From contig CAZKAT010000003.1 in assembly GCA_964551135.1 (NCBI GenBank), positions 1,514 to 65,513 on the forward strand: a stretch of 64,000 bases of DNA, written 5' to 3'. Every line of letters starts with the position of its first letter. Positions within the stretch are counted from its first letter, which is position 1. Below, one piece after another: positions 1 to 64,000 of the stretch. The notes beneath the pieces were generated by a model. It searched no databases. It was not told the DNA's origin and was given only the letters and a program-made list of their open reading frames with translations. The translations under genes and the position numbers were made by a program. Source of the DNA: an uncultured Gammaproteobacteria bacterium (GTDB lineage: Bacteria; Cyanobacteriota; Vampirovibrionia; LMEP-6097).

Positions 1-574
1 ACTTGGATTAAACACTCTATCTGTAGCTCTATCATTAGCTACATCACGTCTCATAGCATTCACAGCTTTCACACCATCATATAGAGTCCATAAACCGGCC
101 AGCGGGAAAACGATCTGTGGCACTGAATTCATACCCATATAAGGAAGTACACTCGCTGCACCACCAGTACTCATTTGTTGAGCGATTTGAGCCATAGTTA
201 AACCACCATAAGTTTTCACACCTAGGTTCTGCGCTCTTGCTGCATTGATATCATACTGAGCTGCTTGTCCAGCAAACATAGGAATACGTCCCTGACTAGC
301 TCCTTGAGTAATACCACCAGACATAGAATTCATCACTTGATTAAATTGTCCTGCAAGCATTCCTTGCGATGTAGGAGCGATAGCTTGTTGCATATTAGAA
401 TCAAGGAAGCTATATCCTGGATTATTCATATAGCCATATGGTGATCCAGATCCATTTTGAGCCATTTGTGGTTGCCCATAAGGCTGTCCGTATGCTTGTC
501 CACCCATATCTTGACCATATGGTTGTCCATATTGTCCTCCGTATGGTTGTGCGTATGGCATTGTTTCGTACATA
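1..574 (-). CDS. Hypothetical protein with Gln/Gly/Tyr/Pro-rich low-complexity N-terminus (partial; C-terminus lies beyond window start)
   Basis: Reverse-strand ORF starting at ATG 574-572 (MYETMPYAQPYGGQYGQPYGQDMGGQAYGQPYGQPQ...), preceded by AAGAGG about 9 nt upstream; open to position 1. Not in the supplied track because it is truncated. Lies directly downstream of flgG on the same strand. Confidence 0.45.
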
Positions 575-594
575 TTTTTACCTCTTACCCTTTA

Positions 595-1395
595 CTAGAT
601 ATTTCTAGTGATTGTTGAATTCAAGTTTTCTTGCATTTGATCAAGAACTTTAATGATCTTCATTTCAGCTTTAATTGCGGTATTGATCTGAACTATATCA
701 GCCATCTTATCGATAATAGAAACATTAGCTTGCTCTAGATGTCCCTGTCTGACTTGAGTCTGACCTAACATTGGTCCAATCTCTAATTCATGTATGTCAC
801 CAGCTTGCTCAGTTGGAATATATAATCCATCACCAACATCATGTAAACCATCTACATTGGTAAAAGTTACTACACTAAGTTTACCGATAGTATCACCATC
901 ACTAGTTTTAAGAGTCCCGTCATTATCCATCATTACCGTTGAAGCCGTTGGAATGATCACAGCACCCGCATGTATACCAGCATCAAACGAAGGAGCAGCA
1001 CCATCAATCATATCATCATAGTTTTTAGCAATGAATTCAGGATTAGGATTAGCTGTGGTTATAGGATAACCTTGTGCAGAAAGTAACTGACCATCAGAGC
1101 CTATTTTAAAAGCACCATTACGAGTATAAGCTCTAGTACCATCTGGTAACTCTACTTCAAAAAATCCCTTACCTTCTATCGCAAAATCCAATTCTTGATT
1201 GGTTTTACCAGGGACTCCAGGTGTAAAATCCTTACGCTCAGTTACACGCAAACCATTCAAAGTATCATGAAAGGTATTTATTTTAGCTTGGTAGCCAGTA
1301 GTGAAAATATTACTGATATCAGTTACCTTATCACCGAGAACTTTCATGTGACGATTAACTGTACCTAAGCATTGATATGTGTACTGATTATACAT
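595..1395 (-). CDS. flgG: Flagellar basal-body rod protein FlgG
   Basis: 266 aa; C-terminal region GHLEQANVSIIDKMADIVQINTAIKAEMKIIKVLDQMQ matches the conserved C-terminal helix of FlgG/FlgF rod proteins; start codon overlaps the stop of the upstream rod gene (TAATG). Confidence 0.7.
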   Translation of the reverse strand: MYNQYTYQCLGTVNRHMKVLGDKVTDISNIFTTGYQAKINTFHDTLNGLRVTERKDFTPGVPGKTNQELDFAIEGKGFFEVELPDGTRAYTRNGAFKIGSDGQLLSAQGYPITTANPNPEFIAKNYDDMIDGAAPSFDAGIHAGAVIIPTASTVMMDNDGTLKTSDGDTIGKLSVVTFTNVDGLHDVGDGLYIPTEQAGDIHELEIGPMLGQTQVRQGHLEQANVSIIDKMADIVQINTAIKAEMKIIKVLDQMQENLNSTITRNI

Positions 1396-2057
1396 TATAC
1401 ATTCCTTCCATATGTTTCTATTAAAGCCTTATCTACACCGAGTTCCATCGACAGCATACTTTGCACAGTATCTATGTGTCTCTTGATTTGCATTATTTTA
1501 GTTATATTCGCTTGCAAATCTACGTTAGAAGTTTCTAACTTACCTTGAAGTATAAACGCTCTATCTCCAGGCATCTTAGCTTGATAGTCTATAGCGATAC
1601 GACCAACGTAATCTCCATCCACTCTCATTTCACCATTTTGATCGATAGCGATATTACCACCCTTGGACATTGTTTTCCAAGCTGGACTATTAATCTGCTT
1701 ATCAAGGATGACTAATGGTCTACCCGCAGAATCTACTATGTCTCCATCCTTATTAAAATTAAATTGGCCATCTCTAGTTCTAACAGGTTTGCCATCTTCA
1801 TCATCTACTAAGAAAAAAGCTTCAGCGCGCGTTAATGCTAGATCTAGTTTTTGATTAGTTTTAGTAAGAACTCCCTGAGATTCATCTCTGAACACCTCTC
1901 CCATTACGTCTGAAAACATCACCGACTCGGGGTGTATAGACTTAAAAGACACTGTATTAGCGTTCTCTAAGTTGGTCTGGATAATACCAATTCTCCTAAT
2001 GCTCTTTTCCATAGCATCATAGAGATTCGTTACTTCATGATTATATAATTCTGCCAT
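1395..2057 (-). CDS. flgF: Flagellar basal-body rod protein, FlgF-like
   Basis: 220 aa; N-terminal IIQTNLENANTVSFKS resembles the rod-protein N-terminal motif (ANNLANxNTxGFK) and C-terminal ETSNVDLQANITKIMQIKRHIDTVQSM resembles the rod C-terminal motif; AGGA-type RBS upstream; translationally coupled to flgG. Confidence 0.6.
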   Translation of the reverse strand: MAELYNHEVTNLYDAMEKSIRRIGIIQTNLENANTVSFKSIHPESVMFSDVMGEVFRDESQGVLTKTNQKLDLALTRAEAFFLVDDEDGKPVRTRDGQFNFNKDGDIVDSAGRPLVILDKQINSPAWKTMSKGGNIAIDQNGEMRVDGDYVGRIAIDYQAKMPGDRAFILQGKLETSNVDLQANITKIMQIKRHIDTVQSMLSMELGVDKALIETYGRNV

Positions 2058-2134
2058 TCTTTATCCTATATGGGTATAAAGTACTGTATTAGGGTTAAGA
2101 GTTAGTTAAACAAGCAGTTAAAAATTATTAAGTT

Positions 2135-4513
2135 ATGAGCTTTTCCGTCAGTTCTAAATTATTATCCAAGGTTCTAGTAGAAGAAGAAAACCTAGATATC
2201 CCTTTGGTTTTGGGGAAGTTCTTAGATGAATTACAGGATAAAGTATTCTGTGAGCAAGCATTTATAATCGATAAAAACCAAGGTAAGGTTTTCACTTGCT
2301 CTAATATCAGTCCAGCAGACATAAGTTGTTCAGGACAAGGTATTGAAAAATACCTTATCGAAGACTGGGGCTACTTATATGTAGTTAAAGCTGCTAAGAA
2401 AGAAGATGCTAGGTTTTGGGATGAAGTTACTGGATCTCTGTCACTGTTCTTACATAGCGCTGAACTTAAAATTCATACTCACCTCATTAGTAATCTCACT
2501 TCTGATATAAGACGCACTCTAAGACCGGATCTAGCATTAGAGAAGATGTATCAAGCATTGAAAGAATATGCTCAATTAAGTGGTTTTTATTTCTTCAAGA
2601 AACTCATTAACACTGATGATCATGAAAATATTTTCAAAGGATATAGTCTTTATTTTAAAGCTACTCATGATGACCTTAGTAAATTTAGCGAAGAGAGAAT
2701 TTTTAACTTAGATGAGATCAAAGAATTAGGATTCATAAGTAATGATTTAGAGATAGAAGTATTCCAATCTAAGGTTAGAGGCAGAGAATGGGGTATTTTA
2801 GTTGCTACGCGCCAAGAGCCTTGGACACCGGATTTGATCGAGACTTTCGAATTATTCTCAGAGCAAATGGCAAGTGTATTTAATCAACACGAGCTACACT
2901 CAGAGAGCTTAACCATGGCACAACGAGAATTCTTGCTGAACCAGATCACCACTAAGATCAGAGAGTCATTAGTTGTCGATAAAATTATCGAAACTGCAGT
3001 CGCAGAGATAGGACAAGTAATGGGAGTAGAATCCTGCGGTATCGTAGTGCTTAATCGTAAGATCAGAGGTAGCATTGGTCACCAAACTTGGTCTATAGAA
3101 GATGATTTCTCTTCTAAGATGACAGATGCTATTTATAGTACGCTGAGAACCGAATTAGAACCCAATTGGCTAGAGCCTTCTATTCAAGCGCCACGAGGAT
3201 TTCAAGATGGTGAAGAAACAGGAACTAATGGCTGGCAATCTATATCAAGCTTAGGTTTACAATCATATCTATGTTGTGGTTTATTCAGAGACAATACTAG
3301 AGAATTAATCGGTATCCTAGCAGTAGGATTCTTCAATCAAGTACGTAACTGGACTCACGATGAACAGTTACTACTAGAGGGTGTCGCCAAACAATTAGAG
3401 ATAGCACTTATTCAAGCTTCTATCTATCAAGAAGCTCAGCAAACCAAACGCCAAATGGCACTCCTACACAGGCTTAGCAGTGATATCAGAGACAGCTTAG
3501 ATATATCTATAGTATTAGGGCAGATTGCAAGTGGCATTGGTGAAGTATTAGGACTTAACAGATGCTTCGTAAGAAGATTCTCCAATGACTCTAATGTAAT
3601 TAAGACTGAAGAAGAATATTGCTCTAAGGGCTTTGATCCAAGTGCTGATATGATGTTTAATTTCGAGCGAGAGTGGATAACTGAGCTAGCTTCAGGTGAT
3701 AGCGCGCTTAAAGCTGTGGAAGTTCTCAATATAGCTTCAGTGGCATCCAAGCTCAGTGAAGAAAGTCCAGAACTCTTAAAGATAGCTGAGGCTATTCAGC
3801 TTAAAAGTTACCTTTCTATACCCCTAGTAGCACGTGGTAAGATCCTTGGCTCAATCATAGTTCACCAGTGTGATAGAGAACGAAACTTCCTGCCCGAAGA
3901 GATAGAGTTTATATTCAGAGTTGGATCTGAAGCTGCTATCGCTATCGAGCATGCTGAGTTGTTTGATACTATAAATAAATTTAATAAGACCGATCCTGAT
4001 ACTGGACTCTATAATAAACGTTATTTTAGAGAAATAGCAATGCAAGAAATTGCTAAAGCACAAAAAAACTCCAATCCTATATCTTTCATGTTAGTCGACG
4101 TAGACTACCTTAAAGAAATCAATGATGATCCAGATCATGGTGGACACGAAGCAGGTGACGAAGCGATTCAGATACTTGCTACCGTACTCACTAACACCGT
4201 CAGGCAGACTCCTGTAGATGAAGTTAGCAAGCGCATCTCTGATGTAGTTGGAAGATTTGGTGGTGATGAGTTTATGATACTCTTGCCTAATACTCCACTA
4301 GAAGGTGCAGCCACTGTCGCCAAGCGTATTGCAGAGCACTTAGCTAAGGCTAAACATAGTACTTGGAAACGAGCTCTCACTTGCAGCATTGGGATTTCTT
4401 CTGCTCCACATGATCCTTATGACTACGAGCAACTTAAGACCCTTGCCGATAAAGCTCTCTATCTCTCTAAGCATAAGGGTAGAAATGGGTTTAGTATTAC
4501 GACTGAGTTGTAA
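2135..4513 (+). CDS. GAF-domain diguanylate cyclase (GGDEF)
   Basis: 792 aa; C-terminal RFGGDEFMILLPNT GGDEF signature; long N-terminal region consistent with tandem GAF-type sensor domains. Confidence 0.8.
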   Translation: MSFSVSSKLLSKVLVEEENLDIPLVLGKFLDELQDKVFCEQAFIIDKNQGKVFTCSNISPADISCSGQGIEKYLIEDWGYLYVVKAAKKEDARFWDEVTGSLSLFLHSAELKIHTHLISNLTSDIRRTLRPDLALEKMYQALKEYAQLSGFYFFKKLINTDDHENIFKGYSLYFKATHDDLSKFSEERIFNLDEIKELGFISNDLEIEVFQSKVRGREWGILVATRQEPWTPDLIETFELFSEQMASVFNQHELHSESLTMAQREFLLNQITTKIRESLVVDKIIETAVAEIGQVMGVESCGIVVLNRKIRGSIGHQTWSIEDDFSSKMTDAIYSTLRTELEPNWLEPSIQAPRGFQDGEETGTNGWQSISSLGLQSYLCCGLFRDNTRELIGILAVGFFNQVRNWTHDEQLLLEGVAKQLEIALIQASIYQEAQQTKRQMALLHRLSSDIRDSLDISIVLGQIASGIGEVLGLNRCFVRRFSNDSNVIKTEEEYCSKGFDPSADMMFNFEREWITELASGDSALKAVEVLNIASVASKLSEESPELLKIAEAIQLKSYLSIPLVARGKILGSIIVHQCDRERNFLPEEIEFIFRVGSEAAIAIEHAELFDTINKFNKTDPDTGLYNKRYFREIAMQEIAKAQKNSNPISFMLVDVDYLKEINDDPDHGGHEAGDEAIQILATVLTNTVRQTPVDEVSKRISDVVGRFGGDEFMILLPNTPLEGAATVAKRIAEHLAKAKHSTWKRALTCSIGISSAPHDPYDYEQLKTLADKALYLSKHKGRNGFSITTEL

Positions 4514-5093
4514 TTGGCAACCCAAAAACTCTACGGAAATAATTTAGCAGAGGTTTAATCATATTTCCTTGCTCTAATTTACTAAAACCAATAATTTCGG
4601 CTGAATTAATAGATCCTTTCGGATATTTTTTATCAGCATCACTTGCAGTTAATACTGCTGGATCTTTAATTTCGTTAACTCCATATGCCGTTGTCTCAGT
4701 ACTGGTATAATTACCAGTAATCAGAGAAATTAAAAAATTATTCCAACCTGTTACTGTCTGCTCTACTTTTGTTTTAAATTCTTGCATTACCTTAACCGTG
4801 TCATTAAAAGTAGGTCCTAACATGTGACCATCAGAGCATACCAAGATATTAGTATTATTCATTGTATCTTTTTCTTTTGCATGCAAAGCATCTAAACCTA
4901 CTCTCAATTCTTCTGGATTGTTGCATTGAATAATATTATCCTTTTCAAATATCCCTGCACCCTTACAATGTTGATTAAGACCCCAGCGACATATTGGCTC
5001 ATCATCTACAATAAAACAATAATTTTTAACAGCGCCCATATCCAAGATAATATCATCTGCGCTATAAAAAAGCAACTGTAACCATTGCCACAA
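4497..5093 (-). CDS. Hypothetical protein, 3' segment of a frame interrupted by an in-frame TAA
   Basis: 198-aa ORF in the same frame and directly contiguous with ORF 5094..5618; the track start is a TTG immediately after the TAA stop; first ATG is at codon 19. No family recognised. Confidence 0.35.
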   Translation of the reverse strand: MWQWLQLLFYSADDIILDMGAVKNYCFIVDDEPICRWGLNQHCKGAGIFEKDNIIQCNNPEELRVGLDALHAKEKDTMNNTNILVCSDGHMLGPTFNDTVKVMQEFKTKVEQTVTGWNNFLISLITGNYTSTETTAYGVNEIKDPAVLTASDADKKYPKGSINSAEIIGFSKLEQGNMIKPLLNYFRRVFGLPITTQS

Positions 5094-5618
5094 TTATTTA
5101 AATAATTCATTGCACTTAGCTAATAATTTAGGTATTGCTACATGCCAAGTGCCAACTCCTCTGAAAATCTTAAATGGGTTTAAACCATTATTTATAGGTA
5201 AAGTTTCTATACCATCAACAGAATCTGCTTTTGGGATTTTTTCTGCACTTCCAGAATGTAATACAGAGAGGTATGAGCCATTATGTTCACTACTCCATTT
5301 TTCCAAAATTGGGTTGATAGCACTTGGATATTGATTTGATATTACTAATAGTTTATTACAATCTCTTTGTTGTTCAAGAATACTAGATAATTCATTAAGA
5401 TCAGAGACCGTCTGAACATCTAAATCCTTAATACCTTGATCATTTGCACTAGATTTTAGGCTACGTTTTGTTATAGGTAGTCCAGATTTGTAATTGTCAC
5501 AATAAATAACATCAAATTTAGCCATGATATAGATAATAGCATTTGTGCTATAAAAAGAGCAAGTGTCTACAATTGCCGCCATTATTACTGCCCCGGGAAA
5601 CGCCGCTGTATCTATCAT
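5094..5618 (-). CDS. Hypothetical protein, 5' segment of a frame interrupted by an in-frame TAA
   Basis: 174-aa ORF from ATG 5618; alternative ATG at 5525 (MAKFDV...) would avoid the 56-nt antisense overlap with the mnmE start. No family recognised. Confidence 0.35.
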   Translation of the reverse strand: MIDTAAFPGAVIMAAIVDTCSFYSTNAIIYIMAKFDVIYCDNYKSGLPITKRSLKSSANDQGIKDLDVQTVSDLNELSSILEQQRDCNKLLVISNQYPSAINPILEKWSSEHNGSYLSVLHSGSAEKIPKADSVDGIETLPINNGLNPFKIFRGVGTWHVAIPKLLAKCNELFK

Positions 5619-6876
5619 TAAGATCAGTGGTGAGCAGAGCTGGGCTATAGTCTCGTCATTGCGAGGAGATGATAAATTAACTCATCGTCATATAGAAATC
5701 TCATGGATACAAGATGGCGAGAATAAAATAGATCAAGTACTAATTCTTCCTTTCAAAGCACCATATAGTTATACAGGCGAAGATCTAATAGAAATCCATT
5801 CTCATGGTGGCATGTGGATTACCGAGAGAATTTTAAAATTAATTTTAGAAGCAGGAGCTAAGCTAGCTAAGCCTGGGGAGTTCACTGAGAGAGCGTTTCT
5901 AAATCACAAGCTAGATCTATCACAAGCAGAAGCGATCTTAGATATAATTCAAGCGCGCAGCGGTAAGGCTGGCGAAAATGCAATTAAACTTTATCAAGGT
6001 TATTTAGGCAATGCGATTAAAGAGATGCGCCTAACATTACTAAATCTCTTAGGAGAACTTACTGCTTGCATAGACTTCCCAGATGAGGTTGCTGACTACG
6101 ATATAGAGAAATATCAAAAACAAATAGCTAAACAAATACAAAAGATCGAAGAATTACTTGCAGGTGAAGAAGAGGGGCATATACTACGCGAAGGTTACAA
6201 AGTAGCAATAGTAGGTAATCCAAATACTGGTAAATCTACCTTGCTCAATACTCTACTGAAAAAAGAGCGAGCAATAGTTACAGATATACCAGGGACTACT
6301 AGAGATCTAATTGAAGAATCTTATAGTATTAAGGGTCTACCACTGATTCTTCTAGATACTGCAGGAATTCGCAATAGCTCAGACCGCGTAGAACAGATCG
6401 GCATGGAACGCAGTCAGAGAGCCATAGAAGAAGCAGATCTAGTTTTAGTTCTCAAAGAAGCGCAAGACTCAAGTCCTAATACTCAAGGCTCATTATTAGA
6501 TGTAAGTTTCAAATCTAAAAATCATTTAGTGATAGGAACCAAGTTAGATTTATATTCAAATGACAATCATAATGGCTTTGATATTTGTATTTCTTCTAAG
6601 ACTGGAACTAATATAGAAGAGCTTAAGGAATTAATATACTCACGTATCATACATGGCAGTAGCCAAAATCAAGTAAAGATTAATCACAGGCAAGCTGATC
6701 TGTTGCGTAAAGCTCAAGCTGCACTAGAGCACTCTATGAGCTCAACTCACTTAGCAATAGACTTCTGGACTATAGACCTGCGCGCTGCTATCGCTGCACT
6801 CGGTGAGATTACTGGTGAGTCGTTGACAGAAGAATTACTCGACAATATCTTCTCGAGGTTTTGTATTGGGAAATAA
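5563..6876 (+). CDS. mnmE: tRNA modification GTPase MnmE (TrmE)
   Basis: 437 aa; N-terminal TIAAIITAPGNAAVSIIKISG, G-domain P-loop GNPNTGKSTLLN and DTAGIR, C-terminal CIGK tetrapeptide typical of MnmE; GTG start. Confidence 0.9.
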   Translation: MSTIAAIITAPGNAAVSIIKISGEQSWAIVSSLRGDDKLTHRHIEISWIQDGENKIDQVLILPFKAPYSYTGEDLIEIHSHGGMWITERILKLILEAGAKLAKPGEFTERAFLNHKLDLSQAEAILDIIQARSGKAGENAIKLYQGYLGNAIKEMRLTLLNLLGELTACIDFPDEVADYDIEKYQKQIAKQIQKIEELLAGEEEGHILREGYKVAIVGNPNTGKSTLLNTLLKKERAIVTDIPGTTRDLIEESYSIKGLPLILLDTAGIRNSSDRVEQIGMERSQRAIEEADLVLVLKEAQDSSPNTQGSLLDVSFKSKNHLVIGTKLDLYSNDNHNGFDICISSKTGTNIEELKELIYSRIIHGSSQNQVKINHRQADLLRKAQAALEHSMSSTHLAIDFWTIDLRAAIAALGEITGESLTEELLDNIFSRFCIGK

Positions 6877-7449
6877 TAAAGCAACTTCTCTCATAAATTT
6901 ATCTACAAATGTAGCTATTGTTGGTATTCCTTGATTTAATCCCAATACAGAAGTATTTCTCTTCCTTGCATGAAAAGCAGAAGCTCTGTCTCTTATAACT
7001 TGATCCAGAGGATCAGTAGGATTAACTTTTGGAAATAACAGTTGATTTCGTATCGCCCAATCTCCAACAGTAAAATTTGGACTAATTTTCACAATAGCAA
7101 ATCTGTCAGTAGCTTTATATAAAGTTTCAAGAAGTTTATGATAAGTCTGAGACCAATCAGCACGTCTTCCTCCTCCAGTATTTTCTACTGCTTCCTCATC
7201 AACAAAAACTAAAACTGGTGTATTTTTATCTTCTGACATATTTTGCCAAAAATTCCTATTCTCATCGAAGTAAGAAGTTTGAGTACTAGAACCTCTAGAA
7301 TAAACTACTTGATCTTGTCCTAAATTACGAATAGCATTATCAAACCAACCTGCTAATGCGGAATCAGAGAAAACAGCTATTCTCGGTGTCGCTGCTGTTG
7401 GCTTGAATTCTTTTGTTGATTCTGTTGTAATAGGTGCTGTTATAGTCAT
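6835..7449 (-). CDS. Hypothetical protein (possible SGNH/GDSL-like hydrolase fold)
   Basis: 204 aa; IAVFSDSALAG weakly resembles SGNH block I; other blocks not convincing. Convergent with mnmE, overlapping its 3' end by 42 nt. Confidence 0.3.
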   Translation of the reverse strand: MTITAPITTESTKEFKPTAATPRIAVFSDSALAGWFDNAIRNLGQDQVVYSRGSSTQTSYFDENRNFWQNMSEDKNTPVLVFVDEEAVENTGGGRRADWSQTYHKLLETLYKATDRFAIVKISPNFTVGDWAIRNQLLFPKVNPTDPLDQVIRDRASAFHARKRNTSVLGLNQGIPTIATFVDKFMREVALLFPNTKPREDIVE

Positions 7450-7485
7450 AATAAGATATTATATAATATTTCTTATCTAAATAAA

Positions 7486-7977
7486 ATGTCTATATGTAAT
7501 AATAACTGGAAAATGAACGATAGTAAACCAGAATTCTCAATTAAAAATATCGGTGATGCCAAACTTGCAATCATAGTCGCTAGCTGGAATAAACAATTCA
7601 ACATGGAGATGTACGAATCTGGACGCGAAGTTCTTGAGAAAGCAGGAATAAAAAAAATTGATCTTTACGAAGCACCAGGTGCTTTTGAAATACCATTAAT
7701 CGCACAAAAACTTGCTGAGAGTGGTAAATATACTGGCATTATTTGTTACGGCACAGTAGTTCGCGGTGATACTAGACATTTTAAGATAGTGGCTGATGAA
7801 AGTGCACGAGGAGTAATGGATGTAATGCTAAAAACTGGCATACCTGTACTTAACGGTATACTTGCCTGCGAAAACGCTGGACAAGCGGAATTCAGAGCTT
7901 CACGCAAGAAAGAAGACAAGGGTAAGGAAGTTGCGCTTTCGGCATTAAGTTTACTTAGTACTTTAGCCTCATTATAA
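7486..7977 (+). CDS. ribH: 6,7-dimethyl-8-ribityllumazine synthase
   Basis: 163 aa; AKLAIIVASWN and APGAFEIPL motifs typical of lumazine synthase; size matches. Confidence 0.8.
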   Translation: MSICNNNWKMNDSKPEFSIKNIGDAKLAIIVASWNKQFNMEMYESGREVLEKAGIKKIDLYEAPGAFEIPLIAQKLAESGKYTGIICYGTVVRGDTRHFKIVADESARGVMDVMLKTGIPVLNGILACENAGQAEFRASRKKEDKGKEVALSALSLLSTLASL

Positions 7978-7992
7978 ATCTAGACACCTAAC

Positions 7993-9108
7993 TTACTTAG
8001 ATTTATTTGAGTTCATTAATTCTGTAAACTGCTTAAATAAATAATCACTGTCATGCGGTCCAGGAGAGGCTTCTGGGTGGTATTGAACTGAGAATATATC
8101 AGGACGATCCTTCAAACGAATACCAGCGACAGTATCATCATTAATATTCAAATGTGTTATTTCGAGGTTATCTGGTAGATTCTCCTTGCTCACTGCAAAA
8201 CCATGATTATGAGAAGCTATCTCTATATTAGTTGAATCAAGATTCTTGATAGGTTGATTAGAACCACGATGTCCAAACTTAAGCTTGAAAGTTTTCGCTC
8301 CACAAGCAAGTGCTAGAATCTGATGCCCTAAGCAAATACCAAAGATTGGTTTGCGAAATTTCTCTATCAAGGTTTTAACAGTCTCTATTGCATAAGTTAC
8401 GGCAGCTGGATCTCCAGGACCGTTACTAAGGAAAACTCCATCTGGATTAGCTTGAAGAATATAATCTGCTGGCGTAGTAGCAGGCACTACTTCTACCTCA
8501 CAACCATGAGCGAGAAGCTGATTCAGAATGTTTTGCTTAATTCCAAAATCGTAAGCAATAACTTTATAACGCGGATTGATTGATGTAGCTCCCAGAGCAG
8601 TGCTAGAAGCTTGAAACTTCTCCTTACAACTCACTGTAGAAGCTAGGTCTAGACCACTCATCACTGATGAAGCACGAATTTGTTTCAATAATTCACTATT
8701 ACTAATAGTGTCATCACTGCAGATAGCTGCCCGCATTGCACCTTTATTACGTATATGTTTGGTGATAGCTCTAGTATCTACATCATGAATAGCAATGATG
8801 CCATGTTGTTTCAAAAAATCATCTAAAGTTTCTTGTGATTTATAGTTACTTGCTACTGGGCTATAGTTCTTCATTACCATTCCTTTAGCAAAAGAACCCC
8901 TAGACTCCATGTCTTCAGAATTACAACCATAGTTACCTATCTCTGGATAAGTAAAAATTATAATCTGACCAGCATAACTAGGGTCAGTCATAATTTCCTG
9001 ATATCCTGTCATCCCTGTATTAAAAACTATCTCACCAAAACGACTTCCACGAGATCCTAAACCCTTACCTCTAAACTCTCTACCGTCTTCTAGTAATAAA
9101 CGCGCCAT
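7993..9108 (-). CDS. carA: Carbamoyl-phosphate synthase small (glutamine amidotransferase) subunit
   Basis: 371 aa; CarA N-terminal domain followed by class I glutamine amidotransferase domain with GICLGHQ catalytic cysteine motif and HPE. Confidence 0.9.
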
Positions 9109-9124
9109 AAGGCTATTATATCAT

Positions 9125-10768
9125 CTACCTATTTCTATCTATCGCGACTTTAACCAGGTCTAGATCAACATTAGTCATGATCTCAACTCTACCAATACTG
9201 GCTTTAGGGACAATAAATCTAGCCTTACCGTCTTCAACTTTTTTATCATATTTAAATGAATTAATTATATCTTTGGATTTAATATCTTCAGGCACTTTAT
9301 AAGTAAGTCCCAGTTGCTCCATTAAAGCTATTACCGCTTGAGTGTATTTAGACTTAAAGCAATTCAATTCTTCACCTAAGTAACATGCACAAATTACTCC
9401 AATAGCCACAGCTTCACCATGTGAATATCTCTTATAACCTGTAAGCTCTTCTATTGCATGCCCAAAAGTATGCCCCAGATTGAGATGCGCTCTGATGCCT
9501 TTCTCAGTCTCATCTTCAGCAACTACTCCAGCTTTAATTTTAAGACAATGATCTATCACTTCAGTAAGTACATCATGATCTCTATTATTAATCTGATCTA
9601 CATGACCTCGTACATATTCAAAAAAACTATCGCCAATAATATGATCCCATTGCATACCAAGTAAAGTATATTTCACGAGTTCACCTAAACCACATTTATA
9701 TTCTCTATCAGGTAAACTCTTGAGACAATTAACATCTATATGCACTAGATGCGGTTGATAAAAAGTACCAACTAAATTCTTGCCTTCAGGTACATTGATA
9801 GCAGTCTTACCACCTACAGAAGAATCAATCATAGAGAGCAATGTAGTAGGAACCTGCACATAATTAATACCTCGATAATAAGTTGAAGCAGCAAAACCCA
9901 CAGTATCACCAACAACGCCACCACCTAAAGCAAGTAAAGTATCCTTACGTTCGAATTTTAAAGCAAGGAGCTTTTGAATAATCAATTGATAAGTGAAAAA
10001 ATTCTTGGATTCTTCACCATCATCAATGATCATACTAGAGACCTTATATGACTCGCTTATGAGTTGATCTTTAAGCGTCTTAAGATAGTGCTTAGCGATT
10101 GGCTCCTGAGTCACAATGAAAACTTGCGAGCCAGGCTTAATAGTACTGAGATTTATTTTCTCTAGATCTTTATAGACAACCTTATAATCAGAATCAATTC
10201 TAGGAATCTTTATTTCAAGCTCTTGTATTTTAGGTTTACGTAAACCCAATGACTTAATGATTTCTAGGGCAATAACACTGATAGATTTATCAGTAGTGTC
10301 AATCTTAATATGACTATCCATATATGCTGGCTTACGCTCTTCCCATAGCTCCTCAAGAGTAGCTAATTGATCCTTACCCTTCAGTAAAGGACGATTCTTG
10401 CGGCGTTTAACACGATCATAGAGATCTGCCGGATCTGCGATTAAAGCAATCAAATGAGAACCCTTCTTAATAAGCTTACGGTTCTCATCATCAATAATGG
10501 CGCCACCACCAAGTGAAATGACCTGATTATCAACTTCAAGGACTTCTCTTACTAATTCTTTCTCTAGCTTACGAAAATATTTCTCACCATGTTCTTTAAA
10601 TATTTCATTGATAGTCGAACCTTCACGTGCTTCAATAAGGGCATCAGTATCTACGAAGTCTTTTTTCAATAAATACGCCAAATGACGGCCTATTGATGAC
10701 TTACCGCAGCCCATTAGGCCAGTAAGACTAATATTCTCATTATGATTCTTTAACTTAAGCTTAACCAT
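9125..10768 (-). CDS. aroKB: Bifunctional shikimate kinase / 3-dehydroquinate synthase (AroK-AroB fusion)
   Basis: 547 aa; N-terminal P-loop LMGCGKSSIGRHLA (shikimate kinase) followed by the dehydroquinate synthase region GGGVVGDTVGFAASTYYRGINYVQVPTTLLSMIDSSVGGKTAIN and HGEAVAIG. Confidence 0.85.
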   Translation of the reverse strand: MVKLKLKNHNENISLTGLMGCGKSSIGRHLAYLLKKDFVDTDALIEAREGSTINEIFKEHGEKYFRKLEKELVREVLEVDNQVISLGGGAIIDDENRKLIKKGSHLIALIADPADLYDRVKRRKNRPLLKGKDQLATLEELWEERKPAYMDSHIKIDTTDKSISVIALEIIKSLGLRKPKIQELEIKIPRIDSDYKVVYKDLEKINLSTIKPGSQVFIVTQEPIAKHYLKTLKDQLISESYKVSSMIIDDGEESKNFFTYQLIIQKLLALKFERKDTLLALGGGVVGDTVGFAASTYYRGINYVQVPTTLLSMIDSSVGGKTAINVPEGKNLVGTFYQPHLVHIDVNCLKSLPDREYKCGLGELVKYTLLGMQWDHIIGDSFFEYVRGHVDQINNRDHDVLTEVIDHCLKIKAGVVAEDETEKGIRAHLNLGHTFGHAIEELTGYKRYSHGEAVAIGVICACYLGEELNCFKSKYTQAVIALMEQLGLTYKVPEDIKSKDIINSFKYDKKVEDGKARFIVPKASIGRVEIMTNVDLDLVKVAIDRNR

Positions 10769-10940
10769 AGTTACTGTTGATTAATTGTGACATAAATTCA
10801 GGATTCTCATTTACCTGACTAGGGTTTTCGTACTAGACTAAAAGTTGAATTTTGCCAAATTGACTGCAGAGAATGCTCAGCTATCCGATAAACACATATA
10901 TAGCAATAGCAGATTTCATTAAGATTAGGAGAGAATAGCA

Positions 10941-11852
10941 ATGTTAGAACTCAACGCAGCAACCAAAAAAACACTTTTTACACTAGGCGTCGGTGCCTTT
11001 GGTAAGATGTCTGAATTAATTAAGGACACTGACTATCTCCCACAAAAGCCAGCATATTTATTTAAACTGCTAAGAATGGCATATTCCGTTGATATCAAAA
11101 ACAACGATATGGCACAAGAATTAACTAAAGACAAGGATGCAGTTGCACAAGTTCTCAATATTCCTTCTTTAAAAGATAACTATAATAGTATCGATCAAGA
11201 AGATATTGCTAATGCTATTTCTAATCTAGAAAGATCTTTTATTCAAAGTTCACTTGAAGTAGATTTTGCAAAAAAATATCATAGTGCTCTTGCTGATAGA
11301 TTAAATAATGATGCACAAAAAACTAAACTTAATCTTGCTCTTAAATCAGCTGTAATAGCTAAGTCTATTGCTAGATGGGTTGACTATCAGGATAAAGAAG
11401 TTGCATTCTTTGCTGCTTTACTTTCAGACTTACCTGCACAAGTGCTAAGTATTAATGATCCAGAATCACAAGAAAAAATAGATGACAAAATCAGCAAAGG
11501 TATGAGCGAAAAAGAAGCTGAAATGATAGTTCTTGGTTTTGATCATGCTGAGTTTGGAGCTAAATTACTTAAGTATTATTCAATGCCATCACCGGTAGTT
11601 GATTTAATACAAAATGATTTTAAAGCAGATAGAGTTAAACCTAAGAATGAGCAATTAGCTAAGATAGTTAACTTCTCTAAATTCTTAGCTAAATGTTTCT
11701 CTGATAGAACACAAACTCCTTCTAGCATTTGGCTTGAATCACAAAAATCCATTCAAAGTTTAGGATTAAATCTAAGCTCTGAGGAATGGGGTAATAAAAT
11801 TAGTCTTATGTTTGTTAAGGCTATCGAGTTTGAAATGTCTGTAACTGGTTAA
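10941..11852 (+). CDS. HDOD domain-containing signalling protein (degenerate)
   Basis: 303 aa; LGFDHAEFGAKLLKYYSMPSPVVDLIQ resembles the HDOD core (G-DH-E-G-LL--W-LP); the canonical HD residues appear degenerate. Confidence 0.5.
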   Translation: MLELNAATKKTLFTLGVGAFGKMSELIKDTDYLPQKPAYLFKLLRMAYSVDIKNNDMAQELTKDKDAVAQVLNIPSLKDNYNSIDQEDIANAISNLERSFIQSSLEVDFAKKYHSALADRLNNDAQKTKLNLALKSAVIAKSIARWVDYQDKEVAFFAALLSDLPAQVLSINDPESQEKIDDKISKGMSEKEAEMIVLGFDHAEFGAKLLKYYSMPSPVVDLIQNDFKADRVKPKNEQLAKIVNFSKFLAKCFSDRTQTPSSIWLESQKSIQSLGLNLSSEEWGNKISLMFVKAIEFEMSVTG

Positions 11853-11871
11853 TAGTGCTAAAATACGCCTT

Positions 11872-13311
11872 ATGGCAGTATTTTCCCAAGCTTCTAACTT
11901 ACATGATATTCACTTCGGTACCGATGGATGGCGAGCATTAATCGCTAAAGAGTTTACCTATAAAAACCTCAATATTTTCTTAGATGGATTAGCTAATTAT
12001 ATCCTTGAGAACTATGGCACCGATAAACCTTTAGTCATCAGTTATGACGCTAGATTTCTAGCCGATAAATTTGCGAAGTTTGCTTCTGAGATCATTAATT
12101 CTTGGGGCATTGATACTTTATGTACTGATCATCCTATACCGACACCAGTCGTAGCCTTTGCTGCTAAAGAATATAATTCATGCGGTGCTATAACCTTCAC
12201 TGCTAGTCATAACCCACCTGAGTACATGGGTATCAAATATATTCCAGAATACGCTGGTCCAGCTTCTAAAGCAATCACCGATGAAATCCTAGAACAAATA
12301 GAACTGGCTGCTCAAGGTGAACTAGTTAAGAGTGGTAAACAAGGTTCTAGCAGTGTCATCAATCCTAGAGAAGCTTATTTCGCTAAGATCAGAACCTTAG
12401 TAAACTTCGACGCTATCAAAGCAGCTAATCAAAAATCTAAAACTAAACTAATCTATGACCCGCTCTACGGCTGTGGTCGCAATTACACTAATAGATTATT
12501 AGAAGAAGCTGGTTTTCAAGTAGAAACCTTACACGATATTCATGATCCGACTTTCGGTGGTTCTATGCCAGATCCGAAAGAAAGCATATTACAAGAATTA
12601 AAAGCACGCATCATTAGTACTGGAGCTAATCTGGGAGCTGCTAATGATGGAGACTCTGATAGATTTGCATTTATGGATGAAGTAGGGAATTTTTATCCTG
12701 CTAATAAATCATTGCCAATTATTCTTAAATACTTAATTGAGAACCGTGGTTACAAGGGAGTGGTAGCGCGTACTGTAGCCACTACTCACTTACTAGATGA
12801 TGTAGCACATAAGCATGGATTTAATGTGATCGAAACAGCAGTAGGTTTCAAATGGCTTTGTGAAATCATGCGCAGAGAACCAACAATACTATGTGCTGAA
12901 GAATCAGGCGGTATGAGCATACTGGGACACATCCCAGAGAAGGATGGCATACTTGCTATCTTACTTATGGCAGAAGTTTTAGCTATCACTGGCAAGAAAC
13001 TTTCTCAATTATGGACAGAGGTACAGGAGTTTGTTGGTAAAAATTATTTTTATGATAGTTTAAATCTACACCTAGAAGGTGATGCTAAACAAGCTTTCAT
13101 GGATAAGTTTAATGATCCAAATCTAAAAGAAATCGCTAGCTTTAAAGTTCTTAATGTCGACAAGACTGAAGGTGTGAAGATCTATTTAGAACAAGGTACT
13201 TGGTTACTAGCCCGTCCTAGTGGTACAGAAGCCATGTGCAGAGTATATTTCGAGGGCAATGATAAGGCTATTCTAGATACTGTGGTTAAAGCAGTAAGTA
13301 ATATGATTTAA
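11872..13311 (+). CDS. Alpha-D-phosphohexomutase family enzyme (phosphoglucomutase/phosphomannomutase-like)
   Basis: 479 aa; GTDGWRALI N-terminus, catalytic-serine loop TASHNPPEYMG, metal-binding GANDGDSDR and sugar-binding EESGG motifs. Confidence 0.8.
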   Translation: MAVFSQASNLHDIHFGTDGWRALIAKEFTYKNLNIFLDGLANYILENYGTDKPLVISYDARFLADKFAKFASEIINSWGIDTLCTDHPIPTPVVAFAAKEYNSCGAITFTASHNPPEYMGIKYIPEYAGPASKAITDEILEQIELAAQGELVKSGKQGSSSVINPREAYFAKIRTLVNFDAIKAANQKSKTKLIYDPLYGCGRNYTNRLLEEAGFQVETLHDIHDPTFGGSMPDPKESILQELKARIISTGANLGAANDGDSDRFAFMDEVGNFYPANKSLPIILKYLIENRGYKGVVARTVATTHLLDDVAHKHGFNVIETAVGFKWLCEIMRREPTILCAEESGGMSILGHIPEKDGILAILLMAEVLAITGKKLSQLWTEVQEFVGKNYFYDSLNLHLEGDAKQAFMDKFNDPNLKEIASFKVLNVDKTEGVKIYLEQGTWLLARPSGTEAMCRVYFEGNDKAILDTVVKAVSNMI

Positions 13312-13326
13312 CTGGACAACTAAAAA

Positions 13327-13611
13327 ATGGACTGGAAAGATTTAAAAATTACCAGATATTTTCAAGAGCAGGTCTTAAAGAAGAGACCTTATTTAAAGCC
13401 AGAGTGGTGCTTAGCTCTTATGAAGGATAAAAGATACAGCGAAATACAAGAAGATGGTAGAATTCGTTTATGGGGTTATATTGAAGAAGAGAATAAATAT
13501 CTTCGATTGGTTCTGTTAGAAGACGGTCAAACTGTACATAATGCGTTTTTTGATAGAGATTTTAATGAGAAGGAGATGAACTATGAAGTTCCGTTATTAC
13601 CAAGAGACTGA
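13327..13611 (+). CDS. DUF4258-like small protein (putative toxin of a type II TA pair)
   Basis: 94 aa; pattern DGRIRLWGY...YLRLVLLEDGQTVHNAFFDRD matches the DUF4258 core; overlaps the downstream DUF2283-like ORF by 29 nt. Confidence 0.45.
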   Translation: MDWKDLKITRYFQEQVLKKRPYLKPEWCLALMKDKRYSEIQEDGRIRLWGYIEEENKYLRLVLLEDGQTVHNAFFDRDFNEKEMNYEVPLLPRD

Positions 13612-13813
13612 TTCACTGTATATAGACTTAGCTTTAAAAACAAGTTCAGAATCCATCGAAATCTCACCCGGCATAGTTGTTGACTATGATAAAGAAGGGG
13701 ATATCGTAGGTATCGATATAGATCAAGCTAGTACAAAAGTTGACATGTCTATTCTTGAAGCCGACTCACTACCATTTGGAAATTTATCAATTAAAAAAGA
13801 TACTGATGCTTAA
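13583..13813 (+). CDS. DUF2283-like small protein (putative antitoxin)
   Basis: 76 aa; MKFRYYQETDSLYIDL...GIVVDYDKEGDIVGIDID matches the DUF2283 consensus (MKIxYDxExDxLYI ... DxDxxGxIVGIEI). Confidence 0.55.
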   Translation: MKFRYYQETDSLYIDLALKTSSESIEISPGIVVDYDKEGDIVGIDIDQASTKVDMSILEADSLPFGNLSIKKDTDA

Positions 13814-14993
13814 GACTTCTAACTCAATTCTCAACAAAGCCCTAGAAGGCAAGTGCATTAGCGAAGCTGAGGCTGTAGAACTTTTCTATAAAGCTTCACC
13901 ACTAGATCTAGCTTATACCGCTAACGTATTGCGTGAGCGCAAACACGCTAACACTGAACCAACTACTTATGTAGTACAGCGCAATATTAATTACTCAAAT
14001 GTCTGCACTGCTAATTGCACTTTCTGTGCCTTTTATACACCACCATCTGATCCTAACCCTAAAAATCCCGCTTATGTTTTAGATTACGAAACACAAATGA
14101 AACCCAAGATAGAAGAATTAATCGCTATCAACGGCACAGAGATCTTACTACAAGGCGGTCACAATCCAGCTCTTGGCGTAGAATACTATACAGATTTATT
14201 CCAAAGAATTAAGCAAGATTTTCCTGGTATTACACTTCACGCTCTAAGTCCAGCAGAGATAATTCATATCACTGAGAAGAGAATTACTCCTGCAGAAGAT
14301 TATGGTGATGGTACTAATCGCAAGAGTATTAAAGCTCCTAATATGCAAGAGGTGAAAGAAACTTTACTCGCGCTTAAAGCAGCTGGCATGGATTCACTAC
14401 CAGGAGCAGGTGCTGAAGTATTAGTAGAATCTGTACGTAAGATTATTGCTCCGCTGAAGATTACTACTGAAACTTGGCTCAATGTTATGGAAACCGCTCA
14501 CAGTATAGGATTCCGTTCATCTGCAACTATGATGTACGGGCATGTGGAAACTTACGAAGATAGAGTAGAGCATTTCAGAACCTTGCGTGAATTACAAGAT
14601 CGTACTCACGGGTTCACGGCTTTCGTTACTTGGAACTTTCAACGCGGCGACACTCCGCTCGGTAAAATCATGGACTCAATGGAGAAACAAGGTAAATTGC
14701 CTGCTTATAACTCAAACTCTGGCGGCGAAGATTATTTACGTACTACTGCTATCGCTAGAATCTACTTAGATAATTTCGAGAATTTTCAAGCAAGCTGGGT
14801 AACTCAGGGGCATCAATTAGGACAAGTATCTCTTGCGTTTGGATGTAATGATTTAGGCGGTAATATGATGGAAGAGAACGTAGTCTCGGCTGCTAACACC
14901 ACTCATAAAGCCAGTGTTAATGAAATGCGCTACTATATTGAGGCTGCTGGCAAGCAAGCTCATCAGCGAGATACGCAGTATAATTTAGTTTGA
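13806..14993 (+). CDS. Radical SAM enzyme of the MqnC/MqnE/CofH family (probable futalosine-pathway menaquinone biosynthesis)
   Basis: CX3CX2C radical SAM motif (CTANCTFC); ILLQGGHNP, MMYGHVET...HGFTAFVTWNFQ and GCNDLGGNMMEENVVSAA blocks typical of this family. Start placed at ATG 13806 (MLKTSN...), which overlaps the upstream stop by 8 nt; the track start 13740 would overlap the upstream gene by 74 nt. Confidence 0.65.
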   Translation: MLKTSNSILNKALEGKCISEAEAVELFYKASPLDLAYTANVLRERKHANTEPTTYVVQRNINYSNVCTANCTFCAFYTPPSDPNPKNPAYVLDYETQMKPKIEELIAINGTEILLQGGHNPALGVEYYTDLFQRIKQDFPGITLHALSPAEIIHITEKRITPAEDYGDGTNRKSIKAPNMQEVKETLLALKAAGMDSLPGAGAEVLVESVRKIIAPLKITTETWLNVMETAHSIGFRSSATMMYGHVETYEDRVEHFRTLRELQDRTHGFTAFVTWNFQRGDTPLGKIMDSMEKQGKLPAYNSNSGGEDYLRTTAIARIYLDNFENFQASWVTQGHQLGQVSLAFGCNDLGGNMMEENVVSAANTTHKASVNEMRYYIEAAGKQAHQRDTQYNLV

Positions 14994-14994
14994 T

Positions 14995-16086
14995 ATGTAC
15001 CAAGGCACCATTCTTAAATATTCCGAGTACCTTTCTGTTGATAATCGCACACCGATTATTAGCATTAACGAAGGTCAGACTCCACTAGTACCAGCGCCGC
15101 ATATTGCCAAGCTCACTAGCGTACCAGGTCTGAAGGTTTATCTCAAAATAGAAGGACTCAATCCTACTGGTTCTTTTAAAGATCGTGGTATGACCATGGC
15201 TGTTTCTAAAGCTGTAGAAAAAGGTGCTAAGCGTATCATCTGTGCTAGCACTGGCAACACTTCCGCTTCAGCAGCAGCTTACGCAGCACGCGCTAGGGGA
15301 TTAGGTTACGAGCTAGATTGCTATGTGATTATTCCTGCAGGTTACGTTGCACTCGGCAAACTTTCTCAGGCAATGATTTATGGAGCGAAAGTTATACAGA
15401 TAGAAGGTAACTTCGATGCTGCTCTGAATATAGTAAAAGATCTTTCTAGTAACTATCCTATAGAGCTAGTGAACTCTATTAACCCTTATCGTATAGAAGG
15501 ACAGAAAACATCTGCTTATGAAATCTGTGACGAACTAGAAGCAGCTCCTGACTATCTCTGCATCCCCGTAGGTAATGCTGGTAACATTACCGCTTATTGG
15601 GCAGGTTTCAAGGACTATATCAAGAACCCAACAGCAAGACCTAAGATGTATGGCTTCCAAGCAGAAGGTGCAGCGCCAATAGTGAAAGGTCATATTATCG
15701 ATAAACCTGAAACAGTTGGAACAGCAATCCGCATCGGCAATCCAGCTAGCTGGAAACAAGCTGAAGCTGCGCGTGATGAATCTCAAGGACTTATAGACTC
15801 TGTTACTGATGATGAGATGCTTGAAGCTTACCGCATTATCCATGCTTCAGAAGGTTATGCTTGCGAACCTGCTTCTGCAGCGAGTGTCGCAGGTCTACTC
15901 AAAGCCGCTCGTCAAGGCAAGATCATTCCTGAATCTACCGTAGTCTGTGTGCTTACTGGTAACGGACTTAAAGATCCTAAGACTGCAATAGATCAGTCAG
16001 ATTTCAAATCAGCAGAGATAGTTTATAAAGCAGATATAAATGAGATAGCAAAAGCGCTATCGTTAGGTTCAGCATTGAAAGCTTAA
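14995..16086 (+). CDS. thrC: Threonine synthase
   Basis: 363 aa; PLP-lysine motif GSFKDRGMT and overall beta-family PLP enzyme layout matching threonine synthase. Confidence 0.85.
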   Translation: MYQGTILKYSEYLSVDNRTPIISINEGQTPLVPAPHIAKLTSVPGLKVYLKIEGLNPTGSFKDRGMTMAVSKAVEKGAKRIICASTGNTSASAAAYAARARGLGYELDCYVIIPAGYVALGKLSQAMIYGAKVIQIEGNFDAALNIVKDLSSNYPIELVNSINPYRIEGQKTSAYEICDELEAAPDYLCIPVGNAGNITAYWAGFKDYIKNPTARPKMYGFQAEGAAPIVKGHIIDKPETVGTAIRIGNPASWKQAEAARDESQGLIDSVTDDEMLEAYRIIHASEGYACEPASAASVAGLLKAARQGKIIPESTVVCVLTGNGLKDPKTAIDQSDFKSAEIVYKADINEIAKALSLGSALKA

Positions 16087-16090
16087 TCTT

Positions 16091-16888
16091 TTAAAACAGC
16101 AATAAAAATATTGCCAAAACCACCCGGTAGACAATAAAGCCCATTAAATTGTGGTTTTTGAGGAATTTGATCATGAAATCTATAGCTAAATAGCCAACAA
16201 TAAAACTTGTTATAAATCCCAAAAATAAGGGAATAATACTAGAATCAGAGTTTAATCCACCTTCAGCTAAATCTTTTAGTGCTAATAATCCTGCGCCGGC
16301 CACTGCAGGCAAACCTACCAAAAACGAAAATCTTGCAGCAGAGTCTCTACTTAGACCAGTAAATAAACCTGCAGATATAGTTGATCCAGAACGTGATACT
16401 CCTGGGAAAAGTGCAAGTGTTTGCATTAGACCCACGAAAAATATTTCTTTAATTGATAGATCTTCTATAGGCTTGTGTTCTTGACGCTTCTTAGTAAAAG
16501 CATCAGCACAGTACATCAAGACTGAACCGAGTAATAGAGTTATAACTATAGACATAGTAGACCTAATCATCTCAGATCCCCAGAACGCCTTGAAGCCAAA
16601 ACCAATAGCTATCACTGGTATAGTCGCTATCAAAATACCGATAGCAAGTTTACGTTCTGTAGGATTGTTAGAGATGAAACTCTTAAACATCACCAATACT
16701 TCCTTACGAAAATAAATTAGCGTTGCTGCAAGAGTTCCTAAATGCAAGAAAGCATCTACATCTAAGCCTGGGTCACAAAAGCCACAAAGCTTAGGAGCTA
16801 TTACTAAGTGAGCCGAGCTACTAATAGGTAAGAATTCTGTGAGTCCTTGGATAACAGCAAGTATAATTATTTCAATATATTTTTCCAT
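16091..16888 (-). CDS. uppP: Undecaprenyl-diphosphate phosphatase
   Basis: 265 aa polytopic membrane protein; N-terminal GLTEFLPISSSAHL motif characteristic of UppP/BacA. Confidence 0.85.
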   Translation of the reverse strand: MEKYIEIIILAVIQGLTEFLPISSSAHLVIAPKLCGFCDPGLDVDAFLHLGTLAATLIYFRKEVLVMFKSFISNNPTERKLAIGILIATIPVIAIGFGFKAFWGSEMIRSTMSIVITLLLGSVLMYCADAFTKKRQEHKPIEDLSIKEIFFVGLMQTLALFPGVSRSGSTISAGLFTGLSRDSAARFSFLVGLPAVAGAGLLALKDLAEGGLNSDSSIIPLFLGFITSFIVGYLAIDFMIKFLKNHNLMGFIVYRVVLAIFLLLF

Positions 16889-16901
16889 AATAAAATTATA
16901 T

Positions 16902-19900
16902 CTAGATACAAGCTCCAGCGGCTACAAGTCCAACCCAACTAGAACCATCAAAGAAGCATAATTCATTCGTATCAGAATCTACGTAAATATCTCCCAGAGA
17001 AGGCGAACTTGGTGCCGCTGACCTTGGTTCCAAACGCATAAGATCAGAAATATGAACAGTTCGCTGTGGAATATTAGTACCAACTCCTAATCGTTTATTC
17101 ACATTGTCCCAATATAAACTAGATTGGTCTTCAATAAGCACACCAGAAGTATTTGAGAATAATATTGAACCATTAGTAAAGTTACCGTCTAAATTAGCAC
17201 CATTAATAGTTGTGGCCTTAACAGTTGTGATATTACCCGTAGTAAAATTAGCTGTAACACCATTAATTTGTGCAGTTGCATTGATAGTACCAGTAACATC
17301 AAGAGCAGTTGCTGGGCTGGATTGATTTATACCAATCTTAACAGCGGAAGTATCTACATAGAGTTGATCGGTGTTAACAGCAAAATCTCCAGTAGTTGAA
17401 AGAGATACGTTTAAGTTAGTACCTGCTCCTGGGGTGATAGTCATGGCACCAGTACCAGTGAAAATAGTTGAAGCACCATCAAAACTTATATTAGGATCTG
17501 CAATAGAAACTGTCGTACTATTAATATCCAAAGGTGCATCCGCAGCCACAGTAAGAGTTTTACTAGCTTTAGTAAAACTCAATGCACCATTGCCTCCTAG
17601 AGCACTACTATCATTGAATTGAAAATTAGTATTAGCTCCTGCTGCCACAAACGATACACTACCATTAGTTAAATTATATTTAGTGCCACCATCATCCATA
17701 AAGTAAAGCTTAGAGTTAGCGGTATTAACATAGATCTGACCAAAGTTACTGATAGCGGTTCCAGGTGCAGCAACCTCATATAGAGCGGTAATACCATTGA
17801 CAGTAAGCAGAGCATCAGCATTAGTAGTACCCACTCCTAATCTATTAGCTGTTCTATTCCAGTAGAGTTTAGAATTATTCTGACTAATTATCCCAATATT
17901 ATTAGAGAAAAGTATGGAACCGTTAGTGAAATTACCATCTAAGTTAGCACCGTTTATAGTTGTAGAGTTAACCGTAGTTATATTGCCAGTAGTAGCTCCC
18001 ACGGTTGTAGCATTAACAGTAGTTATATTACCAGTAGTAGCTCCCACGGTTGTAGCATTAACAGTAGTTATATTAGCAGTAGTACCTGTATAGGTTCCTA
18101 CATAAGCGTTTGCAAAGCGAATTGCATTGGAACCTAAATCATATAACGCGTTACCATTAGGACCAATATTACCTACTACTTGTAATTTAAAACTACTAGG
18201 CAAGCTAGTTCCTATTCCTACATTCTGCGCAAAATATCCATTCTTAGTTACATGAAGATCACCTACGACATCCAAGTTATAAGCAGGAGTATTAGTTCCA
18301 ATTCCAAGTCTATTAAAAGCATCATCCCAAAAAAAGGATACTTCATCTGCATTAAAGGAACCTGGCGTAAGTCCTCTGAATTGAATTGCACCAGGGATAG
18401 TTCCCTGTGATGTATCAGATCCATTATTGACCACATTTACATTTGCCCAGTAAGCAAAGCCACTAGCATCAGTAGTGAGTACATAACCTACAGTTGCACC
18501 ATCCCTCATGGTAATTCCATTTGTAGTTAATAAACCTCTTACTTCTAATTTACTAGCTGGAGTATTAGTACCAATTCCCATTCTATTATTAGCACTATTC
18601 CAATAAACTTGAGAATTATTTTGGCTTATAGCTCCAGCAACATTTGAAAATAGAAGTGAGCCATTGGTAAAATTCAAATCAACTGTGTTGATATAAGCAT
18701 TTGCAAAGCGAGTTGTGTTTGTACCTAAATCATATAAAGCACTAGCATCAGGTCCAATACTACCTGCTACTTGCAATTTAAAACTACTTGGCGTAGCAGT
18801 CCCGATTCCAACATTAGTAGCGCTGGTATCTACATAAAGATGATTAGTGTTAACAGCAAAATCTCCAGTAGTAGCAAGAGACACATTTAAATTAGTACCA
18901 GCACCTGGAGTAATAGTCATAGCACCGGTCCCAGTGAAAGTAGTTGAAGCTCCATCAAAAGCAATATTAGTATCTGCAATAGAAACAGTTGTACTATTTA
19001 TGTCTAAAGGCGCATCAGCAGGGACAGTTAGAGTTTTACTTGCTTTAGTAAATGTTAGAGCTCCATTACCACCAAGAGCATTATTATCATTAAATTGAAA
19101 ATAAGTATTAGCTCCAGCTACCGTAGAAGCACTACCATTAGTTAGGCTGTAAACCACACCACTATCATCTTTAAAATACAATCTAGAGTTCGTAGAATTT
19201 ACATAAACTTGTCCAAAGTTACTCATTGTACTTGGCACTGTAGTTTTAAATAAAGCCAAAACCCCATTAATAGTCAGCATGGCATCAGCATTACTGGTTC
19301 CAACTCCTAATCTAGAATTAGTTCTATCCCAATAAAGCTTAGAATTGTTTTGAGAAATTACACCAGCAGCATTTGAAAACAGAAGCGAACCATTACTAAA
19401 GTCACCATCAAAGCTAGTCGTAGTACCGTTAAAAATACCAGAGACAATGACGTTAGTAAAGCTTGCATTAACACCATTCACAGAGCCAGATGAAAGAACC
19501 TTAGTTAAATTAGCAGTAGTACCATTAATATTAGTAGTAGATAAAACTTTATTGCTAGTGATAGTGCCGCTTAAATTTGCAGCAGTACCATTGAAATTAG
19601 TAGCTAAAACTGTACCTGCAATATAAGCATCATCATCTACCTCAAGATCATCGGCGGCAATAATATCACCAACACCATTTATAAAAGTAGCAATTCCTCC
19701 TCCTACATCTAATTGAGCTGCAGGACTACTGTCACCAATGGCTACCATATTAGTTGATCCTTGCGCAAAAATCAGATGAGTTTGACTGCTTCCTTCTACT
19801 CTAAAATTCACTGAATTAGCAGCTTCATTGAAAATTGCTCCACCATTAGCATTCAATATGATATCTGCTCCAGTTATAGTAGTACCTCCTATAACTGCAC

Positions 19901-21197
19901 TTTGATTTCCAGAACTAGCCCTAGGATATAAATATGTACCTTGATTAACCCATTCACTAGCAGTCGTAAGTAATTGAAGGTTTTGCCAACTAGCTAAACC
20001 GCTAGCATTAGAAACTAATATAAATCCTGCTCTTTGACTTCCATCTTTGATTTGCAATGATCCATTAAAAATTGCATTACCTTGTACTAATCCATTATGA
20101 GTAAAACTAAAAGGACCATTCACCAGGGTTCGTCCATTTAAAAAAGCATTCTGCAGCTTTCCATTACTAGTAAATGATAAAAGAGCATTTATATTACCAC
20201 CATTAGCAATAGAACCAAGAGGACCTTGCGCACCTTGGGGACCTGGGATACCTTGTGCTCCTGAACCACCTGGAATTCCTGCTGGTCCCCTCGGACCAAT
20301 AGGTCCCTGGGGTCCCTGAGAGCCAAGTATTGACCGCGTTCCATTGCTAGTAAAATAAAAATTTACACCATCGTATTCTATAGCTCCATCTACGATATTA
20401 TTAGTTAAAAGTCCTGCCTCAAATTTAATACCAGGACTTTCTCCATCACCAGCTTTAGCAGTAAAATAAGCAGGCTCAGTAATATCGATAACATTACCAT
20501 TACCTTGACCTCCACCAGATCCTTTGGAACTAGTTGATTTGATATATTGAATTCCTTTTATTGAAATTGGTATGGTAACTTTATAAAATCCCGATCTAGA
20601 TTTTATGACACTAGTAGTAATTTGTTTTTGTGGTTTAGCTTCAAAAACCACGTTATCAAAAATATATTGCAACTGACAATCATTAAAATTATTCTGATTA
20701 CAATCTGCATTAGTAAAGGCTTTCAGGGTTTCATTATTTTGGCCTGATAAATTTATAGCAGAGATAGTAGTTTGATAAGTATTTATTAGATTCTTATTAC
20801 TGTTATAAACTTCAAACTGAAGCGTTTTAGAATTCTTAGTAAAATATCCAATATTTATATTTAGTGTTCTGATTTTAGTTTCAGGAGCAAAGGTTATATT
20901 TTGAGTATTGAGAAATGTTCTAATATTGTTATTGATTTCAAAACAATCTATTTTAAAACTACTATTATTGTTGTTATTACTTATATAAAGATCTGTTGAA
21001 TCTATTTTAATATTAATACTATGCGTCTCTTTAAGATTAAGTTCTTGATCTTGCTTAAGTAAATAAAATTTTAGATTTGGATCAGAACCACTTATGAAAT
21101 CTATTGCAATATATGGATCAGATACGGCATTAACATAGCAAAAATTAAGAAGAAGCAAAAATATAAAAATTCTTCTGGTTAATTTATATTTATTCAT
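16902..21197 (-). CDS. Large secreted collagen-like repeat protein (possible surface fibre/adhesin)
   Basis: 1431 aa; N-terminal signal-peptide-like segment; collagen G-X-Y run (GSQGPQGPIGPRGPAGIPGGSGAQGIPGPQGAQGP); two roughly 240-aa near-identical internal modules; recurrent motif NGS(I/L)LFSN...LYW(D/N)...RLG(V/I)GT; very T/N/G/S-rich. Confidence 0.7.
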   Translation of the reverse strand: MNKYKLTRRIFIFLLLLNFCYVNAVSDPYIAIDFISGSDPNLKFYLLKQDQELNLKETHSINIKIDSTDLYISNNNNNSSFKIDCFEINNNIRTFLNTQNITFAPETKIRTLNINIGYFTKNSKTLQFEVYNSNKNLINTYQTTISAINLSGQNNETLKAFTNADCNQNNFNDCQLQYIFDNVVFEAKPQKQITTSVIKSRSGFYKVTIPISIKGIQYIKSTSSKGSGGGQGNGNVIDITEPAYFTAKAGDGESPGIKFEAGLLTNNIVDGAIEYDGVNFYFTSNGTRSILGSQGPQGPIGPRGPAGIPGGSGAQGIPGPQGAQGPLGSIANGGNINALLSFTSNGKLQNAFLNGRTLVNGPFSFTHNGLVQGNAIFNGSLQIKDGSQRAGFILVSNASGLASWQNLQLLTTASEWVNQGTYLYPRASSGNQSAVIGGTTITGADIILNANGGAIFNEAANSVNFRVEGSSQTHLIFAQGSTNMVAIGDSSPAAQLDVGGGIATFINGVGDIIAADDLEVDDDAYIAGTVLATNFNGTAANLSGTITSNKVLSTTNINGTTANLTKVLSSGSVNGVNASFTNVIVSGIFNGTTTSFDGDFSNGSLLFSNAAGVISQNNSKLYWDRTNSRLGVGTSNADAMLTINGVLALFKTTVPSTMSNFGQVYVNSTNSRLYFKDDSGVVYSLTNGSASTVAGANTYFQFNDNNALGGNGALTFTKASKTLTVPADAPLDINSTTVSIADTNIAFDGASTTFTGTGAMTITPGAGTNLNVSLATTGDFAVNTNHLYVDTSATNVGIGTATPSSFKLQVAGSIGPDASALYDLGTNTTRFANAYINTVDLNFTNGSLLFSNVAGAISQNNSQVYWNSANNRMGIGTNTPASKLEVRGLLTTNGITMRDGATVGYVLTTDASGFAYWANVNVVNNGSDTSQGTIPGAIQFRGLTPGSFNADEVSFFWDDAFNRLGIGTNTPAYNLDVVGDLHVTKNGYFAQNVGIGTSLPSSFKLQVVGNIGPNGNALYDLGSNAIRFANAYVGTYTGTTANITTVNATTVGATTGNITTVNATTVGATTGNITTVNSTTINGANLDGNFTNGSILFSNNIGIISQNNSKLYWNRTANRLGVGTTNADALLTVNGITALYEVAAPGTAISNFGQIYVNTANSKLYFMDDGGTKYNLTNGSVSFVAAGANTNFQFNDSSALGGNGALSFTKASKTLTVAADAPLDINSTTVSIADPNISFDGASTIFTGTGAMTITPGAGTNLNVSLSTTGDFAVNTDQLYVDTSAVKIGINQSSPATALDVTGTINATAQINGVTANFTTGNITTVKATTINGANLDGNFTNGSILFSNTSGVLIEDQSSLYWDNVNKRLGVGTNIPQRTVHISDLMRLEPRSAAPSSPSLGDIYVDSDTNELCFFDGSSWVGLVAAGACI
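17080..17900. repeat. Internal direct repeat, copy 2, within the collagen-like gene (approximate bounds)
   Basis: Near-identical antisense ORFs at 17371..17622 and 18847..19098 (about 90% identical over 83 aa) show two copies of a roughly 0.8-kb segment spaced 1476 bp apart. Confidence 0.7.
17986..18075. repeat. Perfect 45-bp tandem repeat (2 full units plus partial flanking copies) inside the collagen-like gene
   Basis: Units 17986-18030 and 18031-18075 are identical (ccagtagtagctcccacggttgtagcattaacagtagttatatta); encodes repeated TTVNATTVGATTGNI; unit length is a multiple of 3. Confidence 0.8.
18560..19380. repeat. Internal direct repeat, copy 1, within the collagen-like gene (approximate bounds)
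   Basis: Same as copy 2; protein-level modules NGSLLFSNAAGVISQNNSKLYWDRTNSRLGVGT... and NGSILFSNNIGIISQNNSKLYWNRTANRLGVGT... Confidence 0.7.
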
Positions 21198-21304
21198 ATA
21201 GTTTAACTTTTATTAAACTACCATTGAATCAAGTTTTCCGGACTTGTCTTTACGGTTCAACCAATTTCAAATAATATTAAATGATCGAAATATAAATAGC
21301 TATG

Positions 21305-22051
21305 TTATTTAGTTAGCTTAATCGCTTGTGTAAGTCTCCAAAGAAATATCTTCTTATGGTCTCCTTGTTCTAATACTTTCGGCACCTTCTCTCCTCTGAA
21401 GTCCGCTGGGCGAGTGTAATGGGGATATTCGGATAATTTTAAATTCTCTAAATCTTCTTTCTTTAGTCCGGTCTCATCAAGTAATGCTTGTAGTTCTCTC
21501 TTAGTAACTTGCAGCTCTTCTAGTTTCTTTAAATAATTTATTTCAGAATGGGTTTCTTCTTCGATACTAGTCTCGTCTCCTAACACTCCCGGGATATGGC
21601 GTAAAGTAGCATCGATAATAGTCAGCGCCGGCAACTCACCACCAGTGAGCACATAATCACCAACCGAGACTTCCATAGTCGCTCTATCTCTAATCCTCTG
21701 ATCAAAGCCTTCATAACGTCCACATAAAATTATCAGATGTTCTTTCTTTGATAATTCTTGAGCAAGTCTTTGATCAAACTTTCTGCCAGAAGGACTAGTA
21801 ACTATGATCTCAGCCTTAGCATAATTAGGAATAGCTTCCAAACAATCTATCATTGGCTGGCATTGTAAGACCATTCCAGCACCACCACCATAAGGAGTAT
21901 CATCTACACGCTTGTGCTTATCCTTAGTATAGTCACGAGGATTGTGCACATAAAGTTCATAGAGCTTTTGCACTTGAGCTATACCCAAGATACTTGCTTC
22001 ACAGTAGCTAGTGACCATATCTGGAAACAAACTTAGTACATCAATTCTCAT
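21305..22051 (-). CDS. trmD: tRNA (guanine37-N1)-methyltransferase
   Basis: 248 aa; MRIDVLSLFPDM N-terminus, YGGGAGMV and C-terminal YPHYTRPADFRG...VP motifs typical of TrmD. Confidence 0.9.
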   Translation of the reverse strand: MRIDVLSLFPDMVTSYCEASILGIAQVQKLYELYVHNPRDYTKDKHKRVDDTPYGGGAGMVLQCQPMIDCLEAIPNYAKAEIIVTSPSGRKFDQRLAQELSKKEHLIILCGRYEGFDQRIRDRATMEVSVGDYVLTGGELPALTIIDATLRHIPGVLGDETSIEEETHSEINYLKKLEELQVTKRELQALLDETGLKKEDLENLKLSEYPHYTRPADFRGEKVPKVLEQGDHKKIFLWRLTQAIKLTK

Positions 22052-22055
22052 ATAC

Positions 22056-23180
22056 CTATAGATCCAAGAGCTCAGTGATAAGTTTAATCTTAGAAGATCT
22101 AAGATACTTAGCTCTAAAAGAGACCTGTATCAAATCTTCTAATCTATCTTGATTAAGTTTCTCAGTAAAAATCACTTTCTTAAAGCTAGCGAGCAAGAAA
22201 TCATATTTCATTTCTTTTTTGGTCATTCTTTGTAAATGTGCCTGAATCAAGCTTATAGACTCTGCTTGATTAGTTTGAAGATATTTAAGTACTTGATCTT
22301 GTTCTTTCACAAAATTATCTACTAGATCTTTATTTATCTCATAGAACTCGCTATCTACAACCAGTAGTGTAGTAGGAAACTTATTAATAAATTTCAATTG
22401 ATCAAAAATAAACGCATTCTCACTACCTTCTAATTCTTCTATGACACCATAAGGTGGTCTTTCAGCCAGCTCTGTTACATTAATCATGCCTTTAGAAGTA
22501 AGTAAAGTACCCCAAGGCTCAGCAACTAAAGCAGCATCTATAGAGCCAGTGAAGAATGCCATCTCTAACTCAGCAGGGTGTATCGGAATATATTGCAATT
22601 TTTTATCAAATGATATTAACGGTAACTCCATTAATGACTGGATCTGAGGATGAGAAGCATCATATCTCTTAGCTTGATCTTGCAAACGATTCACCAGAAT
22701 CTTAGCTAGCAAATCTTGAGTATTACCCCACTGCGGCACTGCGATCTTCTTAACATTGAAACCCTTATCAGGTTCATAGTAGCTAGGTAATATCAAACTA
22801 TTACCACCAATGCAGCTAAGCTTAAGTAACTTGAGTTTCACGCCTTTACTGAGAGCATTAATATATGGACCAGGACCTATATAACCTAAATCCAGATTAT
22901 GAGTTAGAAGTGCATCTAATAAATAACCACCCGAGGTAAATGATAATGACTTTGTCTTCGTGAACTTACCAGCTTCCAAACCCACTATAGGGACAGCATG
23001 CGTCATATTCAGTAAATAACCTAGGCGTAATTTATCAACCTTAGTCACTTGCATGCGCTTAGAGCATGACGTTAGAAATAAGGATAGACCTATAATCAGC
23101 ACGAAGGTAGGTGCCGTCATCCTGAGGAGCCTGCGAAGCAGGCGACGTAAGGATCCACTTATACTAAAGTTTTTCTCCAT
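22056..23180 (-). CDS. Substrate-binding lipoprotein, NMT1/SsuA-like (ABC transporter periplasmic component)
   Basis: Lipoprotein signal with lipobox LTSC; body resembles NMT1/THI5/SsuA-type binding proteins. Start set at ATG 23180 (MEKNF...); alternatives are 23120 and the track start 23330. The N-terminal region overlaps palindromic element A. Confidence 0.5.
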   Translation of the reverse strand: MEKNFSISGSLRRLLRRLLRMTAPTFVLIIGLSLFLTSCSKRMQVTKVDKLRLGYLLNMTHAVPIVGLEAGKFTKTKSLSFTSGGYLLDALLTHNLDLGYIGPGPYINALSKGVKLKLLKLSCIGGNSLILPSYYEPDKGFNVKKIAVPQWGNTQDLLAKILVNRLQDQAKRYDASHPQIQSLMELPLISFDKKLQYIPIHPAELEMAFFTGSIDAALVAEPWGTLLTSKGMINVTELAERPPYGVIEELEGSENAFIFDQLKFINKFPTTLLVVDSEFYEINKDLVDNFVKEQDQVLKYLQTNQAESISLIQAHLQRMTKKEMKYDFLLASFKKVIFTEKLNQDRLEDLIQVSFRAKYLRSSKIKLITELLDL

Positions 23181-23226
23181 TATAGTGGATCCTGACGGTC
23201 GGGCTTCGCCCTCCCTCAGGATGACG
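23115..23226. repeat. GC-rich palindromic element A (RPE-like), 112 bp
   Basis: Perfect 13-bp terminal inverted repeat CGTCATCCTGAGG (23115-23127) / CCTCAGGATGACG (23214-23226) plus inner inverted GGATCCACT/AGTGGATCC; GC-rich island in AT-rich DNA; related to elements at 39469-39577 and 41697-41797. Confidence 0.75.
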
Positions 23227-23262
23227 ATTTTCGACTTACGTTTATGCTTATGCATTACTTTG

Positions 23263-23941
23263 TTACTTTGCTTTCTTGTTGTTATGATTCCAAGACTTAA
23301 CACCAGAAGTTTTAATAGAAACCACTGCACCAGGCTTACCTGAAACTGGTCCCTTAACTAATAAAAGTCTTTGCTCTGGGTCATACTTAACTACTTTCAC
23401 TTTAGTGATAGTTACTACATTGTCACCCATTCTTGCAGGCATGCGCTTACCAGGAAACACACGACCTGGAGTTGTACCAGCACCAAGTGAACCAATGATA
23501 CGCTTAGATTTAGAACCGTGACTACGTCTACCAACTCTCATGTTATAGAGCTTAATACCACTCTGAAACCCTTTACCAATCGAAGTGCTAGTAATATTAA
23601 CTTTCTCAAGATCTTTGAAAAAATCTTCAGCATTAACTGCATCCCCAATATTCACACCTTCGATATTCTCGTTAGTTCTAAATTCTTGTAACTTAGATAA
23701 ACTTGGTAAATTTTTCTTTTGTAAATTTCCTCTTTCAGGTTTAGTTAAAAGTGTGTCTCTCTTCTTGAAAGCTCCAAGTTGAAGCGCATAATAACCATCA
23801 CGCTCTTTAGTTTTAATATCAGTTATGATGTTCTCTGCAATCTGAATAACTGTTACTGGTACTACGTCACCCTCAGCATCAAAGACTTGAGTCATGCCTA
23901 GTTTCTTACCGATTAATCCGAAATCTTTAGTTGTTGTTGCC
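23263..23941 (-). CDS. rplC: 50S ribosomal protein L3
   Basis: Start at ATG 23941 (MATTTKDFGLIGKKLGMTQVF) preceded by AGGAGA RBS; conserved L3 blocks KGFQSG, HGS, PGRVFPGKRM; the track start 24000 adds 19 non-conserved residues. Confidence 0.85.
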
Positions 23942-24147
23942 ATAATTTTCTCCTGTTTTTTTATTAGACTTTGTTTCACATTAGAGTAATTCCGAGACAA
24001 GTCTATCTATACAAGGCCCTAATAAATTAAGACCTACACCTAAGCACAGTATTCTATGGCTAGAACCTTCATGCATAAGGCGTAAGGCTAGATTCTAGCA
24101 ATTGAAGATGCCTAAGTATTATTAAGAAAAGATTCAACAATAGTATC

Positions 24148-24177
24148 TTGACAGGTTCACAAAAAATCTGACATAAT
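24148..24177 (+). promoter_or_regulatory. Sigma70-like promoter candidate upstream of the 24210 ORF
   Basis: TTGACA (24148-24153), 18-nt spacer, CATAAT (24172-24177), about 30 nt upstream of the ATG at 24210. Confidence 0.35.
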
Positions 24178-24209
24178 GATACCGCTCAGATCAAATAAGA
24201 TTCAAAATT

Positions 24210-25925
24210 ATGACAAGAATTCCTCGAACAACTCCCGACAGATCATTTCGCCCTATAATTCCAGGACATTATCATAGTCGCAGTTATATTACTTCCACTG
24301 AGGATACTTTTCTAAATTATGATGATTACACTCCACGAATAAGACCTGTCGTTATTAGTCATGATTTTAAACCTCAACGAACAATTGAAATAAACAATGC
24401 TCAATCTAGACAAAAAATTAAGCATCAAATTTACAAAGCCTTAGTAAAGGAAAAGGTTAAAGACGATGCATTAATAGCAATATCTGAAGTTCACGGTGGC
24501 ACAAATAGCTCTCTTATTTACTCAGGTATCAAAGATCCTACAAAACCTGCCGAAACTTTACACTCTCTTCAATTTAAATTAAAGGGTGATCATCCTGAGC
24601 ACGATATTTCTATCGCCAGGGACATTATTGGACAAGTTGGACGCCAAGCTAAGAACTGTGGAGATCTATTTGGTGAACTCTGTGTTGCAAGCTGGCATAA
24701 AGGCGGTAAAGCAGATATTGCTAATGATGATGCTTCAGACTGGAAACACAAGCCAGGCTATTGGGCACATGTCAATCGTGCAATTGTTGATAGAGCTAAA
24801 GATTACGGTAAAAACGAACCATATAGTTTTGGAGAAGCTACTCAAAGTCGATTCGATGACCATTCATTAAACTTACATTCTAGTGTCACTAACGGTCCAG
24901 ATGGAACCCATCACTTATCAGCTAAAAATAAGCAAGGTATTGCTAGAAGGTATCACTCCAATATACAAAACGATGGTAGCTATGGACTCCAGTCATTTAG
25001 AGACTTATATGGAATACCAAAAGAAGAAACCATTGCAACTTTAATTTATGGTTCTGGTTATAACACCAATATCGGGCAGGGAAATATGATTGTTAATACC
25101 GAGAATGGACATATCACCAGGAAAACTTGTCCTGCATTACAGCAAGACTGGGATCAATATGGTCAATTTTTAGAACTGCAGAGAGTTGGTTCTAGCCAAG
25201 AGTTTGGTAATCTTGAAAGACATGAATTAATAGTCGCTGGAGGTAATACTGATAATCAATATGCTGGTCCTAAATTAGCAGCAAACAATATTATCAACTC
25301 AATTACTGAAGACTTAGCTCGTGATGGACAAGCTTCTGCAGTTACAAGTCAAATGTTGAAACTATTAGGGATTAGCTTTGAAGATGCTAAAGTAAGTGAT
25401 TTAATTGATATTAAACGAGAAAGAAATATTGACAATCCAGATATAGATAGAAGTATTCTTACTAATTACAATGACGGAACAGTGTCCCAGAAAGGCTTAC
25501 TGGCACTGAAAATATATGAAAACTTAGCTCATAGAGCTGGAACTATACTTGCTAAATTCTTCGATGACAGTCAAGTTAAGAAGGAACAAGAATTAACTAT
25601 TGATTTTAGAAAAGCAACTAAGATCGGTATCATTGGAAGCCAAGGCAAAGGAATGTATGATAGGAAAATGCCACCATCAATTCTAGGAAATTTCGTTAAT
25701 GCTCTCAATCAAGTTAGACCTAACAATCCATTATATGCAAACGATGTAATAATTCATGCACCGATACAAGACGGTGCCTATGCTGCAGCTCTAGCAAGAT
25801 TAGGAATTCAAATGCGATCATCTGACATTCAAGTTTCTAGCAACATAGATTCTGAAACTGAAGTTGCTAACACTATTAGAGGAGGAGGGTTTAGAGGTGT
25901 GAAGCATCTTGCACAAACTTCTTAA
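24210..25925 (+). CDS. Hypothetical protein (571 aa), no recognisable family
   Basis: Long ORF with a promoter-like element upstream; no motif recognised by eye. Confidence 0.45.
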   Translation: MTRIPRTTPDRSFRPIIPGHYHSRSYITSTEDTFLNYDDYTPRIRPVVISHDFKPQRTIEINNAQSRQKIKHQIYKALVKEKVKDDALIAISEVHGGTNSSLIYSGIKDPTKPAETLHSLQFKLKGDHPEHDISIARDIIGQVGRQAKNCGDLFGELCVASWHKGGKADIANDDASDWKHKPGYWAHVNRAIVDRAKDYGKNEPYSFGEATQSRFDDHSLNLHSSVTNGPDGTHHLSAKNKQGIARRYHSNIQNDGSYGLQSFRDLYGIPKEETIATLIYGSGYNTNIGQGNMIVNTENGHITRKTCPALQQDWDQYGQFLELQRVGSSQEFGNLERHELIVAGGNTDNQYAGPKLAANNIINSITEDLARDGQASAVTSQMLKLLGISFEDAKVSDLIDIKRERNIDNPDIDRSILTNYNDGTVSQKGLLALKIYENLAHRAGTILAKFFDDSQVKKEQELTIDFRKATKIGIIGSQGKGMYDRKMPPSILGNFVNALNQVRPNNPLYANDVIIHAPIQDGAYAAALARLGIQMRSSDIQVSSNIDSETEVANTIRGGGFRGVKHLAQTS

Positions 25926-25927
25926 GC

Positions 25928-27355
25928 TCAAGAATATAAGAGACGCGCCATAGCCATCTTACCTTCTAATACATCGATAAGACCATCCATAGCACCACGA
26001 TCATGCTTGAGAATTTTTAGATCGTTTAAACCATGTTTAGCTCTAAATTTTTGAATAGTACCGATAAACGCATTTTCTCCACCAGGTACTTCTAAAATAC
26101 CATGTAGTAAATGAGATCCGACCATAGCAAACGCAGTAGTCTTAGAGTTTTTCAAGAAATCTGCAAATTTAGTTATAGTAAAGTTTGCCGAACGCTCTGC
26201 TAGAGACAGAGTTAGAGCTAATGCTAAAGAATCACCTTTCTTAGCTTCTTTTTCTATCTCCTCTGCTTTATCTTTTATAGCTAAATCTGGTGAACTTACA
26301 ATTTGAAGTATTTTAGGATTATATTCAATAAAATTAGGAGAACCTAATGTCCCAACTGTTAATTTATGAGTACCATTTATAATAGATATGGCTAACTGTT
26401 TCTCCACTGGCAGATATTTATTCAAGTGTAATAGAACATTTGGAATATTTAGCATGTTCTCTCTTGTAGTTGCATTTTCCAATATCGATTTCAAAGTTTG
26501 ACATTGTCTAACTAATGATCCACCAGCAAGAACCTCTTCTGTATTAAGATCTTTATTTGCTCCTTCATAAATTGCATCTAAAGGAGATTTAAATTTATAG
26601 ATAGATTGATTAGCTTCTGTATTAGGAAGTGGGGGCTGACCTGATTCTGTGTTTTGGGTTCTTCTGAACTGACCAGTCCTAGTGTCATAATCTTCACCAA
26701 TACCTAAATTAAATCCAGTACCATCTACTAGACCAAGTGCGTTTTCACCTTCTTTAAGATGTTGGCCAGCACTAGCTGCAATCGCAACAGTATCGTTTAA
26801 TACAGTAGCTCTTAATCCAGTTTCAGTATCTAAATTACTAATACAATCAATATGATCATTCATTGCTTCATCTCGGTAACTAAGACTGATCTCAGCTCCA
26901 TTAGCTATGTCTCTCATATCACCTAAGGCATCCCAATTAAGTCCTGCCTTATCATTAGCGTTAGCCATGTATATATGTCCTTCTTCTGGGACTTGTGAAC
27001 ATAGTTGATTCAAGGCAACATTCTCTTTTGCATTAGTCGCATATCCTGCTACACCAAAGACTAGATCCATTATTGGTTGACTGACTGCTTTAGCTTGCTT
27101 GACGCAAGTTGCAAGTATCTCCTTCACTACTTTTAAGTCAGCCGTATGGTTAGCTATCGTTGACTTTGATCTCTCAGCTTTGATATCAATATGAATTGGA
27201 TCTTTATGCAAACCTGAAACTGCCATATCAACGCCACTACCACCAACTCTAACTACTGCAGCAAGAGGCTGTTTAGACTCAATAGATTGAGACTGAAGCC
27301 AGTTTGTCCAGTCTGCCGAACTAGTAATATTTACATCTGTAGTATTCATTGCCAT
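25928..27355 (-). CDS. Hypothetical protein (475 aa), possibly actin-like ATPase / sugar-kinase fold
   Basis: Gly-rich segments VVRVGGSGVDMAV and LGLVDGTGFNLGIG loosely resemble phosphate-binding loops of ASKHA-superfamily kinases; assignment weak. Confidence 0.3.
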   Translation of the reverse strand: MAMNTTDVNITSSADWTNWLQSQSIESKQPLAAVVRVGGSGVDMAVSGLHKDPIHIDIKAERSKSTIANHTADLKVVKEILATCVKQAKAVSQPIMDLVFGVAGYATNAKENVALNQLCSQVPEEGHIYMANANDKAGLNWDALGDMRDIANGAEISLSYRDEAMNDHIDCISNLDTETGLRATVLNDTVAIAASAGQHLKEGENALGLVDGTGFNLGIGEDYDTRTGQFRRTQNTESGQPPLPNTEANQSIYKFKSPLDAIYEGANKDLNTEEVLAGGSLVRQCQTLKSILENATTRENMLNIPNVLLHLNKYLPVEKQLAISIINGTHKLTVGTLGSPNFIEYNPKILQIVSSPDLAIKDKAEEIEKEAKKGDSLALALTLSLAERSANFTITKFADFLKNSKTTAFAMVGSHLLHGILEVPGGENAFIGTIQKFRAKHGLNDLKILKHDRGAMDGLIDVLEGKMAMARLLYS

Positions 27356-27406
27356 AACAGCTAGATAATATCATCCCGAGATAAGATTTACAAGATAAAG
27401 AGTTAT

Positions 27407-29452
27407 TTAACCCTTCACAAAGCCCTTAACCTCAGAAACATAAGGCATAAATCCTTGTTGTACTTCAGCAGGCAAATCTACTAATCCATAATTTTTAGAA
27501 TCTACAAACATTAGTATTTGTTTACCCTTACCCACTAATTCACCCTTAAGGTCAAGTATCTGATGTTCAAGAGTAACAAACTTACGATTGTAATCAGCAA
27601 TCCTAATCTGGATAGTCACTTCATCAAACTCCTTAATCTCCTTCTGGAATTTATGATCAATACTACGAGTAAGAATTAAATATGGTGAGGTCTTAGGATC
27701 AAAGTTAGGCAAGACATGCGCAAAAAATAATTCACGAGTTTTACCAACCCACATTAAATACATTGCAAAGTAAACATTACCAACAGAATTAGTATCCTGA
27801 TAAGTAGGAATAAAGCTGTGTACAAACCAATGATCCTTAATGTAGCAACCCTTAATACTCACAGGAACTGCACCTACAGGTAAATGACTAAGATCAACAG
27901 GTTTAATCTCTATAGCTTGAAAACCACCAATCTCTACTCTTGATTCAGGAATAAGCTTGCCTTCATTAATAATCCCAGACTGGGTTTGCGAGATCTTATT
28001 AGTTTCAATAGTCCAACCATACCAAAAAGGCATCAATGCAGCAATGCCCATAAGAATAGGATTCTCACTAAAATAACCAATTCCGAAGATCGCTATACTA
28101 GAAAGAGCTGAAGCAAAAAGCTTGAGAGAAGAGAAAGTTTCTCTAGGAGCCAGTCTTCCCGAAACAGCTCTATAAAGCACTACTGAATACACTAAGAAAA
28201 AAGATGCAAAGAACGCTAGATAGTATTCAAGTTCAAATCTGAAGAATCTCTCCAGGTTTGGATCAAAACGTGCAATAAACTTACCTGCTTCAGTAAAGTG
28301 CAAAGTACAGATAGCAGAAACTACACAAAAGGTAAACCAAAGTATTCCAGAATTAAGCAACTTCACTGGCACAAACGAAAATATAAGATTCTTAGAATCT
28401 TTCAGAATTGATTCTGTATACCATTTATAAGTTATATAACCACTATCGAAGGTAGCAAGCACGGCAAAACCAATAAAGGTCATATAGAAACTTAATAAGT
28501 AATTAAAACTAGGCTCCCATTTCAAAACTTGAGTAATAGTACTTTTAGCAGAAAATAGTAAACTACTACTATCTATATGAGAAAGACTTGCAAGCACTTC
28601 TGGGAAAGTAGTTTGACCATACATGTAACAAGCGAGGGCAATCATACCATCAGCCATCAATACTAACCAGAAAATTAAACCAGCAACAATATAACTCTTA
28701 GCTACAGAAGTATTCTCCTTCTTGATTTGCACCACACGCTGCCAATTCTGTAAGTCAAGCCAAGGACCACAAAGGAAACCAAGCAGAATCGGAATCCAAA
28801 ACATATAGTAAGCAAGTGCTGACTTGAAATGAAATAGACCTGGATAATTAAAAGCCTTCTCAAACCAAGATAGAGTCTCTTGATTCAAGGAGACTTTCGC
28901 AACTAAACCAGTATCATCTGAATTGAATACAGCAGAAATTAAAGAATCATTACTAAAGAGTTTAGAGTCCAAAAGCACCCATAGGGAAACAAACATAATC
29001 AATGCATAAGCAGCATGACTATATTTGATCTTATTAATAGGAAATTCTTCACCCAAAAATATCACCGCTCCGATAAACATCATGGCTACAAGGAAGGAAA
29101 AAATTCCCAGTGGCAAGGTTATATATTTAAGACAGCAGAATATAGTTAAAGTTATAGCTAAGAATTGATAGAAGAGTAGCGCAAACTTAAAATTGGCAGC
29201 TTGTTTCAAAAATTCTTTCTCGAATTCTTCGCCGCTAGCATAATGACTGGTAATCTTTGCATTAATAAGCCCAAACAAGGTCAGCCCCAGAGCATCAATA
29301 GTTACAAAAGCAATCAAAGCCTGAAAGCCAAACTGAATCGCCACCTGTACCGCAAAAAATAAACCAATACCCCAAGTCCAAGTTAAAGCAACTGAGTTAC
29401 CCCATAGTATGGTGTTAGTTGCTCTAGAAATAAAGTTAGATTTGGCTTGCAT
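27407..29452 (-). CDS. Polytopic membrane protein with C-terminal hotdog-fold (4HBT-like) thioesterase domain
   Basis: 681 aa; roughly 500 aa of repeated hydrophobic helices, then a soluble C-terminal domain (VGNVYFAMYLMWVGKTRELFF...) resembling 4HBT/YbgC-type acyl-CoA thioesterases. Confidence 0.45.
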   Translation of the reverse strand: MQAKSNFISRATNTILWGNSVALTWTWGIGLFFAVQVAIQFGFQALIAFVTIDALGLTLFGLINAKITSHYASGEEFEKEFLKQAANFKFALLFYQFLAITLTIFCCLKYITLPLGIFSFLVAMMFIGAVIFLGEEFPINKIKYSHAAYALIMFVSLWVLLDSKLFSNDSLISAVFNSDDTGLVAKVSLNQETLSWFEKAFNYPGLFHFKSALAYYMFWIPILLGFLCGPWLDLQNWQRVVQIKKENTSVAKSYIVAGLIFWLVLMADGMIALACYMYGQTTFPEVLASLSHIDSSSLLFSAKSTITQVLKWEPSFNYLLSFYMTFIGFAVLATFDSGYITYKWYTESILKDSKNLIFSFVPVKLLNSGILWFTFCVVSAICTLHFTEAGKFIARFDPNLERFFRFELEYYLAFFASFFLVYSVVLYRAVSGRLAPRETFSSLKLFASALSSIAIFGIGYFSENPILMGIAALMPFWYGWTIETNKISQTQSGIINEGKLIPESRVEIGGFQAIEIKPVDLSHLPVGAVPVSIKGCYIKDHWFVHSFIPTYQDTNSVGNVYFAMYLMWVGKTRELFFAHVLPNFDPKTSPYLILTRSIDHKFQKEIKEFDEVTIQIRIADYNRKFVTLEHQILDLKGELVGKGKQILMFVDSKNYGLVDLPAEVQQGFMPYVSEVKGFVKG

Positions 29453-29469
29453 AAGTAATACATTATAAC

Positions 29470-29964
29470 TTATTTATAAGCACAACCCTTATCATGATCA
29501 TTAACCATACCTACTGCTTGCATGAAAGCATAACAAATAGTCGCTCCGACAAATTTAAACCCATGCTTCTTAAGATCCTTGCTCATAGTATCAGCATCTT
29601 TAAAAGACCAAAGATAATCATTAAAGCTTAGACCTTCTTTCTTGAGCTGTAAGTATGCTTTAGCGTTGATGATCACAGAGTTAATTTTAAGTCTATTGCG
29701 AATGATACCAGCATTATTCATAAGCTTCTCTACCTGCTTTTCAGTAAACTTAGAGACCTTCACTGGATCGAAATTCATAAACGCCTTTCTATAATTCTCG
29801 CGCTTATTAAGCACAGTCTCCCAGCTCAATCCAGCCTGTGCACCTTCAAGGCAAAGCATCTCAAACAATTTCTGATCATCATAGATAGGTACTCCCCATT
29901 CCTTATCATGATAGTCAACGTATAAGGGGTTAGCCAAATTAACCCAATGACAACGCTTCTTCAT
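29470..29964 (-). CDS. tag: DNA-3-methyladenine glycosylase I
   Basis: 164 aa; YHDKEWGVP and LEGAQAGLSWETVL motifs typical of Tag; start overlaps the mutS stop by 4 nt. Confidence 0.85.
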   Translation of the reverse strand: MKKRCHWVNLANPLYVDYHDKEWGVPIYDDQKLFEMLCLEGAQAGLSWETVLNKRENYRKAFMNFDPVKVSKFTEKQVEKLMNNAGIIRNRLKINSVIINAKAYLQLKKEGLSFNDYLWSFKDADTMSKDLKKHGFKFVGATICYAFMQAVGMVNDHDKGCAYK

Positions 29965-32717
29965 AGACTCGATTCAAACAACGGCAACTTACCTATATCA
30001 AGCGAACCATCTTCACTAATAGCATCAGTAATATCGTGCTGATCAAGTTGCTTTTTAGTCATACCAAGCTTGCGGCTACGCTGTGCCTGAAGCTGATTAT
30101 TAATCGCTTTCGCTCTATCCAATACTGACTTCGGCAAACCTGCTAAGCGAGCGACTTCTATACCATAGCTGCGATCAGCTGAACCTTCCACTACTTTATG
30201 CAAGAACTCTATTCTAGTCTTAGCATTAGGACTATCATTTTCTACTACTAATACTTGATAGTTTTTAATACAAGGATATAACCTGTCTAAATTTGCAAGC
30301 TCATGATAGTGAGTTGCAAATATAGTGCGCGCTTGAGTAGTCTTAGCAATATGCTCAACTATAGACCAAGCAATCGCTACACCATCATAAGTACTAGTAC
30401 CTCTACCGATCTCATCTAAAACTATAAAACTTCTATCAGTCATAGAATTAATTATGGTCGCTGTCTCGTTCATCTCCACCATAAACGTAGATCTACCAGA
30501 TGCTAGATCGTCACTTGCGCCAATACGCGTGAAAATTCTATCTACTAATCCAATACATGCTTTAGTCGCTGGCACATAGCTACCCATCTGCGCAAGCAGG
30601 ATGATAAGAGCATTTTGGCGCATATAAGTACTTTTACCTGCCATGTTGGGACCAGTTAAAATCATCAGCTTACATTCCCTGCGAAAATCGTCATCTGCTG
30701 CGTTACGCTCGTCCCTCGAACTGCTCATTGACGTTCTAGTCAACTCCGCGTTCTCGGGACTCGCAAGCCTTGCATCTGAACGATTTTCGGCGGGGATATT
30801 TCCCACACCGAGCGTTATATCATTCGGCACAAACTCTCCAAACTTAAGCTTCTGCTCAAGAACAGGATGTCTTCCTTCTTCGATATACAGTTCATGAGAA
30901 TTAAGAAGTTCAGGACGCTTATAGTTTCTTTCTAGTGCAAGTAATGCCATAGACAGTAAAGCATCTAGCTGTGCGACTTGCAGTGCTATTTGTTTAATAA
31001 TCGGTGACTTAATTGCAAGTGATTTACGTAAACCAGAATAGATCTCATATTCTAAAGCATTACGCCTAGATTCTGCATGAGTAACTTTCTCCTCAAACTC
31101 AATTAGTTCCTCGGTTACAGCTCTGATGGTATTCACCATGGTCTGCTTGATCACATAGTGCTCTGGAAGTTTCTTTTCATTAAGTCTAGAGGTCTCGATA
31201 AAATAACCGTGTACCTTATTAAAACTTACTTTAAGGTTTTTAATGCCAAGCTTCTCTCGCTCAGCATCTTCAAAGTTCTTCATCCAAGCTTCAGAATCTT
31301 CTACTAAAGAAATCAATTCATCCAACTCTGCATTATAACCATGTTTAAGAATATTACCCTCGGTAACAGCAAGAGCCGGATCATCTTTCACCGCATTATC
31401 CACTACTCTAATAAAGTCCAAAGCTTGCTCTGGAATATATTTCAAGCTTGTAAGCAAACCAGATTGCAAACCCTGCATCAAAGCAGAGAGCTGCGTCACT
31501 ATAACCATTGAATGTTTCAATGCCACAGCTTCGCGTGGACTGATAAGTTCACTTGCAAGTCTATTAGAAAGCCTATCTATATCATAAGTCTGTGCTAGTA
31601 AATCCTTAAGTTCATTACATAGACTTGGATCTGAGACCAGTTCAGTAACAGCATCCAATCTAGCGTTAATAGCAGGGATATCATATAGTGGTTGCTCCAT
31701 CCATGCACGCAGTTTACGTCTGCCAAGTTTCGAAGACGTGCGATCTATCGCTGAGAAAAACGAACCAGCACTATTACCTCCCAAGGTTTTATTAAGCTCA
31801 AGATTGCGGCGAGTGCTTGCATCAAGCATCATATACTCACTTACATGATAGCTACGAATTTGATCAAAATTCTTAGCTGAGTTATTAGAGAACTCTGCTC
31901 CTTGAGTTTCTTTCAGATATTCAATAATCGCACCAGCAGCACGAAGTGCATAGCCATTGCTTTCTGTGCCCAAACTATCCTCAATCTGTTTCACTGAATT
32001 AAGCTTGAAGAGATCTTCTATATTTTGCACCGCAAGCTTAGTATCAAAATTCCGGTAATTAAATCCACTCAGATAAAATTCAATATTCAACTGATCTAAA
32101 TTAAACATCAATTCTTCTTCTCTGACGATTTGTCCTTCTAGCTTGCCGGCAGGTTTAGATGGCACTATGATTTCTGAAGCATTAATTCTTGCTAACTCTT
32201 GTTCTAAGTATTCAGCTTTAATTTCAGTAAGATAGAACTCGCCTGTAGAGATGTCTGCATAAGCCAAACCATAATGAGAATATGGAGTAGTCGAGTAAAT
32301 CGCGAGAATAAAATTATTCTGATATGAATCTAGAAACTCGAGATCATTGATAGTGCCAGGAGTGAAAACTTTAGTAATCTCGCGCGGCACTAAACCCTTG
32401 CAAGTTTTAGGGTCAGCCATCTGCTCAGCGATATAAACCTTATAATTGCGCTCGAGTAATTTAGCGACATAAGGTCTAATAGCGCGTGCTGGCACTCCTG
32501 CCATAGGAATACGCCCACCTGGATAAGTACTTTCAGGACGTCCGGTTAGAGTTATTTCCAGTTCTTTAGCAATAGTCTCAGCATCTTCAAAAAAGGTCTC
32601 ATAAAAATCCCCCATTCTAAATAAAAGTACTGCTCTACCTTGAAGCCTAAGCCTGGCATTGAGGTATTGCTGCATTACTGGAGTAAAATTAGAGAAATCT
32701 TGAGTTGGGGTCGACAT
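29961..32717 (-). CDS. mutS: DNA mismatch repair protein MutS (carries an in-frame repeat-element insertion)
   Basis: 918 aa; N-terminal mismatch-binding region (MQQYL...GDFYE) and ABC ATPase Walker A GPNMAGKST; about 33 extra residues immediately N-terminal of the Walker A are encoded by repeat element C. Confidence 0.9.
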   Translation of the reverse strand: MSTPTQDFSNFTPVMQQYLNARLRLQGRAVLLFRMGDFYETFFEDAETIAKELEITLTGRPESTYPGGRIPMAGVPARAIRPYVAKLLERNYKVYIAEQMADPKTCKGLVPREITKVFTPGTINDLEFLDSYQNNFILAIYSTTPYSHYGLAYADISTGEFYLTEIKAEYLEQELARINASEIIVPSKPAGKLEGQIVREEELMFNLDQLNIEFYLSGFNYRNFDTKLAVQNIEDLFKLNSVKQIEDSLGTESNGYALRAAGAIIEYLKETQGAEFSNNSAKNFDQIRSYHVSEYMMLDASTRRNLELNKTLGGNSAGSFFSAIDRTSSKLGRRKLRAWMEQPLYDIPAINARLDAVTELVSDPSLCNELKDLLAQTYDIDRLSNRLASELISPREAVALKHSMVIVTQLSALMQGLQSGLLTSLKYIPEQALDFIRVVDNAVKDDPALAVTEGNILKHGYNAELDELISLVEDSEAWMKNFEDAEREKLGIKNLKVSFNKVHGYFIETSRLNEKKLPEHYVIKQTMVNTIRAVTEELIEFEEKVTHAESRRNALEYEIYSGLRKSLAIKSPIIKQIALQVAQLDALLSMALLALERNYKRPELLNSHELYIEEGRHPVLEQKLKFGEFVPNDITLGVGNIPAENRSDARLASPENAELTRTSMSSSRDERNAADDDFRRECKLMILTGPNMAGKSTYMRQNALIILLAQMGSYVPATKACIGLVDRIFTRIGASDDLASGRSTFMVEMNETATIINSMTDRSFIVLDEIGRGTSTYDGVAIAWSIVEHIAKTTQARTIFATHYHELANLDRLYPCIKNYQVLVVENDSPNAKTRIEFLHKVVEGSADRSYGIEVARLAGLPKSVLDRAKAINNQLQAQRSRKLGMTKKQLDQHDITDAISEDGSLDIGKLPLFESSL
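30692..30790. repeat. Repeat element C (about 97 bp), in frame within mutS
   Basis: About 90% identical to 38316-38412 in gatB (shared core catctgctgcgttacgctcgt...cattgacgt...agtcaactccg...actcgcaagccttgcatctg); GC-rich relative to flanks. Confidence 0.8.
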
Positions 32718-32751
32718 CTAAACCTAATAATAGCGTACCTTAAGTAGTAAA

Positions 32752-33222
32752 TTAATTGTACGGAGTGAGTAGGCTACCTGCTCTTTCTCGTGCTGCTTCA
32801 CGTTCTGGAGAAACTTCAACTTTCCCATTTCCTTGTCCTAGACAATGCTGGTTTATGTAAGCATTAAATTGTCTAGTTCCCACAGAACCCTTCGTTGTAG
32901 CTACTGGCGTAGTAGAACCATTTCTAAAATAACACAAATAAGGTATGTGTTGACTATAAAAATGACTATCAATGTCTTTAACTTTATCTGAGTCAATTTT
33001 TAGTATATTGACTTTGCTAGCAAAATTTTGAGCTAGGGTAGGTAAAGCCCTATCTACTGTCCGGCAAGGCGGACACCAATCAGCTCCAATTTTCAAGAAA
33101 CTGGGCTTATCTGTTGTTCTTAAAAAATCAAGAAGACTATCTAAGCTAGTAAATTCAATTATATTATCAAAACTTCGACTGTATGCCGGAGGTCCCACTA
33201 AATTAGTTTGAGAAATTTCCAT
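32752..33222 (-). CDS. Thioredoxin-family protein
   Basis: 156 aa; WCPPCR active-site motif (variant of WCGPCK). Confidence 0.7.
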   Translation of the reverse strand: MEISQTNLVGPPAYSRSFDNIIEFTSLDSLLDFLRTTDKPSFLKIGADWCPPCRTVDRALPTLAQNFASKVNILKIDSDKVKDIDSHFYSQHIPYLCYFRNGSTTPVATTKGSVGTRQFNAYINQHCLGQGNGKVEVSPEREAARERAGSLLTPYN

Positions 33223-33276
33223 AATAGAAGTAATGATAATACCTTTATATTAAAACTACAAGCCCTAAAAGAAAAA

Positions 33277-33314
33277 ACACCTCAGACCGACCAAATCTGA
33301 GGTGTTTTTATTTT
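33277..33314. terminator. Intrinsic (rho-independent) terminator-like hairpin, potentially bidirectional
   Basis: Perfect 10-bp stem ACACCTCAGA/TCTGAGGTGT with 9-nt loop, followed by TTTTTATTTT on the plus strand and preceded by an A-run (T-run on the minus strand). Confidence 0.5.
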
Positions 33315-33495
33315 CAAATTTAAATCCAAAAACAAACTTTTTTTTAAAATTGTGGTTTTCGGCTTGCACCGGTTGTCCCACCGAGTTGTTTCTGAACCTT
33401 ACTTAAATGATAGTAGCACAGTTTCCTTAAGATTTCACTATTTTTTTATAAATTCTTTTTAATGTTACAATTAAAATTGTAGAGAGGAAATCGTG

Positions 33496-33744
33496 ATGTC
33501 CAAACAAGCAACACTCAATAAAGAAGAGAAAGAGTTAAACAAATTAGTAGACGTTTACCAAAAACATATTAAAGACAAAGGCGAAATAGAGAGTTGGTCA
33601 GACTCTTTTCTAATGACGATACGTGACAAATTTAGAAAAATAGCAAGAATAACCAGGGGTTATTGGACTTTTGACTTCTATGAAACTTTACAAGCTATAA
33701 ATAAGGAAAGCATTAAAAGAGACCTAGTGGCTGAAACTAAATAA
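33496..33744 (+). CDS. Small hypothetical protein (82 aa)
   Basis: ATG at 33496 with GAGAGGAAA RBS 5 nt upstream; basic/acidic helical-looking sequence; no family recognised. Confidence 0.4.
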   Translation: MSKQATLNKEEKELNKLVDVYQKHIKDKGEIESWSDSFLMTIRDKFRKIARITRGYWTFDFYETLQAINKESIKRDLVAETK

Positions 33745-33778
33745 GAAAACCAATGCTGGAGACAAAAAGCTGGTTAAA

Positions 33779-33967
33779 TTATTGTTGAGCTGGTTCTTCG
33801 GCTGCTTTATAAGAGCATTCTGCTGTATCTGCAAACTCTAGAACTTCCCCAAGTCCTTTAAGTTTATTTTCGTACTTGATTATTAAACTATCAAGTTCTT
33901 TTCTTGTTCGATAAAGAGTACCCAATTCCTTAGCGTACTTTTTGAACTCATCGACTATATTTTCCAT
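33779..33967 (-). CDS. Small hypothetical protein (62 aa)
   Basis: ORF only; coiled-coil-like sequence; no family recognised. Confidence 0.25.
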   Translation of the reverse strand: MENIVDEFKKYAKELGTLYRTRKELDSLIIKYENKLKGLGEVLEFADTAECSYKAAEEPAQQ

Positions 33968-34191
33968 TCCATATCTCCTACGTCAGTCATTACCTAAATT
34001 GAAAAGCGAGCAAGGCCACTAGAATATTCAGTTAGCAGCACTCCCTCTTTATAATCGGACAGTCGGGCGCAAAACTTGAGCTCTATTTAGCTGAATTTTT
34101 GCTGCATAATCTATATTTTATTATACGTATGACGGATCTAGAAGGCTTTTGAGCAAAAATACGCTAAATGATCTAGGTCAAATGGGGGAGA

Positions 34192-36714
34192 CTAGAGGCT
34201 AAACACTGACTTCTCTTCCGCTTCTGGAGCTATTTCTAGCTTAGGTCTATATTTTTCTATATCTGCAGGACTTGCAAGCCTATCATAACCACAACCCTTA
34301 GTATCAGAGCAGGCTACTTTATCACCACGCTTAAGAGTTTTATACATCATTAATTTATTGCATTGCGGGCAATGCTCATTGATTGGCGGATACCAGAACA
34401 CTGCATCACACTTAGTCTTAGACCAAGAGTTACAACCATAGAAAATCTTACCGAAGCGTGATTTCTTCTCAACTATCTCACCTTCACAACCTTCTTTAGG
34501 ACAATGTACACCAGTTTTCTTTTGTATAGGCGAAGTATGTTTGCAATCCTTAGTAGTACAAGCAAGGTAGTCACCATAACGTCCATAACGAATCACTAGC
34601 GAACCGTGCTTCTTACAGTCAGGACAATCTTCCTCTGCATAAGGTCTATCATCTGGAGCAGGCTTGCCTTCCTTAGTTAAATTAATAATGGTCTGACAAT
34701 CTGGATACTTAGAACAACCTAAGAAGGGTCCGAAACGAGATGACTTGAGATTCATAGTCGCACCACAACTAGGACAGTTATATTCTGTTGGTATAACAAT
34801 ATTCTCTATCTCACCTGATGCTTTCTTGACTATATCAATGAAGCCAGGGTCTAAACCTTCAGCAGGATCTTTCTCAACCTTAGCAGTCTTAGCATCTGAA
34901 TCTTCTTTTTTCTTCTTGCCGCCACGTTTAGGTTTGATCTTCTCTTTTTTCTTCCAATCTTTACCGAAATAAAATTCCTTGAGCATCACTATCCAATCTT
35001 GACCATGCTCTGCTACTGCATCTAAGCCGCTCTCCATCTGCGAAGTGAAATCTACATTAATATACTTACCAAAGTACTGTACCAATAACTCATTAACTTG
35101 CACACCGAGTCGGGTAGGTCTGAGTGCAGTACCATTCTCTACTTTCTCAACATACTTACGATCTTGAATAGTAGCAATAGTCGGTGCATAAGTAGAAGGT
35201 CTTCCTATGCCCAATTCCTCTAATACCTTCACCAAGCTTGCTTCATTGAACCTTGGTGGACCTTCAGTGAAATGTTGTTCTGGGCTAGCTTTGATCAGCT
35301 TGATTAGAGTGCCTTCTTTAATATCATCAGAGAACTTAGAATCTACTTCTTGAGCTTCCATATCCTCATTAATCTCATGACCACCATCAAATACTATTGA
35401 ATAACCTGCAAATATTTTCTTGGAGTTACTTGCTCTAAATAGCAGATCGCCCTTCTCAGATTCAATCTCCACAGTCTGTATCTCAAGCTTCATTGCCGTC
35501 ATCTGAGACGACATAAACCTCTGCCAGATTAGCTTATAGAGCTTGTATTGTTCATCAGTCAGATAGCTCTTAATTGATTCAGGAGTTTTGTCGATATAAG
35601 TAGGTCTAATCGCCTCGTGTGCATCTTGTTCGTTTGCTTTTTTGACCTTACCGTAAATATTTGGAGGATCAGGATAGTATTTATCTCCCCACTTATTAAG
35701 AATGTATTGTTTAGCTTCTGCCTGAGCTTCTTCAGCAATGCGTAAGCTATCAGTTCTCATATAGGTAATCAAACCAACTTGATCATTGCCACCAAGCTTG
35801 ACACCCTCATAAAGCCCCTGCGCTACCTGCATAGTACGTCTAACGGTAAATCCAAGCGCATTACTTGCTGCTCGCTGTAAAGTAGAAGTCTTAAAAGGAG
35901 CTTGTGATTTCTTGCTATTAGGTTTAGTAGAGATCTTAGTAACACTGAGCTTTGCAGATTTAATACGCTCAGTAATCTTATCCACTTCTGCTTTAGAACT
36001 AATCACCATCGCCTTAGTAGCATCGTAATCCTTCAGTGGGCTAACGATACGTTTAGAATCGACTTGCGCTAAAGCAACTCTAAAAGGATGATCTTTAGCA
36101 GCTTCTGTGACATCAGCATCTACTGACCAATATTCTTCAGGTATAAACTTAAGTATCTCTGCTTCTCTTTCACAAATTAATCTCACCGCAATAGACTGTA
36201 CTCTACCAGCACTACGTCCACCAATCTTGCGCCATAATAACGGACTGATCTTATAACCAACTAACCTATCCAAAATTCTTCGAGCTTGCTGAGCATCTAC
36301 CAGAGCTTGATTGATCTCCCTTGGATGCGCCACAGCACTTTTAACAGCATCAGGAGTGATTTGATTAAACGCAATTCTAGAAAACTTTTTACTCTTAATA
36401 ATCTGAGATAAATGCCACGCAATAGCTTCTCCTTCACGGTCAGGGTCGCTTGCTAGATAGATATGCTCAGCCTTCTTAGCAAACTCATTAAGCTCATCAA
36501 CAACCTTCTTCTTACCGGTCATAATCTCATAGCTTGGCTCAAAGTTATTCTTAACATCTATGCCTAAACCCTTAGCTGCAAGATCACGAATATGTCCAAC
36601 ACTTGATTTAACCAAGAAATCAGCCCCTAGTATCTTCGTAAGGGTCTTGGATTTAGCAGGTGACTCAACTATCACCAGGTATTTAAAATCTTTCTCTGAA
36701 CTTGTTTTAGCCAT
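34192..36714 (-). CDS. topA: DNA topoisomerase I
   Basis: 840 aa; N-terminal TOPRIM (LVIVESPAKSKTL), type IA topoisomerase core, C-terminal Cys4 zinc-ribbon repeats (CPSCGATM...CSKYPDC). Confidence 0.9.
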   Translation of the reverse strand: MAKTSSEKDFKYLVIVESPAKSKTLTKILGADFLVKSSVGHIRDLAAKGLGIDVKNNFEPSYEIMTGKKKVVDELNEFAKKAEHIYLASDPDREGEAIAWHLSQIIKSKKFSRIAFNQITPDAVKSAVAHPREINQALVDAQQARRILDRLVGYKISPLLWRKIGGRSAGRVQSIAVRLICEREAEILKFIPEEYWSVDADVTEAAKDHPFRVALAQVDSKRIVSPLKDYDATKAMVISSKAEVDKITERIKSAKLSVTKISTKPNSKKSQAPFKTSTLQRAASNALGFTVRRTMQVAQGLYEGVKLGGNDQVGLITYMRTDSLRIAEEAQAEAKQYILNKWGDKYYPDPPNIYGKVKKANEQDAHEAIRPTYIDKTPESIKSYLTDEQYKLYKLIWQRFMSSQMTAMKLEIQTVEIESEKGDLLFRASNSKKIFAGYSIVFDGGHEINEDMEAQEVDSKFSDDIKEGTLIKLIKASPEQHFTEGPPRFNEASLVKVLEELGIGRPSTYAPTIATIQDRKYVEKVENGTALRPTRLGVQVNELLVQYFGKYINVDFTSQMESGLDAVAEHGQDWIVMLKEFYFGKDWKKKEKIKPKRGGKKKKEDSDAKTAKVEKDPAEGLDPGFIDIVKKASGEIENIVIPTEYNCPSCGATMNLKSSRFGPFLGCSKYPDCQTIINLTKEGKPAPDDRPYAEEDCPDCKKHGSLVIRYGRYGDYLACTTKDCKHTSPIQKKTGVHCPKEGCEGEIVEKKSRFGKIFYGCNSWSKTKCDAVFWYPPINEHCPQCNKLMMYKTLKRGDKVACSDTKGCGYDRLASPADIEKYRPKLEIAPEAEEKSVFSL

Positions 36715-36929
36715 CTTGGTCTTAAATTTTAGTTGATTGATATTCCTTATATATGTTTCTAAGCAGGTCTAATATTACATAGCTATACCACAATTTTTAA
36801 AACTAGTAGAGAAATAAATTATTAATAGGTGTTTTCATTCATATTATTTATGATTATCGTAACGGAGCTATACAAATTAGATCTCAATACGCTAATATTA
36901 ATACATATTAACAGTTTAAGGAGTTGAAT

Positions 36930-37025
36930 ATGATCAAGCAATTAATCGCTGAAATCTTGGCCACAATCACTAATCTGATTCTGGGCCGAAGATATGCATA
37001 TCAAGTAGTGAAACGTAAATCCTAA
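36930..37025 (+). CDS. Candidate small hydrophobic peptide (31 aa)
   Basis: ATG 36930 preceded by AAGGAG with 6-nt spacer; encodes MIKQLIAEILATITNLILGRRYAYQVVKRKS; below the length cutoff of the supplied ORF track. Confidence 0.3.
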   Translation: MIKQLIAEILATITNLILGRRYAYQVVKRKS

Positions 37026-37057
37026 GGAGTCCGACCATAGTACCAGCTAACCTACAA

Positions 37058-37882
37058 GTGAATACAAACTCTAGGCGTGATGCTGATTATGATTTCTCAC
37101 GCCGTTCTAGAATAGATCCTATTTTCAGTCAGACACAAAAACCAAAAAGTTTCATTGCTGATAATGGTGGAAGTTTTATGGGGGATTTACACAATCCTCT
37201 CTTAGAAAACAGTATACATGCCCCTGCTAGATTAGATTACAGACCTAAATTTACTGAATATGGCTTAGATGATTTAATGCATCCAGAAACAATAGACAAA
37301 GCAAAAGACTGGACTGAAAAAATTACCGACTTCTTTAAGATCGCAGGTGATGCTACAAACAAAGTATTCTCACAACTCGGAGATATAACTAATGTTGGAA
37401 TTAATAAAACAGCAAGCAATCCTATGATCGTTACTGCTGGTGCAGCAATCGTAGGATTAATAGCTGGACTTAAAGCTGTAAAAAATATTCTCCATGGTAT
37501 TAAAGTAGCAATGGATCCTAAAAGTGATCCTAAACTAGGCTGGTTGCCACATGAGATATTAGGTATATTACAGGGTGGTTTATTCTTTGGTCTAACTTCT
37601 TCATTCTTTGGTAAGAGAAATTTCCTTACTGAATTCCAAAATGGTAAGCCAGTAGTAAAAGTCAAATCAATTATAGGAGTAGGCGTAGCTGCCCTTGGTT
37701 TAAGTGTCGCAATGGCACTCGCTAAGAGCACTTCAGTATTCCGCAAAGTTCCATTAATAGGACCTGCTATGCAAGAAATCAGTGAAACTGTATTTGGAGC
37801 AGCTAAAGAAGTAACTGTACCAACAGAAGACAATCAGAATGCTGCTGGACACGGAGCTGCTTTACCTGGAATGCCAGGCTAG
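37058..37882 (+). CDS. Hypothetical membrane protein
   Basis: 274 aa with several Gly/Ala-rich hydrophobic helices; start uncertain (GTG 37058 or ATG 37178 with GGTGGAAG upstream). Confidence 0.4.
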   Translation: MNTNSRRDADYDFSRRSRIDPIFSQTQKPKSFIADNGGSFMGDLHNPLLENSIHAPARLDYRPKFTEYGLDDLMHPETIDKAKDWTEKITDFFKIAGDATNKVFSQLGDITNVGINKTASNPMIVTAGAAIVGLIAGLKAVKNILHGIKVAMDPKSDPKLGWLPHEILGILQGGLFFGLTSSFFGKRNFLTEFQNGKPVVKVKSIIGVGVAALGLSVAMALAKSTSVFRKVPLIGPAMQEISETVFGAAKEVTVPTEDNQNAAGHGAALPGMPG

Positions 37883-39444
37883 AGTAATTTAGCAAGTATC
37901 TCATTTACCATTGCTGGCGAAGCTTTACCCTGCGTAAGTTTCATAACCTGTCCCACAAAAAACCCTTGAATCTTTGCGTTACCAGATTTATATTGTTCTA
38001 CTTGTTTTGGATTAGCAGAGATCACTTCTTTAATAACAGTCTCCAAAGCTCCTGTATCAGTAATCTGTGCTAGACCTTTATCATCAATTAACTTCTGCAC
38101 TGAACCACCATTAACCAAAAGCTCATTAATAATATCGTTCTTAGCAATATTATCCGAAATAATGCCTTGATCTATCAGTTTAATCATCTCAGCTAGTAGA
38201 GTTGCTGTAAGTTTAGTTTCTCTGATACTGAGTTTACTCTCGTTGAGGTAAGCAGCTACAGGACCTACCAACCAATTAGCAGCCTTAACAGCATTAGAGC
38301 CTATCCGCAAAGTCCCATCTGCTGCGTTACGCTCGTTCCTCGGACTACTCATTGACGTCTCAGTCAACTCCGTGTCCTCGGAACTCGCAAGCCTTGCATC
38401 TGGGAGCTTTTCGGATAGGCTCTTAATAACCTCTTCAAAATAGATCGCCGTATCCACTTCATCTGTAAGCGTAGTCGCTGTATCTTCATTAATATTAAAC
38501 TCTGCTATATATCTACTACGCTTCTGTTGCGGTAATTCTGGCAGAGAAGTTTTAGCTGTATCAATTTGCTTTTGGTTTAAAGTGAGAGGTAATAAATCTG
38601 GCTCAGGGAAATATCTATAATCATGAGCATCTTCTTTCGATCTCATAGAATGGGTTTTACCAGTGTTCTCATCGAAAAGTCTAGTCTCTTGAACCACAGT
38701 ACCAGCTTGATCTAATATTTCTGATTGACGTTTATATTCATACTCTATAGCGCGAGAAATAGATCTAAAGCTATTAACATTCTTGATCTCAGCGCGAGTA
38801 CCGAACTTCTCAGCACCAGGTTTATTCAATGAAATATTAATATCACATCTAAGCGAGCCTTCTTGCATATTGCCATCACATACTCCTATATATAGAAGTA
38901 TTTTACGCAACTCTTTCACGTAAGCCACAGCCTCATCAGCAGAACGTATATCAGGCTCTGAAACTATCTCTATAAGCGGCGTTGAAGCACGATTAAGATC
39001 TACTAGTGAATAATCTGAACCATGTAATCTCTCAGCACCTGAGTGTACTAACTTACCCGCATCTTCTTCCATGTGAATTCTTAATATGCGCACATCTTTA
39101 GAACCAATATTTAGCTTGCCATGATTACAGATAGGCTTATCGTATTGAGAGATCTGGTAACCCTTAGGTAGATCTGGATAGAAGTATTGCTTGCGATCGA
39201 ATTTAGAATTAAGATCTATCTGACAACCTAATGCTAGTCCAGCTTTAATCGCATACTCTACTGCGCGCTCATTCAATACTGGTAAAACTCCTGGATAACC
39301 CATACATACTGGGCAGGTATTCGCGTTCGGCTCTGCTCCAAACTTAGTAGAACAAGAACAAAATAACTTAGACTCAGTTCTGAGCTGAGCATGGACTTCT
39401 AGTCCGATAACGATTTGGTATTTTAATGCAGTTTCTGTTGCCAT
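37879..39444 (-). CDS. gatB: Asp-tRNA(Asn)/Glu-tRNA(Gln) amidotransferase subunit B (carries an in-frame repeat-element insertion)
   Basis: N-terminal YQIVIGLEVHAQL and CSC...CPVCMGYPG motifs; start set at ATG 39444 (MATETALKYQ...) matching canonical GatB N-termini; the track start 39522 would extend into palindromic element B. Confidence 0.9.
   Translation of the reverse strand: MATETALKYQIVIGLEVHAQLRTESKLFCSCSTKFGAEPNANTCPVCMGYPGVLPVLNERAVEYAIKAGLALGCQIDLNSKFDRKQYFYPDLPKGYQISQYDKPICNHGKLNIGSKDVRILRIHMEEDAGKLVHSGAERLHGSDYSLVDLNRASTPLIEIVSEPDIRSADEAVAYVKELRKILLYIGVCDGNMQEGSLRCDINISLNKPGAEKFGTRAEIKNVNSFRSISRAIEYEYKRQSEILDQAGTVVQETRLFDENTGKTHSMRSKEDAHDYRYFPEPDLLPLTLNQKQIDTAKTSLPELPQQKRSRYIAEFNINEDTATTLTDEVDTAIYFEEVIKSLSEKLPDARLASSEDTELTETSMSSPRNERNAADGTLRIGSNAVKAANWLVGPVAAYLNESKLSIRETKLTATLLAEMIKLIDQGIISDNIAKNDIINELLVNGGSVQKLIDDKGLAQITDTGALETVIKEVISANPKQVEQYKSGNAKIQGFFVGQVMKLTQGKASPAMVNEILAKLL
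38316..38412. repeat. Repeat element D (about 97 bp), in frame within gatB
   Basis: About 90% identical to 30692-30790 in mutS; encodes ARLASSEDTELTETSMSSPRNERNAADG, paralleling ARLASPENAELTRTSMSSSRDERNAADD in MutS. Confidence 0.8.
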
Positions 39445-39468
39445 ATATGGAGATTTTATCATATTAGT

Positions 39469-39577
39469 CGTCATCGCGAGGAGCGAGCGCAGCGAGTGAC
39501 GTCGCGATCCAGACGAATGCACAATATTTATGACTGGATCCCGACGTCGTCCACTTCGTGGACTCCTCGGGATGACG
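39469..39577. repeat. GC-rich palindromic element B (RPE-like), 109 bp
   Basis: Terminal inverted repeats CGTCATCGCGAGGAG (39469-39483) / CTCCTCGGGATGACG (39563-39577) and inner GGATCCAG/CTGGATCC; same family as element A; sits between gatB and nfi, and the nfi ORF terminates inside it. Confidence 0.75.
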
Positions 39578-40289
39578 GAACTAAAATATCTCCTACTTTT
39601 ACAAGCTTCTTTACTTCCTTGGAATACTGATCCGCTAACCTGGTTGCCTTGGGTATTCTATAGCCATCACAAAATTTAGTAATTATTTCTAAACTAGTTG
39701 GATGATCGATAAGATATCCAGGTGAAATAAAGACCGGATTACATTTAGCTTTAGTTCTGAGTACCGTACCAATAAGTTCATGGCTTTTAGGATCAAGAAG
39801 TTTGGAAGTGGAGAATCGTTCTTCAGCAAGCTTAGAATATTCACCATAGAGTAAAGATTTAGCGCAACCAATGGTCGGTTTATTTATCATCAAACCCATA
39901 TGCGAAGCAATTCCCAAGCGCCTTGGATGAGCGACTCCCTGTCCATCAAAGATATAAATATCAGCATTAATATTATGCTGCTCTATCAGTGCTAAATATA
40001 GAGAACATTCGCGAAAGCTCAGTAAGCCTGGAATATAAGGGAACTTAATCTCACCCACATAGTAATAACGATTAATAATTTCAAGCTCAGGGAAACTAAA
40101 AAGAACAGAAACAGCATAAGCTTGTCCCTGAGCTGTTCCAGCAGAAATAAACCTAGGATTAAGTTCTAAAGCTAAATCAAAAGCAGCTATAGTCTTGATC
40201 TCATCTAAAGAACCAAAAGAATTTTTTAAAACAATTTGTGAGGTCAATTGTTTTTGCAATTGGATTGCATCTTGAGGAGAAACTAGCAT
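39528..40289 (-). CDS. nfi: Endonuclease V
   Basis: 253 aa; AAFDLA, YIPGLLSFRE, HPRRLGIASHMG and PTIGCAKS motifs typical of endonuclease V; the last about 17 codons lie inside palindromic element B. Confidence 0.8.
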   Translation of the reverse strand: MLVSPQDAIQLQKQLTSQIVLKNSFGSLDEIKTIAAFDLALELNPRFISAGTAQGQAYAVSVLFSFPELEIINRYYYVGEIKFPYIPGLLSFRECSLYLALIEQHNINADIYIFDGQGVAHPRRLGIASHMGLMINKPTIGCAKSLLYGEYSKLAEERFSTSKLLDPKSHELIGTVLRTKAKCNPVFISPGYLIDHPTSLEIITKFCDGYRIPKATRLADQYSKEVKKLVKVGDILVPSSRGVHEVDDVGIQS

Positions 40290-40326
40290 TAAGCGTTAAT
40301 TATAGCTATTTGCTATTATATTATGT

Positions 40327-41124
40327 ATGCTTGGAATCTATATCACCGCTGGCTACCCAAATACTCAGAGCACTATTAAAGCTCTCAAAATTCTTGACGA
40401 GGCTAATGTTGATTTAATAGAACTTGGAGTTCCTTTCTCTGATCCTTTAGCTGACGGTCCAGTAATTCAAAAAGCTGCATATCAAGCACTGCAGCAAGGC
40501 ATGAACCTGGATAAAATTTTTGCTCTATTAGAAGAAGCTCGCAGCCAAGGTATCAAGGCAAGTTCAGGCAAAGGCTTAAACAATGTAATCTTGTTCTCCT
40601 ACTATAATCCACTCTATGCTTATGGCTGGGATAAGTTAATCAAACAATGTCAAGCACATCAAATACGCGGCGCACTAATTCCTGACTTACCTGTAGATGA
40701 AGCAGAAGTTCTATCTAAAAAATTTAAAGATGCTGGATTAGATTTAATTCTACTAGCAGCTATAACCAGTACTGATGAGCGCTTGCGTAAGATCTATGAT
40801 CTATCATCACCATTTATTTACTTAGTTAGCCGCATTGGTATCACTGGAAGCGACAGTGATGTTCAATCCTTGAAAGGTAACAGCTCTACTAGCGTTGACC
40901 GTCCGCTCTCAAGTGTTATTAGCAAGCTTAAGTCTTTTGGTAATAAGCCTATTGCTTTAGGTTTTGGTATAGATTCACGCACCAAAGTAGAAGATGCTTA
41001 TAAGACAGGAGCAGATATGGCAATAGTAGGAACCAAGGCGGTAAGAGTGCTTGAAGCCTGCGATGAAAGCTTGAATTGTTTTAAAGAATTTATTAAAGCT
41101 CTAAGAGCACCAGTAGAGGTATAA
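40327..41124 (+). CDS. trpA: Tryptophan synthase alpha chain
   Basis: 265 aa; ELGVPFSDPLADGPVIQ signature; no trpB adjacent. Confidence 0.85.
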   Translation: MLGIYITAGYPNTQSTIKALKILDEANVDLIELGVPFSDPLADGPVIQKAAYQALQQGMNLDKIFALLEEARSQGIKASSGKGLNNVILFSYYNPLYAYGWDKLIKQCQAHQIRGALIPDLPVDEAEVLSKKFKDAGLDLILLAAITSTDERLRKIYDLSSPFIYLVSRIGITGSDSDVQSLKGNSSTSVDRPLSSVISKLKSFGNKPIALGFGIDSRTKVEDAYKTGADMAIVGTKAVRVLEACDESLNCFKEFIKALRAPVEV

Positions 41125-41126
41125 TA

Positions 41127-41606
41127 GTGGACTTCTCACCTTATCAATTAATTGATTATTCAGCTGAATATCATGACGAGCTGATAGTGTTTCTAGATCA
41201 AGGTTATAAGTTTGTTGGTTACACTAGTTTAGAATTAGATACTTTAGATGATGATCTGTTGAATATAGAAGAAGTTTATGCTCAGCCATCTTGTTTTAAA
41301 TTATTACTAAAAGGCGAAAGCATTATAGGCAGTGTCGCTGTAAAAATTAGTGCTAATGAAGCAGAACTGAAAAGAGTCTTCGTTAATCCCAGTCTCCATG
41401 GTCAAGGCATAGGTAAGAATCTCTCACTCTGGGCATTTGACTATGCTAAAGAGCAAGGTTGCCATACTATGCATATCTGGTCTGGCACCCTCTGTGAAAC
41501 AGCCCATAGCCTCTACGAATATTTAGGCGCAACAAACACTCAAGAGCAACGTTTTATAGGTGGGCAGGATGATTGCTATGAATACTACTTCATAAAGAAG
41601 CTTTAA
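41127..41606 (+). CDS. GNAT-family N-acetyltransferase
   Basis: 159 aa; acetyl-CoA binding motif RVFVNPSLHGQGIGKNL. Confidence 0.75.
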   Translation: MDFSPYQLIDYSAEYHDELIVFLDQGYKFVGYTSLELDTLDDDLLNIEEVYAQPSCFKLLLKGESIIGSVAVKISANEAELKRVFVNPSLHGQGIGKNLSLWAFDYAKEQGCHTMHIWSGTLCETAHSLYEYLGATNTQEQRFIGGQDDCYEYYFIKKL

Positions 41607-41696
41607 ACATAGTCTTAATCAGGGAATGATATAATCAATAGCAACTAAGGTATTTAGTCTGTAAACTGACAATTTGGTAAACCCAATAATTATAAG

Positions 41697-41797
41697 ACGC
41701 AGTTATTTTGTCATTATTCGAGGCAGTTTGCTCCTGAGCGACCGGAGTGTATATGAACATACATGAGGATCGCGAAGGAGCAAACTAACGAAGAAGA
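41697..41797. repeat. Palindromic element E (about 100 bp), upstream of ssrA
   Basis: Imperfect inverted repeat TTTTGTCATTATTCGAGGCAGTTTGCTCCTGAGCGA / TCGCGAAGGAGCAAACTAACGAAGAAGAATGACAAAAG; termini resemble the GTCAT...GAGG ends of elements A and B. Confidence 0.6.
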
Positions 41798-41823
41798 ATG
41801 ACAAAAGAACAAGTCTTCTTTAT

Positions 41824-42228
41824 GGGGGCGTATAGCTTTGACAGGGGTCAGAGATGGTAAAACGCGAGTCCAGGTAGCCTAGGTCCTGGTAAAGCCAAGG
41901 CAAAACATAAGTGTAAATGAATTTGAAGTAACTGTAGCGCAAGCTACACCTGCTGAGCGTTTCGCTCAAGCAGCTTAGTCCCGACATACTGCGGACACTT
42001 CCTCGCTGCTTAACGGCTAACCGGTTAGGATTGTGAGGCACTAAACAGGTCAGTGCATGAATCATACTTTGATAAGTTTAGTATGAGGAGTAAAGATCAT
42101 AAGCTTAGAACCCGTTGAGTGTCTATGCTCTTAAGCACGGCAACAGCTTAGATTTATAGACTACACTCGTAGTGGTTTATCGTTGAAAACTTTTGGACGC
42201 GAGGGGCAGTTCCTCGCCGCCTCCACCA
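41824..42228 (+). ncRNA. ssrA: tmRNA (transfer-messenger RNA), standard one-piece form
   Basis: 5' GGGGGCG pairs with 3' CGCCUCC (7-bp acceptor stem with G3:U70 alanine identity pair) followed by encoded ACCA; 5' GGGGGCGUAUAGCUUUGACAGGGG resembles the tmRNA tRNA-like domain; T-arm GCGAGG/CCUCGC; internal open frame ending ...AQATPAERFAQAA then UAG, consistent with an Ala-Ala-terminated tag. The overlapping 81-aa minus-strand ORF is considered spurious. Confidence 0.75.
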
Positions 42229-42288
42229 TTTTTAATTAAAATATCCAAAATCTAGACATAATCATCAATTTTAGATAATATTACAATT

Positions 42289-43602
42289 ATGAGTACCAAT
42301 ATTATAAATGGAACTTTTATTCAAAGCCCAATGGTAGAAAGTCCTACCAAACCAAATTCTTATTTAGGTAAACGAATAAGAAAGATAACGCCACCTCTTA
42401 AATTACATCATAGACAATTACATTTATCTACAAAAGACTTGTTAAAACTTAGTCTTGAAAAACTCTTTAAAACAAATCCCAATCCAGATGTTGACCAAAT
42501 TTCTGCAGCCATAGACCCAATATTAGTTCCAAGCGAATATGAGCAAGCTTCTAATTCACAACTAATTTGCAAACTATGTGTGCATCGTATTAATGATGCT
42601 TGGGATATTTTTCAAAAATTAAAATCTGATTTGAAACTTGAAAATCCTCAAATAGACTTGGAGTTTGCAAAATCTATTCATGAATCTTATATAACATTAG
42701 TTGAGTCAGAACAAGATCCATTGTCAAACGAAGAGCTAGCGGAGCTAACTCTTAAGGTTATTAAAAAAACTAAATTCATGATAGATCCACGTATTTATAA
42801 AGCTATATTTGGAAACAATGGTAGCTTTAATGTCAAATCTTTTTTGATTCCAGTAACAATTCATGATCAAGCAATTAGACCTGATTCTTCTGAACACAAT
42901 GATTTAAAAAGATTTTTTAAAAATTATGATATAGATATCTCTAATATAGAAATTCCTCCACTGATTGAAACTGATACAGCGTCTGAAGTTGCAGGTCATT
43001 GTGCCACAAATTATATAATTTCTTACCCTCTTGATTCATCTAAAAAGTTATATAGGGAAACTATTGAAACACTTAGAGACTCTTCATTAAAAACACAACT
43101 ATTGTATGAAATAAATAACTATAGTAGCAGTGTTCTATCACATGAACTAACTCATTATTTCCTTAAAGTTAAAGTGCCAAATATTAGGTCTACAGAACCA
43201 ACAGATTTAAACGCAAAAATCTATATTTCGCCTGAAAATTATATTAATTGTGTTATACCTTCAAATGAAATGGCTCGTGAAATGATTGCATATACTATGA
43301 GCTTGTTTACTGATCCAATTTTTTCTATTGCTACAATGCTCGAAAGTAAAGATTCTTGCTTAGAACTTAGCAAGCCAATAATAATAATTTGCAAGGGATT
43401 GGCTTTAGGGTCTCTAGCAAAGGATCAAGCTGAGTTTGATGCAGATTTACAACTCTTACGCAATATGACTGGGATTAACTATATGATTTATATGTTTCAT
43501 AGACTAGGTCAAGAAAAATTTGATCAGTTTGTTAAAACAGTCCAAGAAGTTTTTAAATCTATTTCAGGGCAATTGCTAGCTCAGACACAAGCTCAAAAGT
43601 AG
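42289..43602 (+). CDS. Hypothetical protein with HExxH motif (possible zinc metalloprotease)
   Basis: 437 aa; SHELTHYF HExxH motif with a downstream Glu (PSNEMAREM) that could be a third ligand; otherwise unrecognised. Confidence 0.4.
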   Translation: MSTNIINGTFIQSPMVESPTKPNSYLGKRIRKITPPLKLHHRQLHLSTKDLLKLSLEKLFKTNPNPDVDQISAAIDPILVPSEYEQASNSQLICKLCVHRINDAWDIFQKLKSDLKLENPQIDLEFAKSIHESYITLVESEQDPLSNEELAELTLKVIKKTKFMIDPRIYKAIFGNNGSFNVKSFLIPVTIHDQAIRPDSSEHNDLKRFFKNYDIDISNIEIPPLIETDTASEVAGHCATNYIISYPLDSSKKLYRETIETLRDSSLKTQLLYEINNYSSSVLSHELTHYFLKVKVPNIRSTEPTDLNAKIYISPENYINCVIPSNEMAREMIAYTMSLFTDPIFSIATMLESKDSCLELSKPIIIICKGLALGSLAKDQAEFDADLQLLRNMTGINYMIYMFHRLGQEKFDQFVKTVQEVFKSISGQLLAQTQAQK

Positions 43603-43643
43603 TAACTAAAGCAAGACTGGATTGTATCTAGCTAGGATCCTAG

Positions 43644-44843
43644 TTAATTTGATGCAGCAGCCAATTGTTTTTGTTTTTGATAATAAAGCGTTGCCATAAC
43701 TTTGGCACCATTATGGTCATTCTCTATAGCTATAGGACTATCACTTAATCTATGAAGTTGAGAACCTTTAAACTCCTCAAGGAAAGCTTTTTTATTCTCA
43801 TCATTCGATAAAACATTAGTCAGTGGACTTGCTTGAACAATAAATTGAGCTTGTTGAATTTTAGAATTAGCTTTTATTACATAAGCTAAAACTTTCGCTA
43901 CAACAATTTGAATAGCTTGAAATACTATATCGTCTGTCTGTGGATTAAAGACTTGAGCCATACCATATTTATCACCATTAGTACCTATCTCAGAAGCTTG
44001 TATCTTATGCCTATCAGTTTTCAAATATTCCTCTAATTGTTCAATCAATTTAGGAGTATTAATTACACTTCTTAATTTAGCTAAAGCCACGTCTCTAGAT
44101 CTATTTAAGAGACTAACTATATGCTTTGCAATCGCAAGCAAACCTTCTCGCTCATTAGTTGGCGAGAATAATTCACCCAATTTCACAGCAACTTTTGGTA
44201 ATAGATCTTCAAAAACACCTTGAGGCTTGAATTCTGCATCGTAAAGATTGTGTTTAATTATTCCTTTATTGAAATCATTTTTTTCTTGATTAACATCTTG
44301 ACCCTCTGTTACAGTAAATTTCCCTGAACCAAGATCTATGAAAGCAAGATTCTGAGCAACTTGTATACTTGGAATAGATAAACCTGCAAAGAGTTTAGCA
44401 ATATTTGCACCAATAACTTTAATCTCTAAACCAGCTGCTTTAACACAATCTGATAAAGTTTCTAATGTCTTGCTTAGCGAAGCTTGAAAAACATCTTCAA
44501 ATTTTAAAAGATCTTGAGAATAAGTAGCATTTGGATCCACAAAAAATAATGTAGATGGTCTTTCTAATTTATGAAATTCATAATCAAGATTGGTTAAATT
44601 AGTTAAAGATTGTTTTAATCTAGTGTTCTCTCTATTTAATATCACAGCATTATAAGAACTTGGCTGAACAGATTTTTGGGGATCTCTTGGCAACTCTGAA
44701 TAATTTTGAATAGTTAAATCACCCTTAGTTTTCTTAGCAGAAGGCGGTTCATGCAAAACACAAGCTTTAAAAGACAAGCCTGCTGGTTGCGAAGTATGGG
44801 TACCGGTAATAAAAGACGTTTGCACGACATAATAGACTAGCAT
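43644..44843 (-). CDS. Hypothetical protein (399 aa)
   Basis: ORF only; AFIDLGSGKFTV loosely resembles a phosphate-binding loop of actin-like/Ppx-GppA ATPases but the context is unconvincing. Confidence 0.4.
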   Translation of the reverse strand: MLVYYVVQTSFITGTHTSQPAGLSFKACVLHEPPSAKKTKGDLTIQNYSELPRDPQKSVQPSSYNAVILNRENTRLKQSLTNLTNLDYEFHKLERPSTLFFVDPNATYSQDLLKFEDVFQASLSKTLETLSDCVKAAGLEIKVIGANIAKLFAGLSIPSIQVAQNLAFIDLGSGKFTVTEGQDVNQEKNDFNKGIIKHNLYDAEFKPQGVFEDLLPKVAVKLGELFSPTNEREGLLAIAKHIVSLLNRSRDVALAKLRSVINTPKLIEQLEEYLKTDRHKIQASEIGTNGDKYGMAQVFNPQTDDIVFQAIQIVVAKVLAYVIKANSKIQQAQFIVQASPLTNVLSNDENKKAFLEEFKGSQLHRLSDSPIAIENDHNGAKVMATLYYQKQKQLAAASN

Positions 44844-44975
44844 GAATTACCTGTAAATAACAATCTATGCTGCATTGCCACTATTCATCTTTCTACATAA
44901 TATTCCCAGCATTTGTCTAATGTCTAGCTATGACCCAATTACTTAACCTATTAAATCAAACAACATAATTCATAT

Positions 44976-47888
44976 GTGATAAAATCCACATTCGAAATGT
45001 TGATTAAACCACAATTAATTTTTCAAGCACCAGATAAGGATTTACCAGGCGTAAATCCTAAATCTGGTAATACCAATATTCCAAGTAATTCTTCTTTGCA
45101 ATTAAGACGTAATCTAGCAGCAACGTTATTAACTTATGAAGATACCAGACGTGCCAAATTTTTTGGAGCCATTAATGGAACTCCTCTGGAGTCTTATTTA
45201 CCTAAAGTAAAGTCTCCAATAGAAAAATTCCTGAAAACTAATCCCAGTGATAAATTAATTCAGGCTTGTGCTACAGATTTGCGTAATGGTAGTAGGGAAG
45301 AAGCTATATTAAAAGAAACATTGTCTATTTACGAATCTTTATCCAAAGCCAAGATAGATGATCGCTTTATACCTGTGTTTCAGTCTTTAGTCCGTGCAAA
45401 TGAAGACAATAAACAATATTCTAGACCTCAATTAGTAGAAGTAGTAATAGTTCCTCTATCAAGAATACAAAATTTTAGTGATAAATTACTAACCAAAGCT
45501 ACTAATGATTTAAGTTATTTAGTTGGTAAAAATGGACAAGATGAATCTAAGTTGGCTGAATATATAAAAGTAGCCCAAAATATAGCTGGATACAAACCTA
45601 CTGCTGACATTCGGAATCTTTACAACAATATCCTTAATGCTGTCTGTGCTACTAATGCAGAAGAGTTGAGATTAACAGCAGATTTAAATCGATTCTTCAA
45701 ACGACTTTCAAATTTATCGATATCCTATGATGTTCAAACTGAATTAGAGAAACAAATTCAATATACTGGTACTCAATTTGGATCAGTACCAAATAGCATA
45801 GATAAATATTTATTATCAGTTATAACTTCTTTTATAAACTTTAATGATCGCCTAACTATGTTTTCATCTGATCGTAGAACTCAAGTCGTAGCACATTACA
45901 ATGAATTAGTTCAAATTACAAAAGATTCTGGCATGCATTTGGATACTCTTAATGATTTATTTACAAGAGGAATAAAAGACGATTTTATAACTGAAGAACT
46001 GGATATTGCAAATTCACTTTATCGATCTTCTTTACATTCCACTAAAAGTGGTCTAGCTGATTTAATTGCATATAGAGGAGAGTCTGCTTTAGAGTTAAAA
46101 CGAAGCCTTCGTGACTTGTATCTTAAAGCAAATGACAAAGATAATGCAGTAGCTAAATCGCTGATCTCTAATTTCAACTCGCTTGCTTTATACTGTCCCA
46201 CTAATTGGGTGTCTGATCCTGGTTCATCTACTTTATATGAAGTACCCAACTTAAAACCTTTATTACCGATAGTTAAATGTTTCGACGCCTTAATCGATTC
46301 TAATAATTTCCGTAACAATACTGTTCATATTTTAACTGAAAGATTCAAAGATTCACTGGATGAAAGTCACTATCCATCAGATCTTGCTTATAACAAATTC
46401 GTTAGTGCTATCAAAGCAAAAGGTTATGATGCAGCTCAATTGAAGCGTCAATTAATATTGATTACTGCACATGATATTTTAATGCACAATATCTCTAACA
46501 CGGGAAAGGTACCAGATTGGAAATATTTTAGTGAAATATTCCATAATGGTGATCTTCCTTTTCGTCATGGTACTCCAGAATATGATCAATGCCTGAGAGA
46601 AAGCCAAATTATTATGAGAGCTAGTTTCAATGCTCACTATGGTTTTGGAGCTTTAGCAAACGATGCCAAAGGTTGGAAAGATTCCATCCTGGCAAGATTT
46701 GGAAGAGATGTTGCATTTCAAGAAGTACAGGCACCTCGTTGTAAAGATGGTAATGCTTTTCCTGGAATGGGTTATGTGATAACTGGTCTCAATGATGATT
46801 TTTTACGTATTCCTGATCCAGCAAGAGAGATGAATGGTGATGAGGCATATCAAGACTTTTTAGCAAATTATCCTTTCTTAGCTGCTGTTGCTGATGATAT
46901 AAGTTCTACTCAGTTTACATTTCTTAGGGGAATGGTGGTAATAACTAATACAAAAGATAAATATTGTTTGCCAGATCGTAATCATCAAATGATACCTTAC
47001 TCTCTCGTTATTTATAATGATCATTTTCATAATAATGGTTATGATATTGCTTTCTTAGTTCCTTCAAAAATACTTTTAGATAAAATGAAACCGACCTTAT
47101 TCTCTATCTATGATACAGATGCGCCTGCTACAATACCCCAAAATATTAATGATGTACCACTTGATATTGAGAGTCTTAGAAAAGAAGCTCATGACATGAA
47201 TGCAAGCATTCTTAGTTTAGGTTCATCATCTAATATTGCAGGCTTAAGTAATGCTTGGGAGCCTAATAGAAGACCATATTGGGCATGGGAAGCTGAAAAA
47301 AATCAAGATTGGCGAGACCTTGATGGACATAAACATAAATGGTTTGCGATGGCACGTCATGAACGGTTTTGGACCCCAGAGAATGAAGAAGAAATGAAAC
47401 CTTTTCAAAGAGTACATAAAGAAGTTTATGGAGTTGCAAAATCATTATTTGATAATTTAAATTCATTTAAATTATTTCTCTCAGCTTACAAGCATGGTTA
47501 TTTAGGTAATTTTGCTAGCAAAAAAAGTTCAGCTACAAGGGATGAATCAATAAGAACGTTTGCTAGTTCAGACAGTTTTCAAACCAGTTCTGACAACGAT
47601 ATGATGTTTGATCAAGCATATCTACTAAGGCAAGCAGCTTTAAAAAGAAAAGCCACAAATTTCCCTAAATTAGTTGTTTATGATACTTATAAATGGTCTT
47701 CCGAACCTATTGAAGGTTTTGAGCTTGATTTAGCTAATATGCAATTAACTTGGAATGGACAGACTCATCAATTAAATTTGGATAAACCAACAGCTACAGA
47801 TAGATCCTTATGGAGAAGAGTATTTAACCAATTTACAGGTTTGAATTATGATTTTAGATTTTATGAAAAGGGTTTAAATCAACATTAA
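44976..47888 (+). CDS. Large hypothetical protein (970 aa)
   Basis: Long uninterrupted ORF without recognisable motifs; no signal peptide apparent. Confidence 0.45.
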   Translation: MIKSTFEMLIKPQLIFQAPDKDLPGVNPKSGNTNIPSNSSLQLRRNLAATLLTYEDTRRAKFFGAINGTPLESYLPKVKSPIEKFLKTNPSDKLIQACATDLRNGSREEAILKETLSIYESLSKAKIDDRFIPVFQSLVRANEDNKQYSRPQLVEVVIVPLSRIQNFSDKLLTKATNDLSYLVGKNGQDESKLAEYIKVAQNIAGYKPTADIRNLYNNILNAVCATNAEELRLTADLNRFFKRLSNLSISYDVQTELEKQIQYTGTQFGSVPNSIDKYLLSVITSFINFNDRLTMFSSDRRTQVVAHYNELVQITKDSGMHLDTLNDLFTRGIKDDFITEELDIANSLYRSSLHSTKSGLADLIAYRGESALELKRSLRDLYLKANDKDNAVAKSLISNFNSLALYCPTNWVSDPGSSTLYEVPNLKPLLPIVKCFDALIDSNNFRNNTVHILTERFKDSLDESHYPSDLAYNKFVSAIKAKGYDAAQLKRQLILITAHDILMHNISNTGKVPDWKYFSEIFHNGDLPFRHGTPEYDQCLRESQIIMRASFNAHYGFGALANDAKGWKDSILARFGRDVAFQEVQAPRCKDGNAFPGMGYVITGLNDDFLRIPDPAREMNGDEAYQDFLANYPFLAAVADDISSTQFTFLRGMVVITNTKDKYCLPDRNHQMIPYSLVIYNDHFHNNGYDIAFLVPSKILLDKMKPTLFSIYDTDAPATIPQNINDVPLDIESLRKEAHDMNASILSLGSSSNIAGLSNAWEPNRRPYWAWEAEKNQDWRDLDGHKHKWFAMARHERFWTPENEEEMKPFQRVHKEVYGVAKSLFDNLNSFKLFLSAYKHGYLGNFASKKSSATRDESIRTFASSDSFQTSSDNDMMFDQAYLLRQAALKRKATNFPKLVVYDTYKWSSEPIEGFELDLANMQLTWNGQTHQLNLDKPTATDRSLWRRVFNQFTGLNYDFRFYEKGLNQH

Positions 47889-47907
47889 AATATGCTATTA
47901 TGTTGCC

Positions 47908-48213
47908 ATGATTAAGAATCAAATAATTTATACTGGCCTCAATAAACCTTTCTATGAAAGAACTCTACCTGTTATTGCACCTGAATCTAATTCTATAAGC
48001 ACATTGAGCAGTAGAGACTTACGTAATATTTTTATACCAGTCAATATGCCTGCCTCTCCTCTTCCAGATGCTCCTACAACTCCAACTACTCCAACTCCTG
48101 ATAAAGATGTACCAACAAGAAGCGTACCTTTACCAGCAAACCCTCAACAAGATCCCGATGGTGCTCCAAGTTCGGTACCTTGTCCTCCTAGTGAATGTCC
48201 TCATCCAAGATGA
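47908..48213 (+). CDS. Small Pro/Thr-rich hypothetical protein
   Basis: 101 aa; C-terminal PTTPTTPTPD...CPPSECPHP low-complexity; 20 nt downstream of the 970-aa ORF. Confidence 0.3.
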   Translation: MIKNQIIYTGLNKPFYERTLPVIAPESNSISTLSSRDLRNIFIPVNMPASPLPDAPTTPTTPTPDKDVPTRSVPLPANPQQDPDGAPSSVPCPPSECPHPR

Positions 48214-48271
48214 AACTCTTTGATTAAGACCATTTCAAAGCTACGTTTAGCATTTTAAATCTCTTAGCAAA

Positions 48272-49432
48272 TTAGTTAAAAATATACCAATCAATTATTT
48301 TCCACACATCTTGATTACCAAGCTCTGATGCCATCTCTAATCTAGATTGTGCCGCTGTCTTGCCAACACAGTAAATGCCTGCTTGACTAAGATTTCCTAT
48401 CATTTCGACAAGATGTTCTTGAGCTAATTTGTCTCCTGGAAATAGCTTTGGCATATAAGCATGAACCATATTTTGTAAAATAGCATTGAAAGTAAATAGA
48501 GTTGGCCAAGTGATCATTTCTGCTCTAGTTCTATCTCTGAGCTTTCCTAAGTCATCAGGATTAATTCCTTTCTTAAGTTCTCCGGCAATTACATCTCTTA
48601 AAATATATGCTGAACCAACTATCCCTCCTAAAGCTTTTCCTGAACTAGCATTCAGCTTTAAACCTAACGCAAAACTCAATCCAAAAATCAATAAATCAAT
48701 TGCTGATCTTTTCAAATTGAGTTCTTTTGTAGAAATTTTCTCAATACCCTCATTAGCTTTTTCAAGATCTTTTTTTCTTTCACAAAGATTTTTTACTAAT
48801 ATAGTTAAAGGAATATTTCTCGGGTCGTTTCTATATTCATCTGGATACTTATTTAATTCTGCTTTTACAACGTCACGAAGTTCACTAAGGATAGGATTTC
48901 TGAGATATTTAACTTCTCCAATAATAGTATAGTAACTAAGCATGCTGGCAAATCTAGATTGCATTTGCACAGAATCTGTAAATGATGCAGCAAGAAAATT
49001 AGCAGGATATCTTGCAAGCAGGGCACCTAACTGTATAATCAAACCAGCCCAGGGCCTGCAATAAGCATCAGCATTATCATAACGAAGTGCATCTTCAGAA
49101 CTATGAGGATCTTCTGCATGCTTAACAAAATTATTAGCAATTAAAACTTTCGCTTCATAAAATTCAGCTCCAATAGCAGGCAATGATGAACTAAGGGTGG
49201 GATTAACACAATGCATTACATGATTAACTAATGGAGCTTTTGTTTTTTTATTAGTCTTTTGTGCTAATGCTTTATTAGTTAGCTCTTCAGCATTAGATTG
49301 ATTTTTTTGCTCAGGTTGTTTTTTAATTTCATTTGTTGCATGACCACTAACCGTAAGCAAACCTAGGGGCAAAACTTTTAAAAAATTTCTTCTACTTATT
49401 GGGTGAACCAGCACTGGGCAAAATAATATCAC
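48272..49432 (-). CDS. Hypothetical protein with twin-arginine (Tat) signal
   Basis: 386 aa; N-terminal ISRRNFLKVLPLGLLTVSGHA matches the Tat consensus (S/T-R-R-x-F-L-K plus hydrophobic region and AxA-like site); GTG start. Confidence 0.5.
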   Translation of the reverse strand: MILFCPVLVHPISRRNFLKVLPLGLLTVSGHATNEIKKQPEQKNQSNAEELTNKALAQKTNKKTKAPLVNHVMHCVNPTLSSSLPAIGAEFYEAKVLIANNFVKHAEDPHSSEDALRYDNADAYCRPWAGLIIQLGALLARYPANFLAASFTDSVQMQSRFASMLSYYTIIGEVKYLRNPILSELRDVVKAELNKYPDEYRNDPRNIPLTILVKNLCERKKDLEKANEGIEKISTKELNLKRSAIDLLIFGLSFALGLKLNASSGKALGGIVGSAYILRDVIAGELKKGINPDDLGKLRDRTRAEMITWPTLFTFNAILQNMVHAYMPKLFPGDKLAQEHLVEMIGNLSQAGIYCVGKTAAQSRLEMASELGNQDVWKIIDWYIFN

Positions 49433-49483
49433 AAGAACACGCGCAACCTGTTATTTTAATCATCATGCTATTATTTTTAATCT

Positions 49484-50788
49484 GTGAAAATAGCTGAAGT
49501 TCAAAAATTAGTAAATAGAACAGAAATAGTGGGTCAGAAAAGACCTACAATTCTTGAAGATCTTTTTGCCTATTTAAACACTCTAGTTACTCAATTTCAC
49601 AAAGCAAAGCAAAATATTTTTGATAAAACTGAGATTGATTTTCAAGAGCCTCTAAAAATAGTAGCAAATGATTTACAAATTAATAATCTTCAACCAATAG
49701 TAGAAACAGAAGATTTCAATTTAGTACGGAATTTAAATTTGGTAGATTTTGCTACATTCCTGGATATAGTAATTAGGACTGTTGCCGTAAAAAATTCTGA
49801 TTTGATTAAGCTTACAGATTTAGCTGCTAAGAATATTTTTAGAACTCATATTAATAAACAAATTTCAGATAGATTAGGAAAAATGTTTTTTGAAGATCAT
49901 TTGGAACCATGGACAAATGATTACATTGATTCATTATCAAGTTCTGAAATTAGCCTTGAAACTCAAGATTTACAGAAAACAATGTTTGATCATGAGAGAA
50001 ATCATTTTTATATTTTTGATATTGATGGAACTCTTAAAGAAGAAGAATCAAATTGTGTAAGCCATGTTATACCAAACATAGATGATCAAGTTAGAAAGGA
50101 TTTGATTACTCTTAGCCAAAAACCTAACACCACCGTCTTAATATTAACATCAAGACCTACGGATGCAATCCAGGAGTCTAATCTACCATATAATATAATC
50201 CCTATGATTACTGGTGCTGGTCGAGAACTTATTAATGGTAATAGACATGAAGTCTTAGTTGGTGATGCATTAATGTCAGAGACAGAAAAGTTTGTAAATC
50301 ATTTACATACTCTGTTAAAGAATCTAAATATATCAAGAGATAAGTATCTTATAAGACAATATGCTGGCTCTCTTTATATTCAGTTCATAGAAAATAATTT
50401 CACTAAAGCAAAAGTTACAGCTATGAAAGCATTGGAAGTATTAATGGCAAACTCTCTTTCAGGCTGGTCAATTGAAAATAGTGATAGTAAATATATCTAC
50501 TTTAAGAACTCTCAATTTCAATATGACAAAGGAATGGCATTGAAAGAAATTCTTACTAATTATAGAGATCAAATAAATGATAAAACGAATATCTATGTTC
50601 TTGGTGATACTTCAAGTGATTATACCGCTATGAAAGCTCTTAAAGAAGCTGATCTGCCAAATGGAGTTAGAAAAGTTAATATTGCAGTTGGTAAAGAATT
50701 AACTGATACAAAGAAATATCCACATGTAGATAAGAGATTAAGTTCGTATCATGCTGTAGCAGATCTATTAAACTGGCTTGCAGTATAA
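49484..50788 (+). CDS. HAD-IIB family phosphatase-like protein (trehalose-phosphatase/Cof-like C-terminal domain) with unknown N-terminal domain
   Basis: 434 aa; HAD motif I FDIDGTL, motif II LILTSR, and motif IV YVLGDTSSD preceded by conserved KG. Confidence 0.5.
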   Translation: MKIAEVQKLVNRTEIVGQKRPTILEDLFAYLNTLVTQFHKAKQNIFDKTEIDFQEPLKIVANDLQINNLQPIVETEDFNLVRNLNLVDFATFLDIVIRTVAVKNSDLIKLTDLAAKNIFRTHINKQISDRLGKMFFEDHLEPWTNDYIDSLSSSEISLETQDLQKTMFDHERNHFYIFDIDGTLKEEESNCVSHVIPNIDDQVRKDLITLSQKPNTTVLILTSRPTDAIQESNLPYNIIPMITGAGRELINGNRHEVLVGDALMSETEKFVNHLHTLLKNLNISRDKYLIRQYAGSLYIQFIENNFTKAKVTAMKALEVLMANSLSGWSIENSDSKYIYFKNSQFQYDKGMALKEILTNYRDQINDKTNIYVLGDTSSDYTAMKALKEADLPNGVRKVNIAVGKELTDTKKYPHVDKRLSSYHAVADLLNWLAV

Positions 50789-50848
50789 TTATTAAGTGGA
50801 CAATTTCCTTTAATTTCAACTCAAATCATTTGAGGTATAATATACTTA

Positions 50849-51913
50849 ATGCCAAAACTAGAATTGAAACCTAGGACATATATAATTCTAGCTATCATCA
50901 TAGCTTTAATAATTGTCGTGCATTTGTATTTAGCAGTATGGGTGAAACATTATGTCAATAAAAAGATGGCAGATTTAAACGGATATAGTGGTTCAATAGA
51001 AAAAATTGAAATACATCTATGGCGAGGAGCTTATAAAATTGACGGTCTGAATATTTATAAAGAACTGGGTGGACTGAAAAAGCCTTTTTTCTCCACAGAA
51101 ACTATGGATATCTCTGTTGATTGGCGTGCACTGTTGAAGGGTGCCATAGTTGCAGAGATTACGTTTAATAAGCCTAAAATTAATTTCGCTAAAACCCAGA
51201 CGGGAGAAAACGCTGGATGGGGTGATTTTATTGACTCACTTGCTCCTTTTGAAATCAACCGTCTAAATGTAAAAAAAGGGAAATTATCCTATATCGATTA
51301 TTCAGCTGAACCAGATGTAAATCTATTTATTGACAATGTTAACGCACAGGTCACTAATCTTAATAACATTGATCATAAGAGTAATGCCCTTCCTTCAACT
51401 CTTAGGGTAACTGGTAAATCTATTGGCAATGGTAATTTAACAGTAAATGGAAGTATGAATATTTTGACTGATATACCAAGTTTTGATCTTGATTTAAAAC
51501 TTACCAAAGCCAAATTAACTGCATTCAATGATTTTATACATGATGCAGCTGGCATAACTTTTGAAGAAGGGAATATAGGAATCTTCTGTGAACTAGCTTC
51601 TACTAAAGGAGAAGTGAAAGGCTATGTTAAGCCTATTCTTACCCATGTTCGCATAATAGATATTAAAAAGGATAAAAATCCATTTAACCTAATCTGGGAA
51701 TCACTTGTATCAGTATTTATGGAAGCCTTCAAAAATCAGCATAAGGACCAATTCGCTATGCGTATACCAATAGAGGGTAAACTAGAAAATCCAAAAGAAG
51801 ATTCATGGAGAGGCTTCTTGAGCATTTTCAGTAATGCTTTTAAACATGCCTTCAAAAGAAATGTAGACGGAACTATAAGCTACAAGGATATACTTGTAGA
51901 AGCCAGAACCTGA
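50849..51913 (+). CDS. DUF748/AsmA-like membrane-anchored protein
   Basis: 354 aa; single N-terminal TM helix (YIILAIIIALIIVVHLYLAVW) followed by a beta-rich region resembling DUF748/AsmA-family proteins. Confidence 0.4.
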   Translation: MPKLELKPRTYIILAIIIALIIVVHLYLAVWVKHYVNKKMADLNGYSGSIEKIEIHLWRGAYKIDGLNIYKELGGLKKPFFSTETMDISVDWRALLKGAIVAEITFNKPKINFAKTQTGENAGWGDFIDSLAPFEINRLNVKKGKLSYIDYSAEPDVNLFIDNVNAQVTNLNNIDHKSNALPSTLRVTGKSIGNGNLTVNGSMNILTDIPSFDLDLKLTKAKLTAFNDFIHDAAGITFEEGNIGIFCELASTKGEVKGYVKPILTHVRIIDIKKDKNPFNLIWESLVSVFMEAFKNQHKDQFAMRIPIEGKLENPKEDSWRGFLSIFSNAFKHAFKRNVDGTISYKDILVEART

Positions 51914-51939
51914 ATACCTGATAAAATTTATAATGCTCG

Positions 51940-53257
51940 ATGTTTGAACTATGGTTAAAGCGTATATTTTTCTCTAAGATAGACATCTCTATTATTGCTT
52001 ATTTCAGAATTGTTTTTGGACTCTGCATGTTAATCAATAGTATCCAGCTCTTTACTGAAGATTACATTGAATATTACTGGTTGAGACCACGTTTTCATTT
52101 TCATTACCTAGGTCTAGAATGGATACATGCTCTACCAGGTAAGGGCATGTATATTCTATGCTTTATTATTAGTCTGAGTTCTTTGTTTATAATGCTTGGA
52201 TTCTTCTATCGATTAAGTATTATAGTTTTTTTCTTCAGTTGGACTTATACATGGTTAATCGGTCAGAGTACTTATAACAATCATTATTACCTTATTTCCC
52301 TTCTTAGTTTTCTAATGATTTTCATTGCAGCTAATGGAAAGTATGCATTAGATGACATGATATTCCCAAATATCCAAACAGACGAACTAGCGTCCTGGAC
52401 TTTATTTATACTGCGTTTCCAGATTGCGATTCCTTATATCTATGGAGGTATCGCTAAACTTAATGAAGATTGGTTTCATGGTGAACCAGTAAGAACATGG
52501 TTAACAAACACAGGAGGATTTGTTGATCAAGAATGGTTTGTATATTTTGTTTCATATGGAGGACTGATCTTTGACTTGACTATTATTCCTTTACTTATTT
52601 GGCAAAGAACAAGGTTGCTAGCATTTATCGCAGTTATTGGCTTTCATCTTAGTAATCACTTCGCGTTTTCAGATATCAGTATTGGAATATTTCCATGGTT
52701 GATGATTGCAGCGACTGCCTTGTTTTTTGAGCCTAGTCAATTCTCCAAATTATTTATGAGGATTAAGCATGTTAAGTAAAATAGAAAAACTAATTTCCTT
52801 ACTCTTAATTTTGTTCATTTTGATACAGATCATTGTTCCTTTTCGATATTTATATTACCCAGGACCTTCTGCCTGGAATGAAGAAGCACATAAATTTATT
52901 TGGCATATGAAACTCGCACACAAGAAGGCTTACGCTCAATTTATCGTATTCAGCCCAAGTCTGAACAAATCATATAAAGTTGATACAAGAAAATTTCTTA
53001 CTAGCTGGCAATATGAAGTGATGGTATCCAATCCCAGATTGATACTACAGTTTGCTCACTATTTAAGAGACTTATATAAAGAACGGGGCATCAATGACAT
53101 AGTAATTAAAGTTGAAGCCAAAACTTCACTCAATAATAGACCGCTACAATATCTCGTAGACCCTAATGTAGATTTAGCCAAGAAAGAAAACACTTTAAAG
53201 CATTTTGATTGGATTATGCCGTTAAATGTTAAGGTAGTACCTAAACATTCATTATAA
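51940..53257 (+). CDS. HTTM-domain (vitamin K-dependent gamma-carboxylase-like) membrane protein, apparently split by a +1 frameshift into ORFs 51940..52779 and 52769..53257
   Basis: First ORF carries HTTM hallmarks (AYFRIVFG, PRFHFHYLGLEW, LGFFYRLS, NNHYYL); second ORF (overlapping by 11 nt in another frame) begins ...PFRYLYYPGPSAWNEEAHKFIWHMKL, which reads like the continuation of the same domain. Confidence 0.5.
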
Positions 53258-53289
53258 TTTCTAATAATGACAAATAACTCTTTCTCAAT

Positions 53290-53478
53290 ATGTCCCTCAG
53301 GTATCATTCAAATACAAGTGCTAGATTAAACTCTTTTATTCAAACAAGAAATAAAACACTAAAACTAATCGAAAACTTAAATGAAGAAGATGCTTACATT
53401 CAGTCCATGCCAGATGTAAGTCACATTAAGAGTGGAATAGCTCTAATTCTTATAGTTTTATTTTTCTGTTCAATTTAA
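53290..53478 (+). pseudogene. Remnant of an egtB-like N-terminus (truncated paralogous fragment)
   Basis: SFIQTRNKTLKLIENLNEEDAYIQSMPDVS aligns with LFIQVRNKTLDLVRDLNEEDTCLQSMTDAS at the N-terminus of the egtB gene at 53867, then diverges and terminates. Confidence 0.5.
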
Positions 53479-53641
53479 ATTCTACCGAGTCACCTTCATC
53501 TTGTTTAACTTCTGGCTGCACTACTCTGACGGTTTCTTTAATAACATCAGGTTGTTTTACTTTGTTTTTATCTATGATTAAGTAAATACCCACCATAACC
53601 AATACTGTTAATAGGGCGATAATAATTCCATTGTTGTTCAT
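53450..53641 (-). CDS. Candidate small membrane protein (63 aa)
   Basis: N-terminal TM helix IIIALLTVLVMVGIYLII, charged tail; AAAGGAA RBS about 7 nt upstream. Confidence 0.3.
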   Translation of the reverse strand: MNNNGIIIALLTVLVMVGIYLIIDKNKVKQPDVIKETVRVVQPEVKQDEGDSVEFKLNRKIKL

Positions 53642-53866
53642 AAGAAATTCCTTTTAGTTCAATACATTACTACTCAAAACTTTTTTGTAATTTCATACAA
53701 AACAAATCTCAAATATATGTTCTATAGACTATTATACACCTTATTATGCCATTTATCACGCATTTCAGATCATATAATAACAGTAATTCTAGATATAGGC
53801 TTCATAATTTAATAATTTGATGTATAATCATTTGTATTCAAACTAAATGGGGTATAAGTTTTATAT

Positions 53867-55201
53867 ATGCATTTAATCAATCCACAAACTCCTAAAATAA
53901 ATTCAACTAGTACAAATACTATATTAAATCTATTTATTCAAGTAAGGAATAAAACTTTAGATTTAGTTAGAGATTTAAATGAAGAAGATACTTGCTTACA
54001 ATCAATGACAGATGCAAGTCCCACTAAATGGCACCTAGCACATAGCTCGTGGTTCTTTGAAACTTTCTTACTTAAAAAATTTAAAACTAATTACAAAGAG
54101 TTTAATCCTGATTTTAATTTTCTATTTAACTCTTACTACAACTCTATAGGTAGAAACCGCTTCCCGCGTTCAAAACGAGGCTTAATCTCAAAACCAACTC
54201 TCCAAGAAGTTATAAATTATAGAAAACATATTGATAATAGCATCATAGAATTAATGGAGAAAGGTCTTCTAGAATCCAAAGCAAACACTGTGCATGAGAT
54301 TATTAGCATATTAACCTTAGGAATTCATCATGAACAACAACATCAAGAACTAATCATTACTGATATTAAGCATGTTCTATCGAAGAATCCGCTGAAGCCT
54401 ATTTTCTCAGACTATACACGTAAAATAATTTTAGGTAGCAAATCTACAATTAGCAAAAAGTCTGAATATATATACCAGCCAGGCGGCATAGTCGAAATTG
54501 GTTATCGAGACGGGGACTCTACTACTGATTTTTGTTTTGATAATGAAATACCAAGCCATCCAGTCTATCTTGAACCATGTTTGATTAGCTCTCAATTAGT
54601 TACTAATAGTGAGTTTCAAGAATTTATGGAAGATGATGCTTATAATCGTCCTGAATTATGGCTAGCAGATGGTTTTGATTTTATTAAAGCTAATAATATT
54701 CATTGTCCACTATATTGGTTTAAAGAAGATAGTAAATGGCAAATCTTTACACTTGGTGGCGTATTCAAACTGAATCCTAAGGAACCAGTTGTACATGTCA
54801 GTTTCTATGAAGCAGAAGCCTTTGCTAGATGGCGTAAAGCAAGGTTAGTGCGTGAAGCAGAATGGGAATCTTTTGCAGAAGAACCATTTAGTAAGAGAAA
54901 TATACTAACTAGTAATTTCCAAGAAAATAATATTTTCCATCCTCTCGCTACTAACGAGTTACAAGTATATGGCAACCTATGGCAATGGACCATGAGTGCA
55001 TATAGTCCATATCCAGGTTATAAAGAACTACCAGGGGCGCTAGGAGAATATAACGGTAAATTTATGATCAATCAAATGGTACTCAAAGGTGGTTCCTGTG
55101 CGACTCCTAGATCACATATTAGATCAAGCTATCGCAATTTTTTCTATCCTCAGCAAAGATGGCAATTTATGGGGATTAGACTTGCCCAAGATGTTTCATA
55201 A
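53867..55201 (+). CDS. egtB: Ergothioneine biosynthesis sulfoxide synthase EgtB-like (DinB_2 plus FGE-sulfatase domains)
   Basis: 444 aa; N-terminal DinB-like metal site (HLAHSSWFFETF, GIHHEQQHQEL) and C-terminal FGE-like domain (GNLWQWTMSAY...KGGSCATP...RWQFMGIRLA). Confidence 0.75.
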   Translation: MHLINPQTPKINSTSTNTILNLFIQVRNKTLDLVRDLNEEDTCLQSMTDASPTKWHLAHSSWFFETFLLKKFKTNYKEFNPDFNFLFNSYYNSIGRNRFPRSKRGLISKPTLQEVINYRKHIDNSIIELMEKGLLESKANTVHEIISILTLGIHHEQQHQELIITDIKHVLSKNPLKPIFSDYTRKIILGSKSTISKKSEYIYQPGGIVEIGYRDGDSTTDFCFDNEIPSHPVYLEPCLISSQLVTNSEFQEFMEDDAYNRPELWLADGFDFIKANNIHCPLYWFKEDSKWQIFTLGGVFKLNPKEPVVHVSFYEAEAFARWRKARLVREAEWESFAEEPFSKRNILTSNFQENNIFHPLATNELQVYGNLWQWTMSAYSPYPGYKELPGALGEYNGKFMINQMVLKGGSCATPRSHIRSSYRNFFYPQQRWQFMGIRLAQDVS

Positions 55202-55212
55202 AGGAGAAAGAT

Positions 55213-56184
55213 ATGAGAAATACAATGACAATGATGAAGACTTACTTAGAACCTAACTTAGCTATTTGCAATGAAATTTATAACAGTTTAAGCCAAGTTA
55301 ATAAATCTCTTTCAAGTAAATTTTTCTATGATGAATATGGTTCAAAACTTTTTGAAGATATATGTGAACTTGATGAGTACTATGTGACCAGAGCTGAGAT
55401 GGAAATTATGGAAAAACAACTATCAGTGTTTGCAAACCTAGCAAAGAAAAAACTATTAGTGATTGAATTAGGTAGTGGTAACACTACTAAAATACGACAC
55501 TTATTGGACAATTTTCCCAATATTCAAACCTATCTCCCCATTGATATTTCAGGAGATTACCTCAAAATCCAAACAGAGAAATTAGCTAATAACTATATAA
55601 ATCTTAATATTCAAATGCTAGCAGCTGACTACACGCATCCTTTTGTTTTACCTAGATTAGAAAATAATTTCGAAGAGATTTTAATTTATTATCCAGGTTC
55701 TTCTATTGGTAATTTTGAACCAATGCAAGCTAGGGTAATCTTACAAAGAATCATTACTTTAATTAAAGAGAGCTATACCTCTTTACCAGTGAAGATGTTA
55801 ATTGGAGTTGACTTGATTAAGGACTCGCAGATTCTTAATCAAGCCTATAATGATTCAAAAGGCATTACTGCTAAATTTAATTTAAATCTTCTTAATAACT
55901 TAAATAATATAGCTGCAACTGATTTCGATTTAAATAAATGGGCACACTTTGCTTATTATAATAATCTACAGAAACGCATTGAAATGCATTTAATTAGCCT
56001 TCATCAACAAACAATCAAAATTGATAATAGAGAGATCTCTATACTGCCTGGTGAAAACATTCGCACTGAATATTCTTACAAATATACAATTGAAGATTTC
56101 TCACAATTATTCGAACCAGTATTTAAACTCGAAAAATGCTTAACCGATGCGAATAATTATTTTGGATTGTTCTTATTCTCCTAA
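55213..56184 (+). CDS. egtD: L-histidine N-alpha-methyltransferase EgtD-like
   Basis: 323 aa; EYYVTRAEMEIM and LVIELGSGNTTKIRHLL motifs typical of EgtD-type SAM methyltransferases; 11 nt downstream of egtB. Confidence 0.75.
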   Translation: MRNTMTMMKTYLEPNLAICNEIYNSLSQVNKSLSSKFFYDEYGSKLFEDICELDEYYVTRAEMEIMEKQLSVFANLAKKKLLVIELGSGNTTKIRHLLDNFPNIQTYLPIDISGDYLKIQTEKLANNYINLNIQMLAADYTHPFVLPRLENNFEEILIYYPGSSIGNFEPMQARVILQRIITLIKESYTSLPVKMLIGVDLIKDSQILNQAYNDSKGITAKFNLNLLNNLNNIAATDFDLNKWAHFAYYNNLQKRIEMHLISLHQQTIKIDNREISILPGENIRTEYSYKYTIEDFSQLFEPVFKLEKCLTDANNYFGLFLFS

Positions 56185-56290
56185 AAACATATTGGGTGAT
56201 AGCTCTAGGACTTTAACTAAAAATTCTTAGATCCAAGGAAATTATGATCTTTAGCTTCAACTATATGCTTATAAGCATTGTGCAATAAAG

Positions 56291-57067
56291 TCATTGAAGT
56301 TTTAGCCGAACTAGAAACTGCCTAGCTAATATACCTCCTTCAAACTTGAATCTATTTTTTTGTTCTTCTTGTCTTTTCTTTTCTAAATGATCAAAATGCT
56401 CCTCATCAGCTTTTCTTCTTTCTCTCATCTTGCTGGGTTTTGAACCTCTACTAATTATTCCTTGAATCTCATTTTTCATTTTTGCTTTTCCATTTTCATC
56501 ATCTGGATTAAGATTTAAAGCACGCTTAGCTAAATCAGCAAGCACTGTTACATTAGAATCATTCTCTAAAGTATCTGGATTAAGTGTATAAGGAATTTCA
56601 CCTTTGATAGCTTCTGGAGGATAATCTGGGGTTCTATAACCTAAAGCGGCTTTTAAAGATTCTATTTGTGCTTCATCCAGTACTCTACTTCTAATTAATA
56701 CTCCTATTTCATTCTGAGCTTGGTTTAAATCTTGAATTACTATGTTAGTTAAAATACTGATGATGATAGTCTCTCTACCTTCTTTCTTGGCTCTTAATTT
56801 TTCATGCTCTTGTTCAGCTGGGATGATTTCATTAATTTGCTTTAAAAGCCAATCTCTGTCAGCTTGATTAATTTCATGCATTGCAAATGCCTTATTAACA
56901 AGTTTAGTATTAGCTTCATCAATAACAGGCTTAGCTAATTCTTCAGGACTAACTTTTACTTTAGTCGTCACAGGATTTGGTTTAGCAACTTCTTTAGTGC
57001 AACCTAAAGCTAAAACTGGCATTAATGCCATAGAAGTAATAGTTCTCAAATTATTGCCTAGAAACAC
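56291..57067 (-). CDS. Hypothetical lipoprotein
   Basis: 258 aa; signal with lipobox LALGC (likely start at internal M, MALMPVLALGC); charged, helical C-terminal half. Confidence 0.45.
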   Translation of the reverse strand: MFLGNNLRTITSMALMPVLALGCTKEVAKPNPVTTKVKVSPEELAKPVIDEANTKLVNKAFAMHEINQADRDWLLKQINEIIPAEQEHEKLRAKKEGRETIIISILTNIVIQDLNQAQNEIGVLIRSRVLDEAQIESLKAALGYRTPDYPPEAIKGEIPYTLNPDTLENDSNVTVLADLAKRALNLNPDDENGKAKMKNEIQGIISRGSKPSKMRERRKADEEHFDHLEKKRQEEQKNRFKFEGGILARQFLVRLKLQ

Positions 57068-57091
57068 AATTCACAATAATACTACATATGC

Positions 57092-58213
57092 TTAGTATGG
57101 CGCAACTACATATTCTGCATAAAGTACTAGCTTTCCAGCAGTAAGCGCTTCACCAGCCACTACCATTGTGATATTGCGGCTTGCGGTAGTCTTCTCGGAG
57201 ATATTAGTTACTAAGCCATTCTGAATAGTACTATGTGCACCCAACGCCCATGGAGTAGTACCGTCAGAGATAGCAATAGGAGCCAAAATACCATTAGCAT
57301 CATCAGTTGGAATACTGAAAGATATAGTGGAAGCACCAGATGCAGAAGTGAGAGCCGTGAGAACCTCATACCAAGCACGAGTGACACGCGCTTTATTTGG
57401 CAGAGTAGCATTACGTAGAGTAATACTACCTACAGTACCACCATCGGTAGCAAAACTATATTCACCACGTAAAGTTCCAGCTATAAATCCAGCACTTGGC
57501 AAAGTGATACTTACAGCACCATTACCACTATTCAGTAACATTCTGTTAGTACCAGCTACAGAGAGTGTTGTATTGCCATTACTAATACTTGCAGCTTGTA
57601 TCTTACCAGCACCTGTAGAAATCACATGACTGTTCCATGACAATGCACCATTATATGAGCTAAGTACAATACCATTCATGGTAATTTTTTTAGGCACTAA
57701 GGTACCAGTATTGTCTACAACTTTTTTACTATTCCAAAGTAAATTACCATTAGCATCTCCTGATAAAGGAGTATCTTGGAAAACAACACTACCAGTTGTA
57801 ACAGTTGTCACATTAAGCTCGTCATCTGGTGGATCAGGATCAGGAGAACTTAAATCAGGTGTATTAAAAATCACTAAAGGAAAATCTTGAGGCTCTTCTT
57901 CTTTTACATCTCCACCAGTTACTCTCAGAATAAGAGTTTTGGTAGAAGTAACTGTAGGTGCTGTAAATTTAAATTTAGTAGGAGCAAGAGTTAATTCCAG
58001 GTCTTCTCCAAATTGTTCAGCATTGCCATCTATTAAGATTGCTCTGACAGGATTAGCAGCAGAAGTAAACTTCAGACCAGTTGCTATAACAGTGTTGCCT
58101 TCAAAAACAAAACTTGAAGAAAGTTTATTGACCTTAGCATTAACTAGTCCCATGCTAGTGATAAGTAGTAAAAACAAAAATAAACGCAGCATATTTCCAA
58201 TATACCATGACAT
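57092..58213 (-). CDS. Secreted Thr/Ser/Gly/Asn-rich hypothetical protein (beta-rich surface protein candidate)
   Basis: 373 aa; N-terminal signal-peptide-like LRLFLFLLLITSMGLVNA; low-complexity T/S/G/N-rich body. Confidence 0.45.
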   Translation of the reverse strand: MSWYIGNMLRLFLFLLLITSMGLVNAKVNKLSSSFVFEGNTVIATGLKFTSAANPVRAILIDGNAEQFGEDLELTLAPTKFKFTAPTVTSTKTLILRVTGGDVKEEEPQDFPLVIFNTPDLSSPDPDPPDDELNVTTVTTGSVVFQDTPLSGDANGNLLWNSKKVVDNTGTLVPKKITMNGIVLSSYNGALSWNSHVISTGAGKIQAASISNGNTTLSVAGTNRMLLNSGNGAVSITLPSAGFIAGTLRGEYSFATDGGTVGSITLRNATLPNKARVTRAWYEVLTALTSASGASTISFSIPTDDANGILAPIAISDGTTPWALGAHSTIQNGLVTNISEKTTASRNITMVVAGEALTAGKLVLYAEYVVAPY

Positions 58214-58237
58214 ATATTTTTAGGATATGTCAGCATC

Positions 58238-59350
58238 TTAGTGCCACATTTTTTGCAACGCCTCTCCGGCCTTATTCAGTGCTTCATTAACCGCCTGCGT
58301 TGCAACTTGTCCCACAGCTCCCACTAAATCAGGACGAATTTGTGGTTTATCAGTACGTCCTGTGATTTTAAGAGGAATGGTACCGCCAGGTAGTACTTGA
58401 CCAACTTTAAGGGGAACAATTCTATCAAGTCCATGGACAAATATACTTAAGTCCATATTATTGTCAAACCCAATAGAGCCTTGTCCTGTTGCCGAAAGTA
58501 ATTTATTGGAGAGTGATAAATTAGAAAGGTAAACTTTCTGATCACGAATGGAGAAGTTACTACTTAGCTTATCAAAATTATCACCTTGCTCTACTTCGCT
58601 TGACTCAGAAGATACTTTCAAACTATCAATTATAGGTTTTATTAAATTAATAAATTTAAATTCTCCTTGATATAAATTAAAACTTCCTTGACCAGTAATA
58701 TTGGTTAAAGGATCAATCTTGTCACTAGCGCTAAAACTGAGTTCAAATTTAGGGACTTCTACCTCTGCTCTAATCTGGTCAGTATCAGCATTTAAGCACG
58801 CTAATGTTTTGTTCAATGCTCCACGTGATAAAGCTCCATGCAATTGCACTATAGAAACTTCTGTCTTCATATCAGTATCCACTACACCATTTGCATGCAA
58901 ATTACTATTACCTAATGTCAATAAAGCATTACTAATAATGATATGTGGATTCTTTTGTTTTTCAGGAATATAAGGGACACATATAAAATCCAAACCACCA
59001 CTGCAACCAGAGATCGCTCGATGCCCTAGATAGATCTTCTCAGCAGCAGCATGACCATCTAAACAATAATTAGGTTGATAAGTATTTTTAGCGATTCTAG
59101 TAATCTCAATATTCTCAAGATTGATAGTTGCTTCTCCTTCGCCTACCGCTAAAAGCTTCAGAGTTATTTTCCTCTGCTCTTTGCTGAATGATTTAGCTAA
59201 ATTAAAGTTCGCACCTCGAACTTTAATTGGCATTTTAAAATCTTTTGTCAATTGGTATGAAATGATTTGATCTTTTACATAAAAGAAAAATACCAAAATC
59301 AATATGGCAACAATTAATATTGCAATCAAAGCTGTAGTCTTCTTATTCAT
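58238..59350 (-). CDS. AsmA-family-like membrane-anchored protein
   Basis: 370 aa; N-terminal TM anchor (ALIAILIVAILILVFFFY); C-terminal region (GTIPLKITGRTDKPQIRPDL) resembles the conserved AsmA C-terminus. Confidence 0.45.
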   Translation of the reverse strand: MNKKTTALIAILIVAILILVFFFYVKDQIISYQLTKDFKMPIKVRGANFNLAKSFSKEQRKITLKLLAVGEGEATINLENIEITRIAKNTYQPNYCLDGHAAAEKIYLGHRAISGCSGGLDFICVPYIPEKQKNPHIIISNALLTLGNSNLHANGVVDTDMKTEVSIVQLHGALSRGALNKTLACLNADTDQIRAEVEVPKFELSFSASDKIDPLTNITGQGSFNLYQGEFKFINLIKPIIDSLKVSSESSEVEQGDNFDKLSSNFSIRDQKVYLSNLSLSNKLLSATGQGSIGFDNNMDLSIFVHGLDRIVPLKVGQVLPGGTIPLKITGRTDKPQIRPDLVGAVGQVATQAVNEALNKAGEALQKMWH

Positions 59351-59448
59351 AAATGATTATTGTAGCAAAAATAGCTTGAAAACTAAAGATTCGTACTGAT
59401 ATTATTAATGCTATAATATTAACCAGAAATTTACTCAAGGAGAATCAA

Positions 59449-59898
59449 ATGACAACTACAATCAAGAAATCAAAAACAGTAACTGAGCTTAAGAATTGCT
59501 TGGCTGATACTTACACACTGCTACTTAAAACACATAATTATCATTGGAATGTTACTGGTCCTAACTTTTTTAGTCTGCATACTTTATTTGAAGGGCAATA
59601 CAATGAGTTATTTCTAGCAGTAGATGAGATAGCTGAAAGAATCAGAGCTTTAGGAGAAAAATCCCCTGGATCATTCTCAGAGTTCTCAAACTTAAGTCAC
59701 ATTACTGAAGCTAATAGTAATCTAGATGCTAGCGCTATGATTCAAGATCTTTACAATAGTAATGAACAAGCAATTGAAACTCTTATCAAGCTAAGAGATA
59801 CTGCTGAAGAAGAGAATGATGCTGAAACTGAAGATTTAGCTATAGCTAGAATTAAAGCTCATCAGAAAAGCGCTTGGATGTTAAAGTCAAGTAAGTAA
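59449..59898 (+). CDS. dps: Dps-family DNA-protection / ferritin-like protein
   Basis: 149 aa; ferroxidase-centre region THNYHWNVTGPNFFSLHTLFEGQYNEL...DEIAERI typical of Dps. Confidence 0.8.
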   Translation: MTTTIKKSKTVTELKNCLADTYTLLLKTHNYHWNVTGPNFFSLHTLFEGQYNELFLAVDEIAERIRALGEKSPGSFSEFSNLSHITEANSNLDASAMIQDLYNSNEQAIETLIKLRDTAEEENDAETEDLAIARIKAHQKSAWMLKSSK

Positions 59899-59902
59899 TT
59901 AA

Positions 59903-60547
59903 TTAGGTAAGTCTTCTAAACACAATGATATTCTTATCATTGCTATGTATTATTTCCATGGAGAATAATTCAGCAAGCTTCTCAAAAGTTTGCCTTGAAT
60001 AAAAAGCAATATGCGTTACATCATCTTTATAACGCCATGCTTTGAAATCTTCATAAGAGCAAGCAAAGCTAGTCATAATGGCAAGATAGCCTCTAGACTT
60101 AAGCAAACCTGTAATGAGCTTAAACTCTTTTAACGGATCTTGAAAATGCTCAAAAGTTTCTGTGGAAACTATCAAATCATACTGAGATTGTTTAATTAGA
60201 TCTCTTGGAGCATAATAAGGATCGTAGATATCTACATCATATTTGCAGTCTTTAAGTAGTTTAGCTAGAACAGGATTAGGTCCAGATCCATAATCCAATA
60301 GCTTATGGACTACATAAGGCTTAATTGCAATTTCAATAAAATCACTTAGTAACTTTAAATATCTAGAATCTTCTAAGGAGTTTTCATGCTTATCGTAACG
60401 CGCCTTCTCTTCATCTACACTAAGCAAGGAGTGTGAATCAATACTAATAAATCCACATGCATCACAATGATAAAAAATCCGAGAATTTTTTAGAGTAGTT
60501 AATTTCTCAATTGATGCTTTACAGATTTTACAATTGGGATTAATCAT
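59903..60547 (-). CDS. Class I SAM-dependent methyltransferase with N-terminal zinc-ribbon
   Basis: 214 aa; CKICK...CDACG Cys4 ribbon and methyltransferase motif I LDYGSGPN. Confidence 0.6.
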   Translation of the reverse strand: MINPNCKICKASIEKLTTLKNSRIFYHCDACGFISIDSHSLLSVDEEKARYDKHENSLEDSRYLKLLSDFIEIAIKPYVVHKLLDYGSGPNPVLAKLLKDCKYDVDIYDPYYAPRDLIKQSQYDLIVSTETFEHFQDPLKEFKLITGLLKSRGYLAIMTSFACSYEDFKAWRYKDDVTHIAFYSRQTFEKLAELFSMEIIHSNDKNIIVFRRLT

Positions 60548-60651
60548 GATCGAATATTATCATACACATGACTGCCATCGAATTCTTAAATATTAGAAGA
60601 TTCGCATATAGCACTTGTTTAAATTTGTTCAACAGTTCAGAATATTAGACT

Positions 60652-61629
60652 ATGGACATAGGAACGAGTATCGCGAATAATTTTCTGCACCCACCTGTTT
60701 TATTCTTTGTCTTGGGTTTACTTGCCGTAGTAGTCAAGTCGGACTTAGAAATACCACCAGCAATTGGTAAATTTTTAGCTCTATATTTACTGTTTGATAT
60801 TGGTCTTAAAGGTGGCGAAGAGCTCTTCCATAGTGGTTTTACTCTATCTATAATCCAAGTATTAATTACTTGTGTTGCATTATCACTGTTTATACCTTTA
60901 ATTTGCTACAAAATTTTAAGATTAAAACTAGATCCATATAATGCTGGTGCTATCGCAGCAACGTATGGTTCTATTAGCGCCGTTACCTTTATCACAGCTT
61001 CTTCCTTCCTTGATGCTCACCACATACCTTTTAGTGGTTTCATGGTAGCTTGTATGGCATTAATGGAGTCTCCAGCAATTATTTCTGGACTATTGATTAT
61101 TAAATCTGCAATTAAAGATGAAAACGGTAAAAAACAAAACTCTATTATGCATGTACTGCATGAAGCATTTACCAATGGTTCAGTTTTTCTTTTAATGGGT
61201 AGCTTGGTAATTGGTTATATCTCAGGTAGTGCAGGTGAAGCTGAACTTAAACCCTTTATTAGTGATATTTTCAAAGGAATGCTTTCTTTATATATGTTAG
61301 ACATGGGGCTTATTGCTGGTAGTAAACTTTCTAGTCTTAAACAATCTGGCTTATTCTTAAGTGGTTTTGCTTTATTCTATCCTATATGTGCATCGATCCT
61401 AGGTATCACACTTGCAAAATTACTAGGATTAGAGCCAGGTAATGCTCTATTGCTCACAATACTGACAGCTAGTGCTTCCTATATCGCAGTACCAGCAGCC
61501 ATGAGACTTGCCGTACCACAAGCTAACTTAAGCTTACTATTACCAATGAGCTTAGGTATCACCTTCAGCTTCAATGTTATTTTTGGGATACCACTTTACT
61601 ATTCAGTCATTGAAAGATTCTGGCAATAA
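60652..61629 (+). CDS. SbtA-like permease (DUF897, sodium-dependent bicarbonate transporter family)
   Basis: 325 aa polytopic membrane protein; N-terminus LHPPVLFFVLGLLAVVVKSDLEIP...LFDIGLKGGEEL matches the SbtA/DUF897 N-terminal signature. Confidence 0.5.
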   Translation: MDIGTSIANNFLHPPVLFFVLGLLAVVVKSDLEIPPAIGKFLALYLLFDIGLKGGEELFHSGFTLSIIQVLITCVALSLFIPLICYKILRLKLDPYNAGAIAATYGSISAVTFITASSFLDAHHIPFSGFMVACMALMESPAIISGLLIIKSAIKDENGKKQNSIMHVLHEAFTNGSVFLLMGSLVIGYISGSAGEAELKPFISDIFKGMLSLYMLDMGLIAGSKLSSLKQSGLFLSGFALFYPICASILGITLAKLLGLEPGNALLLTILTASASYIAVPAAMRLAVPQANLSLLLPMSLGITFSFNVIFGIPLYYSVIERFWQ

Positions 61630-61640
61630 GCATCTTAAGC

Positions 61641-63800
61641 TTATACGTTTAAAACAACTACTGGACATTTAGCATGTTGAATCATATATTCAATTCTTGA
61701 ACCAAGGAATAATCTATCAGAGCCTGATTTAACGCTAGTACCAAGAATTATTAAATCAGCCTTTTCTATCTCTGAAATTTTTAGTATGGTTGATTCGACA
61801 TCATCACCAATTTCAATTATATCTTTGACTGCAACCTCATATATTGAGGCTAATTGCTTAATATTATTAATAGCATTAACAGCTACTTCTGTTTGCCTAT
61901 CAAATGCATACTGATTTACATTCTGCGACCAAGCGGAATTTGTTCCAGTTAAGACACTTAGCAGTGTCACAGTATTAGAAGGTCCAGCGATAGACAATCC
62001 AAGTTCAGCAGCATATTTGGTAGCAGGAGAATTACTCACAGCAATTAAAATATTATGGGGTTGCCAATCTGGATCCAAATGATTTGCATAAATCAAAACT
62101 GTTGGACAAGGTGACATACGAACAACATCACTAATAATGGGGGAAAAGAAATCTATTGATTGTCCTTGATTAGTCGATCCCAAAACCATCAAATCATAAC
62201 CCTTTTCTGCTTCATCCAATATAGCAGTAGATATTTCACTACTCTTACTCTTTGCTATCTTCAAAGCAACATCAAGCTTCCAATTATTTTCATTTATTAA
62301 ATTCAAAGTCTTTTTACCATCGGATTTCTCACTGATTATAGGATTAACATGCAATATCGTAAGTGAAAGCTTCCTCTTACTTGCAATTCTCTCCAAAATT
62401 TTAAATCTCAAAATTTGCCAATCTGATAATTTATCTTCCCTAGGCTCTCTAATTGGTAATAAAACTCTTTGCATTTTAGCAATCGGACTCTCATGCAATA
62501 ATTTCTCTTCTTCAAGTCGTTTCAATTCTTCATCGACTGGTTCCATATGCTTGAGAATCGTTTGCAACAATGCTGGCGCCATTACTGATGTAGTTAACGC
62601 CATAATAACAATGATGGAGAACATTTCTTGAGATAGAATTCCTGCAGCCAGTCCGATAGTAGCTATGATAATTTCCATTGCACCACGAGCATTCAGTGCT
62701 GCACCAAACCCAAGTGCAGTCCAATGATCTGTATGTCCTATAAACCTTGCCCCCAGATAGGCTCCTACAACTTTCCCGAAGCAGGCAACAGCAATAACAG
62801 CTAAAGTTATTAGCATATAATCTATAGTCATTAGGTTATAAATATTAACTTTCAAACCAGCAATAGCAAAAAATACCGGTGAAAAAATAGCCATGGCAAT
62901 ACTTTGCAATTTAGCTTTTACTTCGTAATGGAAACGAGGGATTTCTCCAATAATAATTCCTACTATAAACACTCCGAGTAAAGGTTCAAAGGAAAGAGAC
63001 TTGCTAAGTGAGCCCCAGAGAAAAGCTAACCCAACTATCAAAGTTAAAAACTTATCTTGCGATTTCACTTCATCTTGTACAAAATTAAAGACTACTTCTA
63101 TACACCACTTACCAATAGTAAAACTGAAAATAATGAATCCAGAGATAACCATGAGTGGAGTCATTACCGACATTAAATCAATCTTCTGTCCGCTTGCCAC
63201 CCCTGTTACTAAGGACAATAAAATCCAACCAACAGTATCATCTATCATTCCTGCTGCAATTATGCTCTGTCCTAAATTACGTCGCATTAATTTCATATCA
63301 ATCAATACTCTTGAAATTACGGGGATAGCAGATATAGACATCGCAGTCGCAAGGAACAAAGTAAAAACCAATCTACGATTAGGATCTGCAAGTAAATAAT
63401 CAGGAATAAAATATTGTCCTAATATAAACCCAGAGATGAATGGTAGAAATATTCCTCCAAGAGCAGTGCCTAAAGTAAATCTAGCTAATCTTTTGATTAA
63501 AGGAAGATCAGTTTCAAGACCAGTGATTAACAAGAGAAACATTGCACCGAACAAACCGACCACTTCCAGTAAATGTCCCTGTATTTTAGTAGCAGGCAGT
63601 GCAAAGCCTATTAACTCTGGGAAAATTCTCCCAAGAAAAGATGGACCCCAAAAAACGCCAGCCAAAATTTCACCAATAACTGAAGGTTGCCCGCATCTCT
63701 GGAAAATTTCACCAAAAATTCTCGCGGTAAACAGTAGTACGCTAATCTGAGTAATTAGCCCCAAGATATCTTGATAAGGTGCTGCGGTGAAAACTGGCAT
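61641..63800 (-). CDS. Cation:proton antiporter with C-terminal universal-stress-protein (Usp) domains
   Basis: 719 aa; N-terminal roughly 420-aa Na+/H+-exchanger-type membrane domain, then two Usp-like alpha/beta modules (VLLPIREP..., ILIAVSNSPAT...DLIILGTSVKSG). Confidence 0.7.
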   Translation of the reverse strand: MPVFTAAPYQDILGLITQISVLLFTARIFGEIFQRCGQPSVIGEILAGVFWGPSFLGRIFPELIGFALPATKIQGHLLEVVGLFGAMFLLLITGLETDLPLIKRLARFTLGTALGGIFLPFISGFILGQYFIPDYLLADPNRRLVFTLFLATAMSISAIPVISRVLIDMKLMRRNLGQSIIAAGMIDDTVGWILLSLVTGVASGQKIDLMSVMTPLMVISGFIIFSFTIGKWCIEVVFNFVQDEVKSQDKFLTLIVGLAFLWGSLSKSLSFEPLLGVFIVGIIIGEIPRFHYEVKAKLQSIAMAIFSPVFFAIAGLKVNIYNLMTIDYMLITLAVIAVACFGKVVGAYLGARFIGHTDHWTALGFGAALNARGAMEIIIATIGLAAGILSQEMFSIIVIMALTTSVMAPALLQTILKHMEPVDEELKRLEEEKLLHESPIAKMQRVLLPIREPREDKLSDWQILRFKILERIASKRKLSLTILHVNPIISEKSDGKKTLNLINENNWKLDVALKIAKSKSSEISTAILDEAEKGYDLMVLGSTNQGQSIDFFSPIISDVVRMSPCPTVLIYANHLDPDWQPHNILIAVSNSPATKYAAELGLSIAGPSNTVTLLSVLTGTNSAWSQNVNQYAFDRQTEVAVNAINNIKQLASIYEVAVKDIIEIGDDVESTILKISEIEKADLIILGTSVKSGSDRLFLGSRIEYMIQHAKCPVVVLNV

Positions 63801-64000
63801 TTATCAACTCCTGTTCATTTTCAGAACAATTTCTTCCAAAAAGAAGAAAACTTTTTCTTCTTACTTCTGTATCTTACATGCTTGGTATTAACGCAAGAAT
63901 TTGGTTTTAAGATAGTAATATTTGGATAATGAATTAATCTGGCTCTTAATTGATCCAAGTTACTGCAATTAATAGTACGATTGAAACGCAGATCAACTGA

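What the first reader, a model, noticed from the sequence alone, without database searches (positions are those of the whole stretch)
51940..53257. HTTM-domain (vitamin K-dependent gamma-carboxylase-like) gene apparently split by a +1 frameshift
ORF 51940..52779 carries clear HTTM-domain signatures (AYFRIVFG, PRFHFHYLGLEW, LGFFYRLS, NNHYYL). The next ORF (52769..53257) is in a different frame, overlaps by 11 nt, and its sequence (PFRYLYYPGPSAWNEEAHKFIWHMKL...) reads like the continuation of the same protein rather than a separate gene. The second frame is open only from 52760, so any shift must occur within about 20 nt (52760-52779). Either this is a recent pseudogene, a sequencing error, or a frameshift-dependent expression arrangement. 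HTTM proteins in bacteria are poorly understood.
Basis: partly seen in the sequence, partly recalled or inferred. Interest (0 to 1): 0.55.

Follow-up and report, generated by a model that had tools for sequence, protein, structure and literature searches.

The report
Conserved two-piece vitamin-K-carboxylase-like gene
A bacterial relative of the vitamin K-dependent carboxylase is encoded here as two overlapping genes instead of one, and a distant relative keeps the same break, so it is most likely a working two-subunit enzyme rather than a broken gene or a sequencing error.

Summary
ORF1 (51940-52779, 279 aa) is a complete HTTM domain. ORF2 (52769-53257, 162 aa, +1 frame, 11-nt overlap) is one membrane helix plus a complete VKGC lumenal domain. 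All 119 best protein homologues and 80 of 80 genome loci carry both parts in one chain.

The break is not an error. It is identical in six contigs, including a second sequencing run that differs by SNPs elsewhere. It is not a recent pseudogene either. The only close relative found (an 850-bp contig, 59% identical ORF2) has the same layout: the HTTM reading frame ends in TAA, ORF2 starts in the +1 frame at the aligned ATG, and a G-rich Shine-Dalgarno-like run lies 4-6 nt upstream. Between the two ORF2 copies synonymous sites are saturated (pS 0.85) while pN is 0.27, and the other frames hold 13-17 stops. ORF2 has therefore been under purifying selection.

No feature of programmed +1 frameshifting is present or conserved. 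The best reading is an old gene fission between the equivalents of human GGCX TM8 and TM9, expressed as two translationally coupled cistrons that assemble in the membrane. Independent fissions at the same linker occur in other lineages. The biochemical function is unknown. Interest is modest.

The parts
51929..51934 (+). TATAAT -10-like hexamer 5 nt upstream of the ORF1 start codon (candidate promoter of a leaderless or near-leaderless transcript)
   Evidence: Read directly from the sequence. The same arrangement is found at 14 of 46 long-ORF starts in the window, against 4.9% of all ATGs. Function is inferred.
51940..52779 (+). ORF1, 279 aa: complete HTTM membrane domain (Pfam residues 11-265, nt 51970-52734). 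By alignment it corresponds to the part of human GGCX that ends with TM8 and contains the vitamin K pocket and the catalytic-lysine motif GGIAKLNEDW (K173).
   Evidence: PF05090, E 2e-73. (residues 14-271 align to GGCX 59-319, E 2e-29). (all 35 columns invariant across 60 sequences are kept, including K173, W178, N114 and H115).
52758..52762 (+). GAGGA, a Shine-Dalgarno-like motif 6 nt upstream of the ORF2 start, inside the end of ORF1
   Evidence: A 5-mer SD precedes only 1.6% of all ATGs in the window, and a 4-mer core precedes 4.4%. The orthologue L086 has AGGGGG 4 nt upstream of its aligned ATG. Function is inferred.
52769..52779 (+). 11-nt overlap: ORF2 start codon ATG 52769-52771 to ORF1 stop codon TAA 52777-52779
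   Evidence: In L086 the ATG aligns exactly, while the ORF1 stop lies 3 nt further on, giving a 14-nt overlap.
52769..53257 (+). ORF2, 162 aa: short basic N-terminus (MLSKIEK), one membrane helix, then the complete VKGC lumenal domain
   Evidence: PF22777, E 5e-41. (aligns to GGCX from about residue 365 on, i.e. TM9 onwards). (orthologue P0245; purifying selection).
52790..52843 (+). Predicted membrane helix of ORF2 (residues 8-25, LISLLLILFILIQIIVPF), the counterpart of the last TM helix (TM9) of GGCX
   Evidence: Hydrophobic run seen in the sequence. It aligns with the helix that precedes the PxRHxLYPG motif in all homologues. The GGCX architecture is taken from PMC12647623.
52787..53227 (+). 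Lumenal (periplasmic) domain, Pfam residues 7-153 of ORF2. It begins with the conserved loop motif VPFRYLYYPG...WNEEAHKFIWHMKL, the counterpart of GGCX loop LL9.
   Evidence: The role of LL9 as a lid over the vitamin K pocket is from PMC12647623.

Best explanation
This is an old gene fission of a bacterial vitamin-K-carboxylase-like (HTTM + lumenal domain) membrane enzyme, kept by selection as two overlapping cistrons. ORF1 encodes the HTTM membrane core, which carries the quinone pocket and the conserved lysine. ORF2 encodes the last membrane helix, the conserved lid loop and the lumenal domain.

Inferred mechanism: ORF2 is translated from its own ATG (52769), served by a Shine-Dalgarno-like GAGGA inside the end of ORF1, so its translation is coupled to that of ORF1. 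Its basic N-terminus stays in the cytoplasm, its helix inserts next to the ORF1 helices, and the two chains rebuild the composite active site that single-chain homologues form from one polypeptide.

What is shown: the domain content, the break point, the reality of the break in DNA, its conservation in a divergent relative, and purifying selection on ORF2. What is inferred: independent initiation, assembly of the two chains, and quinol-dependent oxygenase or carboxylase chemistry.
For: 1. Both halves are complete and collinear with single-chain homologues. The break lies in the length-variable linker between the HTTM domain and the last TM helix.
2. By alignment to solved human GGCX, the break falls between residues about 319 and 365. 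I infer this is the TM8-TM9 connection, from the nine-TM architecture in PMC12647623.
3. The junction is identical in six contigs, including a second run with 19 SNPs elsewhere.
4. Orthologue L086/P0245 has 59% aa identity in ORF2 and 67% DNA identity. It shares the lineage-specific FSD/FTE insertion and the RY, A/S substitutions. It has the same +1 break, an aligned ATG, a G-rich SD-like run and a 14-nt overlap.
5. Between the two ORF2 copies, differences by codon position are 61/34/83 (chi-square p 4e-5), pS is 0.85 (saturated) and pN is 0.27. The other frames hold 13-17 stops.
6. The two frame-1 residues that overlap the ATG differ (HV versus DA) while the ATG is kept, and the ORF1 stop has moved by 3 nt.
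7. In this genome SD motifs are rare: 7 of 46 starts. Three of those seven, including egtD and ORF2, lie within 12 nt of, or overlap, the upstream same-strand gene.
8. Independent fissions occur at the same linker in other lineages. Each has its own ATG and an SD-like motif: a Tara Oceans population in 4 samples with an 8-nt overlap, and L088/L089 with an ATGA overlap. The nearest relatives of each are intact proteins.
9. Literature precedent: an HTTM protein and an adjacent gene encoding a TM helix plus DUF5819 are predicted to form a GGCX-like complex, and they are fused in MloH (bioRxiv 10.64898/2026.08.19.745780).
Against: Only one orthologue with the break was found. It lies on an 850-bp contig that shows only the last 52 codons of its ORF1. 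Conservation of the ATG and SD therefore rests on two sequences and could be chance: the local DNA identity is about 67%.

The window protein departs from 17 of 114 highly conserved columns, against a median of 3 and a maximum of 15 in 59 intact homologues (22 of 130). This could mean relaxed constraint or a changed function.

There are no expression, protein or assembly data. Nothing in the neighbourhood is shared with other HTTM loci, so the substrate and the chemistry are unknown.
Confidence: 0.68

Rival explanations
1. Programmed +1 ribosomal frameshifting. Ribosomes reaching the end of ORF1 shift +1 at or before the TAA and continue into ORF2. This would make a single-chain enzyme, possibly alongside an HTTM-only product.
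For: The +1 relationship and a short overlap ending in TAA-A are kept in both lineages, and a G-rich SD-like run lies upstream in both. Skipping one base at the stop would give a sensible short linker in both sequences.
Against: No P-site codon in 52760-52776 can re-pair in the +1 frame: AAG to AGU in the window, ACU to CUU in L086. The last sense codon and the position of the stop are not conserved. The stop is TAA-A, not a poor stop such as UGA-C. The SD-like run is 11-13 nt from the would-be shift codon, not about 3 nt as in prfB, but it sits at a normal distance (4-6 nt) from the conserved ATG. There is no stable RNA structure at the junction (z 0.39). The prfB features are from established knowledge, not tested experimentally here.
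Confidence: 0.13
2. Pseudogene. The frameshift inactivated the gene and one or both halves are decaying remnants.
For: Every other homologue seen among the best hits is single-chain. The window protein is the most deviant at conserved columns. A gene fragment (a duplicated egtB N-terminus) lies just downstream. The gene sits in a low-GC variable region.
Against: There are no further stops or frameshifts in 279 + 162 codons, although the off-frames carry about one stop per 10 codons. The same break is present in a lineage with saturated synonymous divergence, with ORF2 still open and pN/pS about 0.3. All 35 columns invariant across 60 sequences are kept.
Confidence: 0.07
3. Two independent proteins that no longer work together. 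ORF1 acts as a stand-alone HTTM enzyme and ORF2 has acquired a separate role.
For: HTTM-only proteins are common in bacteria (for example the linaridin cluster gene crdG, PMC9927463). The lineage shows unusual substitutions in conserved motifs of both halves.
Against: The genes remain overlapping and in the same order in both lineages. In human GGCX the segment that aligns to ORF2 (TM9, LL9, clamps) covers the vitamin K pocket formed by the segment that aligns to ORF1. A lumenal domain therefore has no obvious role without the core.
Confidence: 0.1
4. Sequencing or assembly error: a spurious 1-nt insertion.
For: A single frame change in an otherwise intact gene is the usual signature of such errors.
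Against: The junction is identical in six contigs from at least two read sets. The contig name of one assembly states 29x coverage. No homopolymer longer than 2 nt lies in 52760-52776. An orthologue with 67% DNA identity has the same break.
Confidence: 0.02

Closest known systems
Single-chain bacterial HTTM + VKGC_lumenal_dom proteins (about 440-600 aa; annotated 'HTTM domain-containing protein' or 'vitamin K-dependent gamma-carboxylase' in cyanobacteria, Acidobacteriota, Planctomycetota, Verrucomicrobiota and others)
   Same: Same two domains in the same order, 40-46% identity over the whole length, and all invariant residues kept.
   Different: Here the two domains are on two overlapping cistrons in different frames, and the linker is very short. 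The lineage carries unusual substitutions at otherwise conserved positions: RH to RY, EEGH to EEAH, KLR to KLA.
[quoted passage not shown]
   Same: The HTTM core aligns to GGCX residues 59-319 (E 2e-29), and ORF2 aligns to about 365-511, i.e. TM9 and the start of the lumenal domain. The lysine motif is kept.
   Different: GGCX is one chain of 758 aa, with two clamps and a C-terminal domain that bind propeptide-bearing substrates (PMC12647623). The bacterial pair totals 441 aa and lacks the C-terminal domain. Its substrate and activity are unknown.
HTTM protein plus a separately encoded TM-helix + DUF5819 protein (Melghirimyces thermohalophilus pair; fused in the malonomycin carboxylase MloH)
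   Same: Two adjacent genes: one encodes the HTTM core, the other a single TM helix followed by an extracytoplasmic domain. The latter is predicted to occupy the place of the GGCX clamp and one GGCX TM helix (bioRxiv 10.64898/2026.08.19.745780). The division of labour is the same as proposed here.
   Different: ORF2 is a PF22777 lumenal domain, not DUF5819. That complex is itself only a prediction. Here the two-gene state clearly derives from a fused ancestor of the PF05090+PF22777 type.
prfB-type programmed +1 frameshift (release factor 2)
   Same: A +1 frame change at the end of an upstream frame that stops shortly after, with an SD-like purine run upstream.
   Different: There is no CUU-U type slippery codon and no weak UGA-C stop. 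The SD is at initiation distance from an ATG rather than 3 nt from the shift codon, and the would-be shift site is not conserved between orthologues.

Membership tests
HTTM domain family (Pfam PF05090) | Profile match above Pfam's gathering score over the whole domain | tested here: met
   ORF1: 247.5 bits against a cut-off of 27.7, profile positions 1-257 of 259.
HTTM domain family (Pfam PF05090) | Conserved lysine motif (GGxAKLxxDW) and the NH(F/Y)YL motif of the membrane core | tested here: met
   GGIAKLNEDW (K173, W178) and NNHYYL (N114, H115) lie in columns invariant across 60 sequences. Equivalence to the human catalytic lysine rests on the alignment and on published knowledge.
VKGC lumenal domain (Pfam PF22777) | Profile match above the gathering score over the whole domain | tested here: met
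   ORF2: 140.7 bits against a cut-off of 27.7, profile positions 3-150 of 152.
Vitamin K-dependent gamma-carboxylase proper (GGCX-type enzyme) | Single polypeptide carrying the TM domain, lumenal clamps and C-terminal domain | tested here: not met
   Two cistrons totalling 441 aa. No region corresponds to the GGCX C-terminal domain.
Vitamin K-dependent gamma-carboxylase proper (GGCX-type enzyme) | Quinol-dependent epoxidation coupled to carboxylation of a propeptide-bearing substrate | not testable with these tools
   This needs an enzyme assay. No candidate substrate gene is conserved next to the locus.
Translationally coupled overlapping cistrons | Downstream start codon within a few nucleotides of the upstream stop, on the same strand | tested here: met
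   ATG 52769 and TAA 52777-52779, an 11-nt overlap. The overlap is 14 nt in L086.
Translationally coupled overlapping cistrons | Ribosome-binding motif at initiation distance, kept in orthologues | tested here: met
   GAGGA + 6 nt in the window and AGGGGG + 4 nt in L086. The background rate is 1.6-4.4% of ATGs. Only two sequences are available.
Translationally coupled overlapping cistrons | Separate downstream polypeptide actually made | not testable with these tools
   This needs proteomics or ribosome profiling.
Programmed +1 ribosomal frameshift (prfB / antizyme type) | Slippery P-site codon able to re-pair in the +1 frame, next to a poor stop or rare codon | tested here: not met
   The codons in 52760-52779 are AGG ATT AAG CAT GTT AAG TAA-A, and none re-pairs in +1. 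In L086 the corresponding end is ACT TAA-A.
Programmed +1 ribosomal frameshift (prfB / antizyme type) | Shift site conserved at nucleotide level among orthologues; stimulatory element at the proper distance | tested here: not met
   The last sense codon differs and the stop is displaced by 3 nt. The SD-like run is 11-13 nt upstream of the would-be shift codon. No structure is predicted.
Pseudogene | Loss of coding constraint: equal change at the three codon positions, accumulation of stops, break not shared by diverged relatives | tested here: not met
   Differences by codon position are 61/34/83, pN is 0.27 against pS 0.85, and there are no extra stops. The break is shared with L086.
HTTM / DUF5819 two-gene system | Partner protein carries DUF5819 | tested here: not met
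   The Pfam scan of ORF2 at E up to 0.01 returns only PF22777. The arrangement works like this system but is not a member of it.

The most novel reading that the evidence does not exclude
The conserved +1 overlap may be a regulatory device rather than a simple fission. A fraction of ribosomes would shift +1 at the end of ORF1 by a mechanism without tRNA re-pairing. The cell would then make both an HTTM-only protein and a full-length fusion in a set ratio. This would be a new class of +1 recoding site in a non-photosynthetic cyanobacterial lineage that otherwise relies heavily on leaderless translation.
Probability: 0.1. Interest if true: 0.65.

Novelty: new variant of a known kind. Interest (0 to 1): 0.35.

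Why it matters
Bacterial HTTM/VKGC-like proteins are widespread, and almost none has a known function. A naturally split version that is kept by selection shows that the membrane core (the stretch aligning to the part of human GGCX that ends with TM8) and the last helix plus lumenal domain can be made as separate chains. The same fission arose independently in at least two other lineages. This supports the recent prediction that HTTM enzymes can work as two-protein complexes. It also marks the cytoplasmic linker before the last helix as a permissive split point for engineering or for co-expression and structural work. Practically, it warns annotators not to label such pairs as frameshifted pseudogenes. 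It does not reveal a new kind of system, and it does not tell us the substrate.

Tried and rejected
- The word-indexed protein search with ORF2 alone found only itself. The exhaustive representative search was needed to find P0245.
- Two metagenome scans found no further clade member. One used an alignment of ORF2 and P0245. The other used a degenerate DNA pattern for QIIVPFRYL..YPG. The single pattern hit, L093, is an intact 460-aa gene of another lineage.
- The genome-collection scan did not contain the source genome or a close relative; the best hit was 46% identical.
No 3D model was made.
- tblastn of nine neighbouring window proteins against the 80 homologous loci gave no hit, so gene context gives no functional clue.
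- No repeat of the tmRNA 3' end was found that would delimit a genomic island.
- Short lumenal-domain proteins P0267 (L087), P0317 (L090), P0301 (L091) and P0252 (L098) proved uninformative. L087 has a garbled stretch with several stops in an assembly whose neighbouring genes are also fragmented. L090 and L098 lie at contig edges. L091 has a truncated upstream part in the same frame.
- P0249 (L092) has a TTG start and is 79% identical to an intact protein, so it may be a recent frameshift or an error.
- A literature search for the old report of trypsin cleavage of GGCX into two disulfide-linked fragments returned nothing usable. That recollection is therefore not used as evidence.
- Searches for the assembly and run accessions in papers found nothing.

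Full report
**1. The observation**

ORF1 runs 51940..52779 (279 aa). ORF2 runs 52769..53257 (162 aa) in the +1 frame and overlaps ORF1 by 11 nt. Frame 2 carries a TGA at 52757-52759 and ORF1 stops at TAA 52777-52779.

Pfam gives a full-length HTTM match for ORF1: PF05090, profile positions 1-257 of 259, E 2e-73. It gives a full-length VKGC_lumenal_dom match for ORF2: PF22777, positions 3-150 of 152, E 5e-41.

A conceptual fusion finds 1285 homologues. The 119 best after ORF1 itself are all single proteins of 416-600 aa with both domains, at 38-46% identity. All 80 loci kept from the genome collection have one continuous match of about 1.3 kb.

In the alignment, ORF1 and ORF2 cover the two parts without loss. 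The break lies in a linker of variable length and sequence. This linker sits between the end of the HTTM domain (FFxPxWPRR...) and the hydrophobic helix that precedes the conserved PxRHxLYPG..WTEEGHRFxWHMKLR motif (A1).

**2. The break is real DNA**

Exact copies of both ORFs occur on six contigs. The ENA contig is identical to the window. A Logan assembly of another run (SRR17828886) differs by 19 substitutions in 12.8 kb and has no indel. None of those substitutions is in the HTTM pair. No run longer than two identical bases lies between 52760 and 52776.

**3. The organism and the surroundings**

Topoisomerase I of the window is 72-85% identical to proteins named Candidatus Melainabacteria or Caenarcaniphilales. 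The source is therefore a non-photosynthetic cyanobacterial relative (Vampirovibrionia).

A tmRNA gene lies at 41824-42228. After it, G+C falls from about 0.38 to 0.31-0.34, and several large ORFs have no family match. Synteny with the nearest relative (GatB, endonuclease V, TrpA, GNAT) ends there.

The HTTM pair lies in this variable region. On one side is a DUF748 gene; on the other is an egtB-like/egtD pair. None of these neighbours is found next to HTTM genes elsewhere.

**4. The decisive result: a divergent relative has the same break**

An exhaustive search of 1.8 billion representatives with ORF2 gave, as best hit, P0245. It is 156 aa and 59% identical, and its residues 2-155 align to residues 2-155 of ORF2. 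P0245 shares the lineage-specific departures from the family consensus: RY for RH, A/S for G in EEGH, and A/S for R in KLR.

Its contig (L086, 850 bp, NCBI assembly GCA_021733385.1) shows an upstream frame reading ...FHLTNNFSFTEITIGMFPWFMIAATAMFFGPESFKKMFSRLRGQDAKT*. This is the end of an HTTM domain, and it has the same three-residue insertion as the window's ORF1. That frame stops at TAA 159-161. P0245 starts at ATG 148 in the +1 frame, giving a 14-nt overlap, and AGGGGG lies four bases upstream.

DNA identity between L086 and the window is 67%. In the DNA alignment the two ATGs coincide and ORF2 aligns without gaps from there on. The ORF1 stop lies three bases further along in L086. The two frame-1 residues that overlap the ATG differ (HV versus DA).

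**5. Selection**

Over 156 aligned codons of ORF2 the differences by codon position are 61, 34 and 83 (chi-square p 4e-5). The proportion of synonymous differences is 0.85, which is saturated. The proportion of non-synonymous differences is 0.27. The two other frames of the same DNA hold 13-17 stops.

If the break is inherited from the common ancestor, all of this divergence happened after the break. The shared frame relation, ATG and position make common inheritance much the simplest reading. ORF2 has therefore been kept as a coding sequence. ORF1 is open for 279 codons in the window, and the 49 comparable codons give dN 0.39 and dS 1.05.

All 35 columns invariant across 60 sequences are kept in the window protein, including the GGIAKLNxDW lysine motif. 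Against this, the window protein departs from the consensus at 17 of 114 highly conserved columns. The median among 59 intact homologues is 3 and the maximum is 15 (22 of 130 in the smaller alignment). It is a divergent lineage, possibly with altered function.

**6. How ORF2 is expressed**

Most long ORFs of the window have no Shine-Dalgarno motif: only 7 of 46 do. In contrast, 14 of 46 have a TATAAT-like hexamer ending 4-9 nt before the start codon, against 4.9% of all ATGs. This points to frequent leaderless transcripts. ORF1 is of that kind: TATAAT at 51929-51934, then five bases, then ATG.

Of the seven SD-bearing starts, three lie within 12 nt of, or overlap, the upstream same-strand gene: egtD, the ORF at 595-1395, and ORF2. 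ORF2 has GAGGA, six bases, then ATG. A 5-mer SD of that type precedes only 1.6% of ATGs in the window. The motif and the ATG are both kept in L086.

A programmed +1 frameshift is not supported, for four reasons:
- No codon in the 20-nt interval can re-pair in the +1 frame.
- The stop is TAA-A.
- The last sense codon and the stop position differ between the two lineages.
- The junction RNA is no more stable than shuffled sequence (z 0.39).

I therefore take independent, coupled initiation as the mechanism. This step is inferred, not shown.

**7. What the two chains would do**

Against solved human GGCX, residues 14-271 of ORF1 align to GGCX 59-319. ORF2 aligns from about residue 365 onwards.

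In the cryo-EM structures GGCX has nine TM helices. Vitamin K sits in a pocket formed by TM5-TM8 and is covered by a cap and by the conserved lumenal loop LL9. The lumenal clamps sit on top (PMC12647623).

Combining the two, I infer that the break lies in the cytoplasmic connection between TM8 and TM9. ORF2 would then supply TM9, the LL9-like loop (VPFRYLYYPG...HKFIWHMKL) and the lumenal domain. Its N-terminus (MLSKIEK) is basic, which fits a cytoplasmic start. The active site would be composite, so the two chains would have to assemble.

A 2026 preprint predicts just such a two-protein complex for HTTM proteins paired with a neighbouring gene that encodes a TM helix plus DUF5819. It notes that the two parts are fused in the malonomycin carboxylase MloH. 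The chemistry (quinol oxygenation used to activate a substrate) is carried over from the family and was not tested. The substrate is unknown.

**8. The same fission elsewhere**

Several other short, Met-initiated lumenal-domain proteins turned up.
- A marine population seen in four Tara Oceans samples has a 339-aa HTTM gene and a 183-aa lumenal gene. The lumenal gene is in the +1 frame, with an 8-nt overlap and AGGAA six bases upstream, and is followed by a DCC1-like gene.
- A GC-rich lineage seen in two runs has 302 + 167 aa with an ATGA overlap.
- The nearest relatives of each of these are intact single-chain proteins, so the fissions are independent.
- Other cases were contig-edge artefacts, error-ridden assemblies or possibly recent frameshifts.

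**9. Verdict**

Its three explanations are largely displaced by a fourth: a conserved gene fission expressed as two coupled cistrons (confidence about 0.68). The rivals are:
- programmed frameshifting (0.13)
- two proteins that no longer cooperate (0.10)
- pseudogene (0.07)
- sequencing error (0.02)

This is a new variant of a known family, not a new kind of system. Interest is modest (0.35).

Noticed in passing
whole window; e.g. 51929-51940, 50837-50851, 39528-40305 (- strand start): Many genes have a TATAAT-like hexamer ending 4-9 nt before the start codon: 14 of 46 long ORFs, against 4.9% of all ATGs. Only 7 of 46 have a Shine-Dalgarno core. This suggests widespread leaderless mRNAs in this Vampirovibrionia genome.
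   Followed up: partly
53290-53478 (+): A 62-aa ORF is 53% identical over 45 residues to the N-terminus of the adjacent egtB-like gene (53867-55201). It looks like an old partial duplication or gene remnant just downstream of ORF2.
   Followed up: partly
54820-55037, 55515, 58301-58315: The second sample (SRR17828886) differs from the window by 19 substitutions in 12.8 kb. All fall in three tight clusters, 15 of them within 220 bp of the egtB-like gene. This looks like a recombination or gene-conversion tract rather than even divergence.
   Followed up: no
41824-42228 and 42289-49432: Rfam finds a standard tmRNA (93.6 bits) that ARAGORN does not report, and there is no tRNA gene in the 64 kb. 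Downstream of the tmRNA, G+C drops to 0.31-0.34 and four large ORFs (386-970 aa) match no Pfam or NCBIfam family. Synteny with the nearest relative (L085) ends here, where that genome has a serine recombinase and a TIR gene. This is a possible genomic island, but no flanking repeat was found.
   Followed up: partly
L094-L097 (Tara Oceans scaffolds), L088/L089: Independent fissions of HTTM + lumenal-domain genes occur at the same linker in other lineages. One has 339 + 183 aa with an 8-nt overlap, followed by a DCC1-like gene, and is seen in four ocean samples. Another has 302 + 167 aa with an ATGA overlap.
   Followed up: partly
L085 (GCA_013565675.1, JACCDV010561642.1) and L086 (GCA_021733385.1, JAKFYZ010140502.1): The two closest relatives of this organism sit in NCBI assemblies whose contig numbers exceed 140,000 and 560,000. 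These are very large assemblies, possibly eukaryotic hosts or bulk metagenomes, which hints that the lineage turns up as an associate or contaminant. Their identity could not be looked up.
   Followed up: no
49484-50788 (+): A 434-aa ORF has only sub-threshold matches to trehalose-phosphatase families: T6PP_C at 25.8 bits against a cut-off of 26.7, and Trehalose_PPase at 22.4 against 27. It is a divergent HAD-type phosphatase next to the DUF748 gene.
   Followed up: no

Follow-up and report, generated by a model that had tools for sequence, protein, structure and literature searches.

Two questions are raised by a 64-kb stretch of DNA (hereafter the window) from an uncultured bacterium that carries adjacent egtB and egtD genes, namely which ergothioneine route the two genes would specify, and how a second 5' end of egtB came to lie upstream of an intact egtB. 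We addressed them by family and motif analysis of the two proteins and by comparison of the locus with two sister species (L003 and L005) and with a 99.7%-identical strain (L006). The features concerned are collected in Table 1.

Table 1. Features of the egtBD locus and its left flank, in window positions.
Feature	Position	Strand	Description
DUF748 gene	50849-51913	+	PF05359; left synteny anchor in all three species; possible anchor of homologous recombination
Lineage-specific block	51914-53445		~1.5 kb; split HTTM/VKGC-like gene plus egtB'; from DUF748 stop to 3' end of 63-aa ORF
HTTM-domain ORF	51940-52779	+	279 aa; N-terminal half of a vitamin-K-carboxylase-like membrane protein; PF05090, E = 2e-73
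VKGC lumenal-domain ORF	52769-53257	+	162 aa; PF22777, E = 5e-41; aligned to fused homologues
egtB' relic	53290-53478	+	62-codon ORF; 53308-53443 homologous to egtB codons 14-61
63-aa ORF	53450-53641	-	One predicted membrane helix; divergent from egtB; 3' end abuts/overlaps the relic
Promoter-like site of egtB	53801-53828	+	TTCATA-16-TATAAT
Conserved 34-nt element	53815-53848	+	Contains TTTGA-N17-TCAAA; role inferred from sequence
egtB	53867-55201	+	444 aa, intact; predicted type II (cysteine-using) hercynine sulfoxide synthase
Recombination tract within egtB, imported	54820-55037	+	15 SNPs relative to strain L006, of which 12 fall in third codon positions
egtD	55213-56184	+	323 aa; predicted L-histidine N-alpha-methyltransferase (hercynine-forming)

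Family membership of the two proteins was judged by NCBI's curated equivalog cut-offs. EgtB is a full-length match to TIGR03440 (522 bits, cut-off 360), with a DinB_2 domain (PF12867) at residues 23-163 and an FGE-sulfatase domain (PF03781) from residue 200, and EgtD is a full-length match to TIGR03438 (331 bits, cut-off 290.9) that also matches Methyltransf_33 (PF10017, E = 2e-89) and the solved EgtD structures 7scf and 4pim (E = 1e-38 to 1e-37). These identities, the expected domains and the exact positions of the three ORFs (62, 444 and 323 aa, all on the plus strand) agree with the initial annotation. Two other identities were considered and rejected for EgtB, which scores 322 bits against SenA (selenoneine), below the cut-off of 420, and 122 bits against the N-terminal domain model of OvoA (ovothiol), below the cut-off of 400. 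EgtD scores 159 against EasF, below the cut-off of 205. The two proteins thus fall neither in OvoA nor in the generic families. The egtD gene has an alternative ATG start at 55231, and its gene call in strain L006 is 317 aa long.

By its scores and motifs, the predicted EgtB belongs to the type II class, as does the enzyme of Chloracidobacterium thermophilum (CthEgtB). It shares with the latter the DinB_2 plus FGE-like fold family, and scores 420 bits over residues 32-444 against the CthEgtB structures (PDB 6QKI, 6O6L and 8QF6) vs 105 bits against the type I structure (PDB 4X8B). The motifs KWHLAH (at residue 54), SYY (89), HHEQQH (154), EYNGKF (394) and RNFF (423) include His, Tyr-Tyr, HHEQQH, YNGKF and RNFF stretches that are identical in the two enzymes. 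In the phmmer alignment SPTKWHLAH, R..R..R, HHEQQHQEL, EYNGKFM and YRNFF match CthEgtB exactly, and FNSYY (87-91) pairs with FNSYY of CthEgtB, the lid-loop stretch of the N-terminal domain that carries the adjacent catalytic Tyr-Tyr pair of type II. This pair and the use of cysteine define type II EgtB (PMC10696552; PMC11993508), and at the position of the pair types I and IV, SenA and OvoA all have a gap (PMC10696552; PMC11030361). The three-His iron site and the other residues (S, H, H, RR, H-Q-H, Y-N, F-F) of the composite EgtB-II motif xSHHYYRRHQHxYNFFx (PMC11030361) are present at the sequence level. EgtB-II is the largest EgtB subfamily, with 16,304 NCBI sequences (PMC11030361); beyond its own small clade the window protein reaches only ~50% identity to other EgtBs, and only three close relatives were found among the 5.8 billion clusters searched.

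Mycobacterial egtABCDE (type I) would share with the window pair its end product, the EgtD step and the overall EgtB fold, but it uses gamma-glutamylcysteine and needs EgtA and EgtC, and its EgtB has the catalytic Tyr in the C-terminal domain and no Tyr-Tyr insertion. The OvoA-like EgtB-IV, SenA and OvsA belong to the same superfamily of non-haem-iron sulfoxide/selenoxide synthases, but the scores of the window protein are low, 69-71 bits with the EgtB-IV structures 8vig and 8vih and 110-116 bits with SenA and OvsA; no senB- or senC-like genes were seen among the called genes. The layout, with egtB adjoining egtD and without egtA, egtC or egtE, is that of the pair in Methylobacterium, and in Methylobacterium aquaticum deletion of egtBD abolishes ergothioneine (PMC4621440). 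Unlike C. thermophilum and Methylobacterium, the host here is uncultured, of ~31% GC and, as placed by named GatB hits only, of Melainabacteria type.

The sulfur donor of EgtB would be L-cysteine and not gamma-glutamylcysteine, because the protein falls in the type II subfamily and egtA and egtC are absent nearby. The egtA, egtC and egtE families (GCS2, GATase, Aminotran_5) have no member among the called genes of the window; the initial annotation had noted this absence near the pair, and its suggestion of a cysteine-dependent two-gene route is supported by the type II vs type I scores and the retained Tyr-Tyr pair. As predicted from family membership, EgtD would convert histidine to hercynine by SAM-dependent trimethylation, and EgtB, dependent on Fe(II) and O2, would join free cysteine to imidazole C2 of hercynine to give hercynylcysteine sulfoxide. 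With such free-cysteine chemistry EgtA and EgtC would be unnecessary. The enzyme for the final PLP-dependent C-S cleavage would be encoded outside the window, among whose called genes we found no candidate EgtE/Egt2-like lyase (Aminotran_5).

The egtB stop and the egtD start are separated by 12 nt, and the two genes may be co-transcribed as a pair from their own promoter at ~53801-53828, which is the top plus-strand promoter match within 51800-56400 and has a counterpart in the two sister species. The 34-nt element that overlaps it is 91% identical in L005 and is also conserved in L003. A Fur/PerR-like reading of this upstream element, from a resemblance seen by eye, was dropped, since its 16-mer is not enriched in the window (four matches with up to three mismatches vs 2.0 expected); nor does the 16-mer recur 5' of the nearby dps gene. 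An Rfam search of 51800-56400 for RNA elements or riboswitches gave one match only, which was sub-threshold and compatible with chance. By gene content and predicted chemistry the locus is a standard two-gene egtB-egtD ergothioneine operon, i.e. one of a known kind and not a new system.

Upstream, the 62-codon ORF is a genuine pseudogene fragment, left over from the 5' end of an egtB gene. It is identical to EgtB at 24 of the 45 positions of residues 14-58 (tblastn E = 7e-12 against the upstream region and 2.9e-8 against the whole window), and the nucleotide alignment proposed in the initial annotation does reveal similarity, with 75% identity between 53313-53429 and 53911-54027 along 118 nt (E = 6e-15 in blastn; repeat family D1). 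Gapped homology extends to 53443 and is interrupted towards the 3' end by two indels, an insertion of 2 nt and a deletion of 9 nt. The homology first described was therefore real, but its length, originally put at ~30 residues, is ~45-48 codons (EgtB 14-61). The relic matches positions 3-36 of TIGR03440 weakly (E = 9e-5), spans the first DinB helix only, lacks any iron ligand and the entire catalytic domain, and has the conserved KWHxxH motif broken by its indels. No second fragment of egtB or egtD occurs anywhere in the window. The arrangement is base-identical in an ENA metaSPAdes contig (29x) and a Logan contig, and the relic is also found in strain L006, from another study, giving three independent assemblies in all; neither L003 nor L005 has it at the corresponding site.

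The relic forms part of the lineage-specific block. In blastn and tblastn comparisons of the window with L003, homology over DUF748 (76% amino acid identity to L003 and 71% to L005) stops at 51903/51913 and restarts at 53446; L003, with the gene order DUF748, 63-aa ORF, egtB, egtD, has ~20-27 nt between the DUF748 stop and the 63-aa ORF where the block sits. The block is absent from L005 as well, and the HTTM and VKGC ORFs are absent from both sister species. The core of 63-aa ORF, egtB and egtD is common to the window species and L003, with both flanks differing, and egtBD lies at a different position in L005. In these three genomes the pattern of the block fits an insertion here or a loss in the sister lineage equally. 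Inside the block the HTTM and VKGC ORFs overlap by 11 nt in different frames; beyond the species, the nearest HTTM homologues do not exceed 49% identity, and almost all of them carry the lumenal domain as a fusion. Between the VKGC stop and the ATG of egtB' there are 33 nt. We found no family match for the 63-aa ORF, and no conserved HTTM/VKGC-egtB operon, as tblastn with EgtB and EgtD gave nothing within ~6 kb of HTTM homologues at 80 GTDB genome and 80 metagenome loci. Insertion of a mobile element or genomic island was rejected, since the flanking genes contain no integrase or transposase Pfam families, there is no tRNA in 45000-64000 to serve as a target, and the block has no significant terminal repeats, only a 14-nt imperfect inverted repeat; its GC content is similar to that of the flanks.

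The relic has little of the appearance of a young copy made in place from the resident egtB. At the nucleotide level it is 70.9% identical to the resident gene, 75.7% to L003 and 68.9% to L005, and its top protein match is a sister-species EgtB (P0002, 63.6%), the resident EgtB reaching 53.3%; the distance from relic to resident (71-75% nucleotide identity) is at the level seen between sister-species egtB genes. Informative sites split 2 (fragment with its own egtB), 4 and 4, so that the relic is not grouped with the resident gene. With a length of only ~135 nt, the relic can be placed no more than tentatively among the three species. Against an HMM of 117 distant EgtBs it scores 30 bits vs 45-49 bits for functional genes. 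In simulations of stop-free neutral decay this score fits ~10% substitution (P = 0.27); at 20% or more the fit fails (P ≤ 0.01), and 15% is only marginally disfavoured (P = 0.05-0.07), whereas the observed divergence is 25-29%. A young copy is thus argued against by the between-species divergence, by the lack of grouping with the resident gene and by the retention of family-consensus residues beyond ~20% neutral decay. A search of 1.84 billion representatives with the relic returned only the relic itself. The initial annotation had spoken of a past duplication or rearrangement; the rearrangement stands, but duplication is the less likely of the two, the relic being equidistant from the resident and the two sister egtB genes and part of a 1.5-kb block absent in the sister species.

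Recombination with diverged relatives is active at this locus, as judged from clustered SNPs, the shifted position of egtBD in L005 and the co-occurrence of species. All SNPs between the window strain and L006 fall in tight clusters, one of which lies within egtB and is mostly synonymous; no SNPs occur in the 11 kb to the left of the egtB tract (43867-54819). The window species and a sister species co-occur in one sequencing run (SRR7369907). One-sided homologous recombination combined with illegitimate joining at 3-10 bp of microhomology is a documented outcome of transformation (PMC6382021).

The reading that we favour, with a probability of roughly 60%, is that the locus consists of a functional type II egtBD operon and a dead relic produced by illegitimate recombination between diverged egtB-bearing arrangements. 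A second, diverged egtB would once have lain 33 nt downstream of the HTTM/VKGC-like gene and would have been functional during most of its divergence; it would later have been cut at ~codon 61, leaving its first ~61 codons, by an illegitimate joint against the spacer downstream of DUF748. In the direction that we prefer, DNA of a relative with the order DUF748-HTTM/VKGC-egtB would have recombined into a sister-like locus (DUF748, 63-aa ORF, egtB, egtD) by homology on the DUF748 side and by an illegitimate joint on the other, possibly at a shared TAGCT (5 nt in AT-rich diverged DNA, which could be chance), inserting ~1.5 kb and leaving the resident operon intact. The donor is hypothetical, because the searches turned up no intact HTTM/VKGC-egtB arrangement in any genome, the HTTM relatives are at most 49% identical and the relic finds only itself. 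Foreign DNA entering next to a conserved anchor gene, a joint with only a few bases in common and a truncated gene fragment are features that the locus may share with homology-facilitated illegitimate recombination, a process established by experiments in Acinetobacter, Streptococcus and Pseudomonas (PMC6382021), in which the insertion goes with a small loss of recipient DNA; unlike those experimental scars, the present case is proposed from a comparison of three genomes, with the donor unsampled.

The same features could have arisen in the opposite direction, if an ancestral DUF748-HTTM/VKGC-egtB-egtD operon had been overwritten from ~codon 61 of egtB by a sister-like 63-aa ORF, promoter, egtB and egtD, with an illegitimate left joint and a homologous right crossover, so that only the old 5' end was left. 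The operon-like spacing between the VKGC stop and the relic ATG, the core kept in common with L003 between differing flanks, the occurrence of imported tracts in egtB and the behaviour of the relic as a once-functional gene are all consistent with such a replacement. However, the left end of the donor must then have landed by chance in the ~20-nt spacer between DUF748 and the 63-aa ORF, HTTM/VKGC is absent from both sister species and all sampled relatives, and no remnant of an old egtD lies downstream, and we consider this alternative unlikely. A local tandem duplication is distinctly improbable; it would have copied in place a segment that begins in the spacer behind DUF748, takes in the 63-aa ORF and promoter and ends at egtB codon ~61, after which the left copy would have decayed, its 63-aa ORF and promoter being replaced by HTTM/VKGC. 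Although the two egtB copies, 598 nt apart, share one orientation as direct repeats, and the joint of an egtB 5' end with the start of the 63-aa-ORF segment is exactly the expected product, the divergence is at the between-species level with no grouping of relic and resident, and neutral decay of such size is rejected by the simulation. Moreover, neither the 63-aa ORF nor the promoter has a surviving copy to the left, and a second event would be needed to set HTTM/VKGC precisely 33 nt before the relic start codon.

Two further alternatives carry very little weight. The 62-codon ORF might encode a functional small protein or regulator, e.g. a DinB-helix peptide or a partner antisense to the 63-aa ORF at its 3' end, as its frame is open over all 62 codons, overlaps the convergent 63-aa ORF by 29 nt and is unchanged between the two strains. 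This is highly improbable: the ORF is missing from both sister species, comprises the first DinB helix only, with no metal ligands and with KWHxxH hit by indels, and has a tail that is the antisense strand of the 63-aa ORF, while the identity between strains is uninformative, since 11 kb here are identical in both. An assembly chimera joining two co-occurring related species at the egtB region, which the assembly of a sister species from the same run (SRR7369907) might suggest, can practically be dismissed, as the joint does not lie in sequence common to both species and the same arrangement was recovered from the ENA metaSPAdes (29x) and Logan assemblies and from an unrelated sample (SRR17828886) whose sequence does not differ over 43867-54819.

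For ergothioneine biosynthesis itself these results change nothing, the two-gene route being already well known and very common; with them the hosts of the type II egtBD route come to include a lineage of Melainabacteria type, a group of non-photosynthetic bacteria related to Cyanobacteria, and we found no mention of ergothioneine genes in Melainabacteria in the literature searched. The window species would have a CthEgtB-like enzyme and not the OvoA-like type IV that has been described for Cyanobacteria (Liao and Seebeck 2017, as cited in PMC11030361). A broader and rather doubtful proposal is that egtBD is a locally mobile two-gene cassette with at least three contexts in the clade, one of them co-transcribed with an HTTM/VKGC-like enzyme, and that the relic is the scar of one-sided recombination between diverged uncultured Melainabacteria; if true, the co-transcription would hint at a functional tie between the membrane enzyme and ergothioneine. 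The relic and the clustered SNP tracts together provide a small concrete case in which a metabolic locus of an uncultured lineage is reshaped by recombination among diverged relatives.

The 444-aa protein encoded by egtB scored 522 bits against NCBIfam TIGR03440 (curated cut-off 360) and contains the Pfam domains DinB_2 and FGE-sulfatase. EgtD, whose start lies 12 nt past the egtB stop, scored 331 bits against TIGR03438 (cut-off 291), contains Methyltransf_33 and is similar to solved EgtD structures. The initial annotation was therefore right to place an EgtB-like gene next to an EgtD-like gene, and its ORF positions were correct. SenA (322 bits, cut-off 420) and OvoA (122 bits, cut-off 400) were rejected as identities for the 444-aa protein.

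Features of the egtBD locus (window coordinates)
Feature	Position	Strand	Product
HTTM ORF	51940-52779		279 aa, HTTM domain of vitamin-K-carboxylase-like protein
VKGC-lumenal ORF	52769-53257		162 aa, lumenal domain
egtB' ORF	53290-53478	+	62 aa
63-aa ORF	53450-53641	-	63 aa, one hydrophobic helix
egtB	53867-55201	+	444 aa
egtD	55213-56184	+	323 aa

Comparison with solved structures gave 420 bits against the type II enzyme CthEgtB of Chloracidobacterium thermophilum (6QKI, 6O6L, 8QF6) and only 105 bits against the type I EgtB of Mycobacterium thermoresistibile (4X8B), with 110-116 bits against SenA and OvsA and 69-71 bits against EgtB-IV. In the structure-set alignment the window EgtB is identical to CthEgtB in the stretches SP-KWH-H, FNSYY, HHEQQHQEL, EYNGKFM and YRNFF (residues 54, 87-91, 154, 394 and 423, respectively). 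These scores and shared stretches assign the window EgtB to type II, and published work backs this classification: two neighbouring Tyr residues form the catalytic hallmark of C. thermophilum EgtB (PMC10696552), the sulfur donor of type II enzymes is cysteine, not gamma-glutamylcysteine, and they do not need EgtC (PMC11993508), and EgtB-II, with the composite motif xSHHYYRRHQHxYNFFx, is the largest subfamily with 16,304 NCBI sequences (PMC11030361). Among 5.8 billion protein clusters there were only three close EgtB relatives (99%, 71% and 68% identity), all other matches being at most 53% identical.

The earlier statement that egtA, egtC and egtE are not nearby was borne out, as none of the genes called across all 64 kb has GCS2, class II amidotransferase or Aminotran_5 on record as a Pfam family; nor does the window contain the final C-S lyase. 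Tandem egtBD genes without adjoining egtA, egtC or egtE are a known layout outside actinomycetes, which the window shares, and in Methylobacterium aquaticum deletion of egtBD abolishes ergothioneine (PMC4621440). The type II resemblance, the tandem layout and the missing families together support the compact cysteine-dependent module that had been proposed, although as a predicted module it is an ordinary one.

An uncultured Melainabacteria/Vampirovibrionia bacterium is the most likely host. The named relatives of the window's GatB are "Cyanobacteria bacterium" (68%), "Candidatus Caenarcaniphilales bacterium" (64%) and "Candidatus Melainabacteria bacterium" (55%), with many further relatives at 70-86% identity, and the flagellar genes and GC content of ∼31% are consistent with a Melainabacteria-type group. 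The window is a portion of ENA ERZ3430527 NODE_13 (288 kb, 29x coverage). The Logan assembly of SRR7369907 is base-identical to it across 16 kb, and the arrangement recurs in a strain from the unrelated run SRR17828886, which shows zero differences in 43867-54819. The arrangement is not an assembly artefact, and an assembly chimera as its origin is poorly supported. Large ORFs of 1431, 970, 373 and 370 aa (16902-21197 -, 44976-47888 +, 57092-59350 -) had no recorded Pfam family; the 373- and 370-aa pair is ∼80% conserved in the sister species.

Upstream of egtB, the egtB' ORF does resemble the start of the gene, as the initial annotation had noticed: 24/45 residues are identical to EgtB 14-58 (tblastn E = 7e-12 for the upstream region, 2.9e-8 for the whole window). 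At the nucleotide level 53313-53429 matches 53911-54027 (∼75% over 118 nt, E = 6e-15), and gapped homology extends to 53443, i.e. egtB codon 61. Two indels in the 3' part, an insertion of 2 nt and a deletion of 9 nt, destroy the KWHxxH iron-ligand motif, and the reading of this 62-aa ORF as a functional small ORF is poorly supported. The window contains no further egtB or egtD fragments.

Comparison with the locus of a sister species (L003), whose EgtB is the 71% relative, revealed the context of this relic. There the order is DUF748, the 63-aa ORF (minus strand), egtB and egtD, with ∼20-27 nt between the first two, whereas in the window ∼1.5 kb carrying the HTTM ORF, the VKGC-lumenal ORF and egtB' intervenes. 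Homology breaks off where DUF748 ends (51903/51913) and restarts at 53446, so egtB' closes a lineage-specific block (51914-53445) on its right. The locus of a third species (L005), whose EgtB is the 68% relative, has neither the block nor the 63-aa ORF, and its egtBD lies elsewhere, immediately following the homologue of the 370-aa gene present in the window. The block lacks tRNA and integrase genes as well as convincing terminal repeats, and its GC content is close to that of its flanks. An imperfect 14-nt inverted repeat (12/14 complementary, 51922-51935 / 53250-53263) almost exactly flanks the HTTM/VKGC pair and is probably due to chance in AT-rich DNA. The 63-aa ORF, divergent from egtB and without a family assignment, is 75% identical and of equal length in the sister species.

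The neighbourhood from DUF748 to the Dps-like ferritin (L005 8791-12294; L003 10278-12978) is a rearrangement hot spot. A CDGSH protein gene comes after egtBD in L005, and egtD is followed by SIMPL, Fic and methyltransferase genes in L003 as against an unrelated 258-aa gene (56291-57067) in the window. The L003 DUF748 gene (6574-7532) aligns with the window protein in two parts that overlap and lie in separate frames (residues 1-57 and 72-353), which points to a frameshift close to the 5' end of the gene; it was called at 268 aa instead of 354.

The HTTM and lumenal ORFs overlap by 11 nt in different frames, with the ATG within CATGTTAAGTAA, and are split in a variable linker, whereas nearly all of the ∼120 homologues among the matches listed are single fused proteins of 440-490 aa. 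As the split is identical across independent assemblies, the readings left are a genuinely split gene, a pseudogene with a frameshift and a recoding site. The egtB' ATG lies 33 nt past the VKGC-lumenal stop and its egtB homology begins only a few codons into the gene, indicating that egtB' was once the gene directly downstream of HTTM/VKGC. In 160 other loci egtB or egtD never occurred within ∼6 kb of HTTM/VKGC homologues; the former adjacency was therefore idiosyncratic, as opposed to a conserved operon.

Over 103 aligned nt egtB' shares 70.9% identity with the resident egtB, 75.7% with that of L003 and 68.9% with that of L005, the three functional genes being 70-76% identical among themselves. 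Informative sites group the fragment with the resident gene (2), the fragment with L003 (4) or the resident gene with L003 (4). The best protein match is the sister-species EgtB (63.6%; resident EgtB 53.3%), and EgtBs from outside the clade all score lower. The fragment therefore belongs to this clade's egtB lineage and is no young copy of the resident gene. With an HMM made from 117 distant EgtBs it scored 30 bits, whereas the three functional genes reached 45-49 bits, the deficit lying mostly at the indel-damaged 3' end. We simulated neutral substitution from the resident or L003 sequence; the probability of keeping a score of 30 bits or more while gaining no stop codon was 0.27 at 10% change, 0.05-0.07 at 15% and at most 0.01 at 20% or more. 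As the observed divergence is 25-29%, most of the change must have arisen under purifying selection. We infer from this short sequence that the parent of egtB' would have been a functional egtB, in a different lineage or setting, for most of its divergence, and that truncation was probably comparatively late.

Of the "past duplication or rearrangement" suggested initially, the second part stands: the locus is best supported as a rearrangement with a second, diverged egtB lineage. Local tandem duplication is less supported, since its geometry fits but the divergence and grouping of egtB' do not, and the left-hand copy of the 63-aa ORF that it calls for is missing. That an incoming cassette overwrote an old HTTM/VKGC-egtBD operon is plausible, yet it requires a coincidental breakpoint, and HTTM/VKGC is missing from all sampled relatives. 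The three genomes are compatible with either insertion of the block in the window lineage or its loss in the sister lineage.

The model needing the fewest coincidences would be a one-sided insertion from a relative. Donor DNA of the form DUF748-HTTM/VKGC-egtB would have recombined into a sister-like locus. DUF748 would have supplied the homologous anchor, and donor egtB codon ∼61 would have been joined illegitimately to the recipient spacer just past DUF748. The pentamer TAGCT at the joint is common to both parental sequences, and transformable bacteria provide documented cases of homology-facilitated illegitimate recombination in which the joint has 3-10 bp of microhomology (PMC6382021). Searches with the HTTM protein and the egtB' fragment found no donor. 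The window and sister species were both assembled from one run, and this co-occurrence would give the opportunity for inter-species recombination. (Loci L002 and L004 both come from Logan SRR7369907, and the two species from the neighbouring ENA assemblies ERZ3430527 and ERZ3430525.) Over 20 kb the window differs from the SRR17828886 strain at 57 positions, all in six tight clusters (54820-55037, 58301-58315, 58897-58949, 59862-59868, 60572-60807 and 62553-62577). The first, within egtB, comprises 15 SNPs, 12 of them in the third position of a codon, with three resulting amino-acid changes; it is mostly synonymous and matches neither L003 nor L005 consistently. Such clustering marks recombination as active at this locus and is what the import of short tracts from other, unsampled relatives would leave behind.

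The resident egtBD retained its promoter-like site (53801-53828) and a 34-nt element directly 5' of egtB (53815-53848) that is conserved in the three species (L003 ∼7885-7925; L005 9951-9984, 91% identity). This element overlaps the TATAAT -10 box, contains TTTGA-N17-TCAAA, is not repeated elsewhere in the window and may be an operator; Rfam gave no hit at threshold in the egtB region. With both sites kept, the predicted function of egtBD would be untouched by the insertion. The relic is a minor, well-documented recombination scar, and the egtBD module beside it is, as judged from its sequence, a new member of the commonest known EgtB class.

Follow-up and report, generated by a model that had tools for sequence, protein, structure and literature searches.

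The three closely spaced minus-strand genes at positions 56,291 to 59,350 of the window (the whole stretch of 64,000 nucleotides that was analysed), referred to here as g1, g2 and g3, are probably juxtaposed, evolutionarily independent genes for exported proteins, each with a role of its own as proposed below, and do not form a dedicated machine. An initial annotation had regarded them as an envelope module, with g2 and g3 as possible cargo or accessory components of an AsmA-like g1. This idea was not upheld, as the neighbourhood was found not to be conserved, with g3 occurring in one species and the g1-g2 adjacency in three close genomes, and as neither g2 nor g3 matched YnbE or YdbL, which constitute the one experimentally established accessory pair of an AsmA-like protein (PMC11126948). 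Current models are left unchanged by the findings on the three genes, the putatively exapted phage domain of g2 being their most notable element.

The locus is located in a segment between dps and egtD, of which g1 and g2 are kept among close relatives and only the part downstream of g2 varies. The three-gene minus-strand cluster with 24-nt gaps that had been described for it is borne out both by the list of open reading frames, namely 58238-59350 (370 aa), 57092-58213 (373 aa) and 56291-57067 (258 aa, GTG start), which leave 24 nt between g1 and g2 and likewise between g2 and g3 at these coordinates, and by in-frame codon usage, which is native for all three genes (+0.22 to +0.37 bits per codon) and negative in the other frames. 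Promoter and terminator scans gave background levels only and were uninformative on operon structure, and no Rfam family was found at the locus. The genes may well be co-transcribed here, which would then be incidental. Searches of g1, g2 and g3 with Pfam and NCBIfam returned sub-threshold matches only (JHBP and AsmA for g1, Bbp16 for g2, noise for g3). The features of the locus are as follows.

58238..59350, minus strand: g1, short, inner-membrane-anchored, AsmA-like protein of 370 aa (open reading frame, 9 close homologues, profile search)
59264..59332, minus strand: predicted N-terminal transmembrane helix of g1, residues ~7-29, ALIAILIVAILILVFFFYV (sequence and AF2 model)
58241..59077, minus strand: g1 residues 92-370, AsmA C-terminal homology with the LPGGTIPLKITGRTDKPQIRPD motif and terminal helix (hhalign)
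57092..58213, minus strand: g2, secreted multi-domain beta protein of 373 aa (open reading frame, homologues, AF2)
58136..58213, minus strand: g2 signal peptide, residues 1-26, ending in ...SMGLVNA and followed by KV (hydrophobic N-terminus and AxA-type site)
57869..58096, minus strand: g2 Ig-like beta-sandwich, residues ~40-115 (AF2 pLDDT ~80, weak Foldseek matches)
57809..57859, minus strand: g2 Pro/Asp-rich linker of 17 residues, PDLSSPDPDPPDDE (entropy, pLDDT below 40)
57095..57493, minus strand: g2 eight-stranded jellyroll of the phage capsid cement/decoration type, residues 241-373 (AF2, Foldseek, viral loci)
56291..57067, minus strand: g3, orphan of 258 aa; lipoprotein signal putative, C-terminus charged and probably helical (open reading frame)
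56999..57067, minus strand: putative g3 lipoprotein signal and lipobox MFLGNNLRTITSMALMPVLALG-C23 (read from the sequence; needs GTG 57067 or TTG 57049 as start)

The short AsmA-like protein g1

Judged by profile comparison of its sequence, the kinship of g1 with the AsmA family is limited to residues ~92-370. Using hhalign, residues 92-370 were aligned to the C-terminal end (~270 residues) of AsmA-family proteins (99.6%, E 5.7e-25), the match being confined to the last ~270 columns of the ~690-column AsmA alignment, and a profile search yielded 189 matches, among which only the C-terminal half of g1 aligned to long proteins; all 14 of the long matches sampled carry Pfam AsmA, YhdP or DUF748. 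The earlier label 'AsmA-like' thus stands for this part of the protein by profile search and hhalign, while no curated model was passed: at E<=0.1 g1 had no match to Pfam AsmA, AsmA_2, YhdP or DUF748, and the NCBIfam AsmA model matched residues 168-334 weakly (14.5 bits with a cut-off of 412, E 0.009). For residues 30-91 no match was obtained, and the N-terminal AsmA/chorein-N-like region and the long continuous groove are absent, g1 lacking the usual N-terminal two-thirds of AsmA-family proteins. The g1 family itself was found to be small, with 8 cluster representatives at E<1e-30 among 1.84 billion.

Structural evidence for g1 is confined to its N-terminus. The AF2 model, computed from a 9-sequence alignment, is beta-rich with a C-terminal helix and unreliable (mean pLDDT 40), the helix at residues 3-30 being the sole part that reaches pLDDT 72-80; the membrane anchor claimed previously was recovered as a hydrophobic helix at residues ~7-29. 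Foldseek searches with this model returned nothing at E<0.06, the top matches CETP and BPI (probability <=0.05) being unusable, and nothing was found when PDB sequences were searched with the g1 profile.

Compared with AsmA, YhdP, TamB and YdbH of E. coli (Pfam AsmA/YhdP/DUF748), g1 has the same single N-terminal membrane anchor, and it shares with AsmA-positive proteins the motif G-x-IP-I/L-x-I-x-G-x-x-x-x-P together with the terminal helix. It differs from AsmA-like proteins in length (370 aa versus 550-1260 aa) and in having a ~60-residue segment in place of the chorein-N-like and central groove regions. Four cysteines are conserved in g1 relatives (Cys96, Cys116, Cys124 and Cys185), one of which, in the comparison with AsmA-like proteins, is assigned to the ~60-residue segment and the other three to the AsmA-homologous region. 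With respect to topology and role, we infer that a single N-terminal helix tethers g1 to the inner membrane and that the remainder faces the periplasm, an orientation suggested because of the four conserved cysteines and of the family precedent. The periplasmic part would then comprise the ~60-residue segment with its Cys and, after it, the last part of an AsmA-type beta-groove, and g1 most likely binds or passes on lipid or another hydrophobic cargo at the envelope. For YdbH, a protein of 869 aa, a reach of ~180 A is predicted in a periplasm of ~250 A (PMC11126948); g1, with ~340 periplasmic residues, would by itself fall far short of crossing it. Provided that the short g1 family is functional, it would show that the C-terminal portion of the AsmA-type groove is able to act on its own as a membrane-anchored unit, which bears on the distal-end docking of bridge-like lipid transporters.

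The secreted protein g2 and its C-terminal jellyroll

The family of g2 comprises about 19 full-length orthologues, which occur in low-GC gammaproteobacterial MAGs. The signal peptide reported for g2 was corroborated, as a hydrophobic N-terminus and an AxA-type site are kept in 13 of 13 full-length orthologues. Export of g2 most likely proceeds by the Sec pathway. By comparison with the homologues, the true start is more likely the second ATG at 58195 (MLRLFLF...), and therefore the gap between g1 and g2 would be 42 nt. The description of g2 as a low-complexity protein had to be abandoned: its enrichment in T/S/G/N is real (36.7%), and AF2 depicts a folded multi-domain beta protein, in which entropy falls below 2.2 bits only in the signal peptide and in the PDLSSPDPDPPDDE linker, the sole internal low-complexity stretch. 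The layout proposed for the mature protein is an Ig-like domain, for which weak Foldseek matches to Ig, filamin and CopC domains were obtained, the flexible Pro/Asp linker, a beta-rich stalk of low model quality (pLDDT 50-58) and, at the C-terminus, a jellyroll 'knob' that is modelled confidently (pLDDT 84-96). The jellyroll (68% mean identity among orthologues) and the linker (69%) share the rank of best conserved part of g2, while the two remaining folded regions reach 46-54%. The possibility that g2 is an outer-membrane beta-barrel was considered and rejected, as a conserved aromatic residue at the C-terminus is missing. A PDB sequence search with the g2 profile found nothing, and at E<=0.1 g2 has no Pfam match to the YnbE or YdbL families.

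The C-terminal 133 residues of g2 share their fold with the cement proteins of phages, i.e., BPP-1 Bbp16, KHP30, Pam1 and GP4 (PMC9698820), whose domain size of ~126-157 aa fits the jellyroll. Foldseek aligned it to the solved structures of KHP30 (7dn2_1, E 6.5e-5, TMt 0.68), Pam1 (7eel_H, E 2.1e-4) and GP4 (8h89_J, E 2.5e-3) with TMt values of 0.57-0.68, and 66 matches were obtained among the viral models of BFVD. In IMG/VR, at least 216 viral contigs encode a homologue matching about residues 249-372, with up to 52% identity; these matches seldom begin before residue ~250 and never before residue 184. Within the viral open reading frames, of which the median length is 188 aa, the jellyroll always forms the extreme C-terminus, and it was also found fused to head-decoration and scaffold families. 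Three viral loci have the jellyroll gene directly 3' of the major head gene (L055, L094 and L089), and in a further one (L070) two short open reading frames lie in between; the PHROGs annotation of L018, a locus from a Deltaproteobacteria MAG, was largely uninformative.

Curated libraries do not cover this domain. The Bbp16 model of Pfam matched residues 288-362 weakly and was not passed (13.5 bits, cut-off 27.1), nor was Phage_cement_2 passed, and PF09956 was found on one distant homologue (P0028), there in the N-terminal part. There is no sequence match between g2 and any solved cement protein, and since a tblastn search of GenBank phages with the C-terminal domain gave no match, the viral link rests on the IMG/VR contigs and on the fold. 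The C-terminal domain of phage head-associated proteins that is present in the viral contigs counted above is common and still without a name. A weaker likeness in fold (Foldseek E ~1e-2, probability 0.92-0.99), lacking sequence similarity, was identified to TNF-like/jellyroll lectins such as the N-terminal domain of Burkholderia Bc2L-C, which, by analogy only, offers a precedent for a bacterial jellyroll acting as a trimeric glycan binder. Cement proteins, too, form trimers, on capsids (PMC9698820).

As read from its architecture only, g2 most likely serves for binding, as an oligomeric module that is secreted or sits on the surface, in the manner of an adhesin or lectin. In the domain tree the 13 cellular orthologues form a single clade, and the knob was probably captured once from the phage pool, whose small head-associated cement or decoration proteins carry it as their C-terminal domain or consist of it alone. 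We tentatively suggest that g2 represents an undescribed Sec-exported family of low-GC, probably host-associated gammaproteobacteria, in which a widespread but unnamed phage cement jellyroll could have been exapted as the distal knob of a surface adhesin or lectin, a proposal that we regard as possible and somewhat less probable than its contrary. If it is true, a capsid-binding fold has been repurposed for binding at the cell surface or to a host. The g2 family makes a clean case of a phage structural domain that was probably captured a single time by bacteria and supplied with an export signal.

Gene g3 and the conservation of the neighbourhood

Homologues of g3 were found as identical copies only, the two closest syntenic relatives lack the gene, and its sequence has neither a PDB, plasmid or phage match nor a Pfam match at E<=0.1, YnbE and YdbL families included. 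The initial annotation of g3 as a lipoprotein with a charged helical C-terminus can be retained for the charged C-terminus, as K/R/E/D make up 44% of the last 63 residues, while the lipobox is plausible solely with a GTG or TTG start: in ...PVLALGC the stretch LALG-C23 fits a permissive PROSITE-type lipobox by eye, with an upstream Arg present. Other gene callers start g3 at ATG 57031, giving 246 aa, a gap of 60 nt and an 11-residue leader devoid of positive charge. By its sequence g3 may hence be a lipoprotein, and it would represent an accessory protein of a single species, either a lipoprotein or secreted, that was inserted into the variable slot after g2.

Adjacency of g1 and g2 was seen in no more than three close genomes (75-82% identity), namely in the window species, L013 and L009/L014, where both genes lie on one strand with 19-54 nt between them. 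An upstream mt-dps is common to all three, and egtD/egtB downstream are common to the window and L013; because the three genomes share this flanking backbone, the adjacency carries no independent weight. Beyond them, neither g2 nor g3 lies beside the g1 relatives of 74, 43 and 41% identity, and g1 is missing beside the g2 relatives of 67, 53, 52, 45, 44 and 43% identity, whereby the relatives' contigs are often metagenomic and short, so that a partner gene may be elsewhere in those genomes, and whereby the metagenome scan for g1 relatives was run with a 7-sequence alignment. In GCA_013565675.1 a g1-type gene (74%) and a g2-type gene (67%) reside on different contigs with unrelated neighbours. 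Two uncharacterised neighbours of distant g2 genes, L005 (377 aa) and L003 (186 aa), were considered as hidden g1 and rejected, as they are not divergent g1 proteins. As most g2 orthologues have no g1 nearby, g2 presumably works without g1.

Alternative readings of the locus

The E. coli operon ydbH-ynbE-ydbL (PMC11126948) encodes the same kinds of product side by side, i.e., an inner-membrane-anchored AsmA-like protein, an outer-membrane lipoprotein and a periplasmic protein with a signal peptide, and by this analogy in gene content g1, g2 and g3 could form a comparable trans-envelope bridge, in which g3, g2 or both extend g1 by beta-strand augmentation. That g1 keeps exactly the C-terminal AsmA region which contacts YnbE in YdbH, that it is too short to bridge alone and that the intergenic gaps are tight would fit such an assembly, and all three products go to the envelope, as is expected of one module. 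Nevertheless, we consider this very unlikely, as g2 and g3 have no Pfam match to YnbE, YdbL or anything else even at E<=0.1 (g3 being unrelated in sequence to YnbE and g2 to YdbL), sizes are very unlike, with YnbE being a very small lipoprotein and g3 comprising 258 aa, the gene order differs, and the neighbourhood is not kept beyond the three close genomes: the orphan g3 is missing in the closest relatives, the three more distant g1 relatives stand without g2 and g3, and most g2 orthologues stand without g1. Moreover, the conserved domain of g2 is a jellyroll of the phage capsid type and no groove extender. A variant more radical and less likely than the exaptation of a phage jellyroll proposed above assumes that the truncated g1 reaches the outer membrane by means of g2 or g3, either of which would be a non-canonical extension. 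Leaving g3 aside, g1 and g2 might constitute a young, genus-level pair in which g1 helps to export, anchor or lipid-load g2, and their short-gapped arrangement on one strand in all three closest genomes speaks for such a pair; this, however, is improbable, given that the adjacency is simply inherited along with the common backbone and that both gene types are found on separate contigs in GCA_013565675.1. We know of no precedent for a short AsmA-like protein serving a secreted jellyroll protein.

The resemblance of the jellyroll to viral domains and its cement-protein fold would also be explained if g2 were a prophage remnant that still encodes a capsid cement or decoration protein and not a cellular one. 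This is hardly credible, as g2 itself is flanked by cellular genes and not by a major capsid gene, no phage genes lie beside it in any of about 10 cellular loci, codon usage is native and the cellular orthologues group together. The ~240 additional N-terminal residues, by which the chromosomal, signal peptide-bearing g2 differs from the cement proteins, form an architecture shared by no viral homologue found, and the cleavable signal peptide conserved in all 13 orthologues would remove the protein from the cytoplasm, where capsids are assembled. The signal peptide likewise argues against g2 as an intracellular anti-phage decoy, which was rejected. Independent genes for exported proteins that came to lie side by side are hence the preferred reading of the locus.

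Outside the three-gene cluster, the window holds a further gene of the AsmA clan.

50849..51913, plus strand: short DUF748 (AsmA-clan) gene (Pfam PF05359, 102.2 bits, cut-off 50)

A paralogous relation to g1 was not detectable, hhalign aligning the TM region only (probability 4%). The gene, noted before as a nearby DUF748/AsmA-like gene, is separate from the cluster and proved genuine, as it passes the gathering score of PF05359.

Gene order, starts and signals

Three consecutive minus-strand genes, g1 to g3, locate exactly as claimed by the initial annotation, with intergenic gaps (g1-g2 and g2-g3) of 24 nt each:

58238-59350, minus: g1, 370 aa
57092-58213, minus: g2, 373 aa
56291-57067, minus: g3, 258 aa, GTG start

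Scored with a codon model derived from Pfam-confirmed genes of the same window, the three genes reached +0.22, +0.35 and +0.37 bits per codon in their own frame and negative values in the other frames, hence all of them, the orphan g3 included, look like native coding sequence. The annotated start of g2 appears doubtful, with its homologues starting at a position that corresponds to the second ATG (58195, MLRLFLF...), and so is that of g3, which other gene callers place at ATG 57031, yielding 246 aa. The description of g3 as a lipoprotein is plausible but depends on this choice: the putative lipobox (…PVLALG-C23) requires a start at GTG 57067 or TTG 57049, whereas the ATG start drops the positively charged part of the leader. 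The assignment of all three products to the envelope or the secreted fraction was broadly right. Promoter and terminator consensus scans of the locus gave background level only and an Rfam search found no family; gene spacing alone makes co-transcription of g1, g2 and g3 a plausible candidate.

A truncated AsmA-like protein

In curated libraries, g1 remained sub-threshold (NCBIfam AsmA, 14.5 bits with a cut-off of 412; Pfam JHBP, 15 bits), and a word-indexed protein search recovered nine proteins only, none below 74% identity. When 1.84 billion cluster representatives were searched exhaustively with a profile, 189 proteins matched, eight of which are full-length relatives of 307-381 aa, while the remaining ones are proteins of 450-1100 aa whose C-terminal ends align to g1 residues ~140-365. 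Significantly scoring Pfam AsmA, YhdP or DUF748 domains were present in 14 of 14 sampled long matches, and profile-profile comparison of the g1 family alignment with that of seven AsmA-positive proteins (probability 99.6%, E 5.7e-25) placed g1 residues 92-370 on the final ~270 columns out of ~690, a stretch that contains an IP-x-x-I-x-G-x-x-x-x-P motif and the terminal helix. Taken together, these profile matches identify g1 as a truncated AsmA-like protein, so that the initial assignment holds for the C-terminal three-quarters and has to be amended for the truncation. Its parts are:

residues ~7-29: membrane anchor
residues 30-91: family-specific segment ahead of the AsmA-homologous region
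residues 92-370: distal AsmA region only, by profile-profile alignment

Four cysteines (96, 116, 124, 185), mostly inside the AsmA-homologous region, are conserved in the family. Built from a shallow alignment, the AF2 model cannot be relied on (pLDDT 40), and a fold search with it was meaningless; we infer a beta-groove fold. For YdbH (869 aa) a reach of ~180 Å of the ~250 Å periplasm was predicted (PMC11126948), and when scaled from this length g1 would be unable to bridge the envelope alone. This rare truncated architecture is mildly new.

The nearby gene at 50849-51913 encodes a bona fide DUF748 family member without detectable relationship to g1. This short AsmA-clan gene is directly followed by an HTTM gene and a VKGC-lumenal-like (vitamin K-dependent carboxylase-like) gene (50849-53257, plus strand), an order conserved in identical contigs, and the grouping is a candidate AsmA-clan partnership of more interest than g1-g2-g3.

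A phage-type jellyroll at the end of g2

The initial annotation regarded g2 as a low-complexity protein, which was found to be wrong: T, S, G and N make up 36.7%, but low entropy is confined to the signal peptide and the PDLSSPDPDPPDDE linker. The proposed signal peptide was confirmed, as 13 of 13 aligned orthologues keep a hydrophobic leader that runs up to an AxA-type site. Full-length orthologues (~19, 41-100% identity) occur in low-GC MAGs labelled uncultured Gammaproteobacteria. The AF2 model (24-sequence alignment, mean pLDDT 71) comprises:

residues ~40-115: Ig-like sandwich, pLDDT ~80
short Pro/Asp linker: disordered
middle region: beta-rich, poorly resolved
residues 241-373: eight-stranded jellyroll, pLDDT 84-96

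The middle region contains a duplicated NG-x-L-x-WNS motif, and mean identity among orthologues amounts to 68% in the jellyroll, 69% in the Pro/Asp linker and 46-54% in the other folded regions. A collagen-repeat protein near one orthologue (L010 1888-3036, minus strand) weakly matches the Ig-like domain (24%, 91 aa, E 0.002), a domain which may be common to several secreted proteins of the clade.

The best Foldseek matches of the jellyroll in the PDB were phage capsid cement proteins, i.e., those of KHP30 (7dn2; E 6.5e-5, TMt 0.68), Pam1 (7eel_H) and GP4 (8h89_J); further matches were to a siphophage baseplate protein and, at lower significance, to the lectin jellyroll of Bc2L-C. Among viral structure models, 66 matched at E<1e-3. 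The sole Pfam hint for g2 was Bbp16, the cement protein of BPP-1. At the sequence level, g2 matched nothing in the PDB and its jellyroll nothing among GenBank phages; a scan of IMG/VR yielded 216 confirmed viral loci matching g2 residues ~249-372. In 78 viral ORFs compared (128-938 aa, median 188) the domain always ends 0-9 residues from the stop, and distant homologues share the jellyroll only, their N-termini being of head-decoration, scaffold-like or virion-structural type. In three viral loci the domain ORF comes straight after the gene for the major head protein, whereas two short ORFs intervene in a fourth (L070):

L055 7815-8351: domain ORF
L094 7854-8369: domain ORF
L089 7956-8342: domain ORF

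Neighbour joining, a rough method, applied to 81 distinct domain sequences united the 13 cellular orthologues in one clade with a viral sister, a pattern compatible with one capture event from phages. Phage genes around g2 were found at none of ~10 cellular loci. Solved cement proteins of this fold are trimers at capsid quasi-threefold sites (PMC9698820). As judged from architecture only, g2 is best read as a Sec-exported, probably oligomeric, adhesin- or lectin-like binding protein whose knob would be an exapted phage domain. A bacterial secreted family ending in a widespread, unnamed phage head-associated jellyroll is mildly new.

The phage domain itself (~125 aa, RAWYEV and EALTAGK motifs; at least 216 IMG/VR loci) always forms the extreme C-terminus, often directly behind the major head gene (L022-L101). 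It has no Pfam family and no GenBank phage match, and phrog_673 ("head scaffolding protein") extends into part of it only. Three phage-type homologues (P0024-P0026) combine a hydrophobic N-terminal segment, a phrog_673 region and this domain. In other proteins it is weakly matched by phrog_20969, which renders the "Rz-like spanin" annotation of the latter doubtful.

Gene neighbourhood and the module idea

The three genes had been proposed to form an envelope module. The best precedent is E. coli ydbH-ynbE-ydbL, in which a small lipoprotein lengthens the AsmA-like protein as far as the outer membrane and a periplasmic protein has a modulating role (PMC11126948). However, the likeness is one of product categories only, with neither g2 nor g3 matching either partner family. 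Adjacency of g1 and g2 was found in three genomes, those of the window species, of L013 and of L009/L014 (75-82% identity), which have the upstream mt-dps genes in common; the window and L013 share egtD/egtB downstream as well. The adjacency hence reflects inherited context. Beyond these three close genomes the relatives stand apart: g1-type genes in L019 (74%), L020 (43%) and L021 (41%) have neither g2 nor g3 beside them within the available flanks, g2-type genes in L010 (67%), L016 (53%), L011 (52%), L017 (45%), L005 (44%) and L003 (43%) have neither g1 nor g3, and GCA_013565675.1 carries both types on separate contigs. The uncharacterised neighbours of the g2-type genes in L005 and L003 turned out not to be divergent g1 proteins.

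For g3, the protein search returned the identical sequence as its only match, and nothing was found in the PDB, plasmids or phages. The interval between g2 and egtD (56185-57091), which g3 occupies here, forms a slot whose content varies between close relatives. The two closest syntenic relatives lack g3: in this slot L013 (7126-9845) has genes for a methyltransferase, a Fic-like and a SIMPL protein, and L009 (7120-12600) a 63-aa ORF, a DcsG_N protein, SIMPL and several unknowns. Hence g3 is a species-specific insertion. The neighbourhood is thus essentially not conserved, which leaves the module hypothesis unsupported.

A 62-aa ORF (53290-53478, plus strand), situated ~390 nt upstream of the intact egtB-egtD pair (53867-56184), duplicates an N-terminal fragment of EgtB (residues 14-58, 53% identity) and probably represents the remnant of a pseudogene. 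Four large ORFs without Pfam match at E<=1e-5 sit among the housekeeping genes mutS, topA, gatB and aroKB:

16902-21197: 1431 aa
44976-47888: 970 aa
24210-25925: 571 aa
48272-49432: 386 aa

Together with collagen-repeat and LRR proteins encoded on the source contig past the window end, these ORFs suggest a host-associated, effector-rich genome.
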